Positions 1 to 64,000 of a stretch of DNA of 64,000 nucleotides are shown piece after piece. Numbering within the stretch: position 1 is the first letter of the stretch; each line of letters opens with the position of its first letter. The notes under the pieces were generated by a model that saw only the letters and a list, made by a program, of their open reading frames with translations, was not told where the DNA came from and made no database searches. Source of the stretch: Candidatus Omnitrophota bacterium (GTDB lineage Bacteria; Omnitrophota; Gorgyraeia; 2-01-FULL-45-10). The position numbers and the translations under genes were made by a program. Location of the stretch: assembly GCA_030695905.1 (NCBI GenBank), contig JAUYOL010000001.1:66023-130022 (forward strand), in the 5' to 3' direction.

Positions 1-64
1 ACTAAAATAATTACAGTTTTTGTCAACGGCTGTATTGTTCTAAAAGATGGCGGGATAATTTAAG

Positions 65-850
65 ATGAAGCAGTTAAAGGCAAAGATACTTGAAAACAAA
101 ATTGTGGCCCCCGGATTCTATAAAATATGTGTGGAGAGCCCATATCTTGCTAAAGCTACTAAGCCGGGGCAGTTCTTTAAAGTCCGATGCTACGACTCCG
201 GCGAGCCTATTTTGAGAAGGCCGCTGGGAGCGCACAGTATATCGAAAAATAGCGTAGAGATGCTGTATGAAGTCGTGGGCAAAGGGACAGAATTGCTTAC
301 CAAGAAAAAAGCAGGAGACCTTCTCGATATAATCGGTCCTCTCGGCAATGGATTCAGCTTACCCCGGTCTCCGGCCTCCGGCCTCCGATCCCCGATACTG
401 ATAGCAGGCGGCATAGGTGTCGCTCCGCTGCTTGCCTTAGCGCAGAAGATAGCCTCGAAACAGGTAGGATTTCATGTAATAATAGGAGCTAAGACGAAGT
501 CAGGTATTTTGTGCGAAAAGGAGTTTAAAAAATTAGGAGCTTTTGTTATGGTGTCGACCGAGGACGGCTCAAAAGGGCATAAGGGTTATGCCACCGATAT
601 ATTAAAGCATCTATTGAAGACCATTGGCTGCCAGTCGTCGGGCATATACGCGTGCGGCCCACACCCAATGCTTAAGGCCGTGGGCCATATATCGGAGCTT
701 ATGCATATCCCATGCCAGGTATCGCTTGATGAGCGCATGGCATGCGGCGTGGGCGTGTGTTTAGGGTGCCCCGTTAAGGTTAAGTCCGGCGGCTATAAGA
801 TGGTGTGCAAAGACGGCCCGGTCTTTGACGCAAAGGAGATAGCCTGGTGA
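65..850 (+). CDS. pyrK: dihydroorotate dehydrogenase electron-transfer subunit (FAD/NAD-binding, C-terminal 2Fe-2S Cys cluster)
   Basis: Translation has the PyrK-like ferredoxin-reductase fold and the C-terminal CGVGVCLGC motif. It overlaps the next gene (pyrD) by 4 nt. Confidence 0.8.
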   Translation: MKQLKAKILENKIVAPGFYKICVESPYLAKATKPGQFFKVRCYDSGEPILRRPLGAHSISKNSVEMLYEVVGKGTELLTKKKAGDLLDIIGPLGNGFSLPRSPASGLRSPILIAGGIGVAPLLALAQKIASKQVGFHVIIGAKTKSGILCEKEFKKLGAFVMVSTEDGSKGHKGYATDILKHLLKTIGCQSSGIYACGPHPMLKAVGHISELMHIPCQVSLDERMACGVGVCLGCPVKVKSGGYKMVCKDGPVFDAKEIAW

Positions 851-1755
851 GGACAAACGTCAACATAGGCAAGTTAAAATTAAAAAATCCGGTAATGGTT
901 GCCTCTGGCACATTCGGGCCGGAATACAGCGCATTCTTTAATATAAATAAACTGGGCGCATATATAGCGAAAACGGTCACTTTAAACGCGAGAACCGGGA
1001 ATCCGCCACCCAGAATCGCCGAAACTCCGTCGGGGATGCTAAACGCGATAGGCCTTGAAAACACAGGAGTGTTAGATTTTATTAAGAATAAACTTCCAAA
1101 ACTCCAAGGTATAACAATACCCATCATAGCGAGCATAGCGGGAAACGACGCGCGTGAATTTAAGGAGCTGGCAGCGTCTTTGAGCAAAGTCAAAAAAATC
1201 GCGGGGTTAGAAGTAAATCTTTCCTGTCCGAATGTAAAACACGGTAAAAGAGACTTTTTGATCGCGCAGGACGAACGCGCTACATACGAAATAATAAGAG
1301 CTATCCGCAAGGCAACCAGTCTAACCATAATAGCAAAGCTGTCGCCGAATGTTACCGACATAACGAAGATAGCCCAGGCTGCGGAAAGTGCCGGTGCCAA
1401 CGCGGTCTCATTGGTCAATACATTTATAGGCATGGCGGTGGACATCGAGACAAAAAAGCCCATACTCGGAAATGTTACGGGAGGGTTGAGCGGACCGGCG
1501 ATAAAACCCATCGCACTTCGCATGGTAAGAGACGTATATAAAAAAGTGAAGATACCCGTAGTAGGTATTGGCGGAATAATGGATTATAAAGATGCCGCGG
1601 AATTTATTCTATGCGGCGCAACCGCTATCCAGGTAGGAACCGCTAACTTTGTTAACCCAAGCGCACCGGCGGATATTTTGGAAGGCCTAAAAGATTATAT
1701 AATAAAAAATAAAATCAAAGATATCAACTACCTGATAGGAGCGCTTAAAGTATGA
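847..1755 (+). CDS. pyrD: dihydroorotate dehydrogenase catalytic subunit (class 1B)
   Basis: Conserved N-terminus NPVMVASGTFG and a TIM-barrel DHOD pattern. It follows pyrK in an operon. Confidence 0.85.
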   Translation: MRTNVNIGKLKLKNPVMVASGTFGPEYSAFFNINKLGAYIAKTVTLNARTGNPPPRIAETPSGMLNAIGLENTGVLDFIKNKLPKLQGITIPIIASIAGNDAREFKELAASLSKVKKIAGLEVNLSCPNVKHGKRDFLIAQDERATYEIIRAIRKATSLTIIAKLSPNVTDITKIAQAAESAGANAVSLVNTFIGMAVDIETKKPILGNVTGGLSGPAIKPIALRMVRDVYKKVKIPVVGIGGIMDYKDAAEFILCGATAIQVGTANFVNPSAPADILEGLKDYIIKNKIKDINYLIGALKV

Positions 1756-2462
1756 ACGCTAATGAACGCCTTATAGTCGCGTTGGACGTAGACACAAGCC
1801 AAAAAGCGCTTGGGCTTGTAGAGAAACTCAAGAAAGATATTAAAACATTCAAGATAGGCAGCGAGCTATTCACGTCATGCGGGCCGGGCATAGTGGAAGA
1901 AGTGAGAAAAAAAGGCTGTGGAGTATTTCTGGACCTCAAATTTCATGACATACCGAATACGGTGGAAAAATCTGCCATTGCGGCAACAAGGCTCGGCGCG
2001 TTCATATTCAATGTGCACGCGCTTGGAGGCTCGGAGATGATGAAAAGGGCCGGCGCGGCGGTAGCGCAAGAGGCAAAAAAACTTAATATAAATAAGCCAA
2101 AAGTCATAGCGATTACAGTGCTTACCAGCATGGATGAAAATAGCTTGAAGAAGATAGGCATAGATGATAACATGGAAACCCAAGTTTTGAAGCTTGCGAA
2201 ATTAGCTGAAGGTTCCGGCTTAGACGGCGTCGTAGCGTCTCCGGCAGAAGTGAAATTAATCAGAAAAAATTTGGGGAAAGATTTTTTAATAGTTACTCCC
2301 GGAGTAAGGCCTTCATGGGCGGCCAAGGGCGACCAGAAAAGAGTGGCAACTCCGAAAGAAGCCATCGATAACGGAGCCGATTTTATAGTAGTCGGCAGGC
2401 CGATCATAGAGGCCGCGGATCCTGTAGAAGCGGCAAAAAGAGTCTTAGAAGAGATCGGGTGA
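1752..2462 (+). CDS. pyrF: orotidine-5'-phosphate decarboxylase
   Basis: LIVALDV...FLDLKFHDIPNT motif typical of OMP decarboxylase. Sits in the pyr operon. Confidence 0.85.
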   Translation: MNANERLIVALDVDTSQKALGLVEKLKKDIKTFKIGSELFTSCGPGIVEEVRKKGCGVFLDLKFHDIPNTVEKSAIAATRLGAFIFNVHALGGSEMMKRAGAAVAQEAKKLNINKPKVIAITVLTSMDENSLKKIGIDDNMETQVLKLAKLAEGSGLDGVVASPAEVKLIRKNLGKDFLIVTPGVRPSWAAKGDQKRVATPKEAIDNGADFIVVGRPIIEAADPVEAAKRVLEEIG

Positions 2463-3031
2463 TGAACGAAAAAGACGTTTTAGATATATTTAACAAACAA
2501 AATGCTCTTCTGACAGGGCATTTTAAGCTTTCAAGCGGCTTACATAGCGAAAAATATTTGCAATGTGCTCTTGTGCTGCAATATCCGGATATCGCGCAGA
2601 AGCTTTCCGTGGAGCTGGCGAAGAAATTCTCTAAAACAAAGATAGATCTTGTTGTCGGCCCGGCTCTCGGCGGTGTAACGTTCGCGTATGAGGTCGCAAG
2701 AGCCCTGGGCGTAAGAGGACTGTTTACAGAGCGCCAGGAAGGAAAGATGGTGTTGCGCCGCGGGTTTTCGATAGGTAAGGGCGAAAAGGTTTTAGTCGTA
2801 GAAGATGTCGTTACGACCGGCGGATCGACAAAGGAAGTAATAGACGTTGTTAAATCTTGCGGGGCTGATGTTGTAGGTGTAGGCAGTGTAATCGACAGAA
2901 GCAGCGCCGCGATAGATTTTGGCGTGCCTTTTTACGCGCTCGCTAAAGTGAGAGTCGAGACCTTTGAGGAAACCGGCTGTCCACTGTGTAAAAAGAACGT
3001 TCCGGTAACCAAACCTGGTTCAAGGAAGTAA
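2459..3031 (+). CDS. pyrE: orotate phosphoribosyltransferase
   Basis: PRTase motif VLVVEDVVTTGGS and a GHFKLSSG N-terminus. Last gene of the pyr operon. Confidence 0.85.
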   Translation: MMNEKDVLDIFNKQNALLTGHFKLSSGLHSEKYLQCALVLQYPDIAQKLSVELAKKFSKTKIDLVVGPALGGVTFAYEVARALGVRGLFTERQEGKMVLRRGFSIGKGEKVLVVEDVVTTGGSTKEVIDVVKSCGADVVGVGSVIDRSSAAIDFGVPFYALAKVRVETFEETGCPLCKKNVPVTKPGSRK

Positions 3032-3068
3032 CAATATAGCGGTATTTGTAGTATAATATTGAAAATTC

Positions 3069-3143
3069 GGGCAAGTAGCTCAATGGCGGAGCACTCGGTT
3101 TACATCCGATAGGTTACAGGTTCGACCCCTGTCTTGCCCACCA
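3069..3143 (+). tRNA. tRNA-Val (anticodon TAC)
   Basis: Cloverleaf: acceptor gggcaag/cttgccc, T-loop TTCGACC, anticodon loop ttTACat, 3' CCA. Confidence 0.7.
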
Positions 3144-3153
3144 TAAACAAAAA

Positions 3154-3188
3154 TCTCCCACACATAATGGATGTGGGATTTTTGTTTA
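3154..3188. terminator. bidirectional rho-independent terminator between tRNA-Val (+) and nth (-)
   Basis: Hairpin tcccaca-N9-tgtggga, flanked by an A-run upstream and a T-run downstream. Confidence 0.5.
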
Positions 3189-3827
3189 TTTATGGTAGAA
3201 GATCTTTTTGGATGGGCAGAGATTGCCCAGGACACACTCAAGGCACTTAGGTTTTGCTGCGACGCAAATAGCTCGACCATGCGCAATCAGCAGGTCGCTT
3301 AATTTGGGCCAGTCTTTTTTCGGCGTTATCTTCATTAGATCGACCTCGATTTTTACGGGGTCTTCGTTTTTTGTTAGTCCGAGCCGAAGGCTTAAGCGGC
3401 GCACATGCGTATCGACAGCGATGCCTTCTATCTTGCCATAGCCATGTGACAGCACTATATTGGCCGTTTTCCGCGCGACGCCGGGCAGCTCTATCAATTT
3501 CTCCATCGAATCAGGGACCCTGCCTTTAAACTTTTCCACTATAATCTTCGCCGAGCCTATTATATTCTTCGCCTTGCTATGATAGAATCCCGTAGAGCGG
3601 ATCTGCGATTCGAAGGTCTTTAAATTCGCGGACGCGAAATCCGCCGCGGTTTTATATTTTTTGAATAACGGCCCTGTGACGATATTTACTCTCTTATCGG
3701 TACACTGCGCGGAAAGAATAGTAGCTACCAGCAACTGAAGAGTGTTTTTATGCAGGAGGGCCGTTGTAGCGCCGGGGTATTCTTTTTTCAGAAGGTGTAA
3801 GATCCTGCCTATTCTATTTTTTGGCAT
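3186..3827 (-). CDS. nth: endonuclease III (DNA glycosylase/AP lyase)
   Basis: HhH-GPD motif LPGVARKTANIVL and a C-terminal 4Fe-4S cluster CX6CX2CX5C. Confidence 0.85.
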   Translation of the reverse strand: MPKNRIGRILHLLKKEYPGATTALLHKNTLQLLVATILSAQCTDKRVNIVTGPLFKKYKTAADFASANLKTFESQIRSTGFYHSKAKNIIGSAKIIVEKFKGRVPDSMEKLIELPGVARKTANIVLSHGYGKIEGIAVDTHVRRLSLRLGLTKNEDPVKIEVDLMKITPKKDWPKLSDLLIAHGRAICVAAKPKCLECVLGNLCPSKKIFYHK

Positions 3828-4992
3828 GCGCTTTCTTTTCGGCGTCGCGTTTTTTAGCTTTTTTTAAGGATGGGTCGAAGTGCTCAAATTTCAGGAACTG
3901 GCAGATGAAGTTAAAGACAGGCCGAAACATTCTATTTTGGAGCCTTACATAAAGGTGAAGAGGAATAAATTCAAACCCGAGCCTTCTTTTTGGCTCATAT
4001 CCCGTGATGCCCATCGCATATTTTTTTATCTTATTGGCTATACACCAATTAAGGACATCGCGGAACTTCAAAAAATAAAGATGGTACTGGTGGGCTATCG
4101 TATAATCCAGTCCTACATAGTAATCTATCAGAATGTCCTCGGATACAAGGCACAACAAAAACGCCACTAACCTGCCGTCTATCTTCCAAAGGAAATATTT
4201 TACTTTTCCGGGCATGTTCTTAGGCAGGTTTTTAAAGAATGCCGGAGGCAAAAGCTCAAAACCCATGTCATGTTTTTCCACGATATCAAGATACAGCTTA
4301 TACACATCCTTTAACGTGGCATCGTCGGGGTTATCCGCTATCTCCATAGCTATTTTTAATTTACCGTCTACTTTTTTGAACTTTCTCCTTAAGTCATAAC
4401 GGTTGGGCGCGCTTAAGGTATTTAAATATTCCTCGAAGTTTTTAAACTTTACGTCCAGCATGGTTGTGGGCAGGCTGTCGAATTTTTTGAAACCCTTATT
4501 TTTTAGAGGAGCCAGCAAATTTATATATTCATCGCGAAAGTCCTTAAACGCGATTACCGCCGCTTTGTTTTTTCTTGCCGTCTGTTCCAACTTGCGGGAT
4601 ATCGTTTCGATAACGGCTTTACTACACACAGAAGATCCGATGTGGCCTTCCCCCATGGGCATGCCGCACACCAGAGCTTTTAGGCTGAATATATTAGGCA
4701 GGCGTTTTTTTATCGAATTTGTAACACGTCTTAATGGGCCGTTGATACTTGTATCGAGGGAGTAATTTAGCAGGAAGAACGTGGTGGCCGCGACAGGCGT
4801 TTTGCGGTCATAGACCATCAGATAATGCATTGTAAATTGGTCTAAATTCGCTTCGTCGAGATTATTGAAAAAGCCATAATTTTCAAGCACATCGGGGTAG
4901 ACCTTCTTCCAGTCAGTTTCCGGCATATCGGTTATGCGCCTGGTTACCCTTGTCTTAAGGCCTGTTTTTTTATGGCGACGCGATAAGATCAA
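3814..4992 (-). CDS. GNAT-fold acyltransferase, BioF2-like/FemAB-like (Acetyltransf_6 family)
   Basis: 392 aa. Pattern similarity to the DUF482/Acetyltransf_6 family. Lys-rich C-terminal tail. Confidence 0.4.
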   Translation of the reverse strand: MILSRRHKKTGLKTRVTRRITDMPETDWKKVYPDVLENYGFFNNLDEANLDQFTMHYLMVYDRKTPVAATTFFLLNYSLDTSINGPLRRVTNSIKKRLPNIFSLKALVCGMPMGEGHIGSSVCSKAVIETISRKLEQTARKNKAAVIAFKDFRDEYINLLAPLKNKGFKKFDSLPTTMLDVKFKNFEEYLNTLSAPNRYDLRRKFKKVDGKLKIAMEIADNPDDATLKDVYKLYLDIVEKHDMGFELLPPAFFKNLPKNMPGKVKYFLWKIDGRLVAFLLCLVSEDILIDYYVGLDYTIAHQYHLYFLKFRDVLNWCIANKIKKYAMGITGYEPKRRLGFEFIPLHLYVRLQNRMFRPVFNFICQFLKFEHFDPSLKKAKKRDAEKKAHAKK

Positions 4993-5081
4993 TTTTATCG
5001 TCCTTCCGGGTGGATATTACAGAGTCTATGCGGTATATGATATCATTGGTATATATATTTGGCAAGATTTGGTTGTGGGGG

Positions 5082-7130
5082 TTATCTTTCTTTTTTTAGC
5101 ACACCGAGGAAAGCATCCACTATCTTTGGGTCGAATTGAGTGCCCGCGCCGCTTTTAATTATTTTTACCGCTTCTTTTTTTGGAAGCGCTTTGCGGTAGG
5201 GGCGGTCTGAAATTAGCGCCTGGTAGACGTCGGCTATCGCGACTATGCGCGCGCCTATAGGTATGGACTCCTTTCTTAGGCTGTGCGGATATCCTTTGCC
5301 GTTCCACCACTCATGATGGTGGAGAATGACAGGTATAATGTCGCGCAGGGAGTGTATCGGCCTTACAATATCAGCGCCTATCTGGGGGTGCTCTTTAATA
5401 ATTTCTCTTTCCTGTTTCGTTAGTTTCCCGGCCTTAAGAAGGATCTTTTCGGGTACGCCGATCTTCCCAAGGTCGTGCAGCACCGAAGCTTCTTTTATGA
5501 CTTCTATCTTATCTTTTGGCAGGCCAAGCGAATGGGCTATACCCGTAGCGTAGTGGATCGTTTTTTCCACATGCTCACCGGTATAACGGTCTTTTAATTC
5601 GATAGTTTTAGCGAAAGCAAATATAGCTTCTATTACGCTTTGATTCCCGCGGGCGGTAAGCTTTTTTATCTTATTCTTTAACACATCAACACCTGGTTCT
5701 TCCTGTGGCTGTGTGATATCTTTTTTTATTTCCAGATCCACATATGAATATACCCTGTCTCCACCGTCTTCTTTGGCCTTATTCAGTATCTGGTCAGCTA
5801 TGTCGATAAAGTCGATTCCGCAATCGATTCTTTTATCGATAGGGTATGAACTGACTGCCGCGCTTGCCTTGATCTTTACACTGTGTTTTTTATCACCAAA
5901 ACCATGCAAGCGTATCATGTCGAGTATTCTTTGGGCCAGGGTGAGCGCTTCATATTTTCCGGTACCTGGAGATATGATAATAAACTCCTCTCCGCCGAAC
6001 CTTATCACTATATCGTAAACGCGGACCTCTTTTTTTAATAACCTTGCGAACTGTTTTAATATTGTATCGCCGAACTGGTGCCCATAGACATCGTTTATCG
6101 ACTTGAAATAATCTATATCCATCATGATTACAGAAAGCTCCTGGGAGTGTCTTTTTGCGCGCTCAAGCTCCGACTTCATTGCGTCAACAAGATAGTGATG
6201 ATTGTATAGACCGGTATGAGAGTCTTTCAAGGCAAGATGTTTCAGGTTTTCATTTGCCTTCGAAAGCGCGCTGTTTAATTCCATTATCTTATTTTCCGAT
6301 TCTTTGCGCTCTGTAATATCGCGTGTTATCGCGAGCAGCTGATACTTGCCTCCTATGATAGCGCGCCTTAAGCTTACCTCTACCCAAAATGTCCTGCCTA
6401 CCTTATCTTTAACGAGCTGCTCGAAAAGCTGTGGTTGTCCGCGCCCTGCTTTATCATAACTATCCCATACATTCTTTAACATATGAGGGCTCTCTCCCGG
6501 AATGACGGCCTGCAGGTCGAGCCCAGCCATCTCTTCCCTGCGGTAACAAAAAAGCTCGCAAGCTCTTTCATTCGCGTCGATTATTTTATATGTTTTTATA
6601 TCCCTTATTATTATCGCGTCATTCGCTGACTCGAATATAGAATGGTAGCTCTCTTCCGATATTCTGCACGCGTTCTCCATCTCCTTGCGTTGCGTGATAT
6701 CATGGAATACGCCCTGCACCACTTCCTTGTTTTCTATTTCTGTAATAGAACAGCTTATAAGCACCGTCTTTATCTTTCCGGATTTTGTTACTATATCCGC
6801 TTCATCCACACCCATTTTATTAAAAGCCTGGCCGAAGAACATATCTTTGTAGCGCCCTGCTTCATCAGCGGGATGCAGCGTTGTCTGGTGCTGGCCTATA
6901 ATCCCATCCTTAGATCTCTCAAAAAGCTTTTCGGCAGCCTTGTTGCAGTTGATAATAATGCCTGTTTCAGGGTCGGCCCACATGATAGCGTCAAGGGCGT
7001 TCTCGAACGCGAGCCTGAACCTCTTTTCGTTTTCCTGCAATTCCTGGGTGCGGTCTCTTACCAGGTTTTCAAGATGCTCTCTGTAGCGTTTTAGCTCTTC
7101 ATTTTTTTGCTCATGTTCACTCGAGCACAT
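5082..7130 (-). CDS. PAS-PAS-GGDEF-HD-GYP c-di-GMP turnover protein
   Basis: GGDEF active site RFGGEEF. HD-GYP motifs HDLGKIGVP and HHHEWWNGKGYP. Two N-terminal PAS domains. Confidence 0.85.
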   Translation of the reverse strand: MCSSEHEQKNEELKRYREHLENLVRDRTQELQENEKRFRLAFENALDAIMWADPETGIIINCNKAAEKLFERSKDGIIGQHQTTLHPADEAGRYKDMFFGQAFNKMGVDEADIVTKSGKIKTVLISCSITEIENKEVVQGVFHDITQRKEMENACRISEESYHSIFESANDAIIIRDIKTYKIIDANERACELFCYRREEMAGLDLQAVIPGESPHMLKNVWDSYDKAGRGQPQLFEQLVKDKVGRTFWVEVSLRRAIIGGKYQLLAITRDITERKESENKIMELNSALSKANENLKHLALKDSHTGLYNHHYLVDAMKSELERAKRHSQELSVIMMDIDYFKSINDVYGHQFGDTILKQFARLLKKEVRVYDIVIRFGGEEFIIISPGTGKYEALTLAQRILDMIRLHGFGDKKHSVKIKASAAVSSYPIDKRIDCGIDFIDIADQILNKAKEDGGDRVYSYVDLEIKKDITQPQEEPGVDVLKNKIKKLTARGNQSVIEAIFAFAKTIELKDRYTGEHVEKTIHYATGIAHSLGLPKDKIEVIKEASVLHDLGKIGVPEKILLKAGKLTKQEREIIKEHPQIGADIVRPIHSLRDIIPVILHHHEWWNGKGYPHSLRKESIPIGARIVAIADVYQALISDRPYRKALPKKEAVKIIKSGAGTQFDPKIVDAFLGVLKKER

Positions 7131-7166
7131 TTTTACATGTCTCCTAATACGGGTAAAAAAGCAGGC

Positions 7167-7529
7167 TTATCTAATAAACATTCTTATTTTTTCGAGTAGA
7201 TCTGCCGGCTCAAAAGGCTTTAATATGTAGTCATCGGCGCCCATCTCTTTTATTCTTTCAGGGACACGGATGATACTTGCGGTAAATATTATAATAGGTA
7301 TGTGTTTAAAATGTGGATCGGACTTTAATTTTTTGCAAAGCACATCCCCCTGCATTTCGGGCAGAAGCAGGTCCAGCAGTATCAGATCCGGCATCTCTGT
7401 TTTCAGCAGTTTAAGAGTCTCCTCACTGCTCGTCGTCGATAATATGTCGTAGCCGGCGGCTTTTAGTCTCTCCTGGGCGAGGGTAAGAAGATCCGGTTCG
7501 TCCTCAACTATTAGTATTTTTTTTGCCAT
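7167..7529 (-). CDS. response regulator receiver protein (stand-alone REC)
   Basis: MAKKILIVEDE ... LLDLLLP ... K-P REC signature. Start trimmed to the internal ATG abutting the upstream kinase stop. Confidence 0.75.
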   Translation of the reverse strand: MAKKILIVEDEPDLLTLAQERLKAAGYDILSTTSSEETLKLLKTEMPDLILLDLLLPEMQGDVLCKKLKSDPHFKHIPIIIFTASIIRVPERIKEMGADDYILKPFEPADLLEKIRMFIR

Positions 7530-7530
7530 A

Positions 7531-9399
7531 TCATCTTCTCCGTTCTGTGATTGGTAAGACAAAATGTACGGTTGTTCCCTTGCCGAATTCTGACTCGGCC
7601 CAGATCTTTCCTTTATGTATTTCAATAATCTCTTTTGATATGGCAAGTCCTAACCCTGATCCGCCAACCTTTCTTTCCACTTGAGAAAACCGCTTGAATA
7701 GTTTGGGCATATCATCCTCTTTTATTCCACAGCCGGTATCGGTTACCGATACCTGGATGGAATTATCGCCCTTTATGGAAGCTATCGTTATACTGCCCCT
7801 TTTTGTATACTTTACAGCATTGCTGATGAGATTGTTCAGGACCTCTATAATCTTGTCTTTATCGAAATTGGCACGAGGCAACTTATTTTCAAGTTTGAGA
7901 TTAAATTTTAGCCTATTCTTGCTTACCAGGGAAAGCATTGCCAGATGGACCTCGCGGATGATGTCGTTAATATTGTTTTCCTCGAATTTAAGTTTCATCA
8001 TACCAGCGTCGAGCTTTTGGAAGTCCAGCACCTGATTGATTAATCTCGTAAGCCTGTCTATATTCCTTTTTGCTATATCAAGTATATCCTTTTTTTCCGT
8101 ATCTATAATGCCGGTCCTACTTTCGGTGACAAGAGAGAAAGCCTCCTTTATAGCGCTTAGCGGGGTTCTAAGCTCATGAGATACCATATTCATAAAGTCT
8201 TCTTTTGCCGTTATCGCCTGTTTGCGCTCGGTGATGTCACGCACTATAGAAAGAAGGCAGTACCTTCCTCCTATAATCGCCCGTTTTGCGTTGACTTCGA
8301 CCCAGAACTCCCTGCCGAATTTATCTTTAGTAAACCATTCAAAAATCTGTGGTATGCCGGAAGCCGCCTGTTCGTAAAACTGCCTGCATTTTTCAGCGGT
8401 ATATTGGCCAAAACTAATGTAAAAAGGCTCCAAATTTAACCCTATCATTTCCTCTTTAGGATAGCAAAAGATTTCACATGCTTTGCTGTTAACATTTATT
8501 ATGTGGTATGTTTTGATATCGCGAATAATAATTCCGTCATTCGCTGACTCGAATATAGAGTGGTAGCTCTCTTCCGATACCCTGCAAGCGTTCTCCATCT
8601 CCTTGCGCTGCGTAATATCGTGGAATACGCCCTGCATGACCCGTTTATTTTCTATCTCTGTCATAGAGCAGCTTATGAGCACTATTTTTATCTTTCCGGA
8701 TTTTGTCACTATAGTAGCTTCATCCACACCCATTTTGTTCAAAATTTGATTTTTAAACATTTCGGAATAACGTTCTTTTTCATTAGTAGGATGCAGAGTT
8801 GTTTGGTGACGGCCTATTAGTTCATCCTTAGATTTCTCAAAAAGCTTTTCGGCAGCCTTGTTGCAGTTGATAATAATGCCTGTTTCCGGGTCGGCCCACA
8901 GGATAGTGTCAAGGGCGTTCTCAAAAGCGAGCCGAAACTTTTTTTCACTTTCCTGCAGCGCTCGGGTACGATCACCCAGCAATTTTTCCAGATTTTGTTT
9001 ATATAAATTCGTCTCCGAGTCTTTTCTTATGCGCTCACTTATGTCCTCCACCATCTCAACAGCGGCTGTAATATTACCATTGGCATCCTTCAGAGGAGAA
9101 GAGACGATTCTGTAATTGACTATACGGCCGCCCACAGGTGTTTGTGTTATCGCTTCATGCACAAGCCCGTCTTTTAGAGTCAGACAAGTAGGGCAGTAAG
9201 AACAGATGCTATCGCGGGGAGGATTATTAAATGTGCGATAGCATATAGGTTTTTTTGCGACATCTATATAGGGGAACCACTGCCTCATCTTTGTGTTAAG
9301 CGCAAGTATCTGCATATCTGGGCTTATTAGTGCAATGCCTATATCTATGCTATCAACCATGCCCCTGCATATCTCATCAGTTAATCTGAATGTTTCCAT
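7531..9399 (-). CDS. PAS-domain sensor histidine kinase
   Basis: H-box SHELRTPL. HATPase_c with a GSGLGLAISK G2 box. Three PAS repeats. Confidence 0.85.
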   Translation of the reverse strand: METFRLTDEICRGMVDSIDIGIALISPDMQILALNTKMRQWFPYIDVAKKPICYRTFNNPPRDSICSYCPTCLTLKDGLVHEAITQTPVGGRIVNYRIVSSPLKDANGNITAAVEMVEDISERIRKDSETNLYKQNLEKLLGDRTRALQESEKKFRLAFENALDTILWADPETGIIINCNKAAEKLFEKSKDELIGRHQTTLHPTNEKERYSEMFKNQILNKMGVDEATIVTKSGKIKIVLISCSMTEIENKRVMQGVFHDITQRKEMENACRVSEESYHSIFESANDGIIIRDIKTYHIINVNSKACEIFCYPKEEMIGLNLEPFYISFGQYTAEKCRQFYEQAASGIPQIFEWFTKDKFGREFWVEVNAKRAIIGGRYCLLSIVRDITERKQAITAKEDFMNMVSHELRTPLSAIKEAFSLVTESRTGIIDTEKKDILDIAKRNIDRLTRLINQVLDFQKLDAGMMKLKFEENNINDIIREVHLAMLSLVSKNRLKFNLKLENKLPRANFDKDKIIEVLNNLISNAVKYTKRGSITIASIKGDNSIQVSVTDTGCGIKEDDMPKLFKRFSQVERKVGGSGLGLAISKEIIEIHKGKIWAESEFGKGTTVHFVLPITERRR

Positions 9400-9409
9400 A
9401 TTTAGCTAC

Positions 9410-9784
9410 TTAAGCCTTCCCGCTCTCTCTATCTATTATCTCTACTATGCTATCAAGCAGAGAATCCATGCTTGCCGATTTTTCCAGATATTCATCCGCG
9501 CCGGAATATTTGGCTATGGGAGCCGATATTGCCGGATAGCCGGTGAGAAACACGGTTTTTGTATCAAGCTTATTCGTTTTAACATACTTAGCGAGCTCCA
9601 AGCCCGTAAGCCCCGGCATATTAAAGTCCACAAATATTATGTCGTAGTGGTTACTTTTTATCATATCCAATGCCCTGTCTCCGTCATAAGCAAAATCCAC
9701 GCGATGGCCTTTTCCCGTTAAAAATTTCTTTATTATACCTATGAGATCCTTATCGTCATCGGCGATAAGTATATTCTTTTCCAT
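9410..9784 (-). CDS. response regulator receiver protein (CheY-like)
   Basis: ILIADDD ... DIIFVDFNMPGLTG ... REC fold, 124 aa. Confidence 0.8.
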   Translation of the reverse strand: MEKNILIADDDKDLIGIIKKFLTGKGHRVDFAYDGDRALDMIKSNHYDIIFVDFNMPGLTGLELAKYVKTNKLDTKTVFLTGYPAISAPIAKYSGADEYLEKSASMDSLLDSIVEIIDRESGKA

Positions 9785-9799
9785 ATTGGTACCTCCAAT

Positions 9800-10255
9800 C
9801 TATTTGGGCGGTATTTGGTTTAATAAGAGCCAATATAGCCCCAGCTCCGAGACCGCCGTGACAAACTTATCAAACTCTACGGGCTTGGGTATGTAGCTAT
9901 TTGCCCCATATTTATAGCTTTTAACCAGGTCCTCCTCCTCTTTTGAAGAGGTCAGTATTACAACGGGTATTGATTTGGTTTTATCGTCCGTCTTTATTTT
10001 GCGCAATACTTCCAGGCCGTCCACCTTTGGAAGCTTTATATCGAGCAGTATTACTTTCGGCCTGATGCCGTTATTGCCATTCTTTTTTGCCGCATATGCG
10101 CCTTCGTGGAAGATAAAGTCGAGGGCCTCAGCGCCGTCCTTTACCACATAAACTTTATTGGCAAGCCTTCGCTTTTCTAAAACCCTCAAGATAAGCTCGA
10201 TATCGTCAGGATTATCCTCAACCAAAAGAATGTCAGCCGCTTCTTTTATTCCCAT
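9800..10255 (-). CDS. response regulator receiver protein
   Basis: [10 protein letters not shown] ... [12 protein letters not shown] ... YIPKP REC signature. Start set at the internal Met, overlapping the upstream kinase by 23 nt. Confidence 0.75.
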
Positions 10256-12053
10256 GGTTACCCCCTTTTTTAGGCAGCGCGAAATAAAACGTTGCCCCTT
10301 CACCGGTTTTGCCTTCTGCCCAGATCCTGCCCCCGTGCCGGTCAATGATCTGACGCGCGATAGCCAGGCCGACTCCTGTTCCCTCGAACTGGGCTTCATC
10401 ATGGAGCCTCTGGAATATTTCAAATAATTTATCCATATATTTCATATCAAATCCTACGCCGTTATCTTTCACATAATATTTATTTTCTTTCGCGTCGCTT
10501 ATACAGCCTATCTCAATAGTACCCATTTTTTTAGATCTTGTAAATTTGGCTGCGTTTGACAGTATATTGTACCAGACATGATGCATAAGGCTTGGATCGC
10601 CATTTGCGGGAGGGATATCTTTTATATCTATCTTTAATGTTCGGTCAGGCGTTATCTCATCCTTCATATCTTCTAATACACATTTTACGATTTTTTCCAT
10701 ATCGATATGGCGCATTTGTACCTTTTGGCGTCCCAAGTGCGCGAATCGAAGCAGGTCTTCTATCAGCAGGCCCATCTTTTTCACATTTTTGCGTATAGTG
10801 ACAAGGTTATGCTTGCCGGCATCATCGAGCTTATCACCATAATCTTCCAGTAGCATACGGCTAAATCCGTCTATTGATCGAAGAGGGGCCCGAAGATCAT
10901 GCGATACGGAGTAATTGAAGGCATCGAGCTGTTTATTCGTCTCCTCAAGCTCCGTCGTGCGCTCTCTCGCCAATTCTTCGAGATGCCCGCGATATTGCTC
11001 TAATTCATTCTCTATCTTCTTGCGCTCGGAAATTTCCCTGCTTAATCTCTCAAGCGTGCCGGCAGTAGTCTTGGCTATATAAAATGACGCAGCGGCAGAT
11101 AGCACCAAAACAAAGACAAATATACCTATAAGAAAATTTCTTAGCGTTGTTACATCGGTAAATGCTTCGTCGCAGTCTATTTTTGCCACTATGCCCCATT
11201 CGGAAGAGGGTATATAGTCCCAGGCCGCTATAACATCCCTATTTCGATAGTCGGTCGAATGGCCGCCCCCTTTTACGCCTAATACAGCACGCTGGGCAGG
11301 TATGGCCGTTTTTTCTCCTATGCGGATCTTTTTTGTAAGAGTCGCTTTGGGATCGTGCCGAAGAGGATTTAGAAAGAGGATCTCGTTCCCTATTTTTTTG
11401 CACAGCAACGTCTCTCCGGTATTGCCCAGTCCCGTTGTGTCCTGGACAAGATTATAGAATTGGGTCATATTGACCTCGAAAACTATGACACCTACAAGGA
11501 GGCCATCGGAGCCAAGAACAGGAGCGCTTATAAGAAGCGCTGGTTTGCCTTCCCGCATCTCATCCAAAAATATATCTGTAAAATATACGCCGGTTTTTCC
11601 CTCGGAAAAGGCTTTTTGTTCCGAGTCTTGCAGGCTTCGCAGAAGATGCTTTGGGTATTGGCGGGGATTTGAAGTGTATACTATCTTTCCGGTGGGTTCA
11701 ACTAATATAATTTCGTATAGATCCAGAATGTACTGCATTGGCCTTAATTGTTCGTCCAGGGCCTCTTTGGCAGACATGAATTCAGCCTTCGATGTGTCAC
11801 CCGAAAGCCTTGTCAATATTGGCAGATTTTTCCTGATCATCCAGAAATTCTGCGCCATCTTTATGCTATTCTCAAGTCCTTTGAAGTATGTGTTGATTTT
11901 ATCTGCCTTGAAGGCTACTATGTCTTCAAGCGAGGAGATGTGATGCTTTTCAATCGATCGTGCATAGTTAATGAAAGTTAAAGCGGCAATAAGAATAGTT
12001 GGGATTAAAGCGATGGCAAGAAAAATAAAGGTAAGCCTTGACCTGATAGACAT
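10233..12053 (-). CDS. sensor histidine kinase with periplasmic Cache-like domain
   Basis: Two TM helices around a ~270-aa extracytoplasmic domain. His[13 protein letters not shown]. HATPase_c [12 protein letters not shown]. Confidence 0.85.
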
Positions 12054-12124
12054 ACGATTATGGCCCCCCGAGCAGCCCTACCTTCGAGTATAGCACAATA
12101 ATCAAAACAGTCAATCAGTTGTGA

Positions 12125-12202
12125 TGGCGGGGACGACGGGGGTCGAACCCGCGACCTTCAGATCGACAATCTGACGTTCTAACCAAACTGAACTACGTCC
12201 CC
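12125..12202 (-). tRNA. tRNA-Asp (anticodon GTC)
   Basis: Reverse complement folds as a cloverleaf with loop ttGTCga, T-loop GGTTCGA and 3' CCA. Confidence 0.85.
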
Positions 12203-12327
12203 AATTTTACGAAGTGAAATGTGTGAGGTATTATATACTTACCGCCCGAATATAGCAAGATTTTTTTAAGGATTATTTGTATTGCTAAAAATAGAGTGGT
12301 ATACTTTAACCAAAAACTAAAACCTGC

Positions 12328-13779
12328 ATGATAAAGTTCAAAAATAAAGTTCTGGTAATCGGATATGGCTCGGTCGCCAAATGCACGCTGCCGATACTAT
12401 TAAAACACATCGATATACCACACAAAAACATCACAATAATAGATTTTATAGATAAAAGAAAAGAATTGCAGCCGTGGATCAAAAAAGGCATTAAGTATTT
12501 TCAGGAAAAAGTCACCCCCATAAATATAAACCAGCTTTTATCAAAACATGTTTCATCAGGCGGGCTTGTCATAGACCTCGCATGGAACATAGAATGTCTG
12601 GATATGCTAAGCTGGTGCCACGATAACAAAGTTTTATACATCAACACTTCCGTCGAGGAATGGGATCCTTACGCGGGCATTCACAATAAAAGCGCGTTTA
12701 AAAAATCTCTGTACTATAAACAGATGCAGATACGCGATATGGTGTCCAAATGGAGCAACGGTTTTATCACGGCCGTCTTGGACCATGGCGCGAATCCGGG
12801 GCTCATTTCGCATTTTACCAAAAAAGGCATCACAGATATCGCGTTAAAATACATTAAGGATAAAACCGTTCAGAAAAATCACGCAAAAAATATAGAGCGT
12901 CTTTTAAGCAGTAAAAATTTTTCCCGGCTTGCGATGATGTTAGGGATAAAGGTAATTCATATAAGCGAGCGGGACACTCAAGTGACAAACAGGCCCAAAG
13001 AAGTAGACGAATTTGTCGGCACGTGGAGCATAGAGGGGCTAAGGGAAGAAGGCATCTCCCCTTCCGAGATGGGGTGGGGTACACATGAAAAAGAGCCCGG
13101 TTTAATACATAGCGTCCCTCCATATGGCCCGAAAAATCAGATATTTTTGTCACAGATGGGGATGAATACGTGGGTAAGGACATGGGTGCCTAACGAAGAG
13201 ATCGTAGGTATGGTGATAAGGCATGCGGAGGCCTTCAGCATATCTGACAATCTTACTGTGCATGAAAAAGGCCGGGCGGTTTACAGGCCCACGGTGCACT
13301 ATGCCTATATGCCGTGCAATGAGACTATAGCGTCGCTTCATGAATTACGCGCCAGAAATTACGAACTGCAGAAAAAACAGCGCATAATGAGTGATGAGAT
13401 AAAAAGCGGCGCTGATATATTGGGCGCGCTTATCATGGGCCACAAATATAATTCGTGGTGGACGGGCAGCGTGCTTAGCATAGAGTCTTCGAGAAGACTG
13501 GTGCCGCACCAGAACGCCACAACGATGCAGGTCGCTATAGGAGTCGTATCGGGCATAATGTGGATGATAGAAAACCCGGATAAGGGCGTAAATGCGCCTG
13601 ATGATCTGCCGCACGAGTATATACTAAATATAGCCAAGCCTTACTTAGGAAAGCTTGTATCGGAACCTTCGGATTGGACCCCCCTGAAGAATTATAGGGT
13701 ATTTTTCAAAGAGAACCACTCTGCTCACCTCGATAAAAGAAATATCTGGGCCTTCAAAAACTTCCTATTCAAAGATTAA
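12328..13779 (+). CDS. homospermidine synthase-like (saccharopine dehydrogenase family NAD-binding)
   Basis: N-terminal Rossmann VLVIGYGSVAKCTLP. ~480 aa length matches bacterial Hss. Confidence 0.55.
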   Translation: MIKFKNKVLVIGYGSVAKCTLPILLKHIDIPHKNITIIDFIDKRKELQPWIKKGIKYFQEKVTPININQLLSKHVSSGGLVIDLAWNIECLDMLSWCHDNKVLYINTSVEEWDPYAGIHNKSAFKKSLYYKQMQIRDMVSKWSNGFITAVLDHGANPGLISHFTKKGITDIALKYIKDKTVQKNHAKNIERLLSSKNFSRLAMMLGIKVIHISERDTQVTNRPKEVDEFVGTWSIEGLREEGISPSEMGWGTHEKEPGLIHSVPPYGPKNQIFLSQMGMNTWVRTWVPNEEIVGMVIRHAEAFSISDNLTVHEKGRAVYRPTVHYAYMPCNETIASLHELRARNYELQKKQRIMSDEIKSGADILGALIMGHKYNSWWTGSVLSIESSRRLVPHQNATTMQVAIGVVSGIMWMIENPDKGVNAPDDLPHEYILNIAKPYLGKLVSEPSDWTPLKNYRVFFKENHSAHLDKRNIWAFKNFLFKD

Positions 13780-13871
13780 AATCTGTTAGAAATAAAAAAA
13801 CTTGCTTTTGCCCATTGTAAATTACTATCTTATGATATATACTCTAATTAAGAGAAAAGAAAGAAATCTAT

Positions 13872-13958
13872 ATCGATAAAGGCAAACCTAGCGAAAGCTA
13901 TGGGACGCAAAACTAAAGAACCTAAAGCCGTAAGGCCATGGTAGTCAGTCGCCGAAAA
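13872..13958 (+). ncRNA. candidate c-di-GMP-I (GEMM) riboswitch
   Basis: GGCAAACC ... tagcGAAAgcta (GNRA hairpin) ... GGGACGCAAA ... gccGTAAggc ... GGTAGTCAGTCGCC. This closely follows the Vc2-type GEMM-I consensus. Sits in the 5' leader of ORF 14029. Confidence 0.55.
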
Positions 13959-14028
13959 TAGGTTAATAGTCTATTGGCGGTGTACCATGTGCAAACGGCT
14001 TAATTTTTTATCATGGGGGGTGATTTAG

Positions 14029-14349
14029 ATGCGCTCTATGGCAAAGCAGGTATTAAAAATAGCAATCCTGGCTATAATTTTGACCATAGTCGCTCTATAT
14101 ACCCCGGTATATTTTTCTGGACCTTATGGTCTATCTTACAGCTCCACCATCCATGCCTCCGCACAGGAAAAAAACGATAACATTGTGATAGATAGCTATT
14201 GCGAATCAAGCGGTGTTAATTCGATAATAAATCTTGAAAACTGCAGTATGGCCAACAAAATCGCAATGGAGAAGGGCCAGATAAGGATAGTAAGAGATAA
14301 TGCCGGAGAGCCTGAAAACGCTTACGCGAAAAATATAGAAGATGAATAA
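14029..14349 (+). CDS. hypothetical secreted/membrane protein (riboswitch-controlled)
   Basis: N-terminal hydrophobic signal/anchor. Lies downstream of the GEMM-like leader. Confidence 0.5.
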   Translation: MRSMAKQVLKIAILAIILTIVALYTPVYFSGPYGLSYSSTIHASAQEKNDNIVIDSYCESSGVNSIINLENCSMANKIAMEKGQIRIVRDNAGEPENAYAKNIEDE

Positions 14350-14382
14350 TCCAGAGCCTTTTTACAATTATGTGGTATAATA

Positions 14383-14414
14383 CTCCCCGTTAGAATTAAC
14401 ACGGGGAGTTTTTT
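14383..14414 (+). terminator. hairpin + T6, terminator of ORF 14029 overlapping extended -10 promoter (tgtggTATAAT at 14371-14381)
   Basis: ctccccg-N12-cggggag followed by tttttt immediately before the ATG at 14415. The right arm doubles as a GGGGAG Shine-Dalgarno. Confidence 0.4.
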
Positions 14415-14810
14415 ATGGATAAAAAACCTTATATTCTTGTAGTGGACGATGAAAGCGACGCGCGCTCGATGGTGATAGATTTTCTGAAAGAGCGCTATGA
14501 GTGTGAGTTTGCCGAGGCAAAAGACGGCGAAGAGGCGGTAAACTTTTTGAAGTGTCACCCATGCGACCTGATGATCCTCGATATAAAGATGCCTAAAAAA
14601 GGCGGTATCGCGGTAATAAAAGAAGCGAGAGAGATTAACCCAAAGCTCGATATATTAGTGGTATCAGCCTGGGTGAGCGACGAAGTGTCTCAGGAAGCGG
14701 TTGAAAGCGGCGCGACCGACTATCTGGTCAAGCCGATAGACCTTAAAGTTGTGGCAATGAAATTTTCCGATATCTTAAAGAAGAAAGGGTATCTGGTTAG
14801 TAAGATTTAG
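14415..14810 (+). CDS. response regulator receiver protein (stand-alone)
   Basis: ILVVDDESD ... LMILDIKMPKKGG ... YLVKP. Confidence 0.8.
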   Translation: MDKKPYILVVDDESDARSMVIDFLKERYECEFAEAKDGEEAVNFLKCHPCDLMILDIKMPKKGGIAVIKEAREINPKLDILVVSAWVSDEVSQEAVESGATDYLVKPIDLKVVAMKFSDILKKKGYLVSKI

Positions 14811-15387
14811 GATTCTGGATTATTATGCAGCGCGCTTTTAAGCTGTGTGAAGGATTCTCGAAATGATGCGGAAGACTGCTTAAAAATGAAAGAGAATCGC
14901 CTTTACTTAAAAGGTGCTTCTCTCCCCCGACAAAAACCTGCGTCTCTCCCTGTAATATTATTATCAGCTTTTCAAAACTATTTGTATCCTGCGGATCCTG
15001 CTCTTCCCTTGTCGCTCCTCCGGGACGAAGTATCAGTTCCATCGCCAAAAACCTCATGCTGCGCGGGCTCAAAATCTCCGCGATCGCTTTGCCATTATAT
15101 ATGTACTCATTATTTGCCCTGTCTTTGCGGCGCATTATTGTCACTATTTTTGATACTTCTTTATCAGTGCCTTCAACCAGCTCTTTTAAGGATATGCCAA
15201 GGCCCGTTGAGATCTGATACAGGCTTCTTAAGCGGATAGTGTCTCTGCGGCCTTTTTCAAGCCGGCATAGAGAGTAGTATGTCAGCGCTCTTTTGCCGAA
15301 TATATCGACAAGTTTTTTGTGGAAGTCTTTAAGGCTGACCTTTAGTACGGTTTTTCTTAAGTAGCGGATCTTTTCCGAAAGTTTCAT
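14797..15387 (-). CDS. XRE-family HTH transcriptional regulator with C-terminal cupin domain
   Basis: N-terminal HTH_3-like. C-terminal cupin beta-barrel pattern (G(X)5HXH-like ... PHHF). Confidence 0.65.
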   Translation of the reverse strand: MKLSEKIRYLRKTVLKVSLKDFHKKLVDIFGKRALTYYSLCRLEKGRRDTIRLRSLYQISTGLGISLKELVEGTDKEVSKIVTIMRRKDRANNEYIYNGKAIAEILSPRSMRFLAMELILRPGGATREEQDPQDTNSFEKLIIILQGETQVFVGGEKHLLSKGDSLSFLSSLPHHFENPSHSLKARCIIIQNPKSY

Positions 15388-15593
15388 ATGTCACCTTTGT
15401 TCTGTCAGAAGAAAGTATACAACGAAACTCTTTAACTGTCAATAGAAAAATTGATTTTTTGTGTAGATTTTTTATATAAAACAGCAAAAATATATAACTT
15501 TTTTAGTTCCTAATTAATTAACATAACTTATTCATAATAAATAAGTTATGAGGTTACAAAAATATAATAATTGACGTTTCATTTTAAAAATAC

Positions 15594-15622
15594 TTGACAA
15601 ACAGCAATTCGTATGCTATATT
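15594..15622 (+). promoter_or_regulatory. sigma70-like promoter (TTGACA-17-TATATT) for ORF 15656
   Basis: Consensus -35/-10 with 17-nt spacer. AGGAGG ribosome-binding site at 15640. Confidence 0.4.
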
Positions 15623-15655
15623 TGAAGTGTAATACAAAGAGGAGGGGAAAAGAAA

Positions 15656-15994
15656 ATGATGACTCTAAAAATGGCAATAATAGCGATGATGATAAGTTCT
15701 TCAGCGGTACCTTTTAACGGTTCAGATGTAAATAAGGCGATTGAGCATCCGAGGATTTCCGAAGTAATGGATTATTCAGTACCAAAAGATACCAGCGCCC
15801 TCGATGTTAAGGATATAGCGGATGCTCAATATGCGCCTGTTGATCAGGCCGCACCGGTAGAAGAGGCCGTTTCTGCCAGGCAGACTGTCAACGGAGACAA
15901 GACATATGAACAATGCATGAGAGAAGAGTTTGAACGCATATATGAAGAAATAAACAGGATGCTTAATGAGGTGGTTGATCGTTGTGACAAGTAG
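15656..15994 (+). CDS. hypothetical protein with N-terminal hydrophobic segment
   Basis: ORF with a strong ribosome-binding site. No recognisable domain. Confidence 0.45.
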   Translation: MMTLKMAIIAMMISSSAVPFNGSDVNKAIEHPRISEVMDYSVPKDTSALDVKDIADAQYAPVDQAAPVEEAVSARQTVNGDKTYEQCMREEFERIYEEINRMLNEVVDRCDK

Positions 15995-16039
15995 TTGTAG
16001 TTGCATAGAGTGATATTGTAGTGTTATAATAATCGCCCT

Positions 16040-16759
16040 ATGAGACAAGCATTATCAGCAGCAATCTGGATCTTCGTGGCACTTCTTACCGTACTCTTGT
16101 ACCTCGCAATGTTGTTCTTCGTAATAGTCCTTTATCCATTTGATAAGAAACGAAAAGTCGCGCATGCGCAGTGTTACTGGTGGAGCGATGCCCTTCTAAA
16201 GTTTAATCCGGGCTGGAAGATGGATATTTCCGGGCTCGAAAATATTGACAAGAAGAAAACGTATGTTATAGTAGCTAATCACCAGAGCCTGGCGGACATA
16301 ATAGTTTTATACCAGATAAAGACGCAGTTTAAATGGGTTGCCAAGGAGAGCCTTTTTAATATACCATTTTTAGGATGGTGCATGTCGCTTGCCAGGCACA
16401 TAAAGCTGGAGCGGGGCAAGCTTACAAGCATAAAAAAGGTATATCGTGAGGCCGCGGAATGGTTGAGGCAGGATATGTCGGTGTTATTTTTTCCTGAGGG
16501 CACCAGAAGCGAAACGGACAGGATGAATGAATTTCAGAACGGCGCGTTCAAACTTGCCATAAAAGAGAAGAGATATGTTCTGCCGATACTTATCAAGGGA
16601 ACGAGAGACGCCATACCAAAGCATGGCCGGCAATTTGCGGATAAGATGCATTGCACACTAAGGGTGTTGCCGGAGATAGATACGTCGAGATTTGGTCCGG
16701 GCGATTTCGAGCTTTTGAGAGATGAAGCGCGTTCAAAAATGGAGGCCGTATCAACGTGA
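16040..16759 (+). CDS. plsC: 1-acyl-sn-glycerol-3-phosphate acyltransferase
   Basis: LPLAT motifs NHQSLADI (HX4D) and FPEGTRS. Confidence 0.8.
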   Translation: MRQALSAAIWIFVALLTVLLYLAMLFFVIVLYPFDKKRKVAHAQCYWWSDALLKFNPGWKMDISGLENIDKKKTYVIVANHQSLADIIVLYQIKTQFKWVAKESLFNIPFLGWCMSLARHIKLERGKLTSIKKVYREAAEWLRQDMSVLFFPEGTRSETDRMNEFQNGAFKLAIKEKRYVLPILIKGTRDAIPKHGRQFADKMHCTLRVLPEIDTSRFGPGDFELLRDEARSKMEAVST

Positions 16760-17079
16760 TTACATATGATGATTTCAAAAAAGTAGAGTTAAAGATAGCA
16801 AAGATCCTTGAAGCCGAAGAGGTTGCCGGAGCGGAGAAACTGTTAAAGCTCCAGATAGATCTGGGTAATTCCGAAAAAAGACAGATCGTAGCCGGTATAA
16901 AGAAACAATATCAGGCGAAAGATCTTATTGGCAAGGAGATAGCGGTTATTACAAATCTCGAGCCCCGTATGGTGATGGGGATAGAGAGTAACGGCATGCT
17001 TTTGGCCGCGTCCGGGGACGCCGGGCCCGTTATTCTTATACCTGAAAAAGAAGTTCCTCCCGGAAGCGGGATAAAATAG
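16756..17079 (+). CDS. tRNA-binding domain protein (CsaA/Trbp111-like, MetRS C-terminal-like OB fold)
   Basis: FKKVELKIAKILEAEEV ... LQIDLG ... motif of the EMAP/CsaA tRNA-binding domain. Confidence 0.7.
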   Translation: MITYDDFKKVELKIAKILEAEEVAGAEKLLKLQIDLGNSEKRQIVAGIKKQYQAKDLIGKEIAVITNLEPRMVMGIESNGMLLAASGDAGPVILIPEKEVPPGSGIK

Positions 17080-17091
17080 ACGGATATTGAC

Positions 17092-17168
17092 GCGCCTGTA
17101 ACTCACATGGATAGAGTACCTGGCTACGAACCAGGGTGTAGCAGGTTCGATCCCTGCCAGGCGCGCCA
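17092..17168 (+). tRNA. tRNA-Arg (anticodon ACG)
   Basis: Acceptor gcgcctg/caggcgc. Anticodon loop ctACGaa. T arm gcagg-ttcgatc-cctgc. 3' CCA. Confidence 0.8.
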
Positions 17169-17196
17169 TTTTAATAGTGATAAAGCACTAATTTAT

Positions 17197-17655
17197 ATGT
17201 CAAAACTCGACCAATACTACATGTCCGAGGCCTTGAAAGAGGCGCAGAAGGCTTTTGATGCCGATGATGTGCCGGTAGGGGCGGTTATCGTGCACGAGGG
17301 GCGGGTTATTGCCAGAGCCCATAATCAGATAAAATTGCTCAAAGACCCTACCGCTCACGCCGAGATGATAGCCATTACGCAGGCGGCCTCCTACCTGGCC
17401 AACGAGCGTTTGCTAAATACAACCATGTATGTTACAATTGAACCGTGTTCTATGTGCGCCGGAGCGCTTGTATTGGCTCGCGTAAAAAGGTTGGTTTACG
17501 GGGCATGCGACCCCAGGACAGGCGCATGCCATTCGGTCTTTAAGATCACCGATAATAAGCGATTAAATCACAGAATAAAGACTGAAAAAGGTGTATTGGA
17601 AAAAGAGTGCGTCTGGATGCTGAAAGAGTTCTTTAAGAAGAAACGGGTTAGATAA
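17197..17655 (+). CDS. tadA: tRNA-specific adenosine deaminase
   Basis: CDA-fold zinc motifs HAEMIAI and PCSMCAGA. Start trimmed to the Met downstream of the tRNA. Confidence 0.85.
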   Translation: MSKLDQYYMSEALKEAQKAFDADDVPVGAVIVHEGRVIARAHNQIKLLKDPTAHAEMIAITQAASYLANERLLNTTMYVTIEPCSMCAGALVLARVKRLVYGACDPRTGACHSVFKITDNKRLNHRIKTEKGVLEKECVWMLKEFFKKKRVR

Positions 17656-17665
17656 TCAGTAAAAC

Positions 17666-17757
17666 GGAGAGGTCGCCTAGTGGTCTATGGCGGCGGTTTG
17701 CTAAACCGCTATATGGGTAATACCGTATCGAGAGTTCAAATCTCTCCCTCTCCGCCA
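17666..17757 (+). tRNA. tRNA-Ser (anticodon GCT)
   Basis: Long variable arm. Loop ttGCTaa. T-loop TTCAAAT. 3' CCA. Confidence 0.85.
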
Positions 17758-17835
17758 GTTTTAAGAAGTAAGTTCTTCTCAAAGTAGGAATATGTGGTAT
17801 AATATCCCTACATACTAAATTTTGATCGAAGGGAG

Positions 17836-18219
17836 GTGTTAATAAAGATGAAAAAATTATTATTAGTACTTATCGCTCTTATGCTATCCGCTTCGATATC
17901 CTTTGCTCAGAATGATACGAAAGTCGTTGAGCCGGTAAAATCGGTGGTCGAGGGCATAGAGGCTGTAAGCGAATTCGTAGGTAAGGTAGTATCGGTTACC
18001 GTTGCCGAGCCGGCAAAGGGAGTGACTGAAAGCACGGTAAAAGTCAGCGACGAAATGGGTAATCCCGTATCGTTTACCGTAAGTTCAGCCGCGAAGATCA
18101 CAGACGCGTCCCTAAACGCTATTACATTAGGCCAGCTTAAGGAGGGCGAGAAGGTAAAAGTAAAAGCTATAAAGACAAAAGAGGGCAAGGGAGAGGCTAA
18201 GTCAATAGCTGTTCAGTAA
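17836..18219 (+). CDS. small secreted protein (paralog A)
   Basis: Signal peptide MKKLLLVLIALMLSASISFAQ. Shares a G-NPVSFTV motif with the next gene. Confidence 0.55.
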   Translation: MLIKMKKLLLVLIALMLSASISFAQNDTKVVEPVKSVVEGIEAVSEFVGKVVSVTVAEPAKGVTESTVKVSDEMGNPVSFTVSSAAKITDASLNAITLGQLKEGEKVKVKAIKTKEGKGEAKSIAVQ

Positions 18220-18272
18220 TTCTTGCGATTTGATGTACAATATCAAACTGTTAAAGAAAGGGGGCTATTGCG

Positions 18273-18608
18273 ATGAAAAAATTACTAATCGCTTTAATAG
18301 CTTTAACATTCGTAGTATCGCTGGCTTATGCCGAACAGGCAGGTCAGGCTGCTAAGAGCACCGAAGAATTGAAGACTTTTGTGGGCAAGATCGTATCGTT
18401 AGAATACGCCGATCCTACAAAAGGACTCGACAAGAACAATATGAAGGTTCTTGGCCCGGATGGTAACCCTGTTTCCTTCACGGTTCCGGTCACAGTAACG
18501 CTGCTTGACGCCGCGACAAGAGTTGTCACTCTGAATACCTTCAAAGTGGGTGACACTGTAAAGATTGAGCGCGTAAAGGGCGAAGTAAAGTCAGTACAGA
18601 AGCAATAA
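18273..18608 (+). CDS. small secreted protein (paralog B)
   Basis: Signal peptide. Motif GPDGNPVSFTVPV paralogous to ORF 17836. Confidence 0.55.
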   Translation: MKKLLIALIALTFVVSLAYAEQAGQAAKSTEELKTFVGKIVSLEYADPTKGLDKNNMKVLGPDGNPVSFTVPVTVTLLDAATRVVTLNTFKVGDTVKIERVKGEVKSVQKQ

Positions 18609-18630
18609 TTTCACACTAACGGATTATTCG

Positions 18631-18672
18631 AGACGGCAGGCATTTCTTTTGAAGTGTCTGCCGTCTTGGTTT
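18631..18672 (+). terminator. rho-independent terminator
   Basis: gacggcag-N18-ctgccgtc followed by a T-rich run. Confidence 0.5.
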
Positions 18673-18711
18673 AAATAGACTTTGTGCTGTAAATATGGTA
18701 TTATTGCCCAC

Positions 18712-19644
18712 ATGAAGAAGACTTTAAGGATACTGGGGCTGGTATTACTGATAGGGATAGTCTATTCTCTTATCCCCGTCACAGCACTGTATTTAGGGAA
18801 AGATGTAAGCGGGCCAACCAATGAACAGATCATCGAAAAGCTGAAAAACAATAAGGGTAATGTATTTTCGTTTATTGTTTTCGGCGACAACCACGCAGGC
18901 TTTATATTTAATGACAGCGCTTTCTTAAAAATAATACACAATATAAACAGGGAAAATAGATTCAAGAAGCTGAATATAGACTTTGTGACGAACCTCGGCG
19001 ATATATCCTTCATTAAAGGCACAGAGTGGGATTACCGTTTATATGACAGGCTGCGCGCAAAAATAAAATGGCCGGTCATAAGCTTGATGGGTAATCATGA
19101 CGATGAAAAAGGCAGCGACCGCAGGTTTAAAAAATATTTAGGCAAGAAAGAGTTCACCTTTACCGATCGGAACTCATACTTTATAGTTTTGGACAATAAT
19201 ATAACTTCGTTATCGGAAGAGCAGTGCAAGTGGCTCGAAGAGGAGCTGCAAAAATCAGCGTCTTACGCTCACCGTTTCATATTCATGCATAAACAGGCTA
19301 TGTCATTGTACCAGCAATCGTGGTTCAGGCCGGAATTGGGCAGCTGGTCCTACCGATTCATGAAGTTGTGCGAAAAATACAAGGTGGATATTGTGTTTGC
19401 CGGCCATGAACACATGTTCAGAGAGGCAACTTATGGCGGCGTGCGGTATGTAATGTCAGGTGGAGCGGGGATGCTTAACCAGATACCGGAAGCCGATGGC
19501 GGATATCTGCATTACCTGGTGGTACGCGTGTATGGCGATTATGTAGATTTCGAAGTGCGCAAGATTTTCCCGCCGCTTTGGGAATATTTCACATACTATA
19601 TGTGGAAAGAGCTGTTTTATCTTTTGAAGGATGTATTTTGCTAA
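18712..19644 (+). CDS. calcineurin-like metallophosphoesterase
   Basis: GDNH, GNHD and GHEH metal-binding motifs. N-terminal signal/anchor. Confidence 0.7.
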   Translation: MKKTLRILGLVLLIGIVYSLIPVTALYLGKDVSGPTNEQIIEKLKNNKGNVFSFIVFGDNHAGFIFNDSAFLKIIHNINRENRFKKLNIDFVTNLGDISFIKGTEWDYRLYDRLRAKIKWPVISLMGNHDDEKGSDRRFKKYLGKKEFTFTDRNSYFIVLDNNITSLSEEQCKWLEEELQKSASYAHRFIFMHKQAMSLYQQSWFRPELGSWSYRFMKLCEKYKVDIVFAGHEHMFREATYGGVRYVMSGGAGMLNQIPEADGGYLHYLVVRVYGDYVDFEVRKIFPPLWEYFTYYMWKELFYLLKDVFC

Positions 19645-19654
19645 CCCTTAGACG

Positions 19655-20749
19655 ATGCGCATATTAAGAGATTACATATTAAAGGAATTTTTCCACTCGT
19701 TTTTGCTCTCAATAGTAGTATTCACATTCGCCTTCCTGATAGGTAACATCATACAGATAGCGAACCTTGTAATAAATAAGGGCGTAAACCTGCTATCGGT
19801 GATGCAGCTGTTATTCTTCATGATACCGTGGCTCTTAAGTTTCACATTTCCGATGGCGTCACTTACATCGGTAATACTTACATTCGGGAGATTTTCCAGC
19901 GACGGCGAGCTTACCGCGATGAAGGCCAGCGGAATAAGCCTTTACCGCATAGCGTTTCCTATAATAATGGTGGGGGCTATGATAAGCGCCGCGACGTTTA
20001 TATTAAATGACCAGATATCGTCAAACGCGTCTTACGCGTCGAGAAAAGTCATAAAAGAGATAGGTCTAAAAAACCCGACGGCCTATCTTGAGGCCGGTAC
20101 TTTTATAAGAGGTTTTGAGAATTATGTAATATTCATATACGATGTTAAAGGGAACAAATTCAAAAATATAAGAATATACCAGCCTCAGGAGGGCAAGCCA
20201 ACCCGCACCATAGTGGCGGAGTCGGGCGAGATAAACACTTTTCCCGAAAAAAATCTGCTGGAACTGAAACTATTTAACGGCACAAGCGAAGAACCGTCGC
20301 CTACGGATCCGGAAAATTTTTACAAATTGAATTTCAGGACCTATTATATGACGATAGACCTTGCTAAGATCCTCAAGAAAGAGAAGATAGACAAAAAAAC
20401 CCGTGAAATGACGATGAAAGAACTGCGTGTCGAGATCAAAAAAGATATAGCGCAAAAGATAGACCCGATGCCTGTGCTGGTAGAAATGTACAAAAAGATA
20501 AATATGTCGATAGCGTCGTTTGTGCTTATACTTATAGGCATTCCTCTTGGCATAAGGGCGCACAGGAGTGAGAAATCCATAGGTTTCGGAATAAGCCTTC
20601 TATTATTTGCCATGTACTGGGGGGTGTTTTTGGGCGGTATAGCGATGTCGCTGCGGGGGACGTTACCGCCGTCGATAGGAGTCTCTTTACCCAATTTTGT
20701 ATTTTTTGTGGTTGGTGTGGTGGTGTTTATATTTACAGCAAGGAGGTAG
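19655..20749 (+). CDS. LptF/LptG-family LPS export permease
   Basis: YjgP/YjgQ topology (TM1-3, a periplasmic beta-jellyroll, then three C-terminal TM helices). N-terminus MRILRDYILKEF. Confidence 0.7.
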   Translation: MRILRDYILKEFFHSFLLSIVVFTFAFLIGNIIQIANLVINKGVNLLSVMQLLFFMIPWLLSFTFPMASLTSVILTFGRFSSDGELTAMKASGISLYRIAFPIIMVGAMISAATFILNDQISSNASYASRKVIKEIGLKNPTAYLEAGTFIRGFENYVIFIYDVKGNKFKNIRIYQPQEGKPTRTIVAESGEINTFPEKNLLELKLFNGTSEEPSPTDPENFYKLNFRTYYMTIDLAKILKKEKIDKKTREMTMKELRVEIKKDIAQKIDPMPVLVEMYKKINMSIASFVLILIGIPLGIRAHRSEKSIGFGISLLLFAMYWGVFLGGIAMSLRGTLPPSIGVSLPNFVFFVVGVVVFIFTARR

Positions 20750-20754
20750 TATTT

Positions 20755-20901
20755 ATGGGGCAGAAGAGCCGGTATCAGATAAAAAGTCAGCAGAGGCTTG
20801 TTAGGAAGAAAGCGCGGAAAAAACTTGCCGCTAAAGGCGCGAATCTCGCGGAATATTATTATGGAAAGTATTATTTAAAGCCGGAGTCTTCGGGGGCATA
20901 A
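20755..20901 (+). CDS. small basic hypothetical protein (48 aa)
   Basis: Strong AGGAGG ribosome-binding site 8 nt upstream. Not in the ORF track because it is under 60 aa. Confidence 0.3.
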   Translation: MGQKSRYQIKSQQRLVRKKARKKLAAKGANLAEYYYGKYYLKPESSGA

Positions 20902-20902
20902 C

Positions 20903-21853
20903 ATGGTAGATATTCACGATATAGTTATAGTGGGCGGCGGGCCCGCGGGCCTTACCGCCGGTATTTACGCTTCACGCGCCCGCATGAATACGCTTCTACT
21001 GGAAAAGATCGCCTGCGGCGGGCAGATATTGACAGCCGATGTAATAGAAAATTTTCCCGGGTTCCCCTGCGGTACGAATGGGCCGGACCTGGCGGACTTT
21101 ATGCTGAAGCAGGCCGAGCATTTTGGCCTTGTGATCTCTACGCGTGAAGTTGCCAAGATATTACCAAAAAGCAGCCAATCCGACCCTTTCCTGATAAAGA
21201 CGGTCGAAGGCGATGACATAAAGGCTCTTTCTGTAATAATATCCACCGGAGCTGACTGGAACGCTTTGGGCGTGCCGGGTGAGGATAAACTAAGGGGTAG
21301 GGGAGTTTCATACTGCGCGACATGCGATGGGCCGCTTTTTAGGAACAAAGAAGTAGTCGTTGTGGGCGGAGGAGATACCGCGCTGGGCGAGGCGATATAT
21401 CTGACGCGTTTTGCCAGTAAAGTTACCGTTATACACAGGCGCGACGCTTTAAGGGCAACGCGCATATTGCAGGAAAGAGCGTTTGCCAATAAAAAAATGG
21501 AGCTTTGCCTAAAGTCGGTTGTTACCGAAATAGTGGGGACCAGCCGTGTCGAAGGCGTAAAAGTTAAAAATACGGCGACTTCCGAAGAAAAAACCATTAG
21601 GACTGACGGTGTATTCGTGCTTATAGGCCTTTCACCAAATTCAGGCATGTTTAAGGATCTGCTGAAGCTGGACGAAAAAGGCTATATCATATCAGACGAA
21701 GATATGAAGACTTCCATAGATGGTATATTTGCGTGCGGGGATGTCAGGAGCAAGCCATTAAGGCAGGTTGTTACGGCCACGGGAGAAGGCGCAACCGCCG
21801 CGGTCAGCGCCCAGCATTACGTCGAGAAGCTAAAAGGAACCGATTATAAATAG
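20903..21853 (+). CDS. trxB: thioredoxin-disulfide reductase
   Basis: FAD-binding GGGPAG. Redox-active CATC. NADPH motif GGGDTA. Confidence 0.9.
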   Translation: MVDIHDIVIVGGGPAGLTAGIYASRARMNTLLLEKIACGGQILTADVIENFPGFPCGTNGPDLADFMLKQAEHFGLVISTREVAKILPKSSQSDPFLIKTVEGDDIKALSVIISTGADWNALGVPGEDKLRGRGVSYCATCDGPLFRNKEVVVVGGGDTALGEAIYLTRFASKVTVIHRRDALRATRILQERAFANKKMELCLKSVVTEIVGTSRVEGVKVKNTATSEEKTIRTDGVFVLIGLSPNSGMFKDLLKLDEKGYIISDEDMKTSIDGIFACGDVRSKPLRQVVTATGEGATAAVSAQHYVEKLKGTDYK

Positions 21854-21895
21854 CCTTGACGTCCGTCGTATTTCATGATAATTTATAACCCCTGT

Positions 21896-21970
21896 GCCGA
21901 GGTAGCTCAGTGGTAGAGCGCTGCGCTGAAAACGCAGGCGTGGGCAGTCCGATTCTGCCCCTCGGCACCA
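21896..21970 (+). tRNA. tRNA-Phe (anticodon GAA)
   Basis: Acceptor gccgagg/cctcggc. Loop ctGAAaa. T arm ggcag-tccgatt-ctgcc. CCA. Confidence 0.85.
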
Positions 21971-22009
21971 TTTTTTCTTCTATTAACCCGCCAACTATTT
22001 TGAAAAACT

Positions 22010-23191
22010 ATGCAAGATAAGATAATTCAGTTAAGAAAAGGTAAAAAAGGCAGGCTCAAACCCGGCCATCCCTGGATATTCAAGGGCCAAATACTTAAGC
22101 TGACCTCATCCGTGAGGCCCGGCGATATCGTCACGGTAATAAGCAGCGAAGATGACTTTATAGGCCGCGGCTATTATAACCCCGCTTCCGACATATCTAT
22201 ACGACTGCTAACATTTAACGAAGAGCCCGTAGACAGCGCCCTTATACACAGAAAAATAAAAGAAGCGGTAGAAAAGAGGGAATTTCTAAAAGAAATAACG
22301 AACGCAAAGAGGCTTGTGTTCAGTGAGGCAGACGCGATCCCCGGACTGATAGTCGATCTTTATAATGATACGCTTGTCATCCAAATCTATACGCTTGGGA
22401 TGGAAAAACTGAGAGAAGAGGCCTTGAGCGCTCTTAAGGACGTGGTAGGTCCAAAATATATATATGAGAAAAGTGATTCACCTTTCAGGAGGATAGAAAA
22501 ATTGAAATCGGTTAAATGCTGGGTGGGCACTCCGGGGCCCGCCGAAGTCGAAATCGACGAAGCCAAGGTGAAGTTTATAGTCGATATAGAAAAAGGGCAC
22601 AAGACGGGTTTTTATCTGGACCAGAGGCGGTCAAGGCTCGCTTTGCGCGCGATAGCAAAAGGTAAAAAAGTCCTGGACCTATTCTGTTATACCGGCGGGT
22701 TTTCCATAAATGCCGCTCTGGGCGGAGCAAAAAAGGTTCTCGGCATAGACGTAAAGTCCGACTGGCTTGATTTAGCCCGCAGGAACGCCGCTCTAAACAA
22801 TGTTTCCGGCGCGATCGACCTGCAGGCCAGCGACGCTTTCAACGCTATTAAAAACATCTGTAATTCCGGTGAAAAATTTGATATCATAGTAGTTGATCCT
22901 CCATCATTCTTAAGGAGCAAAAAGGATCTTATAACCGCAGCTAAAGGCTACAAGGAGATAAATACGCTTGCGTTCAAAAGCCTGGCTGACGACGGGGTCT
23001 TGTGCACGTTCTCCTGTTCGCACAATATGCCGAATAAGATGTTTTCCGATATAGTAAAAGACGCGGCGGCCTGCGGCGGGAAAAAATTCGTTATATTAAA
23101 AAGGTGCAGGCAGGACAAGGATCACCCGATATCCAGAGAAATTCCGGAAACAGAATACTTAAAAGGATATTTCTTAAAGACGGTGCAATGA
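22010..23191 (+). CDS. rlmI: 23S rRNA m5C methyltransferase, RlmI-like (PUA + class I SAM MTase)
   Basis: N-terminal GHPWIFKGQI PUA-like domain. SAM motif VLDLFCYTGGFS. Confidence 0.75.
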   Translation: MQDKIIQLRKGKKGRLKPGHPWIFKGQILKLTSSVRPGDIVTVISSEDDFIGRGYYNPASDISIRLLTFNEEPVDSALIHRKIKEAVEKREFLKEITNAKRLVFSEADAIPGLIVDLYNDTLVIQIYTLGMEKLREEALSALKDVVGPKYIYEKSDSPFRRIEKLKSVKCWVGTPGPAEVEIDEAKVKFIVDIEKGHKTGFYLDQRRSRLALRAIAKGKKVLDLFCYTGGFSINAALGGAKKVLGIDVKSDWLDLARRNAALNNVSGAIDLQASDAFNAIKNICNSGEKFDIIVVDPPSFLRSKKDLITAAKGYKEINTLAFKSLADDGVLCTFSCSHNMPNKMFSDIVKDAAACGGKKFVILKRCRQDKDHPISREIPETEYLKGYFLKTVQ

Positions 23192-24027
23192 GCGAAGTAA
23201 AAGATAAAAAACGAAATAGCGGTGTCAGTAACGCGTTCAAGCTGTCTATGGTCGTGTTGCTTTTCGCGCTTACATTCATAAGACTTGCCTGCGCGCTGTA
23301 TTTTCCATCCATAGAAATAATTTCAGATAAAATTCTCCTGGCGATAACATTATTTATAGTTGTATATTTATGGGTAAAAGAAGTAAGGGATTACCATCGC
23401 CTGCTTAGGCTGCACAAAAATTTGCAGATTACCAACGAACAATTAAAGGCTTCCGAAATCGACACCATAGCCGCGCTGATAAAAGCCGAAGAAGAAAAAG
23501 ACGGGTATACCCGCGGCCACTCCGATAGAGTGACTAAAATTTCACTGGCGATAGCCCAAGAGATGAATCTTGATAACGAGAAGAAGAGACTTATCGAACG
23601 CGCGGGCATACTGCACGATATAGGCAAGATAGGGATATGTGATTCGATACTGTGTAAAAAAGAAAAGCTGACAGACGAAGAATGGCTCGTTATAAAGAGC
23701 CATCCGGATAAGGGCGACAAGATTCTGGAGCCGTTAAAATTTCTGCCCACCGAAAGGGATATAATCTTAAGCCACCACGAACGCTATGACGGGAAAGGCT
23801 ATCCGCGCGGGCTTAAAGGCAGCCAGATACGCATAGAGGCGCTCATATTAGCGGTAGCCGACGCTTTTGACGCGATGAATTCCGCGCGTTCTTATAGACA
23901 GCCGCTTAGCAAAGAAGTTATAACGTCAGAATTGGAAAAATCGCGGGGCACACAACATTCGGCGGAAGTTGTTGACTATTTTTTAAGACTGCTTAAGAAA
24001 AGGCCGGAACTCTGGGAGAGGCAATGA
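23188..24027 (+). CDS. membrane-anchored HD-GYP phosphodiesterase
   Basis: HD motif ILHDIGKIG. HHERYDGKGYP. ATGA overlap with rlmI. Confidence 0.8.
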   Translation: MSEVKDKKRNSGVSNAFKLSMVVLLFALTFIRLACALYFPSIEIISDKILLAITLFIVVYLWVKEVRDYHRLLRLHKNLQITNEQLKASEIDTIAALIKAEEEKDGYTRGHSDRVTKISLAIAQEMNLDNEKKRLIERAGILHDIGKIGICDSILCKKEKLTDEEWLVIKSHPDKGDKILEPLKFLPTERDIILSHHERYDGKGYPRGLKGSQIRIEALILAVADAFDAMNSARSYRQPLSKEVITSELEKSRGTQHSAEVVDYFLRLLKKRPELWERQ

Positions 24028-24857
24028 AAAGAAGAATAGGTGAAATTTTAATGGCGAACGGCCTGATAACGAGGAAGATCCTTGACGAGGCGCTTGCTTA
24101 TCAACAGGCCCACGGAGGCAATATAACCCAATACCTGATAGCTCATGGCCATATAAAAGAGGAAGAACTTGCCAAGTGTATTTCAATTCAATTCGGATAT
24201 CCGTACCTGCCGCTAAGGGCCTATGAGATACCCGCGAGTATCGCGAAGATAGTACCCGTGGCTATAGTAAAAAAATACTGGCTCATACCGGTAGATAAGA
24301 TTCAAAATATTATAACGCTTGTCATGGCCGATCCGTTCGACGAGGACGCGCTAAACGAGGTTGAGAAGGCTACCGGGTGCAAGGTGCAGCCGTTTGTGGG
24401 CATACTGTCGGATATACTTAAGGCGATAGAAAAATATTACGGTATAAATGTCGGATATGAAGACCTGAAAAAAACCAGGGAAAAAGCCCCGCTTTTTATC
24501 GCCGAGGAAAAGTATGCCGGTGTCGAACGCAGAAGATCTCTAAGGTTACGCGCGAAGATAGCCGTGCATTTCCCGCTTCAGAATGAATATAAAAAATCCG
24601 AGACAAAAGATGTGAGCATGCATGGATTTTTGTTTGAGTCATCCAACGCGCTTCCGATAGGATCTGTGCTGGTAATGGATGTAGAGCTTCCAAAGGATAT
24701 AAATCCTTATCCGATACCCGCTATTGTAAAGGTGGCCAGAACCATAGAATTGCCAAACAAAGGTTTTGATGTAGGCGTCGAGATAATCAGGATAGCCAAG
24801 GAAGATCTGGAAAAGATTATGAACTACGCTTTGTCGCAGCAAACCGCGCAAAGATAG
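24024..24857 (+). CDS. MshEN (T2SSE_N)-PilZ two-domain c-di-GMP receptor
   Basis: N-terminal RIGEILMANGLITRKILDEALAYQQ matches the MshEN c-di-GMP binding motif. C-terminal PilZ motifs RRRSLRLR and DVSMHG. Confidence 0.7.
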   Translation: MKRRIGEILMANGLITRKILDEALAYQQAHGGNITQYLIAHGHIKEEELAKCISIQFGYPYLPLRAYEIPASIAKIVPVAIVKKYWLIPVDKIQNIITLVMADPFDEDALNEVEKATGCKVQPFVGILSDILKAIEKYYGINVGYEDLKKTREKAPLFIAEEKYAGVERRRSLRLRAKIAVHFPLQNEYKKSETKDVSMHGFLFESSNALPIGSVLVMDVELPKDINPYPIPAIVKVARTIELPNKGFDVGVEIIRIAKEDLEKIMNYALSQQTAQR

Positions 24858-24869
24858 TTTATTCAATAG

Positions 24870-25328
24870 ATGTTTTATAAATTATACCAAAAAATCAGGT
24901 TATTTTTACTATACCTATCCGGCCACAAAAGACAAGTTGCGGCGGCTGTGATAGAAAAAAATTCTAAGATACTCATTGCCAAAAGAAGAAGCGGTGACAC
25001 TCTCGGCGGGAAATGGGAATTCCCCGGAGGAAAGATAGAGCCGGGCGAGACACCGGAAGAATGCCTGACAAGAGAGCTAAAAGAAGAGTTTGATGTAGAG
25101 ACAGAGGTGGAAGGCTTTTTGTTATCCACGACATTCAGATATTTTCTGATTCCCATAGAATTGCTGGCATACAAAGTTAAGCATATATCAGGCGAGTTTA
25201 AAGCGAATGAACACGACGAGATAATGTGGGTATCCCCAAACGAATTCGATAGTTATGATCTTGTCAACGCGGATAAGCCCATAGCCAAAGTAATATTAGA
25301 AGCCAAAAATACGGGATATAAAACATAA
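24870..25328 (+). CDS. NUDIX hydrolase (MutT-like)
   Basis: Nudix box GGKWEFPGGKIEPGETPEECLTRELKEE. Confidence 0.8.
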   Translation: MFYKLYQKIRLFLLYLSGHKRQVAAAVIEKNSKILIAKRRSGDTLGGKWEFPGGKIEPGETPEECLTRELKEEFDVETEVEGFLLSTTFRYFLIPIELLAYKVKHISGEFKANEHDEIMWVSPNEFDSYDLVNADKPIAKVILEAKNTGYKT

Positions 25329-25336
25329 AAATAGGA

Positions 25337-25543
25337 GTGAAGAATATGTGGTACTTTATTATAATCATATCGGTGCTTTATGTGGGTTTCTTTATTTGGG
25401 CTACCATAGATTACAGGAAGAAAGAAAAAGTCCAGGAAAAAGATACGGATAAGTCTGTCTGCCGTTCCGAAAACTCTCTGGATGAGTATGGCAAGAAGAT
25501 GAATACCTCGGAAACCCCCGAATGCCCGGAGCCGGAAGAATGA
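25337..25543 (+). CDS. small membrane protein
   Basis: Single TM helix followed by an acidic tail. Confidence 0.3.
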   Translation: MKNMWYFIIIISVLYVGFFIWATIDYRKKEKVQEKDTDKSVCRSENSLDEYGKKMNTSETPECPEPEE

Positions 25544-25971
25544 CGAAGATCAGGCATTTAGCGCATAAAAAAGGTTTTACCCTTGTAGAAGTGCTGATAG
25601 CGGCTCTTATAATGGGAATAGGCCTTATTAGTGTTGGGGCCGCTATCTATGAACAATTCTCTTTTGTTGGCCAAATAAGGGAGAGGGTCATCGCGGACAT
25701 GGCCGCCCAGGAAGAGATCGAATATATTAGAGGGCTGCCGTTCAATACCATTATAAATTCTAATACAGCTTTCCCTAATCCTTCAAGCTTCAGTTCATTA
25801 TTAAACAATAACAATCCAAGCGTTGCCGTAGCGGTAGACAATTACCTAAGTGATCCTTCAAATAATATTCGCAGGGTTTCCGTTACTGTAAGCTGGGATT
25901 CCTTTATGGGCAGTAGATTACAAACAAACCTCGTTACTTTAGTAACGCGTAACGGTATTGACAGACAATGA
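25540..25971 (+). CDS. prepilin-type N-terminal cleavage/methylation domain pseudopilin
   Basis: KKGFTLVEVLIAALIMGIG class III signal. Confidence 0.7.
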   Translation: MTKIRHLAHKKGFTLVEVLIAALIMGIGLISVGAAIYEQFSFVGQIRERVIADMAAQEEIEYIRGLPFNTIINSNTAFPNPSSFSSLLNNNNPSVAVAVDNYLSDPSNNIRRVSVTVSWDSFMGSRLQTNLVTLVTRNGIDRQ

Positions 25972-26618
25972 TGTATATGGACCGGAAGAATAAAGGTTTC
26001 ACGATAGCCGAGATGCAGATAGCGTTGTTCGTGGCTACTATCATACTGATAGCCGCAATCTCTCTTTATATATTTTATTGGCGAGGATTTGTTACGGGCA
26101 ATACCGTTTTGGATATCTATTCTAATTCAAGGATGGCGATGGGGTGGATAGCAAAAGATGTCAGATCGGCCGCGGAGATATTGCCGCAATCCACAATTGT
26201 GTCGGGGCGCACAACTTCCGATAGCTGTATTGTTCTACAGGTACCGTCTATTGCCAATACCGGCGGCAGCGCCAGTGTTATACCGTCACAATTTGATGAA
26301 ATTGTTTATATAGTGCAAGACGGCAACCTGCAGCGTATCGTAACTCCGTACACAGCAGGGCTTACACCAAGCGTCAGGCCGCCTGAAAACCGCGCCGTAG
26401 CTCGTTATTGTAATTTGGTAACCTTTTACAAAGTAGATACCTCCACCGGTACATGGACGCCTTTATCAGGCTTTTTGGGCAGCGGCGGGAATTTATCCAC
26501 CATTAACAATATGGGCGTATCTTTGCCAATAAATGAGACTACCCTCTCTTTAAGCGGTGTAGAGACACAAAACTATTCGATAACCCCGACCATGGTATTA
26601 AGATTGCGGAATAAATAG
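25968..26618 (+). CDS. pilin-like minor pseudopilin
   Basis: KGFTIAEMQIALFV prepilin signal. Confidence 0.65.
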   Translation: MMYMDRKNKGFTIAEMQIALFVATIILIAAISLYIFYWRGFVTGNTVLDIYSNSRMAMGWIAKDVRSAAEILPQSTIVSGRTTSDSCIVLQVPSIANTGGSASVIPSQFDEIVYIVQDGNLQRIVTPYTAGLTPSVRPPENRAVARYCNLVTFYKVDTSTGTWTPLSGFLGSGGNLSTINNMGVSLPINETTLSLSGVETQNYSITPTMVLRLRNK

Positions 26619-26640
26619 GCGAGAAAGAGGTATAAAGTTT

Positions 26641-27867
26641 ATGCGTAGTAAAAAAAATAAAGGCGTTGTGCTGATTACGACCATTTTGATCGCGTCTATC
26701 CTAATAATAATCGCTATACCGTATATATCAAGAGTCGCTTCGGAATATAGGCTGATGTCAAAAATGTATAAATCAACTCTTGCTCTTAATTTAGCCGAAG
26801 CGGGTATAGAGCGGGCCATCTGGGAAATATGTTATAACAATAGCGATTTTTCGGGATGGGTGTATTCAAACGAGGCCAATATTCAAACATGGGCTATTTC
26901 AAACGCAGCGTTTAAAAACACAGCCGGCAAAACAGTCGGTTATTATGATCTTGCAGTTTCGCTTCCCGTAGGGACAACAACGCGGACAATTGTGTCCACA
27001 GCTTATGTGCCGGGTAAAAGTTCTCCGGACGCGACAAAAAAGATCACGGTCAATTATGCCGGGGGCCAGTATCATTTTACGAACGCGATTGCAGCCGCCG
27101 GTTCTAATCCAAGTATTACGGTAAGCGGCAATGTAATAGTGGATAGTTATGATTCTTCGGTCGGGCCTTATGGCAACCCGAATCAGACTAACACCAGGCA
27201 GGGTAATATACAAACCAACGGCCCCATAAACCTGACCGGTAACGCATATATATACGGTAATGCGAACCCCGGGCCAAGCTATCCATTCTCGGGCAATCCT
27301 CCGGTGTCCGGTTCTTATGCAACTTTGTCAGCTCCTATCAGTGTTAATCCCATACCTGCCGCGACTGTTAACGCCGCGCGAACGACTAATAATAACAGCA
27401 ATATTACCGTTACAAGCGATGGAAACACAACGGCCTATGCCGGCGGGGATGTTCTTAGCGTAAGCAGTAACGATATTTTGACACTCGCGGGCGGCACATA
27501 CTATTTTACTTCGATGAGTGTGTCCGGTAACGCCCAGATCAGCGTCAGCGGATCATCTATAATATACGTGGATGGCGGCAACGTATCAGTATCCGGCAAC
27601 GGGATTGTTAACAGTGGCACGCCGTTAAATCTGGCATTATATTCTACAGGCAATAATGTTACACTGTCCGGCAATTCGGCATATATCGGGACGGTATATG
27701 CGCCCGATGCTACTGTGCGGGTAAGCGGTAATGACAACTTTTATGGAGCTATTGTTTGCGGCAGCAGCGTTGATACAGGTAACGCGTCCATTCATTTTGA
27801 TTTAGCGCTGATAAACGCGCCTCAAGTCGTCGATAATGATAGAATTATTTCCTGGCTCGAAGAGTAG
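26641..27867 (+). CDS. PilX-like minor pilin with repetitive (VSGN) beta-rich C-terminus
   Basis: N-terminal hydrophobic prepilin-like helix. Repeated SGN/VSG motifs. Confidence 0.5.
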   Translation: MRSKKNKGVVLITTILIASILIIIAIPYISRVASEYRLMSKMYKSTLALNLAEAGIERAIWEICYNNSDFSGWVYSNEANIQTWAISNAAFKNTAGKTVGYYDLAVSLPVGTTTRTIVSTAYVPGKSSPDATKKITVNYAGGQYHFTNAIAAAGSNPSITVSGNVIVDSYDSSVGPYGNPNQTNTRQGNIQTNGPINLTGNAYIYGNANPGPSYPFSGNPPVSGSYATLSAPISVNPIPAATVNAARTTNNNSNITVTSDGNTTAYAGGDVLSVSSNDILTLAGGTYYFTSMSVSGNAQISVSGSSIIYVDGGNVSVSGNGIVNSGTPLNLALYSTGNNVTLSGNSAYIGTVYAPDATVRVSGNDNFYGAIVCGSSVDTGNASIHFDLALINAPQVVDNDRIISWLEE

Positions 27868-27875
27868 ACGCCCTA

Positions 27876-27940
27876 TCCTATAAGCACCAAACCTCTCCCG
27901 GCGTTCTTACCACTCGATATAAGCAACTATCTCCGCTAAA
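27876..27940 (+). pseudogene. remnant 3' end of an excisionase-like gene (copy 1 of direct repeat)
   Basis: ~85% identical to 31349-31415. Translates in frame to YPISTKPLPAFLPLDISNYLR*, against YPISIKPLPVFSPLDISSHVR* in the intact gene 31182..31415. Confidence 0.5.
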
Positions 27941-28024
27941 AATCGTTGTAAGTTTATACTACAATCGTCGTAATGGTTTTACCTCTTAATGCGAGGTGAT
28001 CCCTAATCAATTCATGGAAATGTC

Positions 28025-28078
28025 CAGTGATAGGAAATGTCCACTAAACAGAGGACATTTAGATGCAGTGGACATTTA
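28025..28078. promoter_or_regulatory. nested palindromic operator-like sites (AAATGTCCA / TGGACATTT)
   Basis: aaatgtccag ... aaatgtccac-taaacag-aggacattt ... tggacattt. Related to the TGTTCAC-taaacag-GTGAACA motif at 31444. Confidence 0.45.
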
Positions 28079-28169
28079 ATACAACCTATCTGATCTATAC
28101 CATCGGACAGTTGTTCTATTTCATAGAACAGGCAGCATTTCCCTCTTTAAGAAAAACCTTGACATCAAT

Positions 28170-28215
28170 GTTCACTAATGGTATATTGTTCAGTAATTAG
28201 TGAACATTAAAAAGG
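28170..28215. promoter_or_regulatory. inverted repeats TGTTCAC...GTGAACA immediately upstream of abiEi-like gene (autorepressor operator candidate)
   Basis: tgttcactaat...attagtgaacatt followed by ggagtgaacatt, then the ATG. Confidence 0.45.
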
Positions 28216-28216
28216 A

Positions 28217-28912
28217 GTGAACATTATGAATGGCCATACAAATGGAACGAATATTTTTGCTGATAAGGCGACTTTCATTCTAAGGAAGATGCTGTCTAAT
28301 CCCGAAAAGAAGTGGGTTACGCGCGACTTTATGGGTGATGACGGGGTAAGCCTTGGAATGGCGCAGGGAGTGCTTGAAACGATGGCGAAGAAGGGCTACA
28401 TCGAGCGGGTCAAGCGCGGTCCCGATAGCTATGCGCTTCTTACGAATAAAAACGAACTCATTAGCGATTGGGTATCGGAGTATCGGTTTGACCTAAACGA
28501 AGTCGATGTTTATTATTCCCCTGATAAGAATATTCTATTGAAGCTTAAGGATTATCTGAAAGATAAACAATACGCGCTCACTCTTCATTCGGGCGCTAAC
28601 CTGATAACATCTTTTGTGGTTACAGATCAAATCGATCTGTATTTTAAGCCGGAAAACTGGAAGAAAGAGATCCTTGAGTTGCGACAACAGCTTGACTTAA
28701 AGGAGCTTGTAAGAGGCGGTAATGTCCGCATTATTTGCCCCGCGTACAAAAATAGCGTATTTTATGGGGCCCGGACAATAAAGGGATGCAAAGTTGTTTC
28801 CGGTCTACAGCTTTACCTTGATCTCTACAATTTTAAACCTCGTGGCCGCGAGCACGCGGAATATCTGAAAAAAGCATTGGAAGAGAAGGGGAAGAGCTTG
28901 TATGAATCTTGA
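28217..28912 (+). CDS. AbiEi-like wHTH antitoxin/transcriptional regulator
   Basis: N-terminal winged-helix. Overlaps the downstream nucleotidyltransferase gene by 11 nt. Upstream palindromes. Confidence 0.45.
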   Translation: MNIMNGHTNGTNIFADKATFILRKMLSNPEKKWVTRDFMGDDGVSLGMAQGVLETMAKKGYIERVKRGPDSYALLTNKNELISDWVSEYRFDLNEVDVYYSPDKNILLKLKDYLKDKQYALTLHSGANLITSFVVTDQIDLYFKPENWKKEILELRQQLDLKELVRGGNVRIICPAYKNSVFYGARTIKGCKVVSGLQLYLDLYNFKPRGREHAEYLKKALEEKGKSLYES

Positions 28913-29699
28913 GAAAATCGAAGCCGTATTTTTTAGTGTGCTTGAAGATATCAGCGGTTATCTTCCGGATCTCACGCTTGTCGGAGGATGGATGCCGTAC
29001 ATCTATTCAAATTTTCTTTGGAAAACATCCGTAAAAAATCCAGTAACCACGGTTGATATTGATTTTGGCGTGGATCAATCCGTTACCGGAGATTATTCAA
29101 AGACAATTTTTGAAACGCTTTCCCCTTTGGATTACAAAGAGCGTCATTTTAAGATGGATAGGCCGTTTCCTGTAGTGCTCTATAAAGAAAAGGTTCCGGT
29201 AGAGTTTATTACTTATCCTACCGTCGATATTAAAGCGATCGAGAAGATGGTGGGTCAGCAAATACAGATAAACAAGATCGATAAATTTGATTTTCTATTA
29301 AAACACCGGATCTCGATAAACGTTCAGGGTAAGCAAAAGAACAAAAGCTATCTTATCAATTGCCCAAGCCCATCGGCTTTTTTGTATCACAAGGGAGCGA
29401 CTTTTATTTATAGGGAGAACGAAGAGAAGCGGGCTAAGGATTTGTACTACATGTACTTCATCTTGCGGTACGCGCCTGACATCGATGCTATTTTGAAGGA
29501 AGTATCCCAGTACAGAGAAAAAGGGCATTTAATGGATGTGCCGGATAATATAAATAAGTTCTTCGAAAGAGTTTCAAGTCAAGGGTGCCTTTTGATAGAA
29601 GAGGAAAACGGCCCCGATGAATACATTCATGATGTTCGGCAGGACATATTTGATAGATTTAATGGGCTGAAGGAAGCATTAAAAGGGATCGGCAAGTGA
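28902..29699 (+). CDS. AbiEii-like nucleotidyltransferase (DUF1814-type toxin)
   Basis: Pol-beta NTase motif GGW ... TVDIDF (GSx9-13DxD). Confidence 0.5.
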   Translation: MNLEKIEAVFFSVLEDISGYLPDLTLVGGWMPYIYSNFLWKTSVKNPVTTVDIDFGVDQSVTGDYSKTIFETLSPLDYKERHFKMDRPFPVVLYKEKVPVEFITYPTVDIKAIEKMVGQQIQINKIDKFDFLLKHRISINVQGKQKNKSYLINCPSPSAFLYHKGATFIYRENEEKRAKDLYYMYFILRYAPDIDAILKEVSQYREKGHLMDVPDNINKFFERVSSQGCLLIEEENGPDEYIHDVRQDIFDRFNGLKEALKGIGK

Positions 29700-29824
29700 A
29701 GACCTACGCTGTCGGCGATATTCATGGCGCCTACAAGGCATTGATACAGTGTTTTAATACTAAGAAATACTGGCAGTCGGATTTGTCGCCGGAATTATAT
29801 GGCGGGACACTGGACAGATTATAA
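29696..29824 (+). pseudogene. 42-aa N-terminal fragment of an ApaH/PPP-like metallophosphatase
   Basis: GTG-initiated frame VKTYAVGDIHGAYKAL... carries the GDxHG motif, then stops after 42 codons. Confidence 0.3.
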
Positions 29825-30377
29825 GGGCCAAGTCGCGAGAGTTGATGATTTATTTTGGACCTCAAATTACATGAAAAAAGCCATAATCGTTAATGATAAA
29901 ATGCAGAAGAATTTCCGCTATTATCTGACAGAGCCTGCCGGTAAAAATTTCCACCCGGAATTTAAGCCGGAGCTCACCCCGAAAGAAATGCTGGAGATGG
30001 GAGTCTTTGGCGGGAAATACATGACCGATTGTGGAAAGGAATTTCCCGGATCATGGTACAAAAAAGCAAAGCTATGTCCCGAAAAACATGACGCAAACTT
30101 AAATTATTTCGGCATAAACGCGAGCCAGCCTCTTTCTATTTGGAGAAAGAAAGGATGGATATATCCGGATGATCCCCGCGGATGGTTCCAGTGGTATTGC
30201 CGTTATTATATGGGGCGGCGCCTTCCGGGAGAGGATGAGCGCCAGATAAAGAGATGGAAGGCGATAAAAAGACATATCGCTCAAGTTAAGAAAAACTGTA
30301 AGAAACAAGACGCCGCCTGCAGGCCTAGGCAACGGCAGGCAATCCTTCATTGGGCGTATGACAGTAGAACATTATAA
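29799..30377 (+). CDS. hypothetical protein (Trp/Tyr-rich conserved C-terminal GWFQWYCRYYMGRR)
   Basis: ORF only. Start uncertain. Confidence 0.4.
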   Translation: MAGHWTDYKGQVARVDDLFWTSNYMKKAIIVNDKMQKNFRYYLTEPAGKNFHPEFKPELTPKEMLEMGVFGGKYMTDCGKEFPGSWYKKAKLCPEKHDANLNYFGINASQPLSIWRKKGWIYPDDPRGWFQWYCRYYMGRRLPGEDERQIKRWKAIKRHIAQVKKNCKKQDAACRPRQRQAILHWAYDSRTL

Positions 30378-30550
30378 AGGAGCTAAAGGATATGAGTAAA
30401 AAAGACAAAAAGATCATTCTTATAGCCCAGCGCAACCCTCAGGCCGCCTTCAGCGCGTTGGACGGACCAGGAGCCGGGATGGGGCGAAGAAGATCACCTG
30501 ATGAATGAGTAGAGATTTTTGGGAAAATCTGCTATAATCTCGTGAAACAC

Positions 30551-30588
30551 GCTGGCGTAGCTCAGTTGGTAGAGCAGCGGTTTCGTAA
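30551..30588 (+). mobile_element. attL: 38-nt 5' fragment of tRNA-Thr(CGT), identical to 53618-53655, ending at anticodon loop
   Basis: gctggcgtagctcagttggtagagcagcggtttcgtaa is identical to the 5' part of the intact tRNA-Thr. It is preceded by a TATAAT (30531-30536) that fits the original tRNA promoter. Confidence 0.7.
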
Positions 30589-31181
30589 TGGAAACAGGGC
30601 AGTTTTCGTAACCCATTGATATTGTTGCAACTGCGTTATTTCACTGTGAGTTACGTCGCAATTCGAGTTGTAGCAATCTGGACGAATCTGTGTCATTCTG
30701 GCTATGTTTTTATCACAAATTTAGCACAACGACCCCGCGTCGTCATTGCGAGGCCCGAAGGGCCGAAGCAATCTCAATCGCGGTGTAATGATCGCAGTAG
30801 CCGACGTTTTAACGTCGGCTACGTCTGTATAGATGCATAGAAGTGGGGTTATTTGCGTCCACGTCGCGTCTGGCGGGCATGATCAGGTCAGTCTATGCTT
30901 ACGGGTCCTTGGAAGGGGGGTCGGGGTGCGGGTCGGGCGAGGCGCAGGTTGTCAGTGATTTCAGGTTTGAAAAAGCGTGTCCATGTCAATTCATCTAAGG
31001 ACACACTATCAGCATAGGTGATTTGGGACGTCCTTTCCGTCGGAGAATGGCAATATTTTGCGTCAAAAATTATCATCGCCGGGAGGGCCAAAACAGCCGT
31101 TTTTAGGGACATTTTGCTGATTTTTAAGAAATTTTTTATTACAAGTTTGTTATCATTTGTAACAAAGCGTATAGGTGATTT

Positions 31182-31415
31182 ATGGAAAACGGTTACTACG
31201 AGACATATACAGTGCGAGAGATCGCCAAGCAGTTTAAAGTCCATCCCTACACTGTCCGAAGACTGGCAAGGCGGAAGAAGATCCCCGCCTTTCGATTCGG
31301 CGGCCAGTGGAGATTTCATAAACTCGACATCGAGCGATGGGCAGCGTCCTACCCCATAAGTATCAAACCTCTGCCGGTGTTCTCACCACTCGATATAAGC
31401 AGCCATGTTCGCTAA
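31182..31415 (+). CDS. excisionase/AlpA-like HTH DNA-binding protein
   Basis: TVREIAKQFKVHPYTVRRLARRKKIPAFRFGGQWRF follows the excisionase-family HTH_17 pattern. Confidence 0.6.
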   Translation: MENGYYETYTVREIAKQFKVHPYTVRRLARRKKIPAFRFGGQWRFHKLDIERWAASYPISIKPLPVFSPLDISSHVR

Positions 31416-31443
31416 AAATAGATTAATGTTCACTCAGCCCTTA

Positions 31444-31468
31444 ATGTTCACTAAACAGTGAACATTAG
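31444..31468. promoter_or_regulatory. palindromic operator ATGTTCAC-taaacag-GTGAACAT
   Basis: Perfect 8-bp inverted repeat. Related to the palindromes at 28025-28078. Confidence 0.45.
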
Positions 31469-31634
31469 GGTGTGGGCGTCTTGTCGCAAAAACTGTATAC
31501 TTTTTGCGACATAAATTAAGGCCATGTCCCGCTATCTTTAATTCTGCATGAATGTTACATATAATGTAATAAAAACGACAGGAGATTTTCGTTGACTTAC
31601 CCTGTGATTCGTGCTATAAAGTGCAATAACAGCA

Positions 31635-31853
31635 ATGGAGGATAAAATGTCAAAGATAGGAGCCTCACACATGGATATCGTAAAAAAATTAGAGCTGTAT
31701 CGCTTGGAGAATAAGATTACCCAGCAGGCATTGGCTAAAGAGCTTGACGTAGCCTTTTCTACTGTCAGTAGGTGGTTTAACGGCAAGACAGTTCCCAGCA
31801 AAATTCAGCAGTATCATGTAGAAAAGTATCTGAGGAAGAAGGTGGGAGTATGA
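31635..31853 (+). CDS. XRE-family HTH regulator
   Basis: ITQQALAKELDVAFSTVSRWFNG HTH_3 motif. Confidence 0.7.
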   Translation: MEDKMSKIGASHMDIVKKLELYRLENKITQQALAKELDVAFSTVSRWFNGKTVPSKIQQYHVEKYLRKKVGV

Positions 31854-33205
31854 AATTCACAGAAAGCGAAATCGTAGAGCTCAAAACATCGACATCAGAG
31901 CTCAAAGAGGCGATCATTTCATTGGGGGCCATGTTGAACAAGCATGGCAAGGGCACAGTTTATTTCGGCATCGGTGATAATGGTGCCGTTTTGGGACAAC
32001 AGATCGGCAAATCAACCATAAAAGATGTTTCAAAAGCCATCAGTGATTGGATTGAACCCAAGGTTTATCCTGATATTCAGGCCAAGAAAATACAAGGCAA
32101 GGACTGTATTGTTGTTAAAGCCAGCGGACATGATGTCGTGTATTCGGCCCGCGGACGATACTATTTACGGATGGGAGAGGAAGATAAGAAACTTTCGGTT
32201 GATGAACTAAGGCATCTGGTTGAAAAGAAAAATAACTATGCCTATTCATGGGGTGCTGAGCTTTCTAATTTTTCACTATCAAAGGTTAGCGTTGCGACGG
32301 TTAAGAAGTTTGTTGAGAAAGGCCGCAAGGCCGGACGTATTGAATACGCTTATGATTCGGCGCATAACGTCCTTAATAAAATTCACCTACTCAAGGGTAA
32401 AAGATTGCTTAACGCGGGTCGGGCGCTATTTTGTGAAGACAGTGGTGTTGAAGTTCAAGCGGCTGTCTTTGCCGGTAAAGATAAAACGACATTCGTCGAT
32501 ATTCAGAGTTTTCGCGGGCCTCTTTTTAGTTTGATCGAACGGTGCGAAGTTTACGCCAAAGAACACATTAACTGGCGCGCTGATCTTTCCGGTAGCACAA
32601 GGGTGGAAATCCCGGAGGTTCCCGTCCGTGCTATGAAGGAAGCTATTATCAATTCCCTTTGCCACAGAGATTTTTATAATCCTAAAACGAACGAGATCGC
32701 TATTTATCGAGATAGGATCGAAATTTATAACCCCGGCCAGTTTCCTTTTGACCATGATCCGGACGAGTTCATCGCAGGTCATGGTAAAAGCTATCCCAGA
32801 AACCCACTGATTGCGGAAGCTTTTTATCTGGCTAAGGATATTGAGCGGTGGGGGTCAGGCTTGCGGCGTATCAAGGAAGAATGCGATGCCGCGGGTGTGA
32901 AGGTTGCCTTCGAGAAGGTATCTACCGGCTTTCAGGTGACGTTTTATCGGTCAGAAGCCGACACTACCCCTCAAAAGGGCGGAGAAACTGGGGAAAAAAC
33001 TAGGGTAGAAACTAGGGTAGAAACTAGGGTAGAAATAATCAAAATTATGAAAGAAAATCCTCGCGTTACAGTAGGAGATATTGCGAAGGCGACGGGATTG
33101 ACCATAAAAGGCGTTGAGTGGAACATCAAGGATCTTAAGCAGAAAGGCTTGATTAAGCGTATCGGACCTAATAAGGGCGGCCATTGGGAAGTGGTGACGC
33201 AATAA
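31850..33205 (+). CDS. AlbA_2 (Schlafen-like divergent AAA)/HATPase_c_4 protein with C-terminal wHTH
   Basis: N-terminal ESEIVELKTS...GKGTVYFGIGDNG pattern of the AlbA_2 domain. C-terminal HTH. Internal TRVE x3 repeat. Confidence 0.55.
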   Translation: MKFTESEIVELKTSTSELKEAIISLGAMLNKHGKGTVYFGIGDNGAVLGQQIGKSTIKDVSKAISDWIEPKVYPDIQAKKIQGKDCIVVKASGHDVVYSARGRYYLRMGEEDKKLSVDELRHLVEKKNNYAYSWGAELSNFSLSKVSVATVKKFVEKGRKAGRIEYAYDSAHNVLNKIHLLKGKRLLNAGRALFCEDSGVEVQAAVFAGKDKTTFVDIQSFRGPLFSLIERCEVYAKEHINWRADLSGSTRVEIPEVPVRAMKEAIINSLCHRDFYNPKTNEIAIYRDRIEIYNPGQFPFDHDPDEFIAGHGKSYPRNPLIAEAFYLAKDIERWGSGLRRIKEECDAAGVKVAFEKVSTGFQVTFYRSEADTTPQKGGETGEKTRVETRVETRVEIIKIMKENPRVTVGDIAKATGLTIKGVEWNIKDLKQKGLIKRIGPNKGGHWEVVTQ

Positions 33206-33450
33206 TGATTCTCGTCCTCGCAGGGAATAAAGATGAATTCGAAAAGTTTTTGGAGAACCACGAGCCTAAAAACATTTTTAGATTTATCAGCAATGATTCG
33301 GATTATGCAGGGCATAAGAAATGCGATCTACTTCGTATCGGGTCTTACGAAGACAATCCATTGTGGAAAGACATGGATAAGCGGAAAATGTTAAATAAAT
33401 ATTGCTGTTCGAACGAAATTGACATAAATGATGCTTATTTGCGTAGATAA
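33205..33450 (+). CDS. hypothetical protein
   Basis: ORF starting on the ATGA overlap with the upstream stop. Confidence 0.35.
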   Translation: MILVLAGNKDEFEKFLENHEPKNIFRFISNDSDYAGHKKCDLLRIGSYEDNPLWKDMDKRKMLNKYCCSNEIDINDAYLRR

Positions 33451-33615
33451 TGCGCAATTAGTGCACGATTAGTTAATGAGCCATAAATGAGCCAAATGCG
33501 CCAAAGGGGCGCTAATGGGGCGAAAGGGGCAGTAAGGTTCGATTGCACGATTTGGACGAATAGTGCACGATTGGCCTAAGGGGACATAAAGGGGACAAAT
33601 GAGCAGGGTTTTATT

Positions 33616-34161
33616 ATGAACTATTGGTGGACATCAGATTATCACTTTTCGCATTTTAATATCATTCGCTATTGCAAGAGGCCTTTTGAGACGGCTGAAG
33701 AAATGAATGAAACGATCATCCGCAAGCATAATGAGCGGGTTAAGCCGGACGATACAGTTTTCTTTCTGGGCGACTTCATCTTTAAAGGTGGGAAAGAAGG
33801 TGGTGTAGAGAAATACCGGCAGTTCGAAAAGAGGCTGAATGGTAAGTTTATTTTCATCAAAGGCAACCACGACCGGCATAACAGCCTCAATACGATTATC
33901 TCGAAGATGTATATTCATTATGGCTCTAAGGATATTTGCATGACGCACCGGGCCGAGGACGCGGACCCGAATGTGCCATGGAATTTCTGCGGGCACGTTC
34001 ATGAGAAGTATAAGGTGAAACGTTTGAACGAGAATTCCATAATAGTGAACCTTTGTGTTGAGGTGTGGGATTATTATCCGGTCGCGTTTAAACAGATCAG
34101 TTCCGTGATTGCAACATTCATAAAGGAAGAGAAAAATGGTGTGTCGCAGGATCAGATATAA
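33616..34161 (+). CDS. metallophosphoesterase
   Basis: SDYHFSH, GDFIF and GNHD motifs. Confidence 0.6.
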   Translation: MNYWWTSDYHFSHFNIIRYCKRPFETAEEMNETIIRKHNERVKPDDTVFFLGDFIFKGGKEGGVEKYRQFEKRLNGKFIFIKGNHDRHNSLNTIISKMYIHYGSKDICMTHRAEDADPNVPWNFCGHVHEKYKVKRLNENSIIVNLCVEVWDYYPVAFKQISSVIATFIKEEKNGVSQDQI

Positions 34162-34207
34162 ATTGGAGTAGATTTTATGGATACAAAAATAATGAGGAGT
34201 ATTTCTT

Positions 34208-34402
34208 ATGCCAATGATTAAATGTACTGATGAACAAGCTCATTTAATAGAATTGTGTTTGGAAACCATGTGCAGAGCTACCATGGGTCAACTAAGGCAT
34301 GTTATCGAATCTATGGAGCAGATTAGAGGAAAATTATTTGAGGTGAAATGTCCGGATGGAGAAGTGCGAAGTTTTTATTCTCTTGGAAGCTATATAGAAT
34401 AA
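34208..34402 (+). CDS. hypothetical small protein
   Basis: ORF only. Confidence 0.3.
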   Translation: MPMIKCTDEQAHLIELCLETMCRATMGQLRHVIESMEQIRGKLFEVKCPDGEVRSFYSLGSYIE

Positions 34403-34735
34403 ATGATAAAACCCATCCTTTTTCCGGAGTTATCCTCTAATGAAAGTTATGGAGTTGGGCAGAAGGCCATTGGGAAAGGGCAGGTATTGTACGAAATGGA
34501 AAAGGTTTTGCAAAATTACCGTGCCAAAAAGGACAATCATCCTAAAAATTCAGTTACTTGGCATGAGCCTTTACACTACAGTAAAAAACCATTGATTGAG
34601 GTTATGAAATTACAGAATGAGATGAAGCAGGTTAAGAAGAAGAAAATGGTTCAAAGGGCTCACAATGCGTTCAAAAGGGGCCCGGCGAGCGTAGTTAAAC
34701 GAAAGGGTTATCGTAAATTGAAGGGCAACCATTAA
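34403..34735 (+). CDS. hypothetical basic protein
   Basis: ORF only. Confidence 0.3.
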   Translation: MIKPILFPELSSNESYGVGQKAIGKGQVLYEMEKVLQNYRAKKDNHPKNSVTWHEPLHYSKKPLIEVMKLQNEMKQVKKKKMVQRAHNAFKRGPASVVKRKGYRKLKGNH

Positions 34736-34912
34736 GGATTTCTTAATAGTTCAAATTAGCCAATAACCTGTTGGCCAAATGGAAGCAAGGCAAGAGATAA
34801 TATGCGTTACTTGTTCTATATCAAAACAAGTAAAACTTAACAAGTTGATTTACATAGAGTTACAGCATTTTTACTTGGTTTTTCGTTGAAGTGAAGAACA
34901 TAGAAGAGAAGA

Positions 34913-35167
34913 ATGGCAAAAGAAGCATTGGAGTTATGGCAGGCCCTACCGACGGATACAAGATGCATGCTTTTGAGCAACGTCTGGTGCGGTGAGTGCC
35001 GGAAGGCGGTGACCATTGTCGATTATCATGCGGAGTTAAAGGGCGTAGTGGTCCTGCAGGGCTTCTGCGGCACCTGCGGGCATAAGGTAGCTCGGGTCAT
35101 CGACGATCTGGCCCCGGCTCCAAAGAGGACGAAGCAAGGCAATAAGAGAAAATACAGAAAATATTAG
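34913..35167 (+). CDS. small zinc-ribbon-like protein
   Basis: CGEC ... CGTCGH paired Cys motifs. Confidence 0.4.
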
Positions 35168-35189
35168 ATGCTTACAGAAAGGGCCAGGC

Positions 35190-36725
35190 ATGGCAAAAAA
35201 TAAGAATACAAATGGTGATTTGAACTTTGAGCCGAAGCTGTGGCAGACGGCTGATAAGATGCGTAATAACATGGACGCTGCCGAATATAAGCATGTGGTG
35301 TTAGGGCTTATCTTCCTTAAATATATATCAGATGCCTTCAGTGAGCTTTATCAGAAATTAGCTGGTACCAAAGGCGCGGACGCTGAGGATCCGGACGAAT
35401 ACAGGGCCGAAAACGTATTCTACGTCCCAAAAAAGGCCCGATGGGATTATCTGCAGAAAAACGCGAAACAGCCCACCATTGGCAAGTTTATTGATGATGC
35501 AATGGATGAAATCGAGAAGGATAACTCCACCCTGAAAGGCGTTCTTCCTAAAAACTATGCCCGGCCGGCCCTTGATAAACAGCGTCTCGGAGAACTCATC
35601 GACCTTATTGGGACAATTGGCCTTGGTGACAAAGAAAATCGAAGCAAGGACATCTTGGGCCGTGTATATGAGTATTTCCTGGGCCAATTTGCGGATGCGG
35701 AGGGCAAGAAAGGCGGACAATTCTATACTCCGCGCAGTATAGTGCGCTTGCTTGTCGAAATGCTCGAGCCATATAAAGGTCGGGTATTTGATCCATGCTG
35801 CGGATCGGGCGGCATGTTCGTCCAAGGCGAGAAATTTGTGCAGATACATGGTGGCCGAATTGGCGATATTGCCGTATATGGACAGGAATCAAACCAAACA
35901 ACATGGCGTCTTTGCAAAATGAATCTTGCTATTCGTGGTATCGATGCCAACATCGCATGGAACAACGAAGGCAGCTTCTTAAATGACGCTCACAAGGACC
36001 TTAAGGCCGACTTTGTCATCGCTAACCCTCCGTTTAACGACAGCGACTGGAAGGGCGAACTTTTACGCGAAGATATTCGCTGGAAATATGGGACGCCACC
36101 TATGGGCAATGCAAACTTTGCATGGGTTCAACACTTCATTCATCATCTTTCACCCACAGGGCTGGCTGGCTTTGTCTTGGCTAATGGCGCTATGTCGTCT
36201 AACGCTTCAGGTGAAGGCGATATCAGAAAAAGTATCATAGAAGCAGATATCGTGGATTGTATGGTGGCCCTACCCTCACAGCTTTTCTATAACACTATGA
36301 TACCGGCATGTCTTTGGTTTATCGTGCGTGATAAGAAAAATCACAAATTCAGAGATCGACGCGGTGAAACACTTTTTATCGACGCTCGCAATATGGGCGC
36401 CATGATCGACCGCAGGCACCGCGAACTTACGGACGACGATATTACCAAGGTCGTTGGCACATATCATGCTTGGCGTAGCAAGGGTGGTAAATATAAGGAT
36501 ATAGCCGGATTCTGCAAATCAGCGAAACTATCAGAAATTCAAAAGCATGGCCACATTCTCACCCCGGGCCGTTATGTGGGGGCTGCTGAGGTTGCGGAGG
36601 ACGATGAGGTATTTGAAAATAAGATGAAGCGTCTCACGGGTGAGTTGTCAGAGCAGTTTAAACAATCGGATAAGCTTGAGGCAGAGATCAAAAAGAATCT
36701 CAAAGGCTTAGGATATGAAATTTGA
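35190..36725 (+). CDS. hsdM: type I restriction-modification N6-adenine methyltransferase subunit
   Basis: HsdM N-terminal domain. Catalytic NPPFN. SAM motif [10 protein letters not shown]. Confidence 0.9.
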
Positions 36726-36755
36726 AAGCTAGAGAATATTATTCCGATAGTAAAA

Positions 36756-37619
36756 ATGGCGGTTTTTATGTATGCATATAATTTTAAACCGAAACAGAAA
36801 GCGATAAATTTTAAAGAAATTTTTGTTGTAATGCCATTCGGAAGCAAATACGACGATATTTATGAGAAATTGATTGTGCCAGCAACTGAAAAAGCGAATG
36901 GCATACTGTCTTATAGTGGTAGTCAGCGGTTGCTTCCCTACAGATCCAAAGATGATATACGAACAACTTCTGGCTGGATTAATGTATTAGAGCATTTATT
37001 AACGGCGCAAATAGTTCTCGGGGTCCTTACTGATAATAATCCTAATGTGTTTTATGAGCTGGGGATAGCGCACGCTACAGAACCAATTACTCGTCAAATC
37101 CTCGTAGCGCCGAAACAATATGAGCGGCAATTTGATTTAAAAGATCTTATTTACTACGAGTATGAAGATGAGCTTGATAAAAGTATTGACCCATTGGCTA
37201 GTCGAATAGCAGACGCTATCAAAAGCTACAACATTGATGAGGAAAAAAAGATTAACCAAGCACGAATGCTCATCGGTCCTTATGAATTTGAGGTGCTGAT
37301 GACGCAGGGAAGCAAAAGGAACTTTGTATTGCATACATCAGTAAAAGGCCGTGAAGACTACGAGAAAGAACTTTTGGCAAGGTTGGGCGAAGAACATTTA
37401 AAAGGAGCGTTTGAAAGGCATGTTCCTGCAATAGCCAATCTTTGTAGCCACGGGTTTCTTGGCCTTCACACATCTTCCGAACGAAAGGACGATAAAACCG
37501 TTGTTCATTTTTCTTATCATTGGACAGAGTTAGGCAATAGCTTACTTTATTTTATGAAATTAATACCGATTGAGGAATTGAGAGCTAGGCGCGATGGAAT
37601 GCCAGCATATTTTGATTAA
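36756..37619 (+). CDS. hypothetical protein inserted between hsdM and hsdS; N-terminal TIR-like / nucleoside 2-deoxyribosyltransferase-like pattern
   Basis: IFVVMPFGSKYDDIY ... VLGVLTDNNPNVFYELGIAHA resembles the NDT/TIR-like (SLOG-fold) signature. Weak assignment. Confidence 0.45.
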   Translation: MAVFMYAYNFKPKQKAINFKEIFVVMPFGSKYDDIYEKLIVPATEKANGILSYSGSQRLLPYRSKDDIRTTSGWINVLEHLLTAQIVLGVLTDNNPNVFYELGIAHATEPITRQILVAPKQYERQFDLKDLIYYEYEDELDKSIDPLASRIADAIKSYNIDEEKKINQARMLIGPYEFEVLMTQGSKRNFVLHTSVKGREDYEKELLARLGEEHLKGAFERHVPAIANLCSHGFLGLHTSSERKDDKTVVHFSYHWTELGNSLLYFMKLIPIEELRARRDGMPAYFD

Positions 37620-37623
37620 ATCT

Positions 37624-38937
37624 ATGAACAAAAATTTCAAACAAACAAAACTTTGTGAAACTCCTGAAGGGTGGGATATCCAAGCCATTGCGGATTTACC
37701 CATTGAGATTATTGATGGTGATCGAGGGCTAAATTATCCTAAGAAAGATGAATTTAAAAAACAGGGGTTTTGTCTATTTCTTAGTACTAAAAATGTCCCA
37801 GGAGAACATTTTGATTTTACCGAAGCTGATTTTATTAACGAGGAACGGGATCGTCTCTTACGAAAAGGTAAATTAAAAAAAGAAGATATTGTCCTTACAA
37901 CGCGTGGCACAGTAGGTAATATTGCGTATTATCATGAACAAATTCCTTACGAACACATTCGTATAAATTCTGGAATGGTTATAATTCGCAATATGGGAGA
38001 CAAATTTGATACGGGTTATCTATGCCATCTTTTGAAAAGCCCTATAGTGAAACAGCAATACCTTAGCTTTGCTACTGGATCGGCACAACCACAGTTGCCG
38101 ATCAGGGATATTAACAAAATTAGACTAACAGTACCTTCTATTTTAGAACAGCGTGCCATTGCCAAAATCCTTTCTGACCTTGATGATAAAATAGAACTCA
38201 ATCACCGGATGAACAAAACCCTCGAATCCATCGTGCAGGCGACTTTTAAGCGGTGGTTTGTAGATTTTGAATTTCCAGATGAACATGGTAATCCATATAA
38301 AACATCTGGTGGAAAGATGACTGACTCTGATCTCGATGAGATCCCTGATGGATGGACTGTTAAGGAAATATCTGATTGCGGAGAAATTGTATGTGGAAAA
38401 ACACCTCCGACGGTTGACAAAGACAATTATGGCAATGATTTATTCTTTATAACCATACCAGATATGCGCGGGCAAGCGTTTGTAATAAAAACGGAACGAA
38501 AACTCTCTAAAAAAGGAGCTTCGACGCAAAATAAAAAAGAATTGCCGGCTCTAACTATTTGCGTAAGTTGCATTGCGACCCCCGGCCTAGTTTCCTTGAC
38601 CAGCGCCCCCAGCCACACAAACCAACAAATTAACAGCATTGTTTGTAATAAAAATATTAGCCCATTTTTTATGTACTACACAATGCTTTATAAGAGTGAA
38701 GAAATAAAGACTATGGGCCTTGGTGGTACCGCAACGCTAAATCTTAATACGGGAAATTTTGCGCGCATTAAAATAGTCGTACCGGAAAAGACAATCACGG
38801 ACGCTTTTCATAAAACAGCAACACCTTTTATGGAAAAGATTTTGTCTAATTTGAAAGAAAATGAAAGTCTTTACATTATTCGCGGTTCTCTTTTACCAAG
38901 GTTAATGTCAGGAAAAATAAGGCTAGGTAAAAATTAA
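37624..38937 (+). CDS. hsdS: type I restriction-modification specificity subunit
   Basis: Two target-recognition domains separated by conserved coiled regions. Possible alternative start at 37594. Confidence 0.75.
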   Translation: MNKNFKQTKLCETPEGWDIQAIADLPIEIIDGDRGLNYPKKDEFKKQGFCLFLSTKNVPGEHFDFTEADFINEERDRLLRKGKLKKEDIVLTTRGTVGNIAYYHEQIPYEHIRINSGMVIIRNMGDKFDTGYLCHLLKSPIVKQQYLSFATGSAQPQLPIRDINKIRLTVPSILEQRAIAKILSDLDDKIELNHRMNKTLESIVQATFKRWFVDFEFPDEHGNPYKTSGGKMTDSDLDEIPDGWTVKEISDCGEIVCGKTPPTVDKDNYGNDLFFITIPDMRGQAFVIKTERKLSKKGASTQNKKELPALTICVSCIATPGLVSLTSAPSHTNQQINSIVCNKNISPFFMYYTMLYKSEEIKTMGLGGTATLNLNTGNFARIKIVVPEKTITDAFHKTATPFMEKILSNLKENESLYIIRGSLLPRLMSGKIRLGKN

Positions 38938-38955
38938 TTTTATAGGAGGCGGCAA

Positions 38956-40416
38956 ATGGTGAAAAGTTCTTGGACTTCAGATGATACAAAAACATTAGAT
39001 ATTTTACTGGATTACCAAAATTCTCGAATAGACGCCAATGAGAAATCATCGCAGGAAGAAATAAGAAAGTTATTATTAAAGACAGAAGATGTCATTGACC
39101 TTGCTAATAGCATAATCGCTACTAAAGGGCTTTTGCGAGGAGAAAGAATAATTATTGTTAAAGAAGATGGCAATTCTATAGTCCTAGAAGGCAATCGCAG
39201 AACTTGTGCTTGCCAACTATTACTAAGCCCAGAATTAATTCCAAAAGAATTTAGAACAAAATTCCCTATTTGTCATGACGGAGGGATAAAAAAAGAACTA
39301 GAGCATTTAAAATCTGATATTGCGCCAGATAGATTGGCAGCGGAAATTACTATTACCAAGAGGCATACTGAACCGGGAGTTTCGCAATGGACTCCCATTG
39401 CGAAACAAAGAAGAATTACGCGTCTTGTTGAGGCAAGGAGATCTATTGAAGAGTTAATGTCTGAATTTGGAATGACACGGTCAAACATTTTGAAAACTTT
39501 GAAAGATTATCATATTTTTCAATATGCAAAAAATCTTTCCATTTGGAACAAGGTTGAAAAAGATATTTTGAACGATCCAACTCTCTCAATCAATCCTTTC
39601 ACTCGGTTTTTTGATTTAAAGGGTGTTAAGAAAGCCTTGGAATTGAAACATAAAGAAACTGGCGAATTGGAAATCGAGATAAAAAAAGAACTTTTTGACA
39701 AAATCATAGCTTTTATTGCCCGCGAATTTTTAATTCCCGATAAAGGCACAAGTAAGCTTGGTGCAAATACTCGCACAACGCCAGAAGAGTTGTTTCAAAG
39801 TATTTCTTCACATGATAAAGATATAAGAGCATTTCTAAAAAAGAAGCTAAAATTGGATAATTTGAAGAATAAGGAAAAAGCTAAATCTGGGGCCGAATCA
39901 GCAGAACAAACAGGTACGGCTAGGACTTCAGGTGCAACAGCTTCTACGCAAACATCGGCAAAGTCTGGAAAGTTCTTTGAAAATCTTCCCTGTCCTTTAA
40001 AAGATAACCAGCTATTGTTAGTTGTGAATGAAATATCGGATATAAATTATAAGAAATATCGCCTATCAGCAACCTTTCTTGTAAGAGCTTTAGTTGAAAG
40101 AATCTTGAATCATTGCATCGACAAATATGCGCTTAAGAAACAATTGCTAAAGGAGTTTTACACTAAGCGCAAGGGGTGTAAAGGCATAGAACCAGGGCTA
40201 GAGTTTGTGGTTGATTTTTGTATAAAAAATCATGATCAAATGTTCAATGTAAATACAGTACGAAATATTCTAAGAAAATGGAAAGGGGATAAGGATCTAT
40301 TAGATATTATCATTCATGGTCGTTGGGCCAATCCTAGCATTACAAACCTTGAACATTTCGCATCTCTCATTCGACCTACGGTTGAACAAATTCTTAGCGG
40401 GAATGCTTTGAAATGA
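38956..40416 (+). CDS. ParB/Srx-like N-terminal domain protein (486 aa) embedded in RM operon
   Basis: VLEGNRRTCA matches the ParB-N/DGQHR-like DGxxR signature. Low-complexity Ser/Thr/Ala linker. Unknown C-terminal domain. Confidence 0.45.
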   Translation: MVKSSWTSDDTKTLDILLDYQNSRIDANEKSSQEEIRKLLLKTEDVIDLANSIIATKGLLRGERIIIVKEDGNSIVLEGNRRTCACQLLLSPELIPKEFRTKFPICHDGGIKKELEHLKSDIAPDRLAAEITITKRHTEPGVSQWTPIAKQRRITRLVEARRSIEELMSEFGMTRSNILKTLKDYHIFQYAKNLSIWNKVEKDILNDPTLSINPFTRFFDLKGVKKALELKHKETGELEIEIKKELFDKIIAFIAREFLIPDKGTSKLGANTRTTPEELFQSISSHDKDIRAFLKKKLKLDNLKNKEKAKSGAESAEQTGTARTSGATASTQTSAKSGKFFENLPCPLKDNQLLLVVNEISDINYKKYRLSATFLVRALVERILNHCIDKYALKKQLLKEFYTKRKGCKGIEPGLEFVVDFCIKNHDQMFNVNTVRNILRKWKGDKDLLDIIIHGRWANPSITNLEHFASLIRPTVEQILSGNALK

Positions 40417-41342
40417 AAATCGAGCAAGAAAATAAAGCTCTGAATAATAAAACAATAACAACCAATCTGAGCCCATTAAGGTATCCAGGTTCAAAGCGGA
40501 AGATAGCTTTGTATATTAGAGAAATCCTTCAACATAACAAGCTAACTCCCGATCTCCTTGTGGAACCATTTGTCGGTGGCGGTAGCATTTCTCTATTTTT
40601 TATTGCCAATAATTTTGTAAAAAAAATTATTATTTCAGATAAAGATAGATTAATTAGCAGTTTTTGGAAGGTAGTTTTTTCTAATCCAGACAGCATCAAC
40701 CGTTTCATTCAACATGTAAAAATTAATCTTAAAAATTTTGATAAGTATAAAAATATCGCAAAAGATACTGAGAATTATAATGAAACTGAATTAGCAAAAG
40801 CATGCATTTTTCTCAACAGAACTAGCTTCTCAGGCGTTTTAGCTAATCCTGCTGGCCCTCTTGGCGGAAGAGAGCAGAGGTCGGACTACAAAATCGATTG
40901 CCGCTTTAATAGAAAAACCATCGTAAAGAAAATTAGTTGCATCGCATCTTTTAAGAGCAGGGTTATTGTTCGTAATGGCCACTGGAAAGATATAATAAAG
41001 TATGCAGAAGGTTGGCGCAAGGATAATAAGGGGTATAAAAAAACATTCATATACCTAGATCCGCCTTTCTATTTAAAAGGAGAAAGTTTATATAGAAATT
41101 ATTTTGAAACCAATCAACACGAAGAACTATCTAAAGAATTGGAGAAAATAACCTGCCCATGGATTTTAAGTTATGATAATGTCTTACAAGTTAGAAAACT
41201 ATATGAGAATTTTAAAAACATCGTTTATATCGACATGCCATATTCAATTAATTCGCATGCTAATAGAATTGAAAAAGAATTGATAATTACTAACTTAAGT
41301 TTGCCCAAGGTAAACGAAATGAGCTTTCATAATAAGCAATGA
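40413..41342 (+). CDS. D12-class (Dam-like) N6-adenine DNA methyltransferase
   Basis: RYPGSKRK ... EPFVGGGS (motif I) and YLDPPF (motif IV). Confidence 0.7.
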
Positions 41343-44300
41343 AAAAAATTACAGAATATGAAATCGAGCAGGTCGCCTTAGATATCCTTTCAGAGCTTAA
41401 ATATAAGGTTATCTACGGGCCGGATATTGCCCCGGATGGGCCGAAGCCAGAGAGACAGAGTTATGCCGATATTGTCCTACTTGTTAGGCTTCGCGAGGCA
41501 ATAAATCAGTTTAATCCTAATATTCCTGCCGAAGCAAAGGATGAAGCAATAAAGCGGATATTACGGACTGAAAGCCCTGACCTTGTAATAAATAATCATC
41601 GCTTTCACAAGATGCTTGTTGATGGTGTTGATGTAGAATATCGCAAAGACGGCCGGATTACCGGCGATAAGGTATGGCTCTTCGACTTTGCAAATCCGAA
41701 TAATAATGAATTCTTAGCGATTAACCAGTTTACCATTATCGAAAATAATATTAATCGCAGGCCTGATATTATTCTCTTTGTGAATGGTCTGCCGATCGTG
41801 GTAATAGAGCTAAAAAATCCGGCTGATGAAAATGCCACTACCTTAACCGCTTTCAAACAATTCCAAACGTATAAACTCCAGATACCCTCTCTTTTTAAGT
41901 TTAACGAGATTTTAGTCGCAAGCGATGGTATTGACGCAAAAGCTGGGACGATAACCTCTGACTGGGAGCGATTCTTGCCATGGAAGACGATCGATGGCAC
42001 CGAGAAGGCATCAAAGGTAATGCCACAGATAGAGGTTTTATTAAAAGGCATGTTTAATAAAAAGGTTTTGCTCGATCTTATCCGGTACTTCGTCGTCTTC
42101 GAGCAGGATAAGGATACTAAAGACAATACGGTTAAAATTTCAAAGAAGATTGCGGCTTATCATCAATATCATGCCGTTAATAAAGCCATCGACGCTACTA
42201 TTAAGGCATCCCGAGCCAGGGGTGATAAGCGTTGCGGTGTAGTTTGGCACACACAGGGTTCGGGCAAAAGCCTTATTATGGCCTTTTATACGGGTAAACT
42301 TGTTTTGAGTTTGGACAATCCCACAGTAGTTGTCTTAACCGATAGAAATGACTTAGATGATCAGCTCTTCGGCACATTCTCCCGATGCAATGAATTGTTG
42401 CGACAAGCGCCAGCGCAAGCAGAATCTCGTGCAAAACTGCAAGAATATCTTAAAGTTTCATCCGGCGGCATTGTATTTACCACTATTCAAAAATTCTTCC
42501 CGGAAGAAAAAGGCGACCAATACCCTCTTCTATCCGAACGTCGTAATATAATTGTCATCGCCGATGAGGCTCACAGAAGCCAGTATGATTTTATTGATGG
42601 TTTTGCCAAGCACATGCGCGACGCCCTACCAAATGCTTCATTTATCGGATTTACTGGCACACCCATAGAACGACACGATCGTAACACTATTGCTGTCTTT
42701 GGTGATTACATTGATATTTATGATATTGAGCAGGCAGTTAACGATGGCGCTACAGTTCGGATATACTACGAGAGCCGGCTTGCTATGCTTGAGCTAAAGG
42801 ATGAGGAACGGCCTAAGATTGATCCCGAGTTTGAAGAAGTCACTGAAGGCGAAGAGTTCAAGAAAAAGGAAAAGCTGAAGACCAGATGGGCCCGGCTTGA
42901 AGCCATTGTTGGAAGTGAAAAGCGTATTAAGCAGATCGCCAAAGATATAGTGAATCATTTCGAAAGCCGTCTTACGGCTGTCGAGGGTAAAGGTATGATT
43001 GTCTGTATGAGCCGGCGAATAGCAATTGATCTTCATAATGAAATTATTAAGCTAAGACCTCAATGGTATAACAAAGATGATGACAAGGGCTTCCTAAAGG
43101 TTATTATGACGGGCTCTGCCAGCGACCCTGTCGAGTGGCAAGAACATATCAGAAATAAACAAAGGCGCAGGGATATTGGTGATCGTATGAAAGATCCAAG
43201 CGATCCGCTGAAATTAGCAATCGTGCGGGATATGTGGCTTACAGGATTTGATGCACCGTCGCTTCATACAATGTATATAGACAAGCCAATGCGGGGCCAC
43301 GGTCTTATGCAAGCTATTGCGCGCGTAAATCGTGTATTTAAGGATAAGCCGGGTGGTCTTGTAGTCGATTATTTAGGTATAGCCGATGATTTAAAGCGTG
43401 CGCTCGCAGAGTATACAGAAAGCGGCGGTAAAGGCAAGCCAGCGTTTAAGCAAGAAGACGCGGTGGCTTTAATGCTCGAGAAATATGAAGTCGTTTGTGG
43501 GATGTTTGATAAATTCAATTATAAAAAATTCTTTCCCGCCCCTGTAAAAGACAAGATGTCTATTATAACACTGGCACAGGAGCACATATTAAAGCAGAAA
43601 AATGGCAAGGAGCGATTGATGGCCTATGTGACACAACTCTCGCAGGCCTTCGCGCTTTCGGTACCGCATAAAGAGGCCTTAAAAATAAGGGATGACGTGG
43701 GATTCTTTCAAGCAGTCCGGGCCCGGCTGGCAAAGTATGAGACCGGCACAGGCAAAACCGAAGAAGATCTCGACTCGGCAATAAAGCAAATTATCTCAAA
43801 GGCTATCATTTCGGACAAAGTAATTGATATATTCGAAGCAGCCGGTCTTAAGAAGCCGGACATTTCTATTCTGTCGGACGAATTTTTGGCCGAAGTTAAA
43901 GGGATGCCACATAAGAACCTTGCCTTCGAACTTTTAAAGAAATTACTCAATGATGAAATCAGGACGAGATCTCGCAAAAATCTTATTCAGGGCCGATCAT
44001 TCGCTGAAATGCTCGAGAAGGCCATTAAGAAGTACCAGAATAAGGCCATAGAAGCAGCCAAAGTCATCGAAGAACTGATTGAGCTTGCCAAAAAGATGCG
44101 CGAGGCCGATAAGCGTGGCGAAGATCTCGGGCTGAATGAGGACGAGATTGCGTTTTACGATGCTCTGGAGGTTAATGACAGCGCTGTAAAGGTATTAGGA
44201 GACGAGATCTTAAAAACTATTGCCCGGGAGCTCGTTCAGACGGTTCGTAATAATGTTAGTATCGACTGGACCTTAAAGGAAAGCATTCAGGCAAAGCTAC

Positions 44301-44932
44301 GGGTTATGGTAAAAAGGATATTACGCAAGCACGGCTACCCTCCGGATAAGGAAAAGAAAGCCACCGAGACTGTTTTAGAGCAGGCTACCTTATTAGGCAA
44401 GGACTGGGCCGAGAAACCAGAAGAATCCGTAGAAAAATCAGATCTATTCTTTAGCGATGTGATCGATAAGGCGACTTTCGAAGAGGATTATTTGCCTATT
44501 TATGATTTGCAGGCGGTTGCGACATCGTTCCGAGAGCAAACCACACCAACAATTAAAGGCTGGAAGCCGATAAAGGGCCGTAATATTAATAAAGATATGT
44601 TTATCGCTCAGGTTGTCGGTAAATCTATGGAGCCAACGATACAAGATGGCAGCTGGTGTATTTTCCGTTTTGATCGTGGCGGTTCGCGCAATGGTTTGGT
44701 AGTGCTTGCCGAATCGCGGTTAGTATCTGATCCGGAAACGAGTCAAAACTTTACCATTAAGCGCTACAAGAGCGAAAAAGAAGATCTCGGCCAGGGCCAG
44801 TGGAGACATAAACGTATTACCCTATCGCCGGACAATAAGACTTTTAACGATATTGTGCTTGAAAACGTTGCCGGTGACGATTTTCGGATTGTAGCTGAAT
44901 TTATAGAGATATTGAAGATTAGGAGTATTTGA
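41339..44932 (+). CDS. hsdR: type I restriction enzyme R subunit fused to C-terminal LexA/S24-like peptidase domain
   Basis: Res-III/DEAD motifs (GSGKS, DEAH) and helicase C. The last ~147 aa (44489-44932) carry GKSMEP ... KRYK ... the S24 Ser/Lys dyad pattern. Confidence 0.8.
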
Positions 44933-45013
44933 CCAAGGGTGATTAGATAGGTGCCTTGAAAGATAGTGGGAAACGTATCGAGTAAAATATTTGTAGCCAA
45001 AAGGTATATTTTC

Positions 45014-46768
45014 ATGACAATGGTTGCAGTATGTCTTTTCAAAGAAGGTGGCGTATTAATCTCCGATTCTCGGGCAACCAAGGATAATAATGGTAAATAC
45101 GCATTTAGCGATACTCTTCAAAAAATTCTCTACATTCGCAAAAATATTGCTCTTTCATATGCAGGTGACGTTCAAATTGCCGGAGATGTTGCAAGAGAAG
45201 TACGGTTAAAGGTTATCGGAGATGACAATCTTAAAGAGCCGCAAACCCTAGCGGCGAAAATACCGACAATTGCCACCCTATCATATCTCAAATATGTATT
45301 TATTAGAGGTAGGCCCTGCGCTGTATATTTACTGCTGGCAGGAGTTGATTCTTCGGGAAAAACATATGCATGGGTTTTTAAGTCACCCGGTTTTAAACCA
45401 ATAAAGATTGAAAATGGTTTCGATGTAATTGGTTCGGGAGAGGTAGTTGTTCCATATTTGGAAAAAAGTTATAAAAATATAGATAGCTCCCATAACGATC
45501 TTAAGTCTAAAGCAGATGCATTAATAGTCGGGCTTGAGAGTGAGCTACAAAAACACGATGTAAACACAGTCGGTGGACTTTTTCAGGTTGTTCTTCTTAC
45601 CCCCGAAGGAATACGTCCCCTTCGTTATGGGTTCATGGACTTAGATCCACTTAAAAGTGGTGATGCAAAAAGTATGGAATTGATCAAGGGGAAATGGACA
45701 CAGACAAATGAGGCAACGCGAGAAAAAGTAGAGCTTTTAGAACCATCTAAACTTGTCACCAATGTTTTTAAAGAGACGCAATTTCATGAATATGCGCCAC
45801 CCAATCAGGATAAAAAAATTCCAAAATGGTATTCATACTATTTTATTACATGTTCAAAAGTCAAAAGGGATATTACTACGACAGAATTTCAGGGTGTATT
45901 AACACAAATAGCCAGTTTAAGATATCCGGCCACTATACCCATTATTGCATCCATGGGATTTTGGGGTACTGCCGGTGAGAATCAAATAGAATTGCGAGTG
46001 GAAAAAGACGGAAAACAAGAAACGATTTATTCCAAAAAAATCCATACAGAATATTTACCCGAAATAGTTGAATTGGATGCAGAAATAAAGCTTGTTATTA
46101 GTTCGCCAGGGCCCGCATTCTTAGAGTTCTTAATTAATAAGCAGGTTCTTGCTAGAAAAGCTCTTTATTTTGGCAATCTCAACGGCATTCCAAAATCCGA
46201 TGGGGATAAAGAAGAATTTCTCAGAGAGCGTCAATCACAGCTCACAGAGGAACACCGACAACTTTCGGATGCTTTTTTGAATGACAAAAATTCTGTTACT
46301 GAATATTTCGTCTTATGTGAGAACTGCATTCATGAGGGAAATGTAATTAAATTTATCAATGAAATGAAAGCGGTTTATTGGAAATCATACCCGCTACCTT
46401 TACGGGTATATATTGCTAGTGCAATCAGAATGCCAAAAGGCAAACATAGTATCCGCATAGAGTTAGTGAATGCGGCGACTCGATATAACTCAAACATAAC
46501 AAACACTACTGTAGAAAACACATCCGATTGCTTAGTTACTCCTATCCATGGCGAAATGGTTGTGAATATACCAGAGCCCGGTATTTATTTTTTCAATCTA
46601 TACGTTGATGGCAAATTTATTACAAGTGCGCTTCTTCCAGCGGAGCTCTCGAAAGCCAAATATTCTTACAGTCTGACAGATGAGGGAGAAAAAATGGTTG
46701 AGTCTGGAGAGTTAATAATTTTGCCAAGACGGTCTATTTTAGAAAGCGAAATAAAGAATAACAAATAA
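45014..46768 (+). CDS. HslV/proteasome-beta-like Ntn-hydrolase domain fused to ~400-aa unknown C-terminal domain
   Basis: N-terminal MTMVAV ... ISDSRAT ... K ... SYAGDVQIAGD ... IGSGE aligns with HslV Thr1/Asp17/Lys33/GSGG. No adjacent HslU. Confidence 0.55.
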   Translation: MTMVAVCLFKEGGVLISDSRATKDNNGKYAFSDTLQKILYIRKNIALSYAGDVQIAGDVAREVRLKVIGDDNLKEPQTLAAKIPTIATLSYLKYVFIRGRPCAVYLLLAGVDSSGKTYAWVFKSPGFKPIKIENGFDVIGSGEVVVPYLEKSYKNIDSSHNDLKSKADALIVGLESELQKHDVNTVGGLFQVVLLTPEGIRPLRYGFMDLDPLKSGDAKSMELIKGKWTQTNEATREKVELLEPSKLVTNVFKETQFHEYAPPNQDKKIPKWYSYYFITCSKVKRDITTTEFQGVLTQIASLRYPATIPIIASMGFWGTAGENQIELRVEKDGKQETIYSKKIHTEYLPEIVELDAEIKLVISSPGPAFLEFLINKQVLARKALYFGNLNGIPKSDGDKEEFLRERQSQLTEEHRQLSDAFLNDKNSVTEYFVLCENCIHEGNVIKFINEMKAVYWKSYPLPLRVYIASAIRMPKGKHSIRIELVNAATRYNSNITNTTVENTSDCLVTPIHGEMVVNIPEPGIYFFNLYVDGKFITSALLPAELSKAKYSYSLTDEGEKMVESGELIILPRRSILESEIKNNK

Positions 46769-47056
46769 AATCACCCCCCCCAATCAACTTTTCTTATGCG
46801 CGCATTTATATACAGCGAACGATGCATAATAATTTAAATGTTTACGGGTCCTTGGAAGGCGGGTCGGGCGCGGCACAAATATTTATTAAAATAGAGACAG
46901 CGCCGTTTTTCAAAAATAAATAGTCGCTGGCCCTATTTTCAGTTAATGAAGTCTAACCAATGGGAATAGTGACCGGACGCTATTCGGACACCGGTAATTG
47001 CATGTTATATATTCACAAAGTCAGGTTAGTAGTGTATAATATAATTGAGGTGAAAA

Positions 47057-47755
47057 ATGGGCAAGGTATACAAAAATGCTCCATTAGTTGAAGCGGTTTT
47101 TGAAATGCGCTTTCCCGCTGATCTAAACATAGAATGCGCCAGATCAAATTTCTATGAGAGCATAAAAAAGGATTTTCCTAACATCTTTGTCCCGAATGCT
47201 CAATTCGGACAGGCGCTTGCGCTACAACCATATGAGTTTAAGAGCGCGGATCATAAGAAAGTCATACGTTTTTCAATAAATAGCTTCGCTTTCCATACGA
47301 GTGATTACTCAGGCGGGTTTGAGCTATTCGAAGAAGAGTGTCTTAAATACATTAATCTGTTCATAAAATTCTTTAAAATCTCTACATTGAACCGCATGGG
47401 TCTTCGTTATATTAACAGAATAGCTATTATGCGCAAAGATGGCTTAATACCAATCGGTGAATACTTAAACTTTGGTTTTGAACTGCCGGACAGCATGTCA
47501 AGCGATCCAGAGATATTTCATGCGTTGCTTATTAACAAAGTGGGTGATGGTAAGTTGCGAACTCTTATTCAATATCAAGAAGTACCGCCCAAGAACGAAG
47601 TAATACTGTTAGATTTCGATTATTACTACGAGGACAAAATAAAGGCTATAGATTTCCCTAAATATCTTACGCAGGCGCATAAGCATATAAAAGAGGATGT
47701 GTTCAAGAAATTGATAAGCGAAAATTATATGAAAGCGTTAGAGGCTAAAGGATGA
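47057..47755 (+). CDS. TIGR04255-like conserved hypothetical protein
   Basis: N-terminus YKNAPLVEAVFEMRFP is the signature I recall for that family. First gene of three overlapping genes. Confidence 0.45.
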   Translation: MGKVYKNAPLVEAVFEMRFPADLNIECARSNFYESIKKDFPNIFVPNAQFGQALALQPYEFKSADHKKVIRFSINSFAFHTSDYSGGFELFEEECLKYINLFIKFFKISTLNRMGLRYINRIAIMRKDGLIPIGEYLNFGFELPDSMSSDPEIFHALLINKVGDGKLRTLIQYQEVPPKNEVILLDFDYYYEDKIKAIDFPKYLTQAHKHIKEDVFKKLISENYMKALEAKG

Positions 47756-48264
47756 TAAAGACAATATCTGCTACTTTTCACGGCGAAGACTATACGAAAT
47801 TAGCAAGAAATCTATCTTTCAGGGTAGAAGAAAATGCTGTGCCTGCAGGGGTTAAGTTGGATAGAAATGTCTTTGAAGAGGTGTTGGATTTAATGCGCGT
47901 TGAATATCAGAAGCCTGATGACGTGATGCCTGCTAAGCCAGATGCGCTGTCATTGGACTGTATTGTACCCGACGCAGTTTTTACGGTAAATCAGAGCGTT
48001 TTTACATATCCTATTTTTTCATTACCACACTGCCAACTAAAGCACCCTATACAGATTGTCATTGAAGCAAAAGAGGACGGTAATGTTATTGTTTGGAGCG
48101 ATGAGTTCGAGTTGTCGGGCTTGGGCGGAACAAAGGAAGAAGCGCTTGCGGATTTCAGTTCTTTTGTATTCTCTGATCGTAATTCATTAAGAAAGATACC
48201 GACGGATAAACTTAGTGATGGCGCGAAAGATTTATTGCGTAGATATGAAGAATATTTAGAATAG
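47752..48264 (+). CDS. hypothetical protein (operon partner)
   Basis: ATGA overlap with the upstream gene. Confidence 0.4.
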   Translation: MIKTISATFHGEDYTKLARNLSFRVEENAVPAGVKLDRNVFEEVLDLMRVEYQKPDDVMPAKPDALSLDCIVPDAVFTVNQSVFTYPIFSLPHCQLKHPIQIVIEAKEDGNVIVWSDEFELSGLGGTKEEALADFSSFVFSDRNSLRKIPTDKLSDGAKDLLRRYEEYLE

Positions 48265-48266
48265 CA

Positions 48267-48554
48267 ATGCAGATAAAGAAAAAGATAATTGAACGAGGAT
48301 TGTTAGGCAAAGGGTTTGCCCAAGATAACACCGATCACGAGATATTAAGGTTAGTGGTAGACGGCAAAACTACTAAAGTAAGAACAAAGCTTTCCTTCGG
48401 CTCTAAGTATAAAGATTATGGTGATACGCTATTAGATTGCGTAAAGAAACAGCTTCACTTTGGGACTAAGACGCAACTTGTTAGATTGATAGATTGTACG
48501 ACAAGGCATGAGGAGTATGTAGCGTATCTCAGAACACTTGGCGTATGTCTCTAA
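48267..48554 (+). CDS. hypothetical protein (operon partner)
   Basis: 2-nt spacing from the upstream gene. Confidence 0.35.
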   Translation: MQIKKKIIERGLLGKGFAQDNTDHEILRLVVDGKTTKVRTKLSFGSKYKDYGDTLLDCVKKQLHFGTKTQLVRLIDCTTRHEEYVAYLRTLGVCL

Positions 48555-48693
48555 ATAAATAATAAAAGCGAATAATAGGCAACCCGAGGGGTTGCTTTTT
48601 TATTGTATTCAAAAATAAATAATCGATAGTCCTATTTTTTATTTGACCTACCTGAAATATCGCGATTTTCCCGTTTAAAGCCAATCCCCATTA

Positions 48694-49066
48694 TTGCTAC
48701 TCCGTAGCAACGACCCCATTGTCAAAATAATTCGTTATTGTAAGATAGGTATAGAAACACATAGGTTGAATTTGTCCATTTTGTGGTAACGACCCTATTG
48801 CAAAAGAAACCTGCTGTTGTAGAATTGTGATGAGGCGGGGTTTTTCTTTTTTTATCCCCGACACTTTAACAGGAAAACCGGTATATACGTTGTAGGAGGG
48901 GGCATTTGAGCGAAAAAATCTGTATATACGTTTTGAGAAATAATTGCGGAAACCCCGACATTTTAGCAGGAAAACCGGAATATACGTTATAGGCGCGGAT
49001 GAAGAAAGTGAAAAAAGTGAAAATATTTCCGGCACTTTTGCATAAAACGTCGTATATAGCTAGTAG
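48694..49066. repeat. iteron-like direct repeats and GTATATAC palindromes upstream of replication gene
   Basis: Two ~41-bp direct repeats at 48856 and 48952. Four GTATATA(C/G) cores. 24-bp direct repeats at 48704 and 48784. Confidence 0.5.
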
Positions 49067-49077
49067 GAGGCATTGAA

Positions 49078-49311
49078 ATGGTGACCGGGAAGCATTTTGA
49101 AGCGGGAAACCTCTATCTGGCTACGTATCTTTTCTTTTGCGGGTTTGCTATGAAGGGGATTGCGGGATCGGGCCGGCTTAAGAGGATCCTGTTTGACGAT
49201 ATCCCTGCCGTGCATAAGGCCTGTGAGGAGTTTTACGCCGATTCAGACGCGCGCAAGTTGTTTGACTGTTACCGGAGGGTAAAGGATTACTTATTTCAGA
49301 ACGGAGTTTAA
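49078..49311 (+). CDS. hypothetical small protein
   Basis: ORF with a GGAGG ribosome-binding site. Confidence 0.4.
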   Translation: MVTGKHFEAGNLYLATYLFFCGFAMKGIAGSGRLKRILFDDIPAVHKACEEFYADSDARKLFDCYRRVKDYLFQNGV

Positions 49312-49313
49312 CG

Positions 49314-51689
49314 ATGGAAGTCGAGAGAAGAGTAGAGAAGAGATGGATCAGCGAGAATATTCCTGCCGAATTAAAGGATCTGCCGATCTGGGTTGGTTTT
49401 AAGTTTATTCCGCAGGAAGGTCAAAAGCCCCGCAAAGAGCCGTTCAATGCCGCGACCGGCGGCAAAGCCTGTTCGAATAATCCAAAAACATGGCGGTCAT
49501 TTGATGAGGTTATCGGAAGGGCCGAATCAATGCATTTTAATGCCATTGGGATTGGGCTTTCTGAGCCGTACGTTGGCGTAGACCTCGACCATTCCGTTGT
49601 TGATGGAGATATCCAGCCATGGGCCCAAAAGATCATATCGATCATCGATAGTTATACCGAATTCTCTCCCAGCAAAACAGGTGTTCATATTCTTTGTAAA
49701 GGTACGCTTCAAAAGGGACGCAAATTCAGCGCACTTAATATCGAAATGTATCAGAAGACCCGGTTTTTTACGGTTACCGGAGACGTTGTGCCTGAATGCA
49801 GGTCAGAGATCATGGATCGAAGCGGGCAGATCACGAAATTATTCGAAGAGTGTGAGCAGAAGGACAATGAGAAGAGGCAATCAAAATCAATCCTCGACCG
49901 CATATTGAAAAGCCAAGACGCGGAGAAGTTTCAGAAGCTTTTCTCGGGCCAGTGGCAGGATTTATATCCTTCTCAGTCTGAGGCAGACCTTGCGTTGTGC
50001 AACAAGCTGGCCTTTTGGACCGGCAAGGATCCGGCGCTTATGGATTCGCTCTTCCGTAAATCCGGCCTTATGAGGCTCAAGTGGGATGAGAAGCATTTCG
50101 GTGACGGCAGGACATACGGCCAGTCGGTAATAGAGAAAGCGATTAGCGGTTGCCGAGATGTTTATAGCGGCTCTCAAGAGATAACCACAAAACATAAACT
50201 TACACAGGGCGAGATCATCACCCGTGATTGTGAAGAGAAGATTACGGATTTCTTCAGGGATCAGCATGGCAATACTTTCGTCGTGCTTCCGGTTGAGGGC
50301 CACCTTGAGGTATGCCCGACATCAAGCGGTCGCTTTAGGAATTGGAAAGCAACACGTTTTCGTGAGAGGTTCGGTGTCCCGCCAAAAAACGAAGCCATTA
50401 TTCAGGCGCGGATTCAAGTGGAGGCGCGCTGTGGGTGCGGCAAGCAGGTGGAATTATTTAATCGTATAGGCTGGCATGAAGGCAAAATCTATTATGACCT
50501 TACTACTCCTGATTATCGTGGTGTAGCTATTGATGAAAACGGCTGGAATGTCGTCTTCTTACCGCCAATATTCAGGCGTTACCAGCATCAAGCACAGCAG
50601 GTCATTCCGGTTAATGACGGAGATCCGAAAGAGATCTTACGCTTTTGTAATGTGGGTCCGGATGATCACTGCCTTTTTATGGTCGCGATCGCGTCTTTCT
50701 TCATTCCGAACATCCCACATGTGATCATAAGCCAGACCGGCGAGCAGGGTTCCGGCAAGTCCAACAATTCCCGCAAGATCAAGGGTTTGGGCGACCCATC
50801 ACGCGTTATGCTCATCTCGACTCCAAAGGACTTGGAGCAGGCGCAGATGACGGCCGAGAAGCACTGGATCAGCACTTTCGACAATATCTCCAAAATTCAT
50901 GAATGGTTTAGCGACTTCCTGTGTCGTGGCGTTACCGGCGAGGGCGACATGAAGCGCAGTCTTTATACCAATGACGATGAGTTTATCCGGTCATACCGCC
51001 GTTGTTTTGTCTTAAACGGCATCGGCGTTTCAATGTGGCGCGGGGATTTGCTCGACCGCGCGGTTATCTTCGATATACCGGTCCTAAAGGATGCCCGGCC
51101 GGAGCGAGTCATGGATGACGAATGGCAAAAAGCCTTGCCCGGGATCCTCGGAGGCTTCTTTACAGCTATTTCAAAGGCTATGAGAACAGTTTCGCAAGTT
51201 ACCGGCCATGAGAAGTTCCGCATGGCCGATTTTGCCCAGTGGGGCGGCGCTCTGGCTCAAGAGCTCGGCTATTCGAGAGACGAATTCTTTAAGAAATATC
51301 AGGAATCCGTCAAAGGTAAATGGCAGGACACAGCCGAGGACAGCGTCTTTGCCAAAAAGATAATGGATCTTATGGATAGGCGCAACGGCTATTGGGAGGG
51401 TTCAGCGGCAGAGCTTTTGCATGAGATAACGCCGGATAGCGGTGAAGAGAAGGGCATACCCAAAACAGCCAAGTGGCTTTCAACTGAGCTGGTGCGTATC
51501 GCTCCGGTCATGCGTAATGTTGGGGTTGATATTGTGAAGAATGAGAAGCGCGAGCCGGGCACCGGCAGGCGTATCTTTATACTTAAAAGAACAGGGCCAA
51601 AGAGCTGTGAGGATCGGTGTGAGCAGAGTGTGAGCAGCGGCTTGTTTTGTGAGGATCGCGTGGGGGTAGACAGTGATCGGCCGTTCTGA
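49314..51689 (+). CDS. prim-pol (bifunctional primase/polymerase)-type replication protein with P-loop NTPase domain
   Basis: N-terminal LPIWVGFK ... VDLDH ... SPSKTGVHIL prim-pol pattern. GEQGSGKS Walker A in the middle. Confidence 0.65.
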   Translation: MEVERRVEKRWISENIPAELKDLPIWVGFKFIPQEGQKPRKEPFNAATGGKACSNNPKTWRSFDEVIGRAESMHFNAIGIGLSEPYVGVDLDHSVVDGDIQPWAQKIISIIDSYTEFSPSKTGVHILCKGTLQKGRKFSALNIEMYQKTRFFTVTGDVVPECRSEIMDRSGQITKLFEECEQKDNEKRQSKSILDRILKSQDAEKFQKLFSGQWQDLYPSQSEADLALCNKLAFWTGKDPALMDSLFRKSGLMRLKWDEKHFGDGRTYGQSVIEKAISGCRDVYSGSQEITTKHKLTQGEIITRDCEEKITDFFRDQHGNTFVVLPVEGHLEVCPTSSGRFRNWKATRFRERFGVPPKNEAIIQARIQVEARCGCGKQVELFNRIGWHEGKIYYDLTTPDYRGVAIDENGWNVVFLPPIFRRYQHQAQQVIPVNDGDPKEILRFCNVGPDDHCLFMVAIASFFIPNIPHVIISQTGEQGSGKSNNSRKIKGLGDPSRVMLISTPKDLEQAQMTAEKHWISTFDNISKIHEWFSDFLCRGVTGEGDMKRSLYTNDDEFIRSYRRCFVLNGIGVSMWRGDLLDRAVIFDIPVLKDARPERVMDDEWQKALPGILGGFFTAISKAMRTVSQVTGHEKFRMADFAQWGGALAQELGYSRDEFFKKYQESVKGKWQDTAEDSVFAKKIMDLMDRRNGYWEGSAAELLHEITPDSGEEKGIPKTAKWLSTELVRIAPVMRNVGVDIVKNEKREPGTGRRIFILKRTGPKSCEDRCEQSVSSGLFCEDRVGVDSDRPF

Positions 51690-51905
51690 AAGCGTGAGCT
51701 TGCTCACGAACCTCACACTTGCTCACAGCCCTGCTCACAGGGAGAACCTACGGATTATCAATGGGTTAGGCGATTTTGTGAGGTTTGTGAGGCTATTTCT
51801 CTAAAGTGTATAAGATAAAAATATTTAATATAAATAGGTGTATTGCTCACACAAAGGACGCAGGTATAAGGAGAGGGATTTTTGCCTCACAATGCTCACA
51901 ACGAA
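51606..51905. repeat. array of >12 TGTGAG/CTCACA hexamer copies
   Basis: tgtgaggatcgg, tgtgagcag x2 ... ttgctcacga, ttgctcacag, ctgctcacag, tgtgaggtttgtgagg, ttgctcacac, gcctcacaatgctcacaa. Confidence 0.5.
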
Positions 51906-52213
51906 AGGAGAAGTGGTCATGGATAAGGCATGGAATAAGGCTTGTAAAAGGATGGCGGAGCAGGGTAACCGAGAGGTTAAGGCGCACGGCAGGCGATGGG
52001 ACAAGAAGCTTAAAAGGTTGGCAAGTAAGTGGAACGCATCGGCTTCGGGGTCCCTCCAGGGGGGTGTCGGCCGAGGGTCAGGCGAGGCGAAGTCTGTGAG
52101 TGATGTCAGTTTTTGAAAATGTCGTGTCGTGGTCGCATAGGCTGTTTTTGTGCTCAAGGCCACGACAAAACCGGACATTTGCGATGTCCGAATGTCCTAT
52201 TGCGTAATAAACT

Positions 52214-52402
52214 ATGACAAAATTATTTTCACCTCAAGAATTGTCCGAAGTTTTAAATATAAGCATCGAGACCGTCTATGCGTGGACGTCTCAGAAGAGG
52301 ATCCCGTATATCAAAATGGGCAGGCTTGTTCGGTTTAATATGGATGAGGTGAATAAGTGGCTTGAAAGGCAGAGGGTAATGCCATATGAGGGCGAGGGAT
52401 GA
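52214..52402 (+). CDS. xis: excisionase (AlpA/Xis HTH family)
   Basis: LSEVLNISIETVYAWTSQKRIPYIKMGRLVRF. Confidence 0.7.
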   Translation: MTKLFSPQELSEVLNISIETVYAWTSQKRIPYIKMGRLVRFNMDEVNKWLERQRVMPYEGEG

Positions 52403-52512
52403 GGGAAAAATGGGACAGTCCCAATCAACGCTTAATAGATGCTTTTGGGACAGTCCCTATTTTTCCTTAACTACTTGCCAACTCGCAGAAAATATGGCTA
52501 TATACACATACT

Positions 52513-53616
52513 ATGATATATAAACGAGGCAAAACATGGTACATAGGTTACTCCGCTAACGGGCGGTTGATGCGGGAAGCGGTTGGTGAGTCGCGGAAAT
52601 TCGCCGAGCTTGTTCTTGGCAAGAAACGGGCCGAGGTCAGAGAGGGCCGTTTCCTCGATGTCAAGAAACACGCGAAGATCAAGTTTGAGGATTTCGCTAA
52701 GACATTTGTGGAGCTCCATTCAAAGGTTAATAAAAGGCCCAGAGTCGCCAAGAGAGACGAACAACTCATAAAACGCCTGTCCGGGCATTTCGCGGGCAAG
52801 TATCTGTACGAGATAACATCCAAGCAGATAGAAGAATATAAAAAAGTCCGTAAAGAGACTAAGCTCAAGGATAAGTTTATTGCCGCGGCGACCGTAAACA
52901 GAGAATTGGCATGTCTCAAGTGCATGTTTAATAAAGCGATCGAATGGGGCAAGGCAGATGAGAACCCTGTCCGTAAGGTGAAGTTATTTAAAGAGAATAA
53001 TAAACGCTTGAGGTTTCTTGAAAGAGAAGAGATACCAAAGTTCTTGGATAGCGCGGCCCCGCATCTAAAGCCGATCCTGATAGTCGCATTATTTACCGGT
53101 ATGCGTAAGTCGGAGATCCTGACTCTCCAATGGAAGAATATCAACTTTGGGCAGGGCATAATATATTTGCTCCACACTAAGAATGGCGAGCGCAGAGAAG
53201 TGCTGATGAACGATATCGTCAAAAAGACACTTATTGCCGTTCCTAAAAATCCCAGCAGCCCATATATATTCTGTCACGAGGACGGTAAGCCCTACCTGAA
53301 TGTCCGAAAATCTTTTGACGCAGTTTTGAAAAAATGTGATATAATTGACTTCAAATTCCACGATCTGAGGCACACATTCGCCTCGCACCTAGTTATGTTC
53401 GGTATAGACATAAAGACAGTGCAGGAGCTGATGGGCCATAAGTCCATTGAGATGACGCTCCGCTATTCGCATCTATCGCCGGATCACAAAAAGAGGGCCG
53501 TGGAGATCTTAGGAAATAGAATTAGCACAAATATAGCACAAACGCCTAAAACGGCAAATACAAGCGAGATAGGCGAATCGCCTAACTCGTTGAAAGAATT
53601 AGAGTTAGTGCATTAA
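52513..53616 (+). CDS. int: tyrosine-type site-specific integrase
   Basis: C-terminal catalytic motifs HDLRHTFAS and LMGHKSIEMTLRYSHL. Ends 2 nt before tRNA-Thr. Confidence 0.9.
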   Translation: MIYKRGKTWYIGYSANGRLMREAVGESRKFAELVLGKKRAEVREGRFLDVKKHAKIKFEDFAKTFVELHSKVNKRPRVAKRDEQLIKRLSGHFAGKYLYEITSKQIEEYKKVRKETKLKDKFIAAATVNRELACLKCMFNKAIEWGKADENPVRKVKLFKENNKRLRFLEREEIPKFLDSAAPHLKPILIVALFTGMRKSEILTLQWKNINFGQGIIYLLHTKNGERREVLMNDIVKKTLIAVPKNPSSPYIFCHEDGKPYLNVRKSFDAVLKKCDIIDFKFHDLRHTFASHLVMFGIDIKTVQELMGHKSIEMTLRYSHLSPDHKKRAVEILGNRISTNIAQTPKTANTSEIGESPNSLKELELVH

Positions 53617-53617
53617 T

Positions 53618-53693
53618 GCTGGCGTAGCTCAGTTGGTAGAGCAGCGGTTTCGTAAACCGCAGGTCGATGGTTCAACTCCATTCGCCAGCTCCA
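53618..53693 (+). tRNA. tRNA-Thr (anticodon CGT); attR within 5' half
   Basis: Cloverleaf with loop ttCGTaa, T-loop TTCAACT and CCA. Confidence 0.85.
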
Positions 53694-53706
53694 TATATCG
53701 TTTCTT

Positions 53707-54447
53707 ATGAAGATAATATTTCTTGGCACAAACGGATGGTATGATACCGAAACAGGAAGCACGCCCTGTATTCTTATCGAAACGGTAGATCGGTTTATCG
53801 TTCTCGATGCGGGGTTTGGTTTTTATAAAGTGAAAAAATATGTAACTTCCAAAAAACCGGTTAGTCTTTTTATCAGCCATCTTCATTATGACCACCTGAT
53901 AGGACTACATACGCTGCCCATCTTTAAACTGGACCAGGGAATAGATATTTACGCGAACAAAATTATAATGAAAGGGCTGAAATCTTTTCTCAAGAGGCCG
54001 TATACCTCGCCGGTCCTTCTGCTTCCGACAAAAGTGCGGTTTCATACGATCACAGGAGATGCCGATTCTCCCGTAAAATTTGAAACGGCAAGAATGCGCC
54101 ATTCGGTTCCCTGCCATGGGTATAAATTTTATATAGAAGGCAAGACGGTTACTTATTGCACCGACACAGGATTATGTAATGGCCTGGAGAAGCTTGCCGG
54201 AGGCGCGGACTTGCTGATCACCGAATGCGCGATGGCGCCCGGAGATAAATCACCCAACATCTTCCATATAACCCCGGAGACCGCGGCGGAAGTTGCCGCG
54301 CGGGCCGGGGCAAAAAAATTGGCTCTGTGCCATTTCGATCCCGCAAAATATCCTACGATAGATAGCCGTAAGTGCGCACAGGACGTGGCCAAGGCTATTT
54401 TTAAAGAGACGGTTGCGACAAGCGATGGCATGGTTGTAGAAGTTTAA
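53707..54447 (+). CDS. MBL-fold metallo-hydrolase
   Basis: HLHYDH motif. Confidence 0.75.
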   Translation: MKIIFLGTNGWYDTETGSTPCILIETVDRFIVLDAGFGFYKVKKYVTSKKPVSLFISHLHYDHLIGLHTLPIFKLDQGIDIYANKIIMKGLKSFLKRPYTSPVLLLPTKVRFHTITGDADSPVKFETARMRHSVPCHGYKFYIEGKTVTYCTDTGLCNGLEKLAGGADLLITECAMAPGDKSPNIFHITPETAAEVAARAGAKKLALCHFDPAKYPTIDSRKCAQDVAKAIFKETVATSDGMVVEV

Positions 54448-54479
54448 GCTAATAACACCGCGTCGGTGCACAATAAAAT

Positions 54480-55733
54480 ATGACTAAATTCAGAGATGTT
54501 CTCAAGGACCGCAACTTTTTCTGCCTTTGGCTCGCGCAGATAATATCAAACTTCGGCGACAGGCTGACACAGATGGCGCTGGTCGCGCTCATTTATCAGC
54601 GCACACCGGGAAACACGGTGGCGCTGGCCAAGCTAATATCCTTTACCGTTATACCGGTATTTTTGATCGGGCCCATCGCGGGAGCGTGGGTCGACAGGCT
54701 CAACAAGAGAAACGTGATGATAATTTCCGATCTGTTGAGAGGGATACTGATACTGACCATACCGTTCTTCATACTATCTAAACAGATAATTCCTATATAT
54801 CTCGCGATATTCCTGGCGTTTTCCATCTCCAGATTCTTTATTCCGTCAAAGATGGCGATAATACCGGAACTCGTATCGAAAGACAAGCTTCTTGTGGCGA
54901 ATACTCTTGCCGACACGACTCATATGGTCGGTAATGTGCTTGGGCTGGTGGTGGCCGGTATACTCGTGAATATAAGGTTTATCGGCGCGATAGGCGGGTT
55001 CTACATAGACGCGGCCACTTTTTTTGTTTCGGCGGCATTTATAACTATGATAGCGCAGAAAGAATTTGTTACGCATGTGGCCGAGGATATCAAAGTAACA
55101 CGGAAAGCACTTGAAAACTCTATCCGCAAGTCAATATTCGAGGAGATAAAGGACGGAATAAGATATTTAATGCAATACAACGAAATGCATTTTATAGTCT
55201 ACGTATTTTTTCTTCTTATGGCGGGCCTCGGGGCCATATCGTGCGTCGTAATAGTATTTATTCAGGAGTCTTTTGGTACGGCTACACTCGATCTGGGCTT
55301 AATAGGGCTTTTCCTGGTAGGCGGATTGTTGTTGGGCGCGCTCATCTACGGTAAGCTTGGCCAAAAACTGGAAAAGAAAAAGGCCATATTGATAAGTTTT
55401 ATTACTACGGGTATAGCGTTGATGCTGTTTACTTTTTTTGTGAGGAAATGTCCCAACGTTCTTGTAAGCGGCATCCTATCAGGCCTTATAGGGATGGCCG
55501 CAAGCCCGATAATGACTTCTGTAAATACTCTTACACATGAGACTATGCCCGAAGAAGCTCGCGGCAGGACTTTCAGCTCGCTGGAAGCGGTAATACATCT
55601 GGCATTTTTAGTATTTATGTTTATGGCGGCTTATGCGGCAAAATACGTGGATAGGTTCTGGATATTGATAGCAGTAGGCGCTATATTCGCAATATGCGGT
55701 TTATTGGGCACGGTATTGAAGTCGAAAGATTAA
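54480..55733 (+). CDS. MFS transporter
   Basis: 12-TM pattern. GDRLNKR-like motif between TM2 and TM3. Confidence 0.75.
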   Translation: MTKFRDVLKDRNFFCLWLAQIISNFGDRLTQMALVALIYQRTPGNTVALAKLISFTVIPVFLIGPIAGAWVDRLNKRNVMIISDLLRGILILTIPFFILSKQIIPIYLAIFLAFSISRFFIPSKMAIIPELVSKDKLLVANTLADTTHMVGNVLGLVVAGILVNIRFIGAIGGFYIDAATFFVSAAFITMIAQKEFVTHVAEDIKVTRKALENSIRKSIFEEIKDGIRYLMQYNEMHFIVYVFFLLMAGLGAISCVVIVFIQESFGTATLDLGLIGLFLVGGLLLGALIYGKLGQKLEKKKAILISFITTGIALMLFTFFVRKCPNVLVSGILSGLIGMAASPIMTSVNTLTHETMPEEARGRTFSSLEAVIHLAFLVFMFMAAYAAKYVDRFWILIAVGAIFAICGLLGTVLKSKD

Positions 55734-55746
55734 CGCTTTTGAAGGG

Positions 55747-55920
55747 TTATTTTGACTTGAAATCCCTGTCGTGCTTGCCTTTTTCAGCGGAGCAGACCCT
55801 GAAGTAGTTGCATACCGGGCAGCAGATATTCTCTTCTCCCTTTTCCCCGCGATACCATTTGGTTTCACAGGTCCAGTAGACCTGGCATGTTTCGCAGCAG
55901 CTCATCTTGGGATTGGGCAT
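55747..55920 (-). CDS. small Cys-rich protein (57 aa)
   Basis: AAGGAG ribosome-binding site 7 nt upstream. 11 Cys (CC..C..C ... CC..C). Under the 60-aa cut-off of the track. Confidence 0.35.
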   Translation of the reverse strand: MPNPKMSCCETCQVYWTCETKWYRGEKGEENICCPVCNYFRVCSAEKGKHDRDFKSK

Positions 55921-56041
55921 AGCTTTGAATCTCCTTCAGAACCTAAAATACATTATATGTATATAATTGTCAATAAAATTCGAAAGTGCAATAAGAATTC
56001 GCTTGGATTTTTTCTACCGATGATATATAATCTGCTTCATA

Positions 56042-56290
56042 ATGGACCAGGCCGATAAACGTAAATCCGATCTTTATAAGTGGATCAAGATAGGCGGGCT
56101 TCTATCGTTTCTGCCGTTTGTGCTCGTTTCAGGGCCCATGGCGGGTTATTTTTTAGGAAACTATCTGGAAAAAAAATTCAACCTGCCTTTTTATGTATCG
56201 ATCGCTCTTATAACGATAGGTTTCGCCGCAAGTATAAAAGAGACGATAAAAATAGTCAAAATGGCTTTGCGGACGCAGGAGAAGGCTTAA
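56042..56290 (+). CDS. AtpZ/AtpI-family small membrane protein
   Basis: Two TM helices. Lies immediately upstream of atpB. Confidence 0.5.
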   Translation: MDQADKRKSDLYKWIKIGGLLSFLPFVLVSGPMAGYFLGNYLEKKFNLPFYVSIALITIGFAASIKETIKIVKMALRTQEKA

Positions 56291-56291
56291 A

Positions 56292-57047
56292 ATGCATCAC
56301 GGTGAGATACCAAACCTTGTAACTATTTTAGCGGGACACCTTAAATCGGGCAATATAGCCCAGTATCTTTATCGGTGGGAAAATATAATATTTTCCGTAA
56401 TAGCGCTTTCTATAATATCCATCGTAGCTTATTTGGCTTACAGAAAAATCAATTTAATGCCATCCAGGCTTCAGGGGGCTTTTGAACTTTTTGTGGCAGG
56501 CGTAGATGATTTTGTGTGCGGCATAATAGGCCATAAGGGCAGGCAGTACACGCCATTTATCGGGACGCTCTTTATATACATACTTTTTATGAACCTTCTT
56601 AGCTTAGTTCCTTTCATGAAATCTCCCACTACCAGTTGGTCCATAACGCTGGCGCTTGCCGTGGTAGTTTTTTTCTATGTTCAATATGCCGGAATAAAAG
56701 AACTGGGATTTTTAGGATATATAGACCATATGTTAGGCAAGCCCAGAGGCATAATGGCGATATCTGTTGTAATGCCGCTTATGATGCTGTTTCTCCATGT
56801 GGTATCGGAATTGGTGCGTCCGATAAGCTTATCGCTTCGTCTGCGCAGCAATATATGGGGAGACGACATGCTGCTTTCATTGATGGCGGGTTTCGGGATC
56901 AAAGGCATACCGCTGCTTTTATTTAACAGTGTGCTGGCGCTCCTTGCGTCAGTGGTGCAGGCTACAGTTTTTTGCCTTTTGACCACAATATACTTCGCGC
57001 TCGTTTTGTCGCACGAAGAAGAAGAGAAAATAGGGCCCCTAACATAG
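56292..57047 (+). CDS. atpB: F0F1 ATP synthase subunit a
   Basis: LSLRLRSNI conserved Arg motif. Confidence 0.85.
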   Translation: MHHGEIPNLVTILAGHLKSGNIAQYLYRWENIIFSVIALSIISIVAYLAYRKINLMPSRLQGAFELFVAGVDDFVCGIIGHKGRQYTPFIGTLFIYILFMNLLSLVPFMKSPTTSWSITLALAVVVFFYVQYAGIKELGFLGYIDHMLGKPRGIMAISVVMPLMMLFLHVVSELVRPISLSLRLRSNIWGDDMLLSLMAGFGIKGIPLLLFNSVLALLASVVQATVFCLLTTIYFALVLSHEEEEKIGPLT

Positions 57048-57068
57048 TAATAACAAAGGAGGTGACAC

Positions 57069-57299
57069 ATGGATTACAAAGCAGTTCTCGCGATAGGATT
57101 ACCTATCGGATTGGGTATAGTAGGTTTCGGCTCCGCGATAGCGCTGGGCAAAGCCGTTGCGTCCGCGATGGAAGCTACCGGCAGGCAGCCAGAGGCATCA
57201 ACGAAGATTTTGATAAACATGGCTACAGGCTGCGCATTTATCGAAGCGCTTACAATTTACGCGCTTGTATTTGTGTTTGGTCTTGCCGGGAAGATTTAA
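57069..57299 (+). CDS. atpE: F0F1 ATP synthase subunit c
   Basis: Hairpin with the GRQPE loop and a conserved carboxylate helix. Confidence 0.9.
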   Translation: MDYKAVLAIGLPIGLGIVGFGSAIALGKAVASAMEATGRQPEASTKILINMATGCAFIEALTIYALVFVFGLAGKI

Positions 57300-57315
57300 T
57301 TAAGGGATTCGCTTA

Positions 57316-57813
57316 ATGGAGCTATTAAAACTTTTAGACACCAGCCAAATAATCGCGCAGGCTATCAGTTTTCTCATACTGTTTTTTATATTGCGCGTTA
57401 TCGTATGGAAACGCTTCCTTAAAGTTCTTGACGACAGGAAGGAAAAAATATCTTCCGAATTCAAGAGCATAGAGGACTCCAAAGATGAGGTTGAGCAGCT
57501 TAAATCGGATTACAAGGCTCGAATAGACAATATAGACGAGATAGCGAAGGTCAGGCTCGAGGAGGCGGTGTCGGAAGGTAGGCGCATAGCGGAGGAAATA
57601 AGAGAGAACGCCAATGCGGAGGCTCTGCAGATTATCGAAAAGACCGACGAGGCCATAAAGTCGGAGCTTTCCAGGGCCAGAGAAGAGTTTAGGGATGATA
57701 TAGTGGATATAGCTATAACCGCTGCCGGAAAAGTTATAGAAGAAAAATTGACTGAAAGCGAAGACAAGAAGATAGTCGAAGATTTTTTAAAGAGGCTTGA
57801 TAGGGCGACATGA
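57316..57813 (+). CDS. atpF: F0F1 ATP synthase subunit b
   Basis: N-terminal TM helix followed by a long charged coiled coil. Confidence 0.8.
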   Translation: MELLKLLDTSQIIAQAISFLILFFILRVIVWKRFLKVLDDRKEKISSEFKSIEDSKDEVEQLKSDYKARIDNIDEIAKVRLEEAVSEGRRIAEEIRENANAEALQIIEKTDEAIKSELSRAREEFRDDIVDIAITAAGKVIEEKLTESEDKKIVEDFLKRLDRAT

Positions 57814-58346
57814 CCTTAATAAAAAGATATGCCGAAGGCTTTTTGGAATACGCTAAGGAGACTATAGGTTCCCAGAGGGCCATGGAAGAGATGAAAGCAG
57901 CGAAAGATGTTTTTCGCGACAATCCGGAGTTTAAAGAATTTCTGGAGAATCCGGCGATAAATTATATCGAGAAGTGCGGTGTTATAGACAGGACTCTTGC
58001 AACGAGTTTTTCGCAGGAGATGCGGAATTTCTTAAAGCTTCTTTTAAAAAAATCCCGGATAGATAAATTTTCTGAAATTGCTGAGTATGTCAGGATAAAA
58101 TATGCGCATGGGGAAAAATCCAGTGCCTTGCTGTATACCAGTTATCTTATGGGCACCGAATTTTTGGAAAAGTTTAAAAATGCGCTCGAGAATAAATTGC
58201 GCGTGAAACTGCAGCTTTATGTAAATCTGGCTCCTGATATGCTTGGGGGCGTGCGTGTGATTTTCGGCAACAAGATATTGGATGGTTCCGTGAGGAAACG
58301 CCTTGAAGACGTAAAACGAAAACTATTAGCCGCAAAGGTGGCATAA
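57810..58346 (+). CDS. atpH: F0F1 ATP synthase subunit delta
   Basis: OSCP-like. Operon position. Confidence 0.8.
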
Positions 58347-58347
58347 A

Positions 58348-59868
58348 ATGGAATTTAGACCGGAAGAAGTAACAGCGATAATAAAACTGGAACTCGAAAA
58401 ATATAAGACCAGGCTCAGGATGGAGTCCATAGGCACCGTACTGCAGGTAGGAGACGGTATAGCGCTTGCCTACGGCCTAGATGATGTTATGGCCGGTGAG
58501 CTTGTTCAATTCTCAAGTAATGTCACGGGCATGGTATTTAACCTGGAAGAAGAGAATGTCGGTATTATTATATTCGGCGACGAAAAAACTATAAAAGAAG
58601 GCGATACGGTAAAGAGGACTTATAAAGTGGCCCAGATGCCGGTAGGCGAAGCGCTTTTAGGCAGGGTTGTCAACGCGCTTGGAGTGCCCATAGACGGCTT
58701 GGGCGAGATAAATACGCATAGATACCGGCCTATAGAGACCAGGTCGCCCACTGTTGTGCAGCGGCAGCCCGTCAAAGAACCTCTGCAGACGGGGATAAAG
58801 GCGATAGATTCTATGATACCGATAGGCCGCGGCCAGCGCGAGCTTGTAATCGCTGACAGGCAGACAGGTAAAACCTCTATAGTAATAGACACTATTATAA
58901 ATCAGAAGAACAAGGGAGTGTATTGCATATACGTCGCGATAGGCCAGAAGATGTCAAATATAGTGGCCGTTACCGAGACGCTGAAAAAATATGGCGCGTT
59001 GGAATATACCGTTATAGTTAATGCCTCTTCGCGTTCGGCCGCGTCTTCACAATATCTGGCTCCATTTGCCGGATGCGCTATAGGAGAAGAATTTCTGCAT
59101 ACAGGAAGGCATGCCCTGGTCATATATGATGATCTATCCAAACATGCGCAGGCATACCGGCAACTATCGCTTCTTCTTCGTCGTCCACCCGGCAGAGAAG
59201 CATATCCAGGAGATATATTTTATCTTCACGCAAGGCTCCTGGAGCGCGCGGCTAAACTTACAGATGAATTAGGAGGCGGCTCACTTACGGCTATCCCCAT
59301 AATCGAAACCCAGGCCGGAGATATAACCAGCTACATACCCACAAACGTTATATCAATTACCGATGGACAGATATATCTTGAAAGTGACCTTTTTTACGCC
59401 GGCGTCCGGCCTGCGATAAATGTGGGCCTTTCTGTTTCGCGTGTAGGCGGTAACGCGCAGACCAAGGCGATGAAACAGGTTGCCGGCAGGCTAAGGCTTG
59501 ACCTTGCCCAATATAGGGAGTTATTGGCCTTTACGCAATTCGGCGCGGAGCTCGACAAAACTACACAGGCGCAGCTGATACGCGGCGAGCGCATGGTCGA
59601 AATACTAAAACAAGGGCAGTATGATACGCTGCCTATTTCAAAACAGATACTGATAATATACGCGGGGACCAACGGTTATCTTGATGACCTGCCCGTGGCG
59701 TCTATAAAGAAATTCGAAAGCGAATTCTACAAATATGTCGATAACCAGCATACCGACATCGCGATTGAGATCGAAACCAAGCACCACTTAAGTGAAGAGC
59801 TGATGTTGAGGCTTAATAGTATGATTGTTCTGTTTAAAGAAGAGTTTAAAAAGCAAAATAAATTATGA
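58348..59868 (+). CDS. atpA: F0F1 ATP synthase subunit alpha
   Basis: P-loop GDRQTGKT. Confidence 0.95.
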
Positions 59869-60722
59869 CACAGGCCATTACCGGCATAAAGCTCAGGATG
59901 CGCAGCGTCGCCAATATCCGCAAAATTACAAGGGCGATGGAGATGGTATCGATGTCAAAATTAAACCGCGTAAGAGCGTCTCTTTTCGCGATGCGTAACT
60001 ATTTTGGCAGGCTCGAGGCCATATTTAATGATTTCCTGGCGCATACGGGTTATACCGCGCATCCGTTATTTGAAAAGCGCCAGAATGTAGAAAAAATAGG
60101 GCTGTGCGTAATAACATCTGATACAGGGTTGTGCAGCACATATAACCAGTTAATTATAAGGGCCGCCGAGGCCTTCATATCGAGATTTCAGAAAGAGAAT
60201 ATAAAGATAGTGACGGTCGGAAAAGAAGGCTACCACCATTTTAAAAAATTGGGTTTTGACATAAAAAGTTCCTATCCGGAATTGCATGGCCGCTATCCCG
60301 GAAAGCTGACGGAGAAGATGGCATCCGATCTAATAAGTCTTTTTTTAAACAGGGAAGCCGATGAAGTGTACGTGGCATATACGCATTTCGAATCGACTTT
60401 ACGGCACAGGCCAAAAGTGGAGAAATTCGTTAATATAGAATATAAAGATATAGGCTACGAGGATTACCTTATATTGGAGCCCGATATAAATGGTGTCGCG
60501 CAGGAGCTGGTCCCAAAATATTTATCCGAAAAGTTTCGGCTAACTCTTCTGGAGGCGCTTACGTCGGAGCATGCGGCAAGGATGTTCGCTATGAAGACGG
60601 CGACGGACAATGCGAATGAATTGATGGATACATTAACATTATTGAGAAATAAAGCGCGCCAGGCCGCGATTACAAAAGAGGTCATCGAGATTGCCTCGGG
60701 CGCGGAAGCTATGAGGGAGTAA
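59865..60722 (+). CDS. atpG: F0F1 ATP synthase subunit gamma
   Basis: N-terminus [11 protein letters not shown] ... [10 protein letters not shown]. Confidence 0.9.
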
Positions 60723-62370
<1,648 letters not shown>

Positions 62371-62379
<9 letters not shown>

Positions 62380-63762
62380 CATCAGGCCCAGTTGCAGGAA
62401 AAGAAGCAGATGGGCGAGCGCAAGGCCCGGTATAGCGATTGCGATTCCCGCCTTTAACCATTCAAGAAAAGATATCTGACATATTTTGCAGCGTTCAAGG
62501 TGTCCCACGGCCACTATATTTGCGGTACTGCCTATTATCGTAAGGTTCCCCAATATAGTTGATCCGAAAAGAATTGCCCACCATAGAGGGAATACATCCA
62601 CGCCCATAGAGCCTATATCTTTTATTATGGGTATAAAAGTGGCGACCGCCAGCACGTTATCCATGACGGCTGTAAGCGCGCCGGATGTCCACACACATAT
62701 GGACATCAATAGCGGAATATTTTTCCCCGCGGAATCCACTATGTTCTTTGCCACGACGGATGTTATACCCTGATATGTCAATGTGCCCACGGACGCGAAT
62801 AGAAAGAGAAAGAACGCAAGCGTCCACCAATCGACCTTCCTCTCGACTATGTCGCGGGCCTGTTTGCGCCCGATAACCAATACTGTCGCAGCTCCGATTA
62901 TAGACGTTCCCAGGAGCATTGTGTTTTTTGCGAGGCCCAGCAGATGCTCTATCTGGTGGTGCAGCACAAGGCATACGATAACGCAGGCAAATACCGCCCC
63001 GGCTATAATGGTATCCCTTGGCATCACTTTCTTTTCCGGTATAGCTTCCTTTATAGCTTTTTCTCTTTTGTGCGCCTGCATGGCGGCATGAAGCTCTTTT
63101 ATCGGTTTTGAGTAATATATAAAGAAAGCGGCTATCGTCGCCAAAAGGACTATGATGGATATTGGCGTAGCCCATCTTATGAAGTCCATGAACCCAAGAG
63201 AACTGCGCAAGGCTATTATGACGCCTATAGGGTTACCTACTACTGTAGCGCTTGAACCTATGTTTGTGGCGAAGACTACCATTATAATAAAAGGGACGGG
63301 GTTTAATTTATATCTGCTTGTTATGTTGAGCATCGCTGTTATCATGAAAAGGATACTTGTGACTTCGTCGACCAGCGCCGCCGATATGCCGGACATAATA
63401 AGCATTAGTATTATAAGGCGGTTCCCATTCATACCTACCAGCGATATTAGTTTATTTACCAGGTGTTCAAAAAATTGTTTTTCTTCCAGGTAGCCGACTA
63501 TTATCATCATGCCTATTAAGAATAATATTATATCGACGTTAGCGAATTCGATAATATGGGGCACATCCAATAATCCGGCGACCATAAGTATTCCGACGCC
63601 AAATAGCGCGAAGGCGAGCCTGTAGCTCCAGAAAAATATTGCGCCGAAAAATATCGCAGAAAATCCGCCTACGGCTATGAGTTGTTTAGTGGTAAGGCCT
63701 AATGTCGAGGATGCGAGGACCGTTAATATCAGCCCGGCTGTATAAAGAAGCGCGTTTCTCAT
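62371..63762 (-). CDS. ArsB/NhaD-superfamily ion transporter permease
   Basis: Polytopic. Internal repeat architecture typical of CitMHS/ArsB/NhaD. Confidence 0.55.
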
Positions 63763-63882
63763 TTATTTTCCCATTCCTTGAGATTTATGATAACATACGC
63801 ACCTGGTCATAACAAGATTTTTTTGTTGAGCGATATAAGTTTTAGGTGTATATTATATATACTAAAAAGCAGGGGTAAAAGT

Positions 63883-64000
63883 ATGGTAGAAATAAATAGT
63901 GAAAATTTTAGCAAAGAAGTACTCGGCTCGGAAAAAGTTGTCCTTGTGGATTTTTGGGCGCCATGGTGCGTGCCCTGCAAGGTTATCGCCCCGACAGTCG
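63883..64000 (+). CDS. trxA: thioredoxin (partial, truncated by window end)
   Basis: VLVDFWAPWCVPCK active-site region. Confidence 0.7.
   Translation, partial: MVEINSENFSKEVLGSEKVVLVDFWAPWCVPCKVIAPTV

Follow-up and report, generated by a model that had tools for sequence, protein, structure and literature searches.

Structure of the Locus

The window analyzed here is a 64,000 nt stretch of a Candidatus Omnitrophota contig (JAUYOL010000001.1). It carries on its forward strand a cassette of three genes, ORF1 (47057-47755, 232 aa), ORF2 (47752-48264, 170 aa), and ORF3 (48267-48554, 95 aa). ORF1, the first gene, overlaps ORF2 by 4 nt (ATGA), and the gap between ORF2 and ORF3 is 2 nt. The cassette is located inside an integrative island, with a proteasome-like (HslV) fusion gene on one side and a replication module on the other. 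A preliminary description of this DNA had placed a compact three-gene operon with overlapping or 2 nt junctions at this position in the island, and both the layout and the setting agree with the coordinates found here. It had also expected no housekeeping annotation for the trio, and there is none; ORF2 and ORF3 are labeled "hypothetical" in GenBank.

A sigma-70-type promoter-like site precedes ORF1 on the same strand (47012-47040). The site is predicted by a consensus scan, from a consensus match of 11/12, and consists of a −35 TTCACA (47012-47017), a 17 nt spacer and a −10 TATAAT (47035-47040). The tgtataat sequence previously described as a TGn extended −10 is indeed present (47033-47040), but it is not a canonical one because the TG (47033-47034) directly adjoins the −10 hexamer. 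The promoter scan tool flagged no TG at this site. Downstream of ORF3, also on the forward strand, is an intrinsic-terminator-like hairpin (48577-48597; a stem of 9 pairs, 5 of them GC) with a T-run to 48607. A block of DNA homology with an Omnitrophica locus (L078) takes in this hairpin and ends at 48605. The cassette is bracketed by a 31 nt direct repeat (family D3 of the repeat search), with a left copy at 46909-46939 and a right copy at 48608-48638, both on the forward strand and 27/31 identical. These are the only two copies in the window, and each lies right after a terminator. No structured RNA was found with Rfam over 46500-49400.

Conservation and Co-inheritance of the Trio

The trio is intact in 59/62 informative genome loci anchored on ORF1, which span more than 10 phyla. 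It is likewise present in 45/50 metagenome loci anchored on the toxin gene (ORF3), which were gathered with a narrow ORF3 alignment. The 4 nt overlap between ORF1 and ORF2 recurs in 40/60 loci. The flanks of the trio in other genomes are heterogeneous and otherwise unrelated, and no fourth conserved gene was found around it in the ORF1-anchored loci. The distance matrices of the three genes are correlated (r 0.78-0.87, Mantel p ≤ 0.001). The preliminary description had made the existence of a module depend on the three families co-occurring in other genomes, and they do. The ORFs are real genes and not chance reading frames, since all three are kept in the same order and with tight junctions in ~60 genomes of many phyla, and the cassette as a unit is real, widely transferred and horizontally mobile.

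It is very improbable that the three ORFs are mere neighbors, functionally unrelated or engaged in housekeeping. The missing annotation of ORF2 and ORF3 is all that speaks for this reading. Against it, the three genes keep one order, orientation and set of junctions in ~60 genomes from more than 10 phyla amid unrelated flanks, the reciprocal search from the toxin side agrees, and the genes are co-inherited.

ORF3, a Predicted HicA-Type Toxin

ORF3 is, judging by its sequence, an unannotated HicA of the Class 8 type, with predicted RNase activity and toxicity. Class 8 HicAs are about 95 aa long, have a dsRBD-like alpha-beta-beta-beta-alpha fold and a C-terminal helical extension, and are encoded behind a hicB gene that overlaps or is closely linked (Gerdes 2024, mBio 15:e03293-23; PMC10865869). 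ORF3 shares their size (95 aa), their C-terminal extension, which here contains a "CPM" region, and homology over the full length of HicA. The ORF3 family HMM matched 10/10 published Class 8 HicAs from end to end with 55-92 bits (E-values 4e−13 to 1.5e−24 at Z=1e6). This homology reaches the C-terminus (HMM positions 1-92), and the HicA of M. boonei is 37% identical to the window's ORF3. Four residues (G16, H24, K61, and Q62) are the same without exception in ORF3 and in the HicAs of Class 8, Class 7 and E. coli, and H24 is kept in at least 90% of 52 ORF3 family members. The His of the "GSH" region is catalytic in HicA, as studied in B. pseudomallei and E. coli.

The established family models capture these proteins poorly. 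The Pfam HicA_toxin model (PF07927) was matched by 20/52 ORF3 relatives, over profile positions 2-56 of 58; scores among the five matches listed were 14-21 bits (best E 1.1e−5), below the gathering score of 27 bits. The window's ORF3 itself gave no match to PF07927, and no HicA model was matched in an NCBIfam scan of the ORF3 family. A single-sequence, word-indexed search with ORF3 returned only a near-identical twin, and no ORF3 relatives were found in viral contigs. Apart from a weak match to 3k6q, nothing significant was found among PDB sequences, either with the single proteins or with the family profiles.

ORF2, a Predicted HicB-Type Antitoxin

ORF2 is, on the same kind of evidence, an unannotated HicB-type antitoxin with a putative neutralizing role. 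It is made up of a variable N-terminus (residues 1-80) and a conserved core (about 83-170), and members of its family are 130-182 aa long. In the AF2 model the core (pLDDT 76-89) has four beta-strands and two helices and forms a HicB-like beta-sheet with a G-x-T-x-x-EA motif, and residues 1-80 fall below a pLDDT of 50. With 32-51 bits, the core HMM of ORF2 matches the HicB-fold domain at the C-terminus of Class 8 HicB (aa about 255-342), and the core itself has the features of the HicB fold (partial RNase H / DUF1902-like). The Pfam PHD_like antitoxin model (PF12910) was matched by 24/53 ORF2 family members. The 3k6q antitoxin was matched to ORF2 both by profile, weakly, and by fold, with an rmsd of 2.5 Å over 61 columns. 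A direct Foldseek comparison links ORF2 to the 3k6q fold only weakly (E 0.66, probability 0.77), and the search with the whole ORF2 model is diluted because the N-terminus is disordered. No DNA-binding domain (HTH, RHH, or Phd/YefM) was detected in ORF2 or its family with Pfam or in the AF2 model. The ORF2 family diverges fastest of the three, with a mean identity of 29% vs. 43-46% for the other two.

Compared with canonical HicAB (E. coli K-12 hicAB), the pair shares the Gly/His/Lys-Gln positions of the toxin, the HicB-like beta-sheet core of the antitoxin, and the combination of a basic toxin (ORF3 pI 9.5; family median 9.4) with an acidic antitoxin (ORF2 pI 4.7; family median 5.3). It differs in having the antitoxin first and no HTH or RHH domain in it, in a toxin that is longer by ~35 aa, and in an obligate third gene. 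The E. coli proteins themselves show no significant similarity, whether HicA is compared with the ORF3 family profile or HicB with that of ORF2. These comparisons are with single E. coli sequences; the canonical HicAs in the collected loci were too few for a profile of their own.

The likeness to Class 8 hicBA is closer. In both, the antitoxin gene lies upstream and tightly linked and neither toxin nor antitoxin has a DNA-binding domain; the HicB-fold domain of Class 8 has its homolog in the ORF2 core. Class 8 HicB, however, unites its HicB fold with two further N-terminal domains in one polypeptide of 331-376 aa and is found mostly in Euryarchaeota (PMC10865869). ORF2, at 170 aa, is not such a long three-domain HicB, and a separate, non-homologous TIGR04255 gene stands ahead of the antitoxin here. 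Where bacteria encode ORF1 as a gene of its own, the archaeal proteins are extended by about 255 residues at the N-terminus. We rejected the notion that Class 8 HicB is a plain fusion of TIGR04255 and ORF2, as the ORF1 HMM gave no match to it (≤3 bits). The "replacement" of ORF1 by the N-terminal domains of Class 8 HicB is thus positional and not one of homology, because there is no sequence similarity between them. A three-gene, tricistronic form is absent from the 14 contexts described by Gerdes (Gerdes 2024, PMC10865869).

The preliminary description had called the function of the whole operon unknown. Since ORF2 and ORF3 are recognizable as a HicB/HicA-type pair of the Class 8 kind, that label is now limited to ORF1.

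ORF1 and the TIGR04255 Family

ORF1 is, by sequence, a full-length, bona fide member of TIGR04255, the family to which it had been assigned beforehand. Its NCBIfam score is 106.6 bits (cutoff 30 bits), and the alignment takes in profile positions 2-251 of 252. TIGR04255 is large (8,382 clusters at 50% identity), but no paper in the searched literature mentions it and no function is on record. A link between the family and toxin-antitoxin (TA)-like cassettes appears to be undescribed. Distant TIGR04255 members were all that phage and plasmid collections yielded for ORF1.

The AF2 model of ORF1 (pLDDT 92.5, pTM 0.87) predicts an alpha/beta protein with a duplicated TBP-like/helix-grip fold. Foldseek returned AdoMetDC, TBP, and Bet v 1-type folds at low TM-scores, and no close solved relative was found by PDB sequence and fold searches. 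A viral fold library gave TBP-like proteins, along with weak matches to CYTH and mRNA 5′-phosphatase. The invariant polar residues of ORF1 are R113, R117, Y118, N120, D186, D188, and H208. This cluster could mean that ORF1 is an enzyme, which would speak against a role as a passive sensor.

An enzymatic ORF1 might act, for example, on a nucleotide or phosphorylated small molecule and would control the TA pair through its product or substrate, as in signal-generating defense modules with swappable effectors. The invariant and near-invariant residues E12, E16, R18, R113, R117, D186, D188, H208, and K212, which are placed on beta-strands and one helix face, would suit such a protein. So would the enzyme family AdoMetDC as best PDB fold match (E 2.6e−5), the CYTH and mRNA 5′-phosphatase matches, and the standing of ORF1 as the most conserved part of the variable TIGR04255-headed cassettes described below. 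We nevertheless regard an enzyme as quite unlikely. The fold matches are of low quality (TM about 0.3; CYTH probability <0.1), no catalytic motif of a known type was identified in ORF1, and fusion and co-variation point to a physical link between ORF1 and ORF2.

The TBP-like fold invites a different reading, in which ORF1 regulates transcription of its own three-part TA operon, like omega or PaaR, and binds the operator through a TBP-like saddle because the HicB-fold antitoxin is without a DNA-binding domain. ORF1 is the first gene of the operon, its fold retrieves TBP and viral TBP-like proteins, and the lack of a recognizable DNA-binding domain in ORF2 has a counterpart in hicBA Classes 7 and 8, where Gerdes leaves it unexplained, while Classes 3-6 have such a domain (PMC10865869). 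Yet, with a median pI of 6.5 and a net charge of −1, ORF1 is close to neutral, unlike basic DNA binders, and several of its invariant residues are acidic. TBP is matched by Foldseek at a low TM-score of about 0.3, and a cassette from Acinetobacter keeps TIGR04255 though its second gene has its own Xre HTH. An autoregulator is therefore unlikely.

Proposed Role of ORF1 in the Cassette

Indications of what ORF1 does come from loci with altered architecture. In L090 and L093, two near-identical contigs that are the sole cases of an ORF1-ORF2 fusion, the C-terminal part of ORF1 is fused in-frame to the ORF2 core and the N-terminal segment of ORF2 is gone. ORF1 is also frameshifted there, so the locus may be decaying. 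In L120, ORF1 is missing and ORF2 is cut down to its core. These loci, together with the N-terminal extension of Class 8 HicB, suggest that ORF1 acts via ORF2.

We think it probable that the locus is a self-contained, mobile, tripartite TA cassette in which ORF1 is an obligate component acting through ORF2, most likely as an input module. The part given to ORF1 is read from the architecture of the cassette. ORF3 would be a ribosome-independent HicA-type RNase toxin of the Class 8 kind, with its C-terminal helical extension, and the C-terminal HicB-fold core of ORF2, which has no DNA-binding domain, would neutralize it. Translational coupling would hold the output of ORF1 in fixed proportion. 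ORF1 would dock on the variable, intrinsically disordered N-terminal segment of ORF2 and thereby gate the stability or release of the antitoxin. ORF1 would then most likely be the sensor or regulatory input that decides on toxin release, for example upon phage infection or loss of the island.

Tripartite TA modules with an accessory protein include TAC (with a SecB-like chaperone), omega-epsilon-zeta, and paaR-paaA-parE. The present cassette has in common with them three genes, predicted to be co-transcribed, and a third protein that would control the antitoxin or the operon. ORF1 is unrelated to SecB, omega, and PaaR by sequence and fold, and the gene order and the place of the antitoxin extension differ. 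The cassette is not a TAC module by its accessory protein either, as ORF1 has no SecB match in Pfam, NCBIfam, or among the PDB fold matches.

ORF1 could still be SecB-like in function, a dedicated chaperone or stabilizer that shields the disordered N-terminus of ORF2 from aggregation or proteolysis and whose titration would free the toxin. In keeping with this, residues 1-80 of ORF2 are modeled with low confidence and are variable, and it is this segment that is lost where ORF1 is fused (L090, L093) or missing (L120). The combination of a constant accessory gene with differing TA pairs is also the TAC pattern, in which a single accessory family is reported to occur with several TA families, HicAB among them (PMC5105189). 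Other features fit less well, and we consider a chaperone somewhat unlikely: ORF1 resembles SecB neither in sequence nor in fold, the cassette departs from TAC in having its accessory gene in front and the extension at the N-terminus, and a cluster of invariant charged residues is unexpected in a generic chaperone.

The cassette had been put forward earlier as a candidate small defense or accessory system. PADLOC-DB 2.0 gave no significant match, with only a spurious SspE match for ORF1 (E 0.008, 12 bits) and none for ORF2 or ORF3. Among the housekeeping genes that flank the trio in other genomes, the search for a defense-island signal met only scattered SNF2, Schlafen, nucleotidyltransferase, and IS genes. 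That the cassette is a defense system, possibly with a role in abortive infection, is a hypothesis.

Other TIGR04255-Headed Cassettes and Implications

Distant TIGR04255 genes also lead tight three-gene cassettes with other second and third genes. The third position is occupied by PIN in L001 and L165 and by PIN_3 in L066, and the second position has an Xre HTH in L080. Pfam searches of the alternative partner genes were mostly empty, and several partner families have no match. The third slot of these cassettes reads as a toxin slot, whose contents are swapped while the TIGR04255 gene stays. It is possible, although short of probable, that TIGR04255 is a general, unrecognized third component, a sensor or switch with a duplicated TBP-like fold that serves many antitoxin/toxin pairs (HicA, PIN, PIN_3, and several unknown effectors). 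If true, this would be a new, widespread class of tripartite TA or abortive-infection systems in bacteria and archaea. The swappable third gene would, moreover, offer a route to new toxins, given that several partner families are without a Pfam match.

For the window itself, two "hypothetical" genes can be given concrete predicted roles, as a HicB-type antitoxin and a HicA-type toxin. For TIGR04255, with its thousands of proteins and no literature, the cassette is a first functional context. One and the same role is apparently filled by a separate gene in bacteria and by the fused N-terminal domains of the archaeal Class 8 HicBs. The cassette also bears on the question raised by Gerdes of how hicBA modules without a DNA-binding domain are controlled. 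If ORF1 does gate the antitoxin, the cassette would be a compact model for the gain of input domains by type II TA modules.

Gene structure and conservation of the operon

ORF1 (47057-47755, 232 aa), ORF2 (47752-48264, 170 aa) and ORF3 (48267-48554, 95 aa) follow one another on the forward strand, with a 4 nt overlap (ATGA) between ORF1 and ORF2 and a 2 nt gap between ORF2 and ORF3. The preliminary description of three ORFs of these lengths with tight junctions is exact in its coordinates. Its "TGn extended -10" promoter is not, as the TG directly abuts the -10 hexamer. The promoter-like site is of the sigma-70 type and near consensus (47012-47040, forward strand; TTCACA, 17 nt, TATAAT; 11/12). 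By sequence pattern, positions 48577-48607 of the same strand hold a GC-rich terminator-like hairpin and its T-run. An Rfam search of the trio region found no structured RNA. ORF1 is named "TIGR04255 family protein" in GenBank and is a full-length member of that family (106.6 bits; cutoff 30), as had been proposed from its sequence. ORF2 and ORF3 are named "hypothetical" and, searched singly, have no significant match in Pfam, NCBIfam, PADLOC or the PDB.

A genome-wide scan with an alignment of the ORF1 subfamily returned 77 loci, in which the partners were placed by iterative HMMs. Relatives of ORF2 and ORF3 are directly downstream of ORF1 in 59/62 informative loci bearing a subfamily ORF1. 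The trio is found in Omnitrophota, Zixibacteria, Ignavibacteria, Planctomycetota, Elusimicrobiota, Nitrospirota, Acidobacteriota, Desulfobacterota, Spirochaetota, Actinomycetota, and others. ORF1 and ORF2 overlap by 4 nt in 40/60 cases. Conversely, a search of metagenomes with an ORF3 alignment yielded 80 loci, and all three genes are present in 45 of the 50 with sufficient upstream sequence. Matrices of pairwise distances are also correlated between the three proteins (r = 0.78-0.87, Mantel p ≤ 0.001). A lack of co-occurrence in other genomes had been named beforehand as a finding that would speak against the operon, and the three genes clearly do co-occur. Clustering of the flanking ORFs at trio loci gave no conserved fourth gene.

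Three loci (L150, L151, and L154) have an ORF3-type HicA gene without ORF1 or ORF2 upstream, followed by conserved ORFs of 86 and 904 aa. In L151 the gene is downstream of a partial ORF that is transposase-like as judged by eye only. These orphans may be remnants or toxins recruited into another system. A near-identical ORF1/ORF2 pair was deposited from a Gemmatimonadales MAG on a contig of 1,168 nt, and is either a very recent inter-phylum transfer or a binning artefact.

A predicted HicA-type toxin and its putative antitoxin

From its sequence relationships, ORF3 is a predicted HicA-type toxin. The Pfam HicA_toxin family is matched by 20/52 ORF3 family members (the next commonest family by 5); the matches are below the gathering score, yet they cover the whole profile in one register. 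Class 8 hicBA systems encode a HicA of ~95 aa with two extra C-terminal helices and a very long HicB (Gerdes, 2024; PMC10865869). Against the Class 8 sequences of Table S1 of that paper, the ORF3 HMM matches 10/10 HicAs over their full length (55-92 bits, E down to 1.5e-24 at Z = 1e6), and the ORF3 of the window is 37% identical to the HicA of Methanoregula boonei. ORF3 relatives share G16, H24, and K61-Q62 without exception with the HicAs of Class 8, Class 7, and E. coli. The ORF3 proteins are basic (median pI 9.4).

ORF2 is the predicted cognate antitoxin of ORF3. The antitoxin family PF12910 is matched by 24/53 ORF2 members (best E 6e-7), and 3k6q, the "antitoxin part of a putative TA system," is retrieved with the family profile as well as with the AF2 model. 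An HMM of the ORF2 core matches the C-terminal HicB-fold domain of Class 8 HicBs (aa ~260-335) at 32-51 bits. The AF2 model is confident only at residues 83-170, a region of four strands and two helices; the pLDDT of residues 1-80 is < 50, and this part varies within the family. ORF2 proteins are acidic (median pI 5.3) and evolve faster than ORF1 and ORF3, as is typical for antitoxins on both counts.

The ORF2/ORF3 pair belongs to a published hicBA class, although GenBank does not annotate it as such. Gerdes (2024; PMC10865869) describes 14 hicBA contexts, and a three-gene form with TIGR04255 is not one of them. In the literature searched we found neither a description of this form nor a mention of TIGR04255.

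ORF1 and other TIGR04255 cassettes

The AF2 model of ORF1 is confident (pLDDT 92.5, pTM 0.87) and consists of two similar halves (residues 10-106 and 110-229), each a beta-sheet with a long helix. Foldseek against the PDB returned AdoMetDC/prozyme (E 2.6e-5, TM ~0.3), TBP, and many Bet v 1/START proteins; against a viral library it returned giant-virus TBP, ASFV B263R, poxvirus ETF, and unnamed proteins (best TM 0.50/0.57). From the model we read the fold as a probable duplicated TBP-like/helix-grip, with no close characterised relative found in these searches. Invariant residues include R113, G115, R117, Y118, N120, D186, D188, and H208.

Clustered at 50% identity, the TIGR04255 family (E ≤ 1e-3) comprises 8,382 clusters, 138 of them at E ≤ 1e-30. 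Each distant TIGR04255 gene inspected heads a tight three-gene cassette with differing partners. Gene lengths, in order, are 236, 119-124, and 176-199 aa in cyanobacteria; ~232-255, 157-159, and 155-156 aa in L073 and L075; 248, 81, and 215 aa in a Bathyarchaeon; 247, 109, and 216 aa in Desulfobacula; 253, 182, and 172 aa on a Crinalium plasmid; and 262, 189, and 273 aa on an Acinetobacter plasmid. Loci L162, L164, and L165 hold more such cassettes. Gene 3 is a PIN domain protein in L001 (over the Pfam cutoff), where gene 2 is homologous to ORF2 but differs in its tail, and also in one of two L165 cassettes. L066 has PIN_3 in this place, and its sister loci have the same gene 2 and an unrelated gene 3. 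Gene 2 of the Acinetobacter cassette encodes an Xre/CI-type HTH. Judging by these variants, slot 3 acts as an interchangeable position for toxins, with slot 2 acting as the corresponding antitoxin or adaptor. The two cassettes of the L165 contig differ (246 > 112 > PIN and 272 > 233 > 155 aa) and lie on opposite strands, at 325-1920 (-) and 3501-5489 (+), amid other TA genes, e.g., PemK.

The island

The host is a Candidatus Omnitrophota MAG, and the trio sits within an integrative island of ~23 kb. The island is bounded on both sides by a 38 bp exact direct repeat (30551-30588 and 53618-53655), which matches tRNA-Thr(CGT) over its 5′ half, as far as the anticodon loop. The integrase gene (52513-53616) stops 2 nt ahead of the intact tRNA-Thr (53618-53693). 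Islands targeting tRNA genes usually duplicate the 3′ half, and duplication of the 5′ half is uncommon.

In order, the cargo is a Schlafen/AlbA_2 ATPase gene (31850-33205), a type I R-M operon, a proteasome-like/DUF6941 fusion, the trio, iterons, and a primase-polymerase. The R-M operon (35190-41342) is interrupted by additional genes. One ORF of 287 aa separates hsdM from hsdS, a second has 486 aa (both are unknown), and a gene for a Dam-like D12 methyltransferase comes ahead of hsdR. The restriction subunit (41339-44932; HSDR_N, SWI2/SNF2, T1RH-like_C) is fused to a C-terminal LexA-like S24 peptidase domain, which is unusual. The 600-aa fusion (44966-46768) joins an N-terminal proteasome/HslV-like domain to DUF6941 at its C-terminus. 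It is absent from the recurrent flank families of trio loci in other genomes and thus has no link to the trio elsewhere. Iteron-like arrays of three 46 nt and three 30 nt copies (48856-49072), the DUF5659 gene downstream of them (49078-49311), and the primase-polymerase with an NrS-1 HBD domain (49314-51689) are probably the replication origin region of the island. A Schlafen/AlbA_2 gene also lies between hsdM and hsdS in L164 (1053-2198), with a distant TIGR04255 cassette immediately next; this neighbourhood with type I R-M recurs in the island and in L164.

The trio is bracketed by a 31 nt direct repeat (46909-46939 and 48608-48638; 27/31 identical) with only two copies in the window, each right behind a terminator. 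The pair may be a scar or a cassette insertion site. At the DNA level, homology (76%) with another Omnitrophica locus, L078, covers only 47045-48605; this stretch begins 12 nt before ORF1 and ends a little beyond the terminator, and the flanks of L078 are unrelated. A defence role is only hypothetical for the trio, which has no match in PADLOC and mixed flanks in other genomes.

Possible function

L090 and L093 each encode an in-frame fusion of a C-terminal portion of ORF1 (HMM positions 89-223) with the core of ORF2; the N-terminal segment of ORF2 is gone. L120 lacks ORF1, and its ORF2 is cut down to a 101-aa core. Archaeal Class 8 HicBs have ~255 extra N-terminal residues that are not homologous to ORF1. 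Together these suggest that ORF2 is anchored to ORF1 through the variable ORF2 N-terminus, and that ORF1 is in role an accessory input domain of the antitoxin. ORF1 could instead be a transcriptional regulator, but a purely DNA-binding role is disfavoured by its near-neutral pI (median 6.5) and by the HTH that one cassette encodes in gene 2. A TAC-like chaperone and an enzyme are the other alternatives to an input domain.

In the proposed mechanism, the three proteins would be co-translated and assemble into one complex, where the HicA RNase would be masked by the HicB-fold core of ORF2. ORF1, held on the ORF2 N-terminus, would govern antitoxin stability or release upon a trigger, and freed HicA would cleave RNA and arrest growth. 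We file the trio as a probable tripartite type II TA system, and TIGR04255 may represent a new and broad class of input modules for TA systems. Growth arrest would serve abortive infection or island stabilisation.
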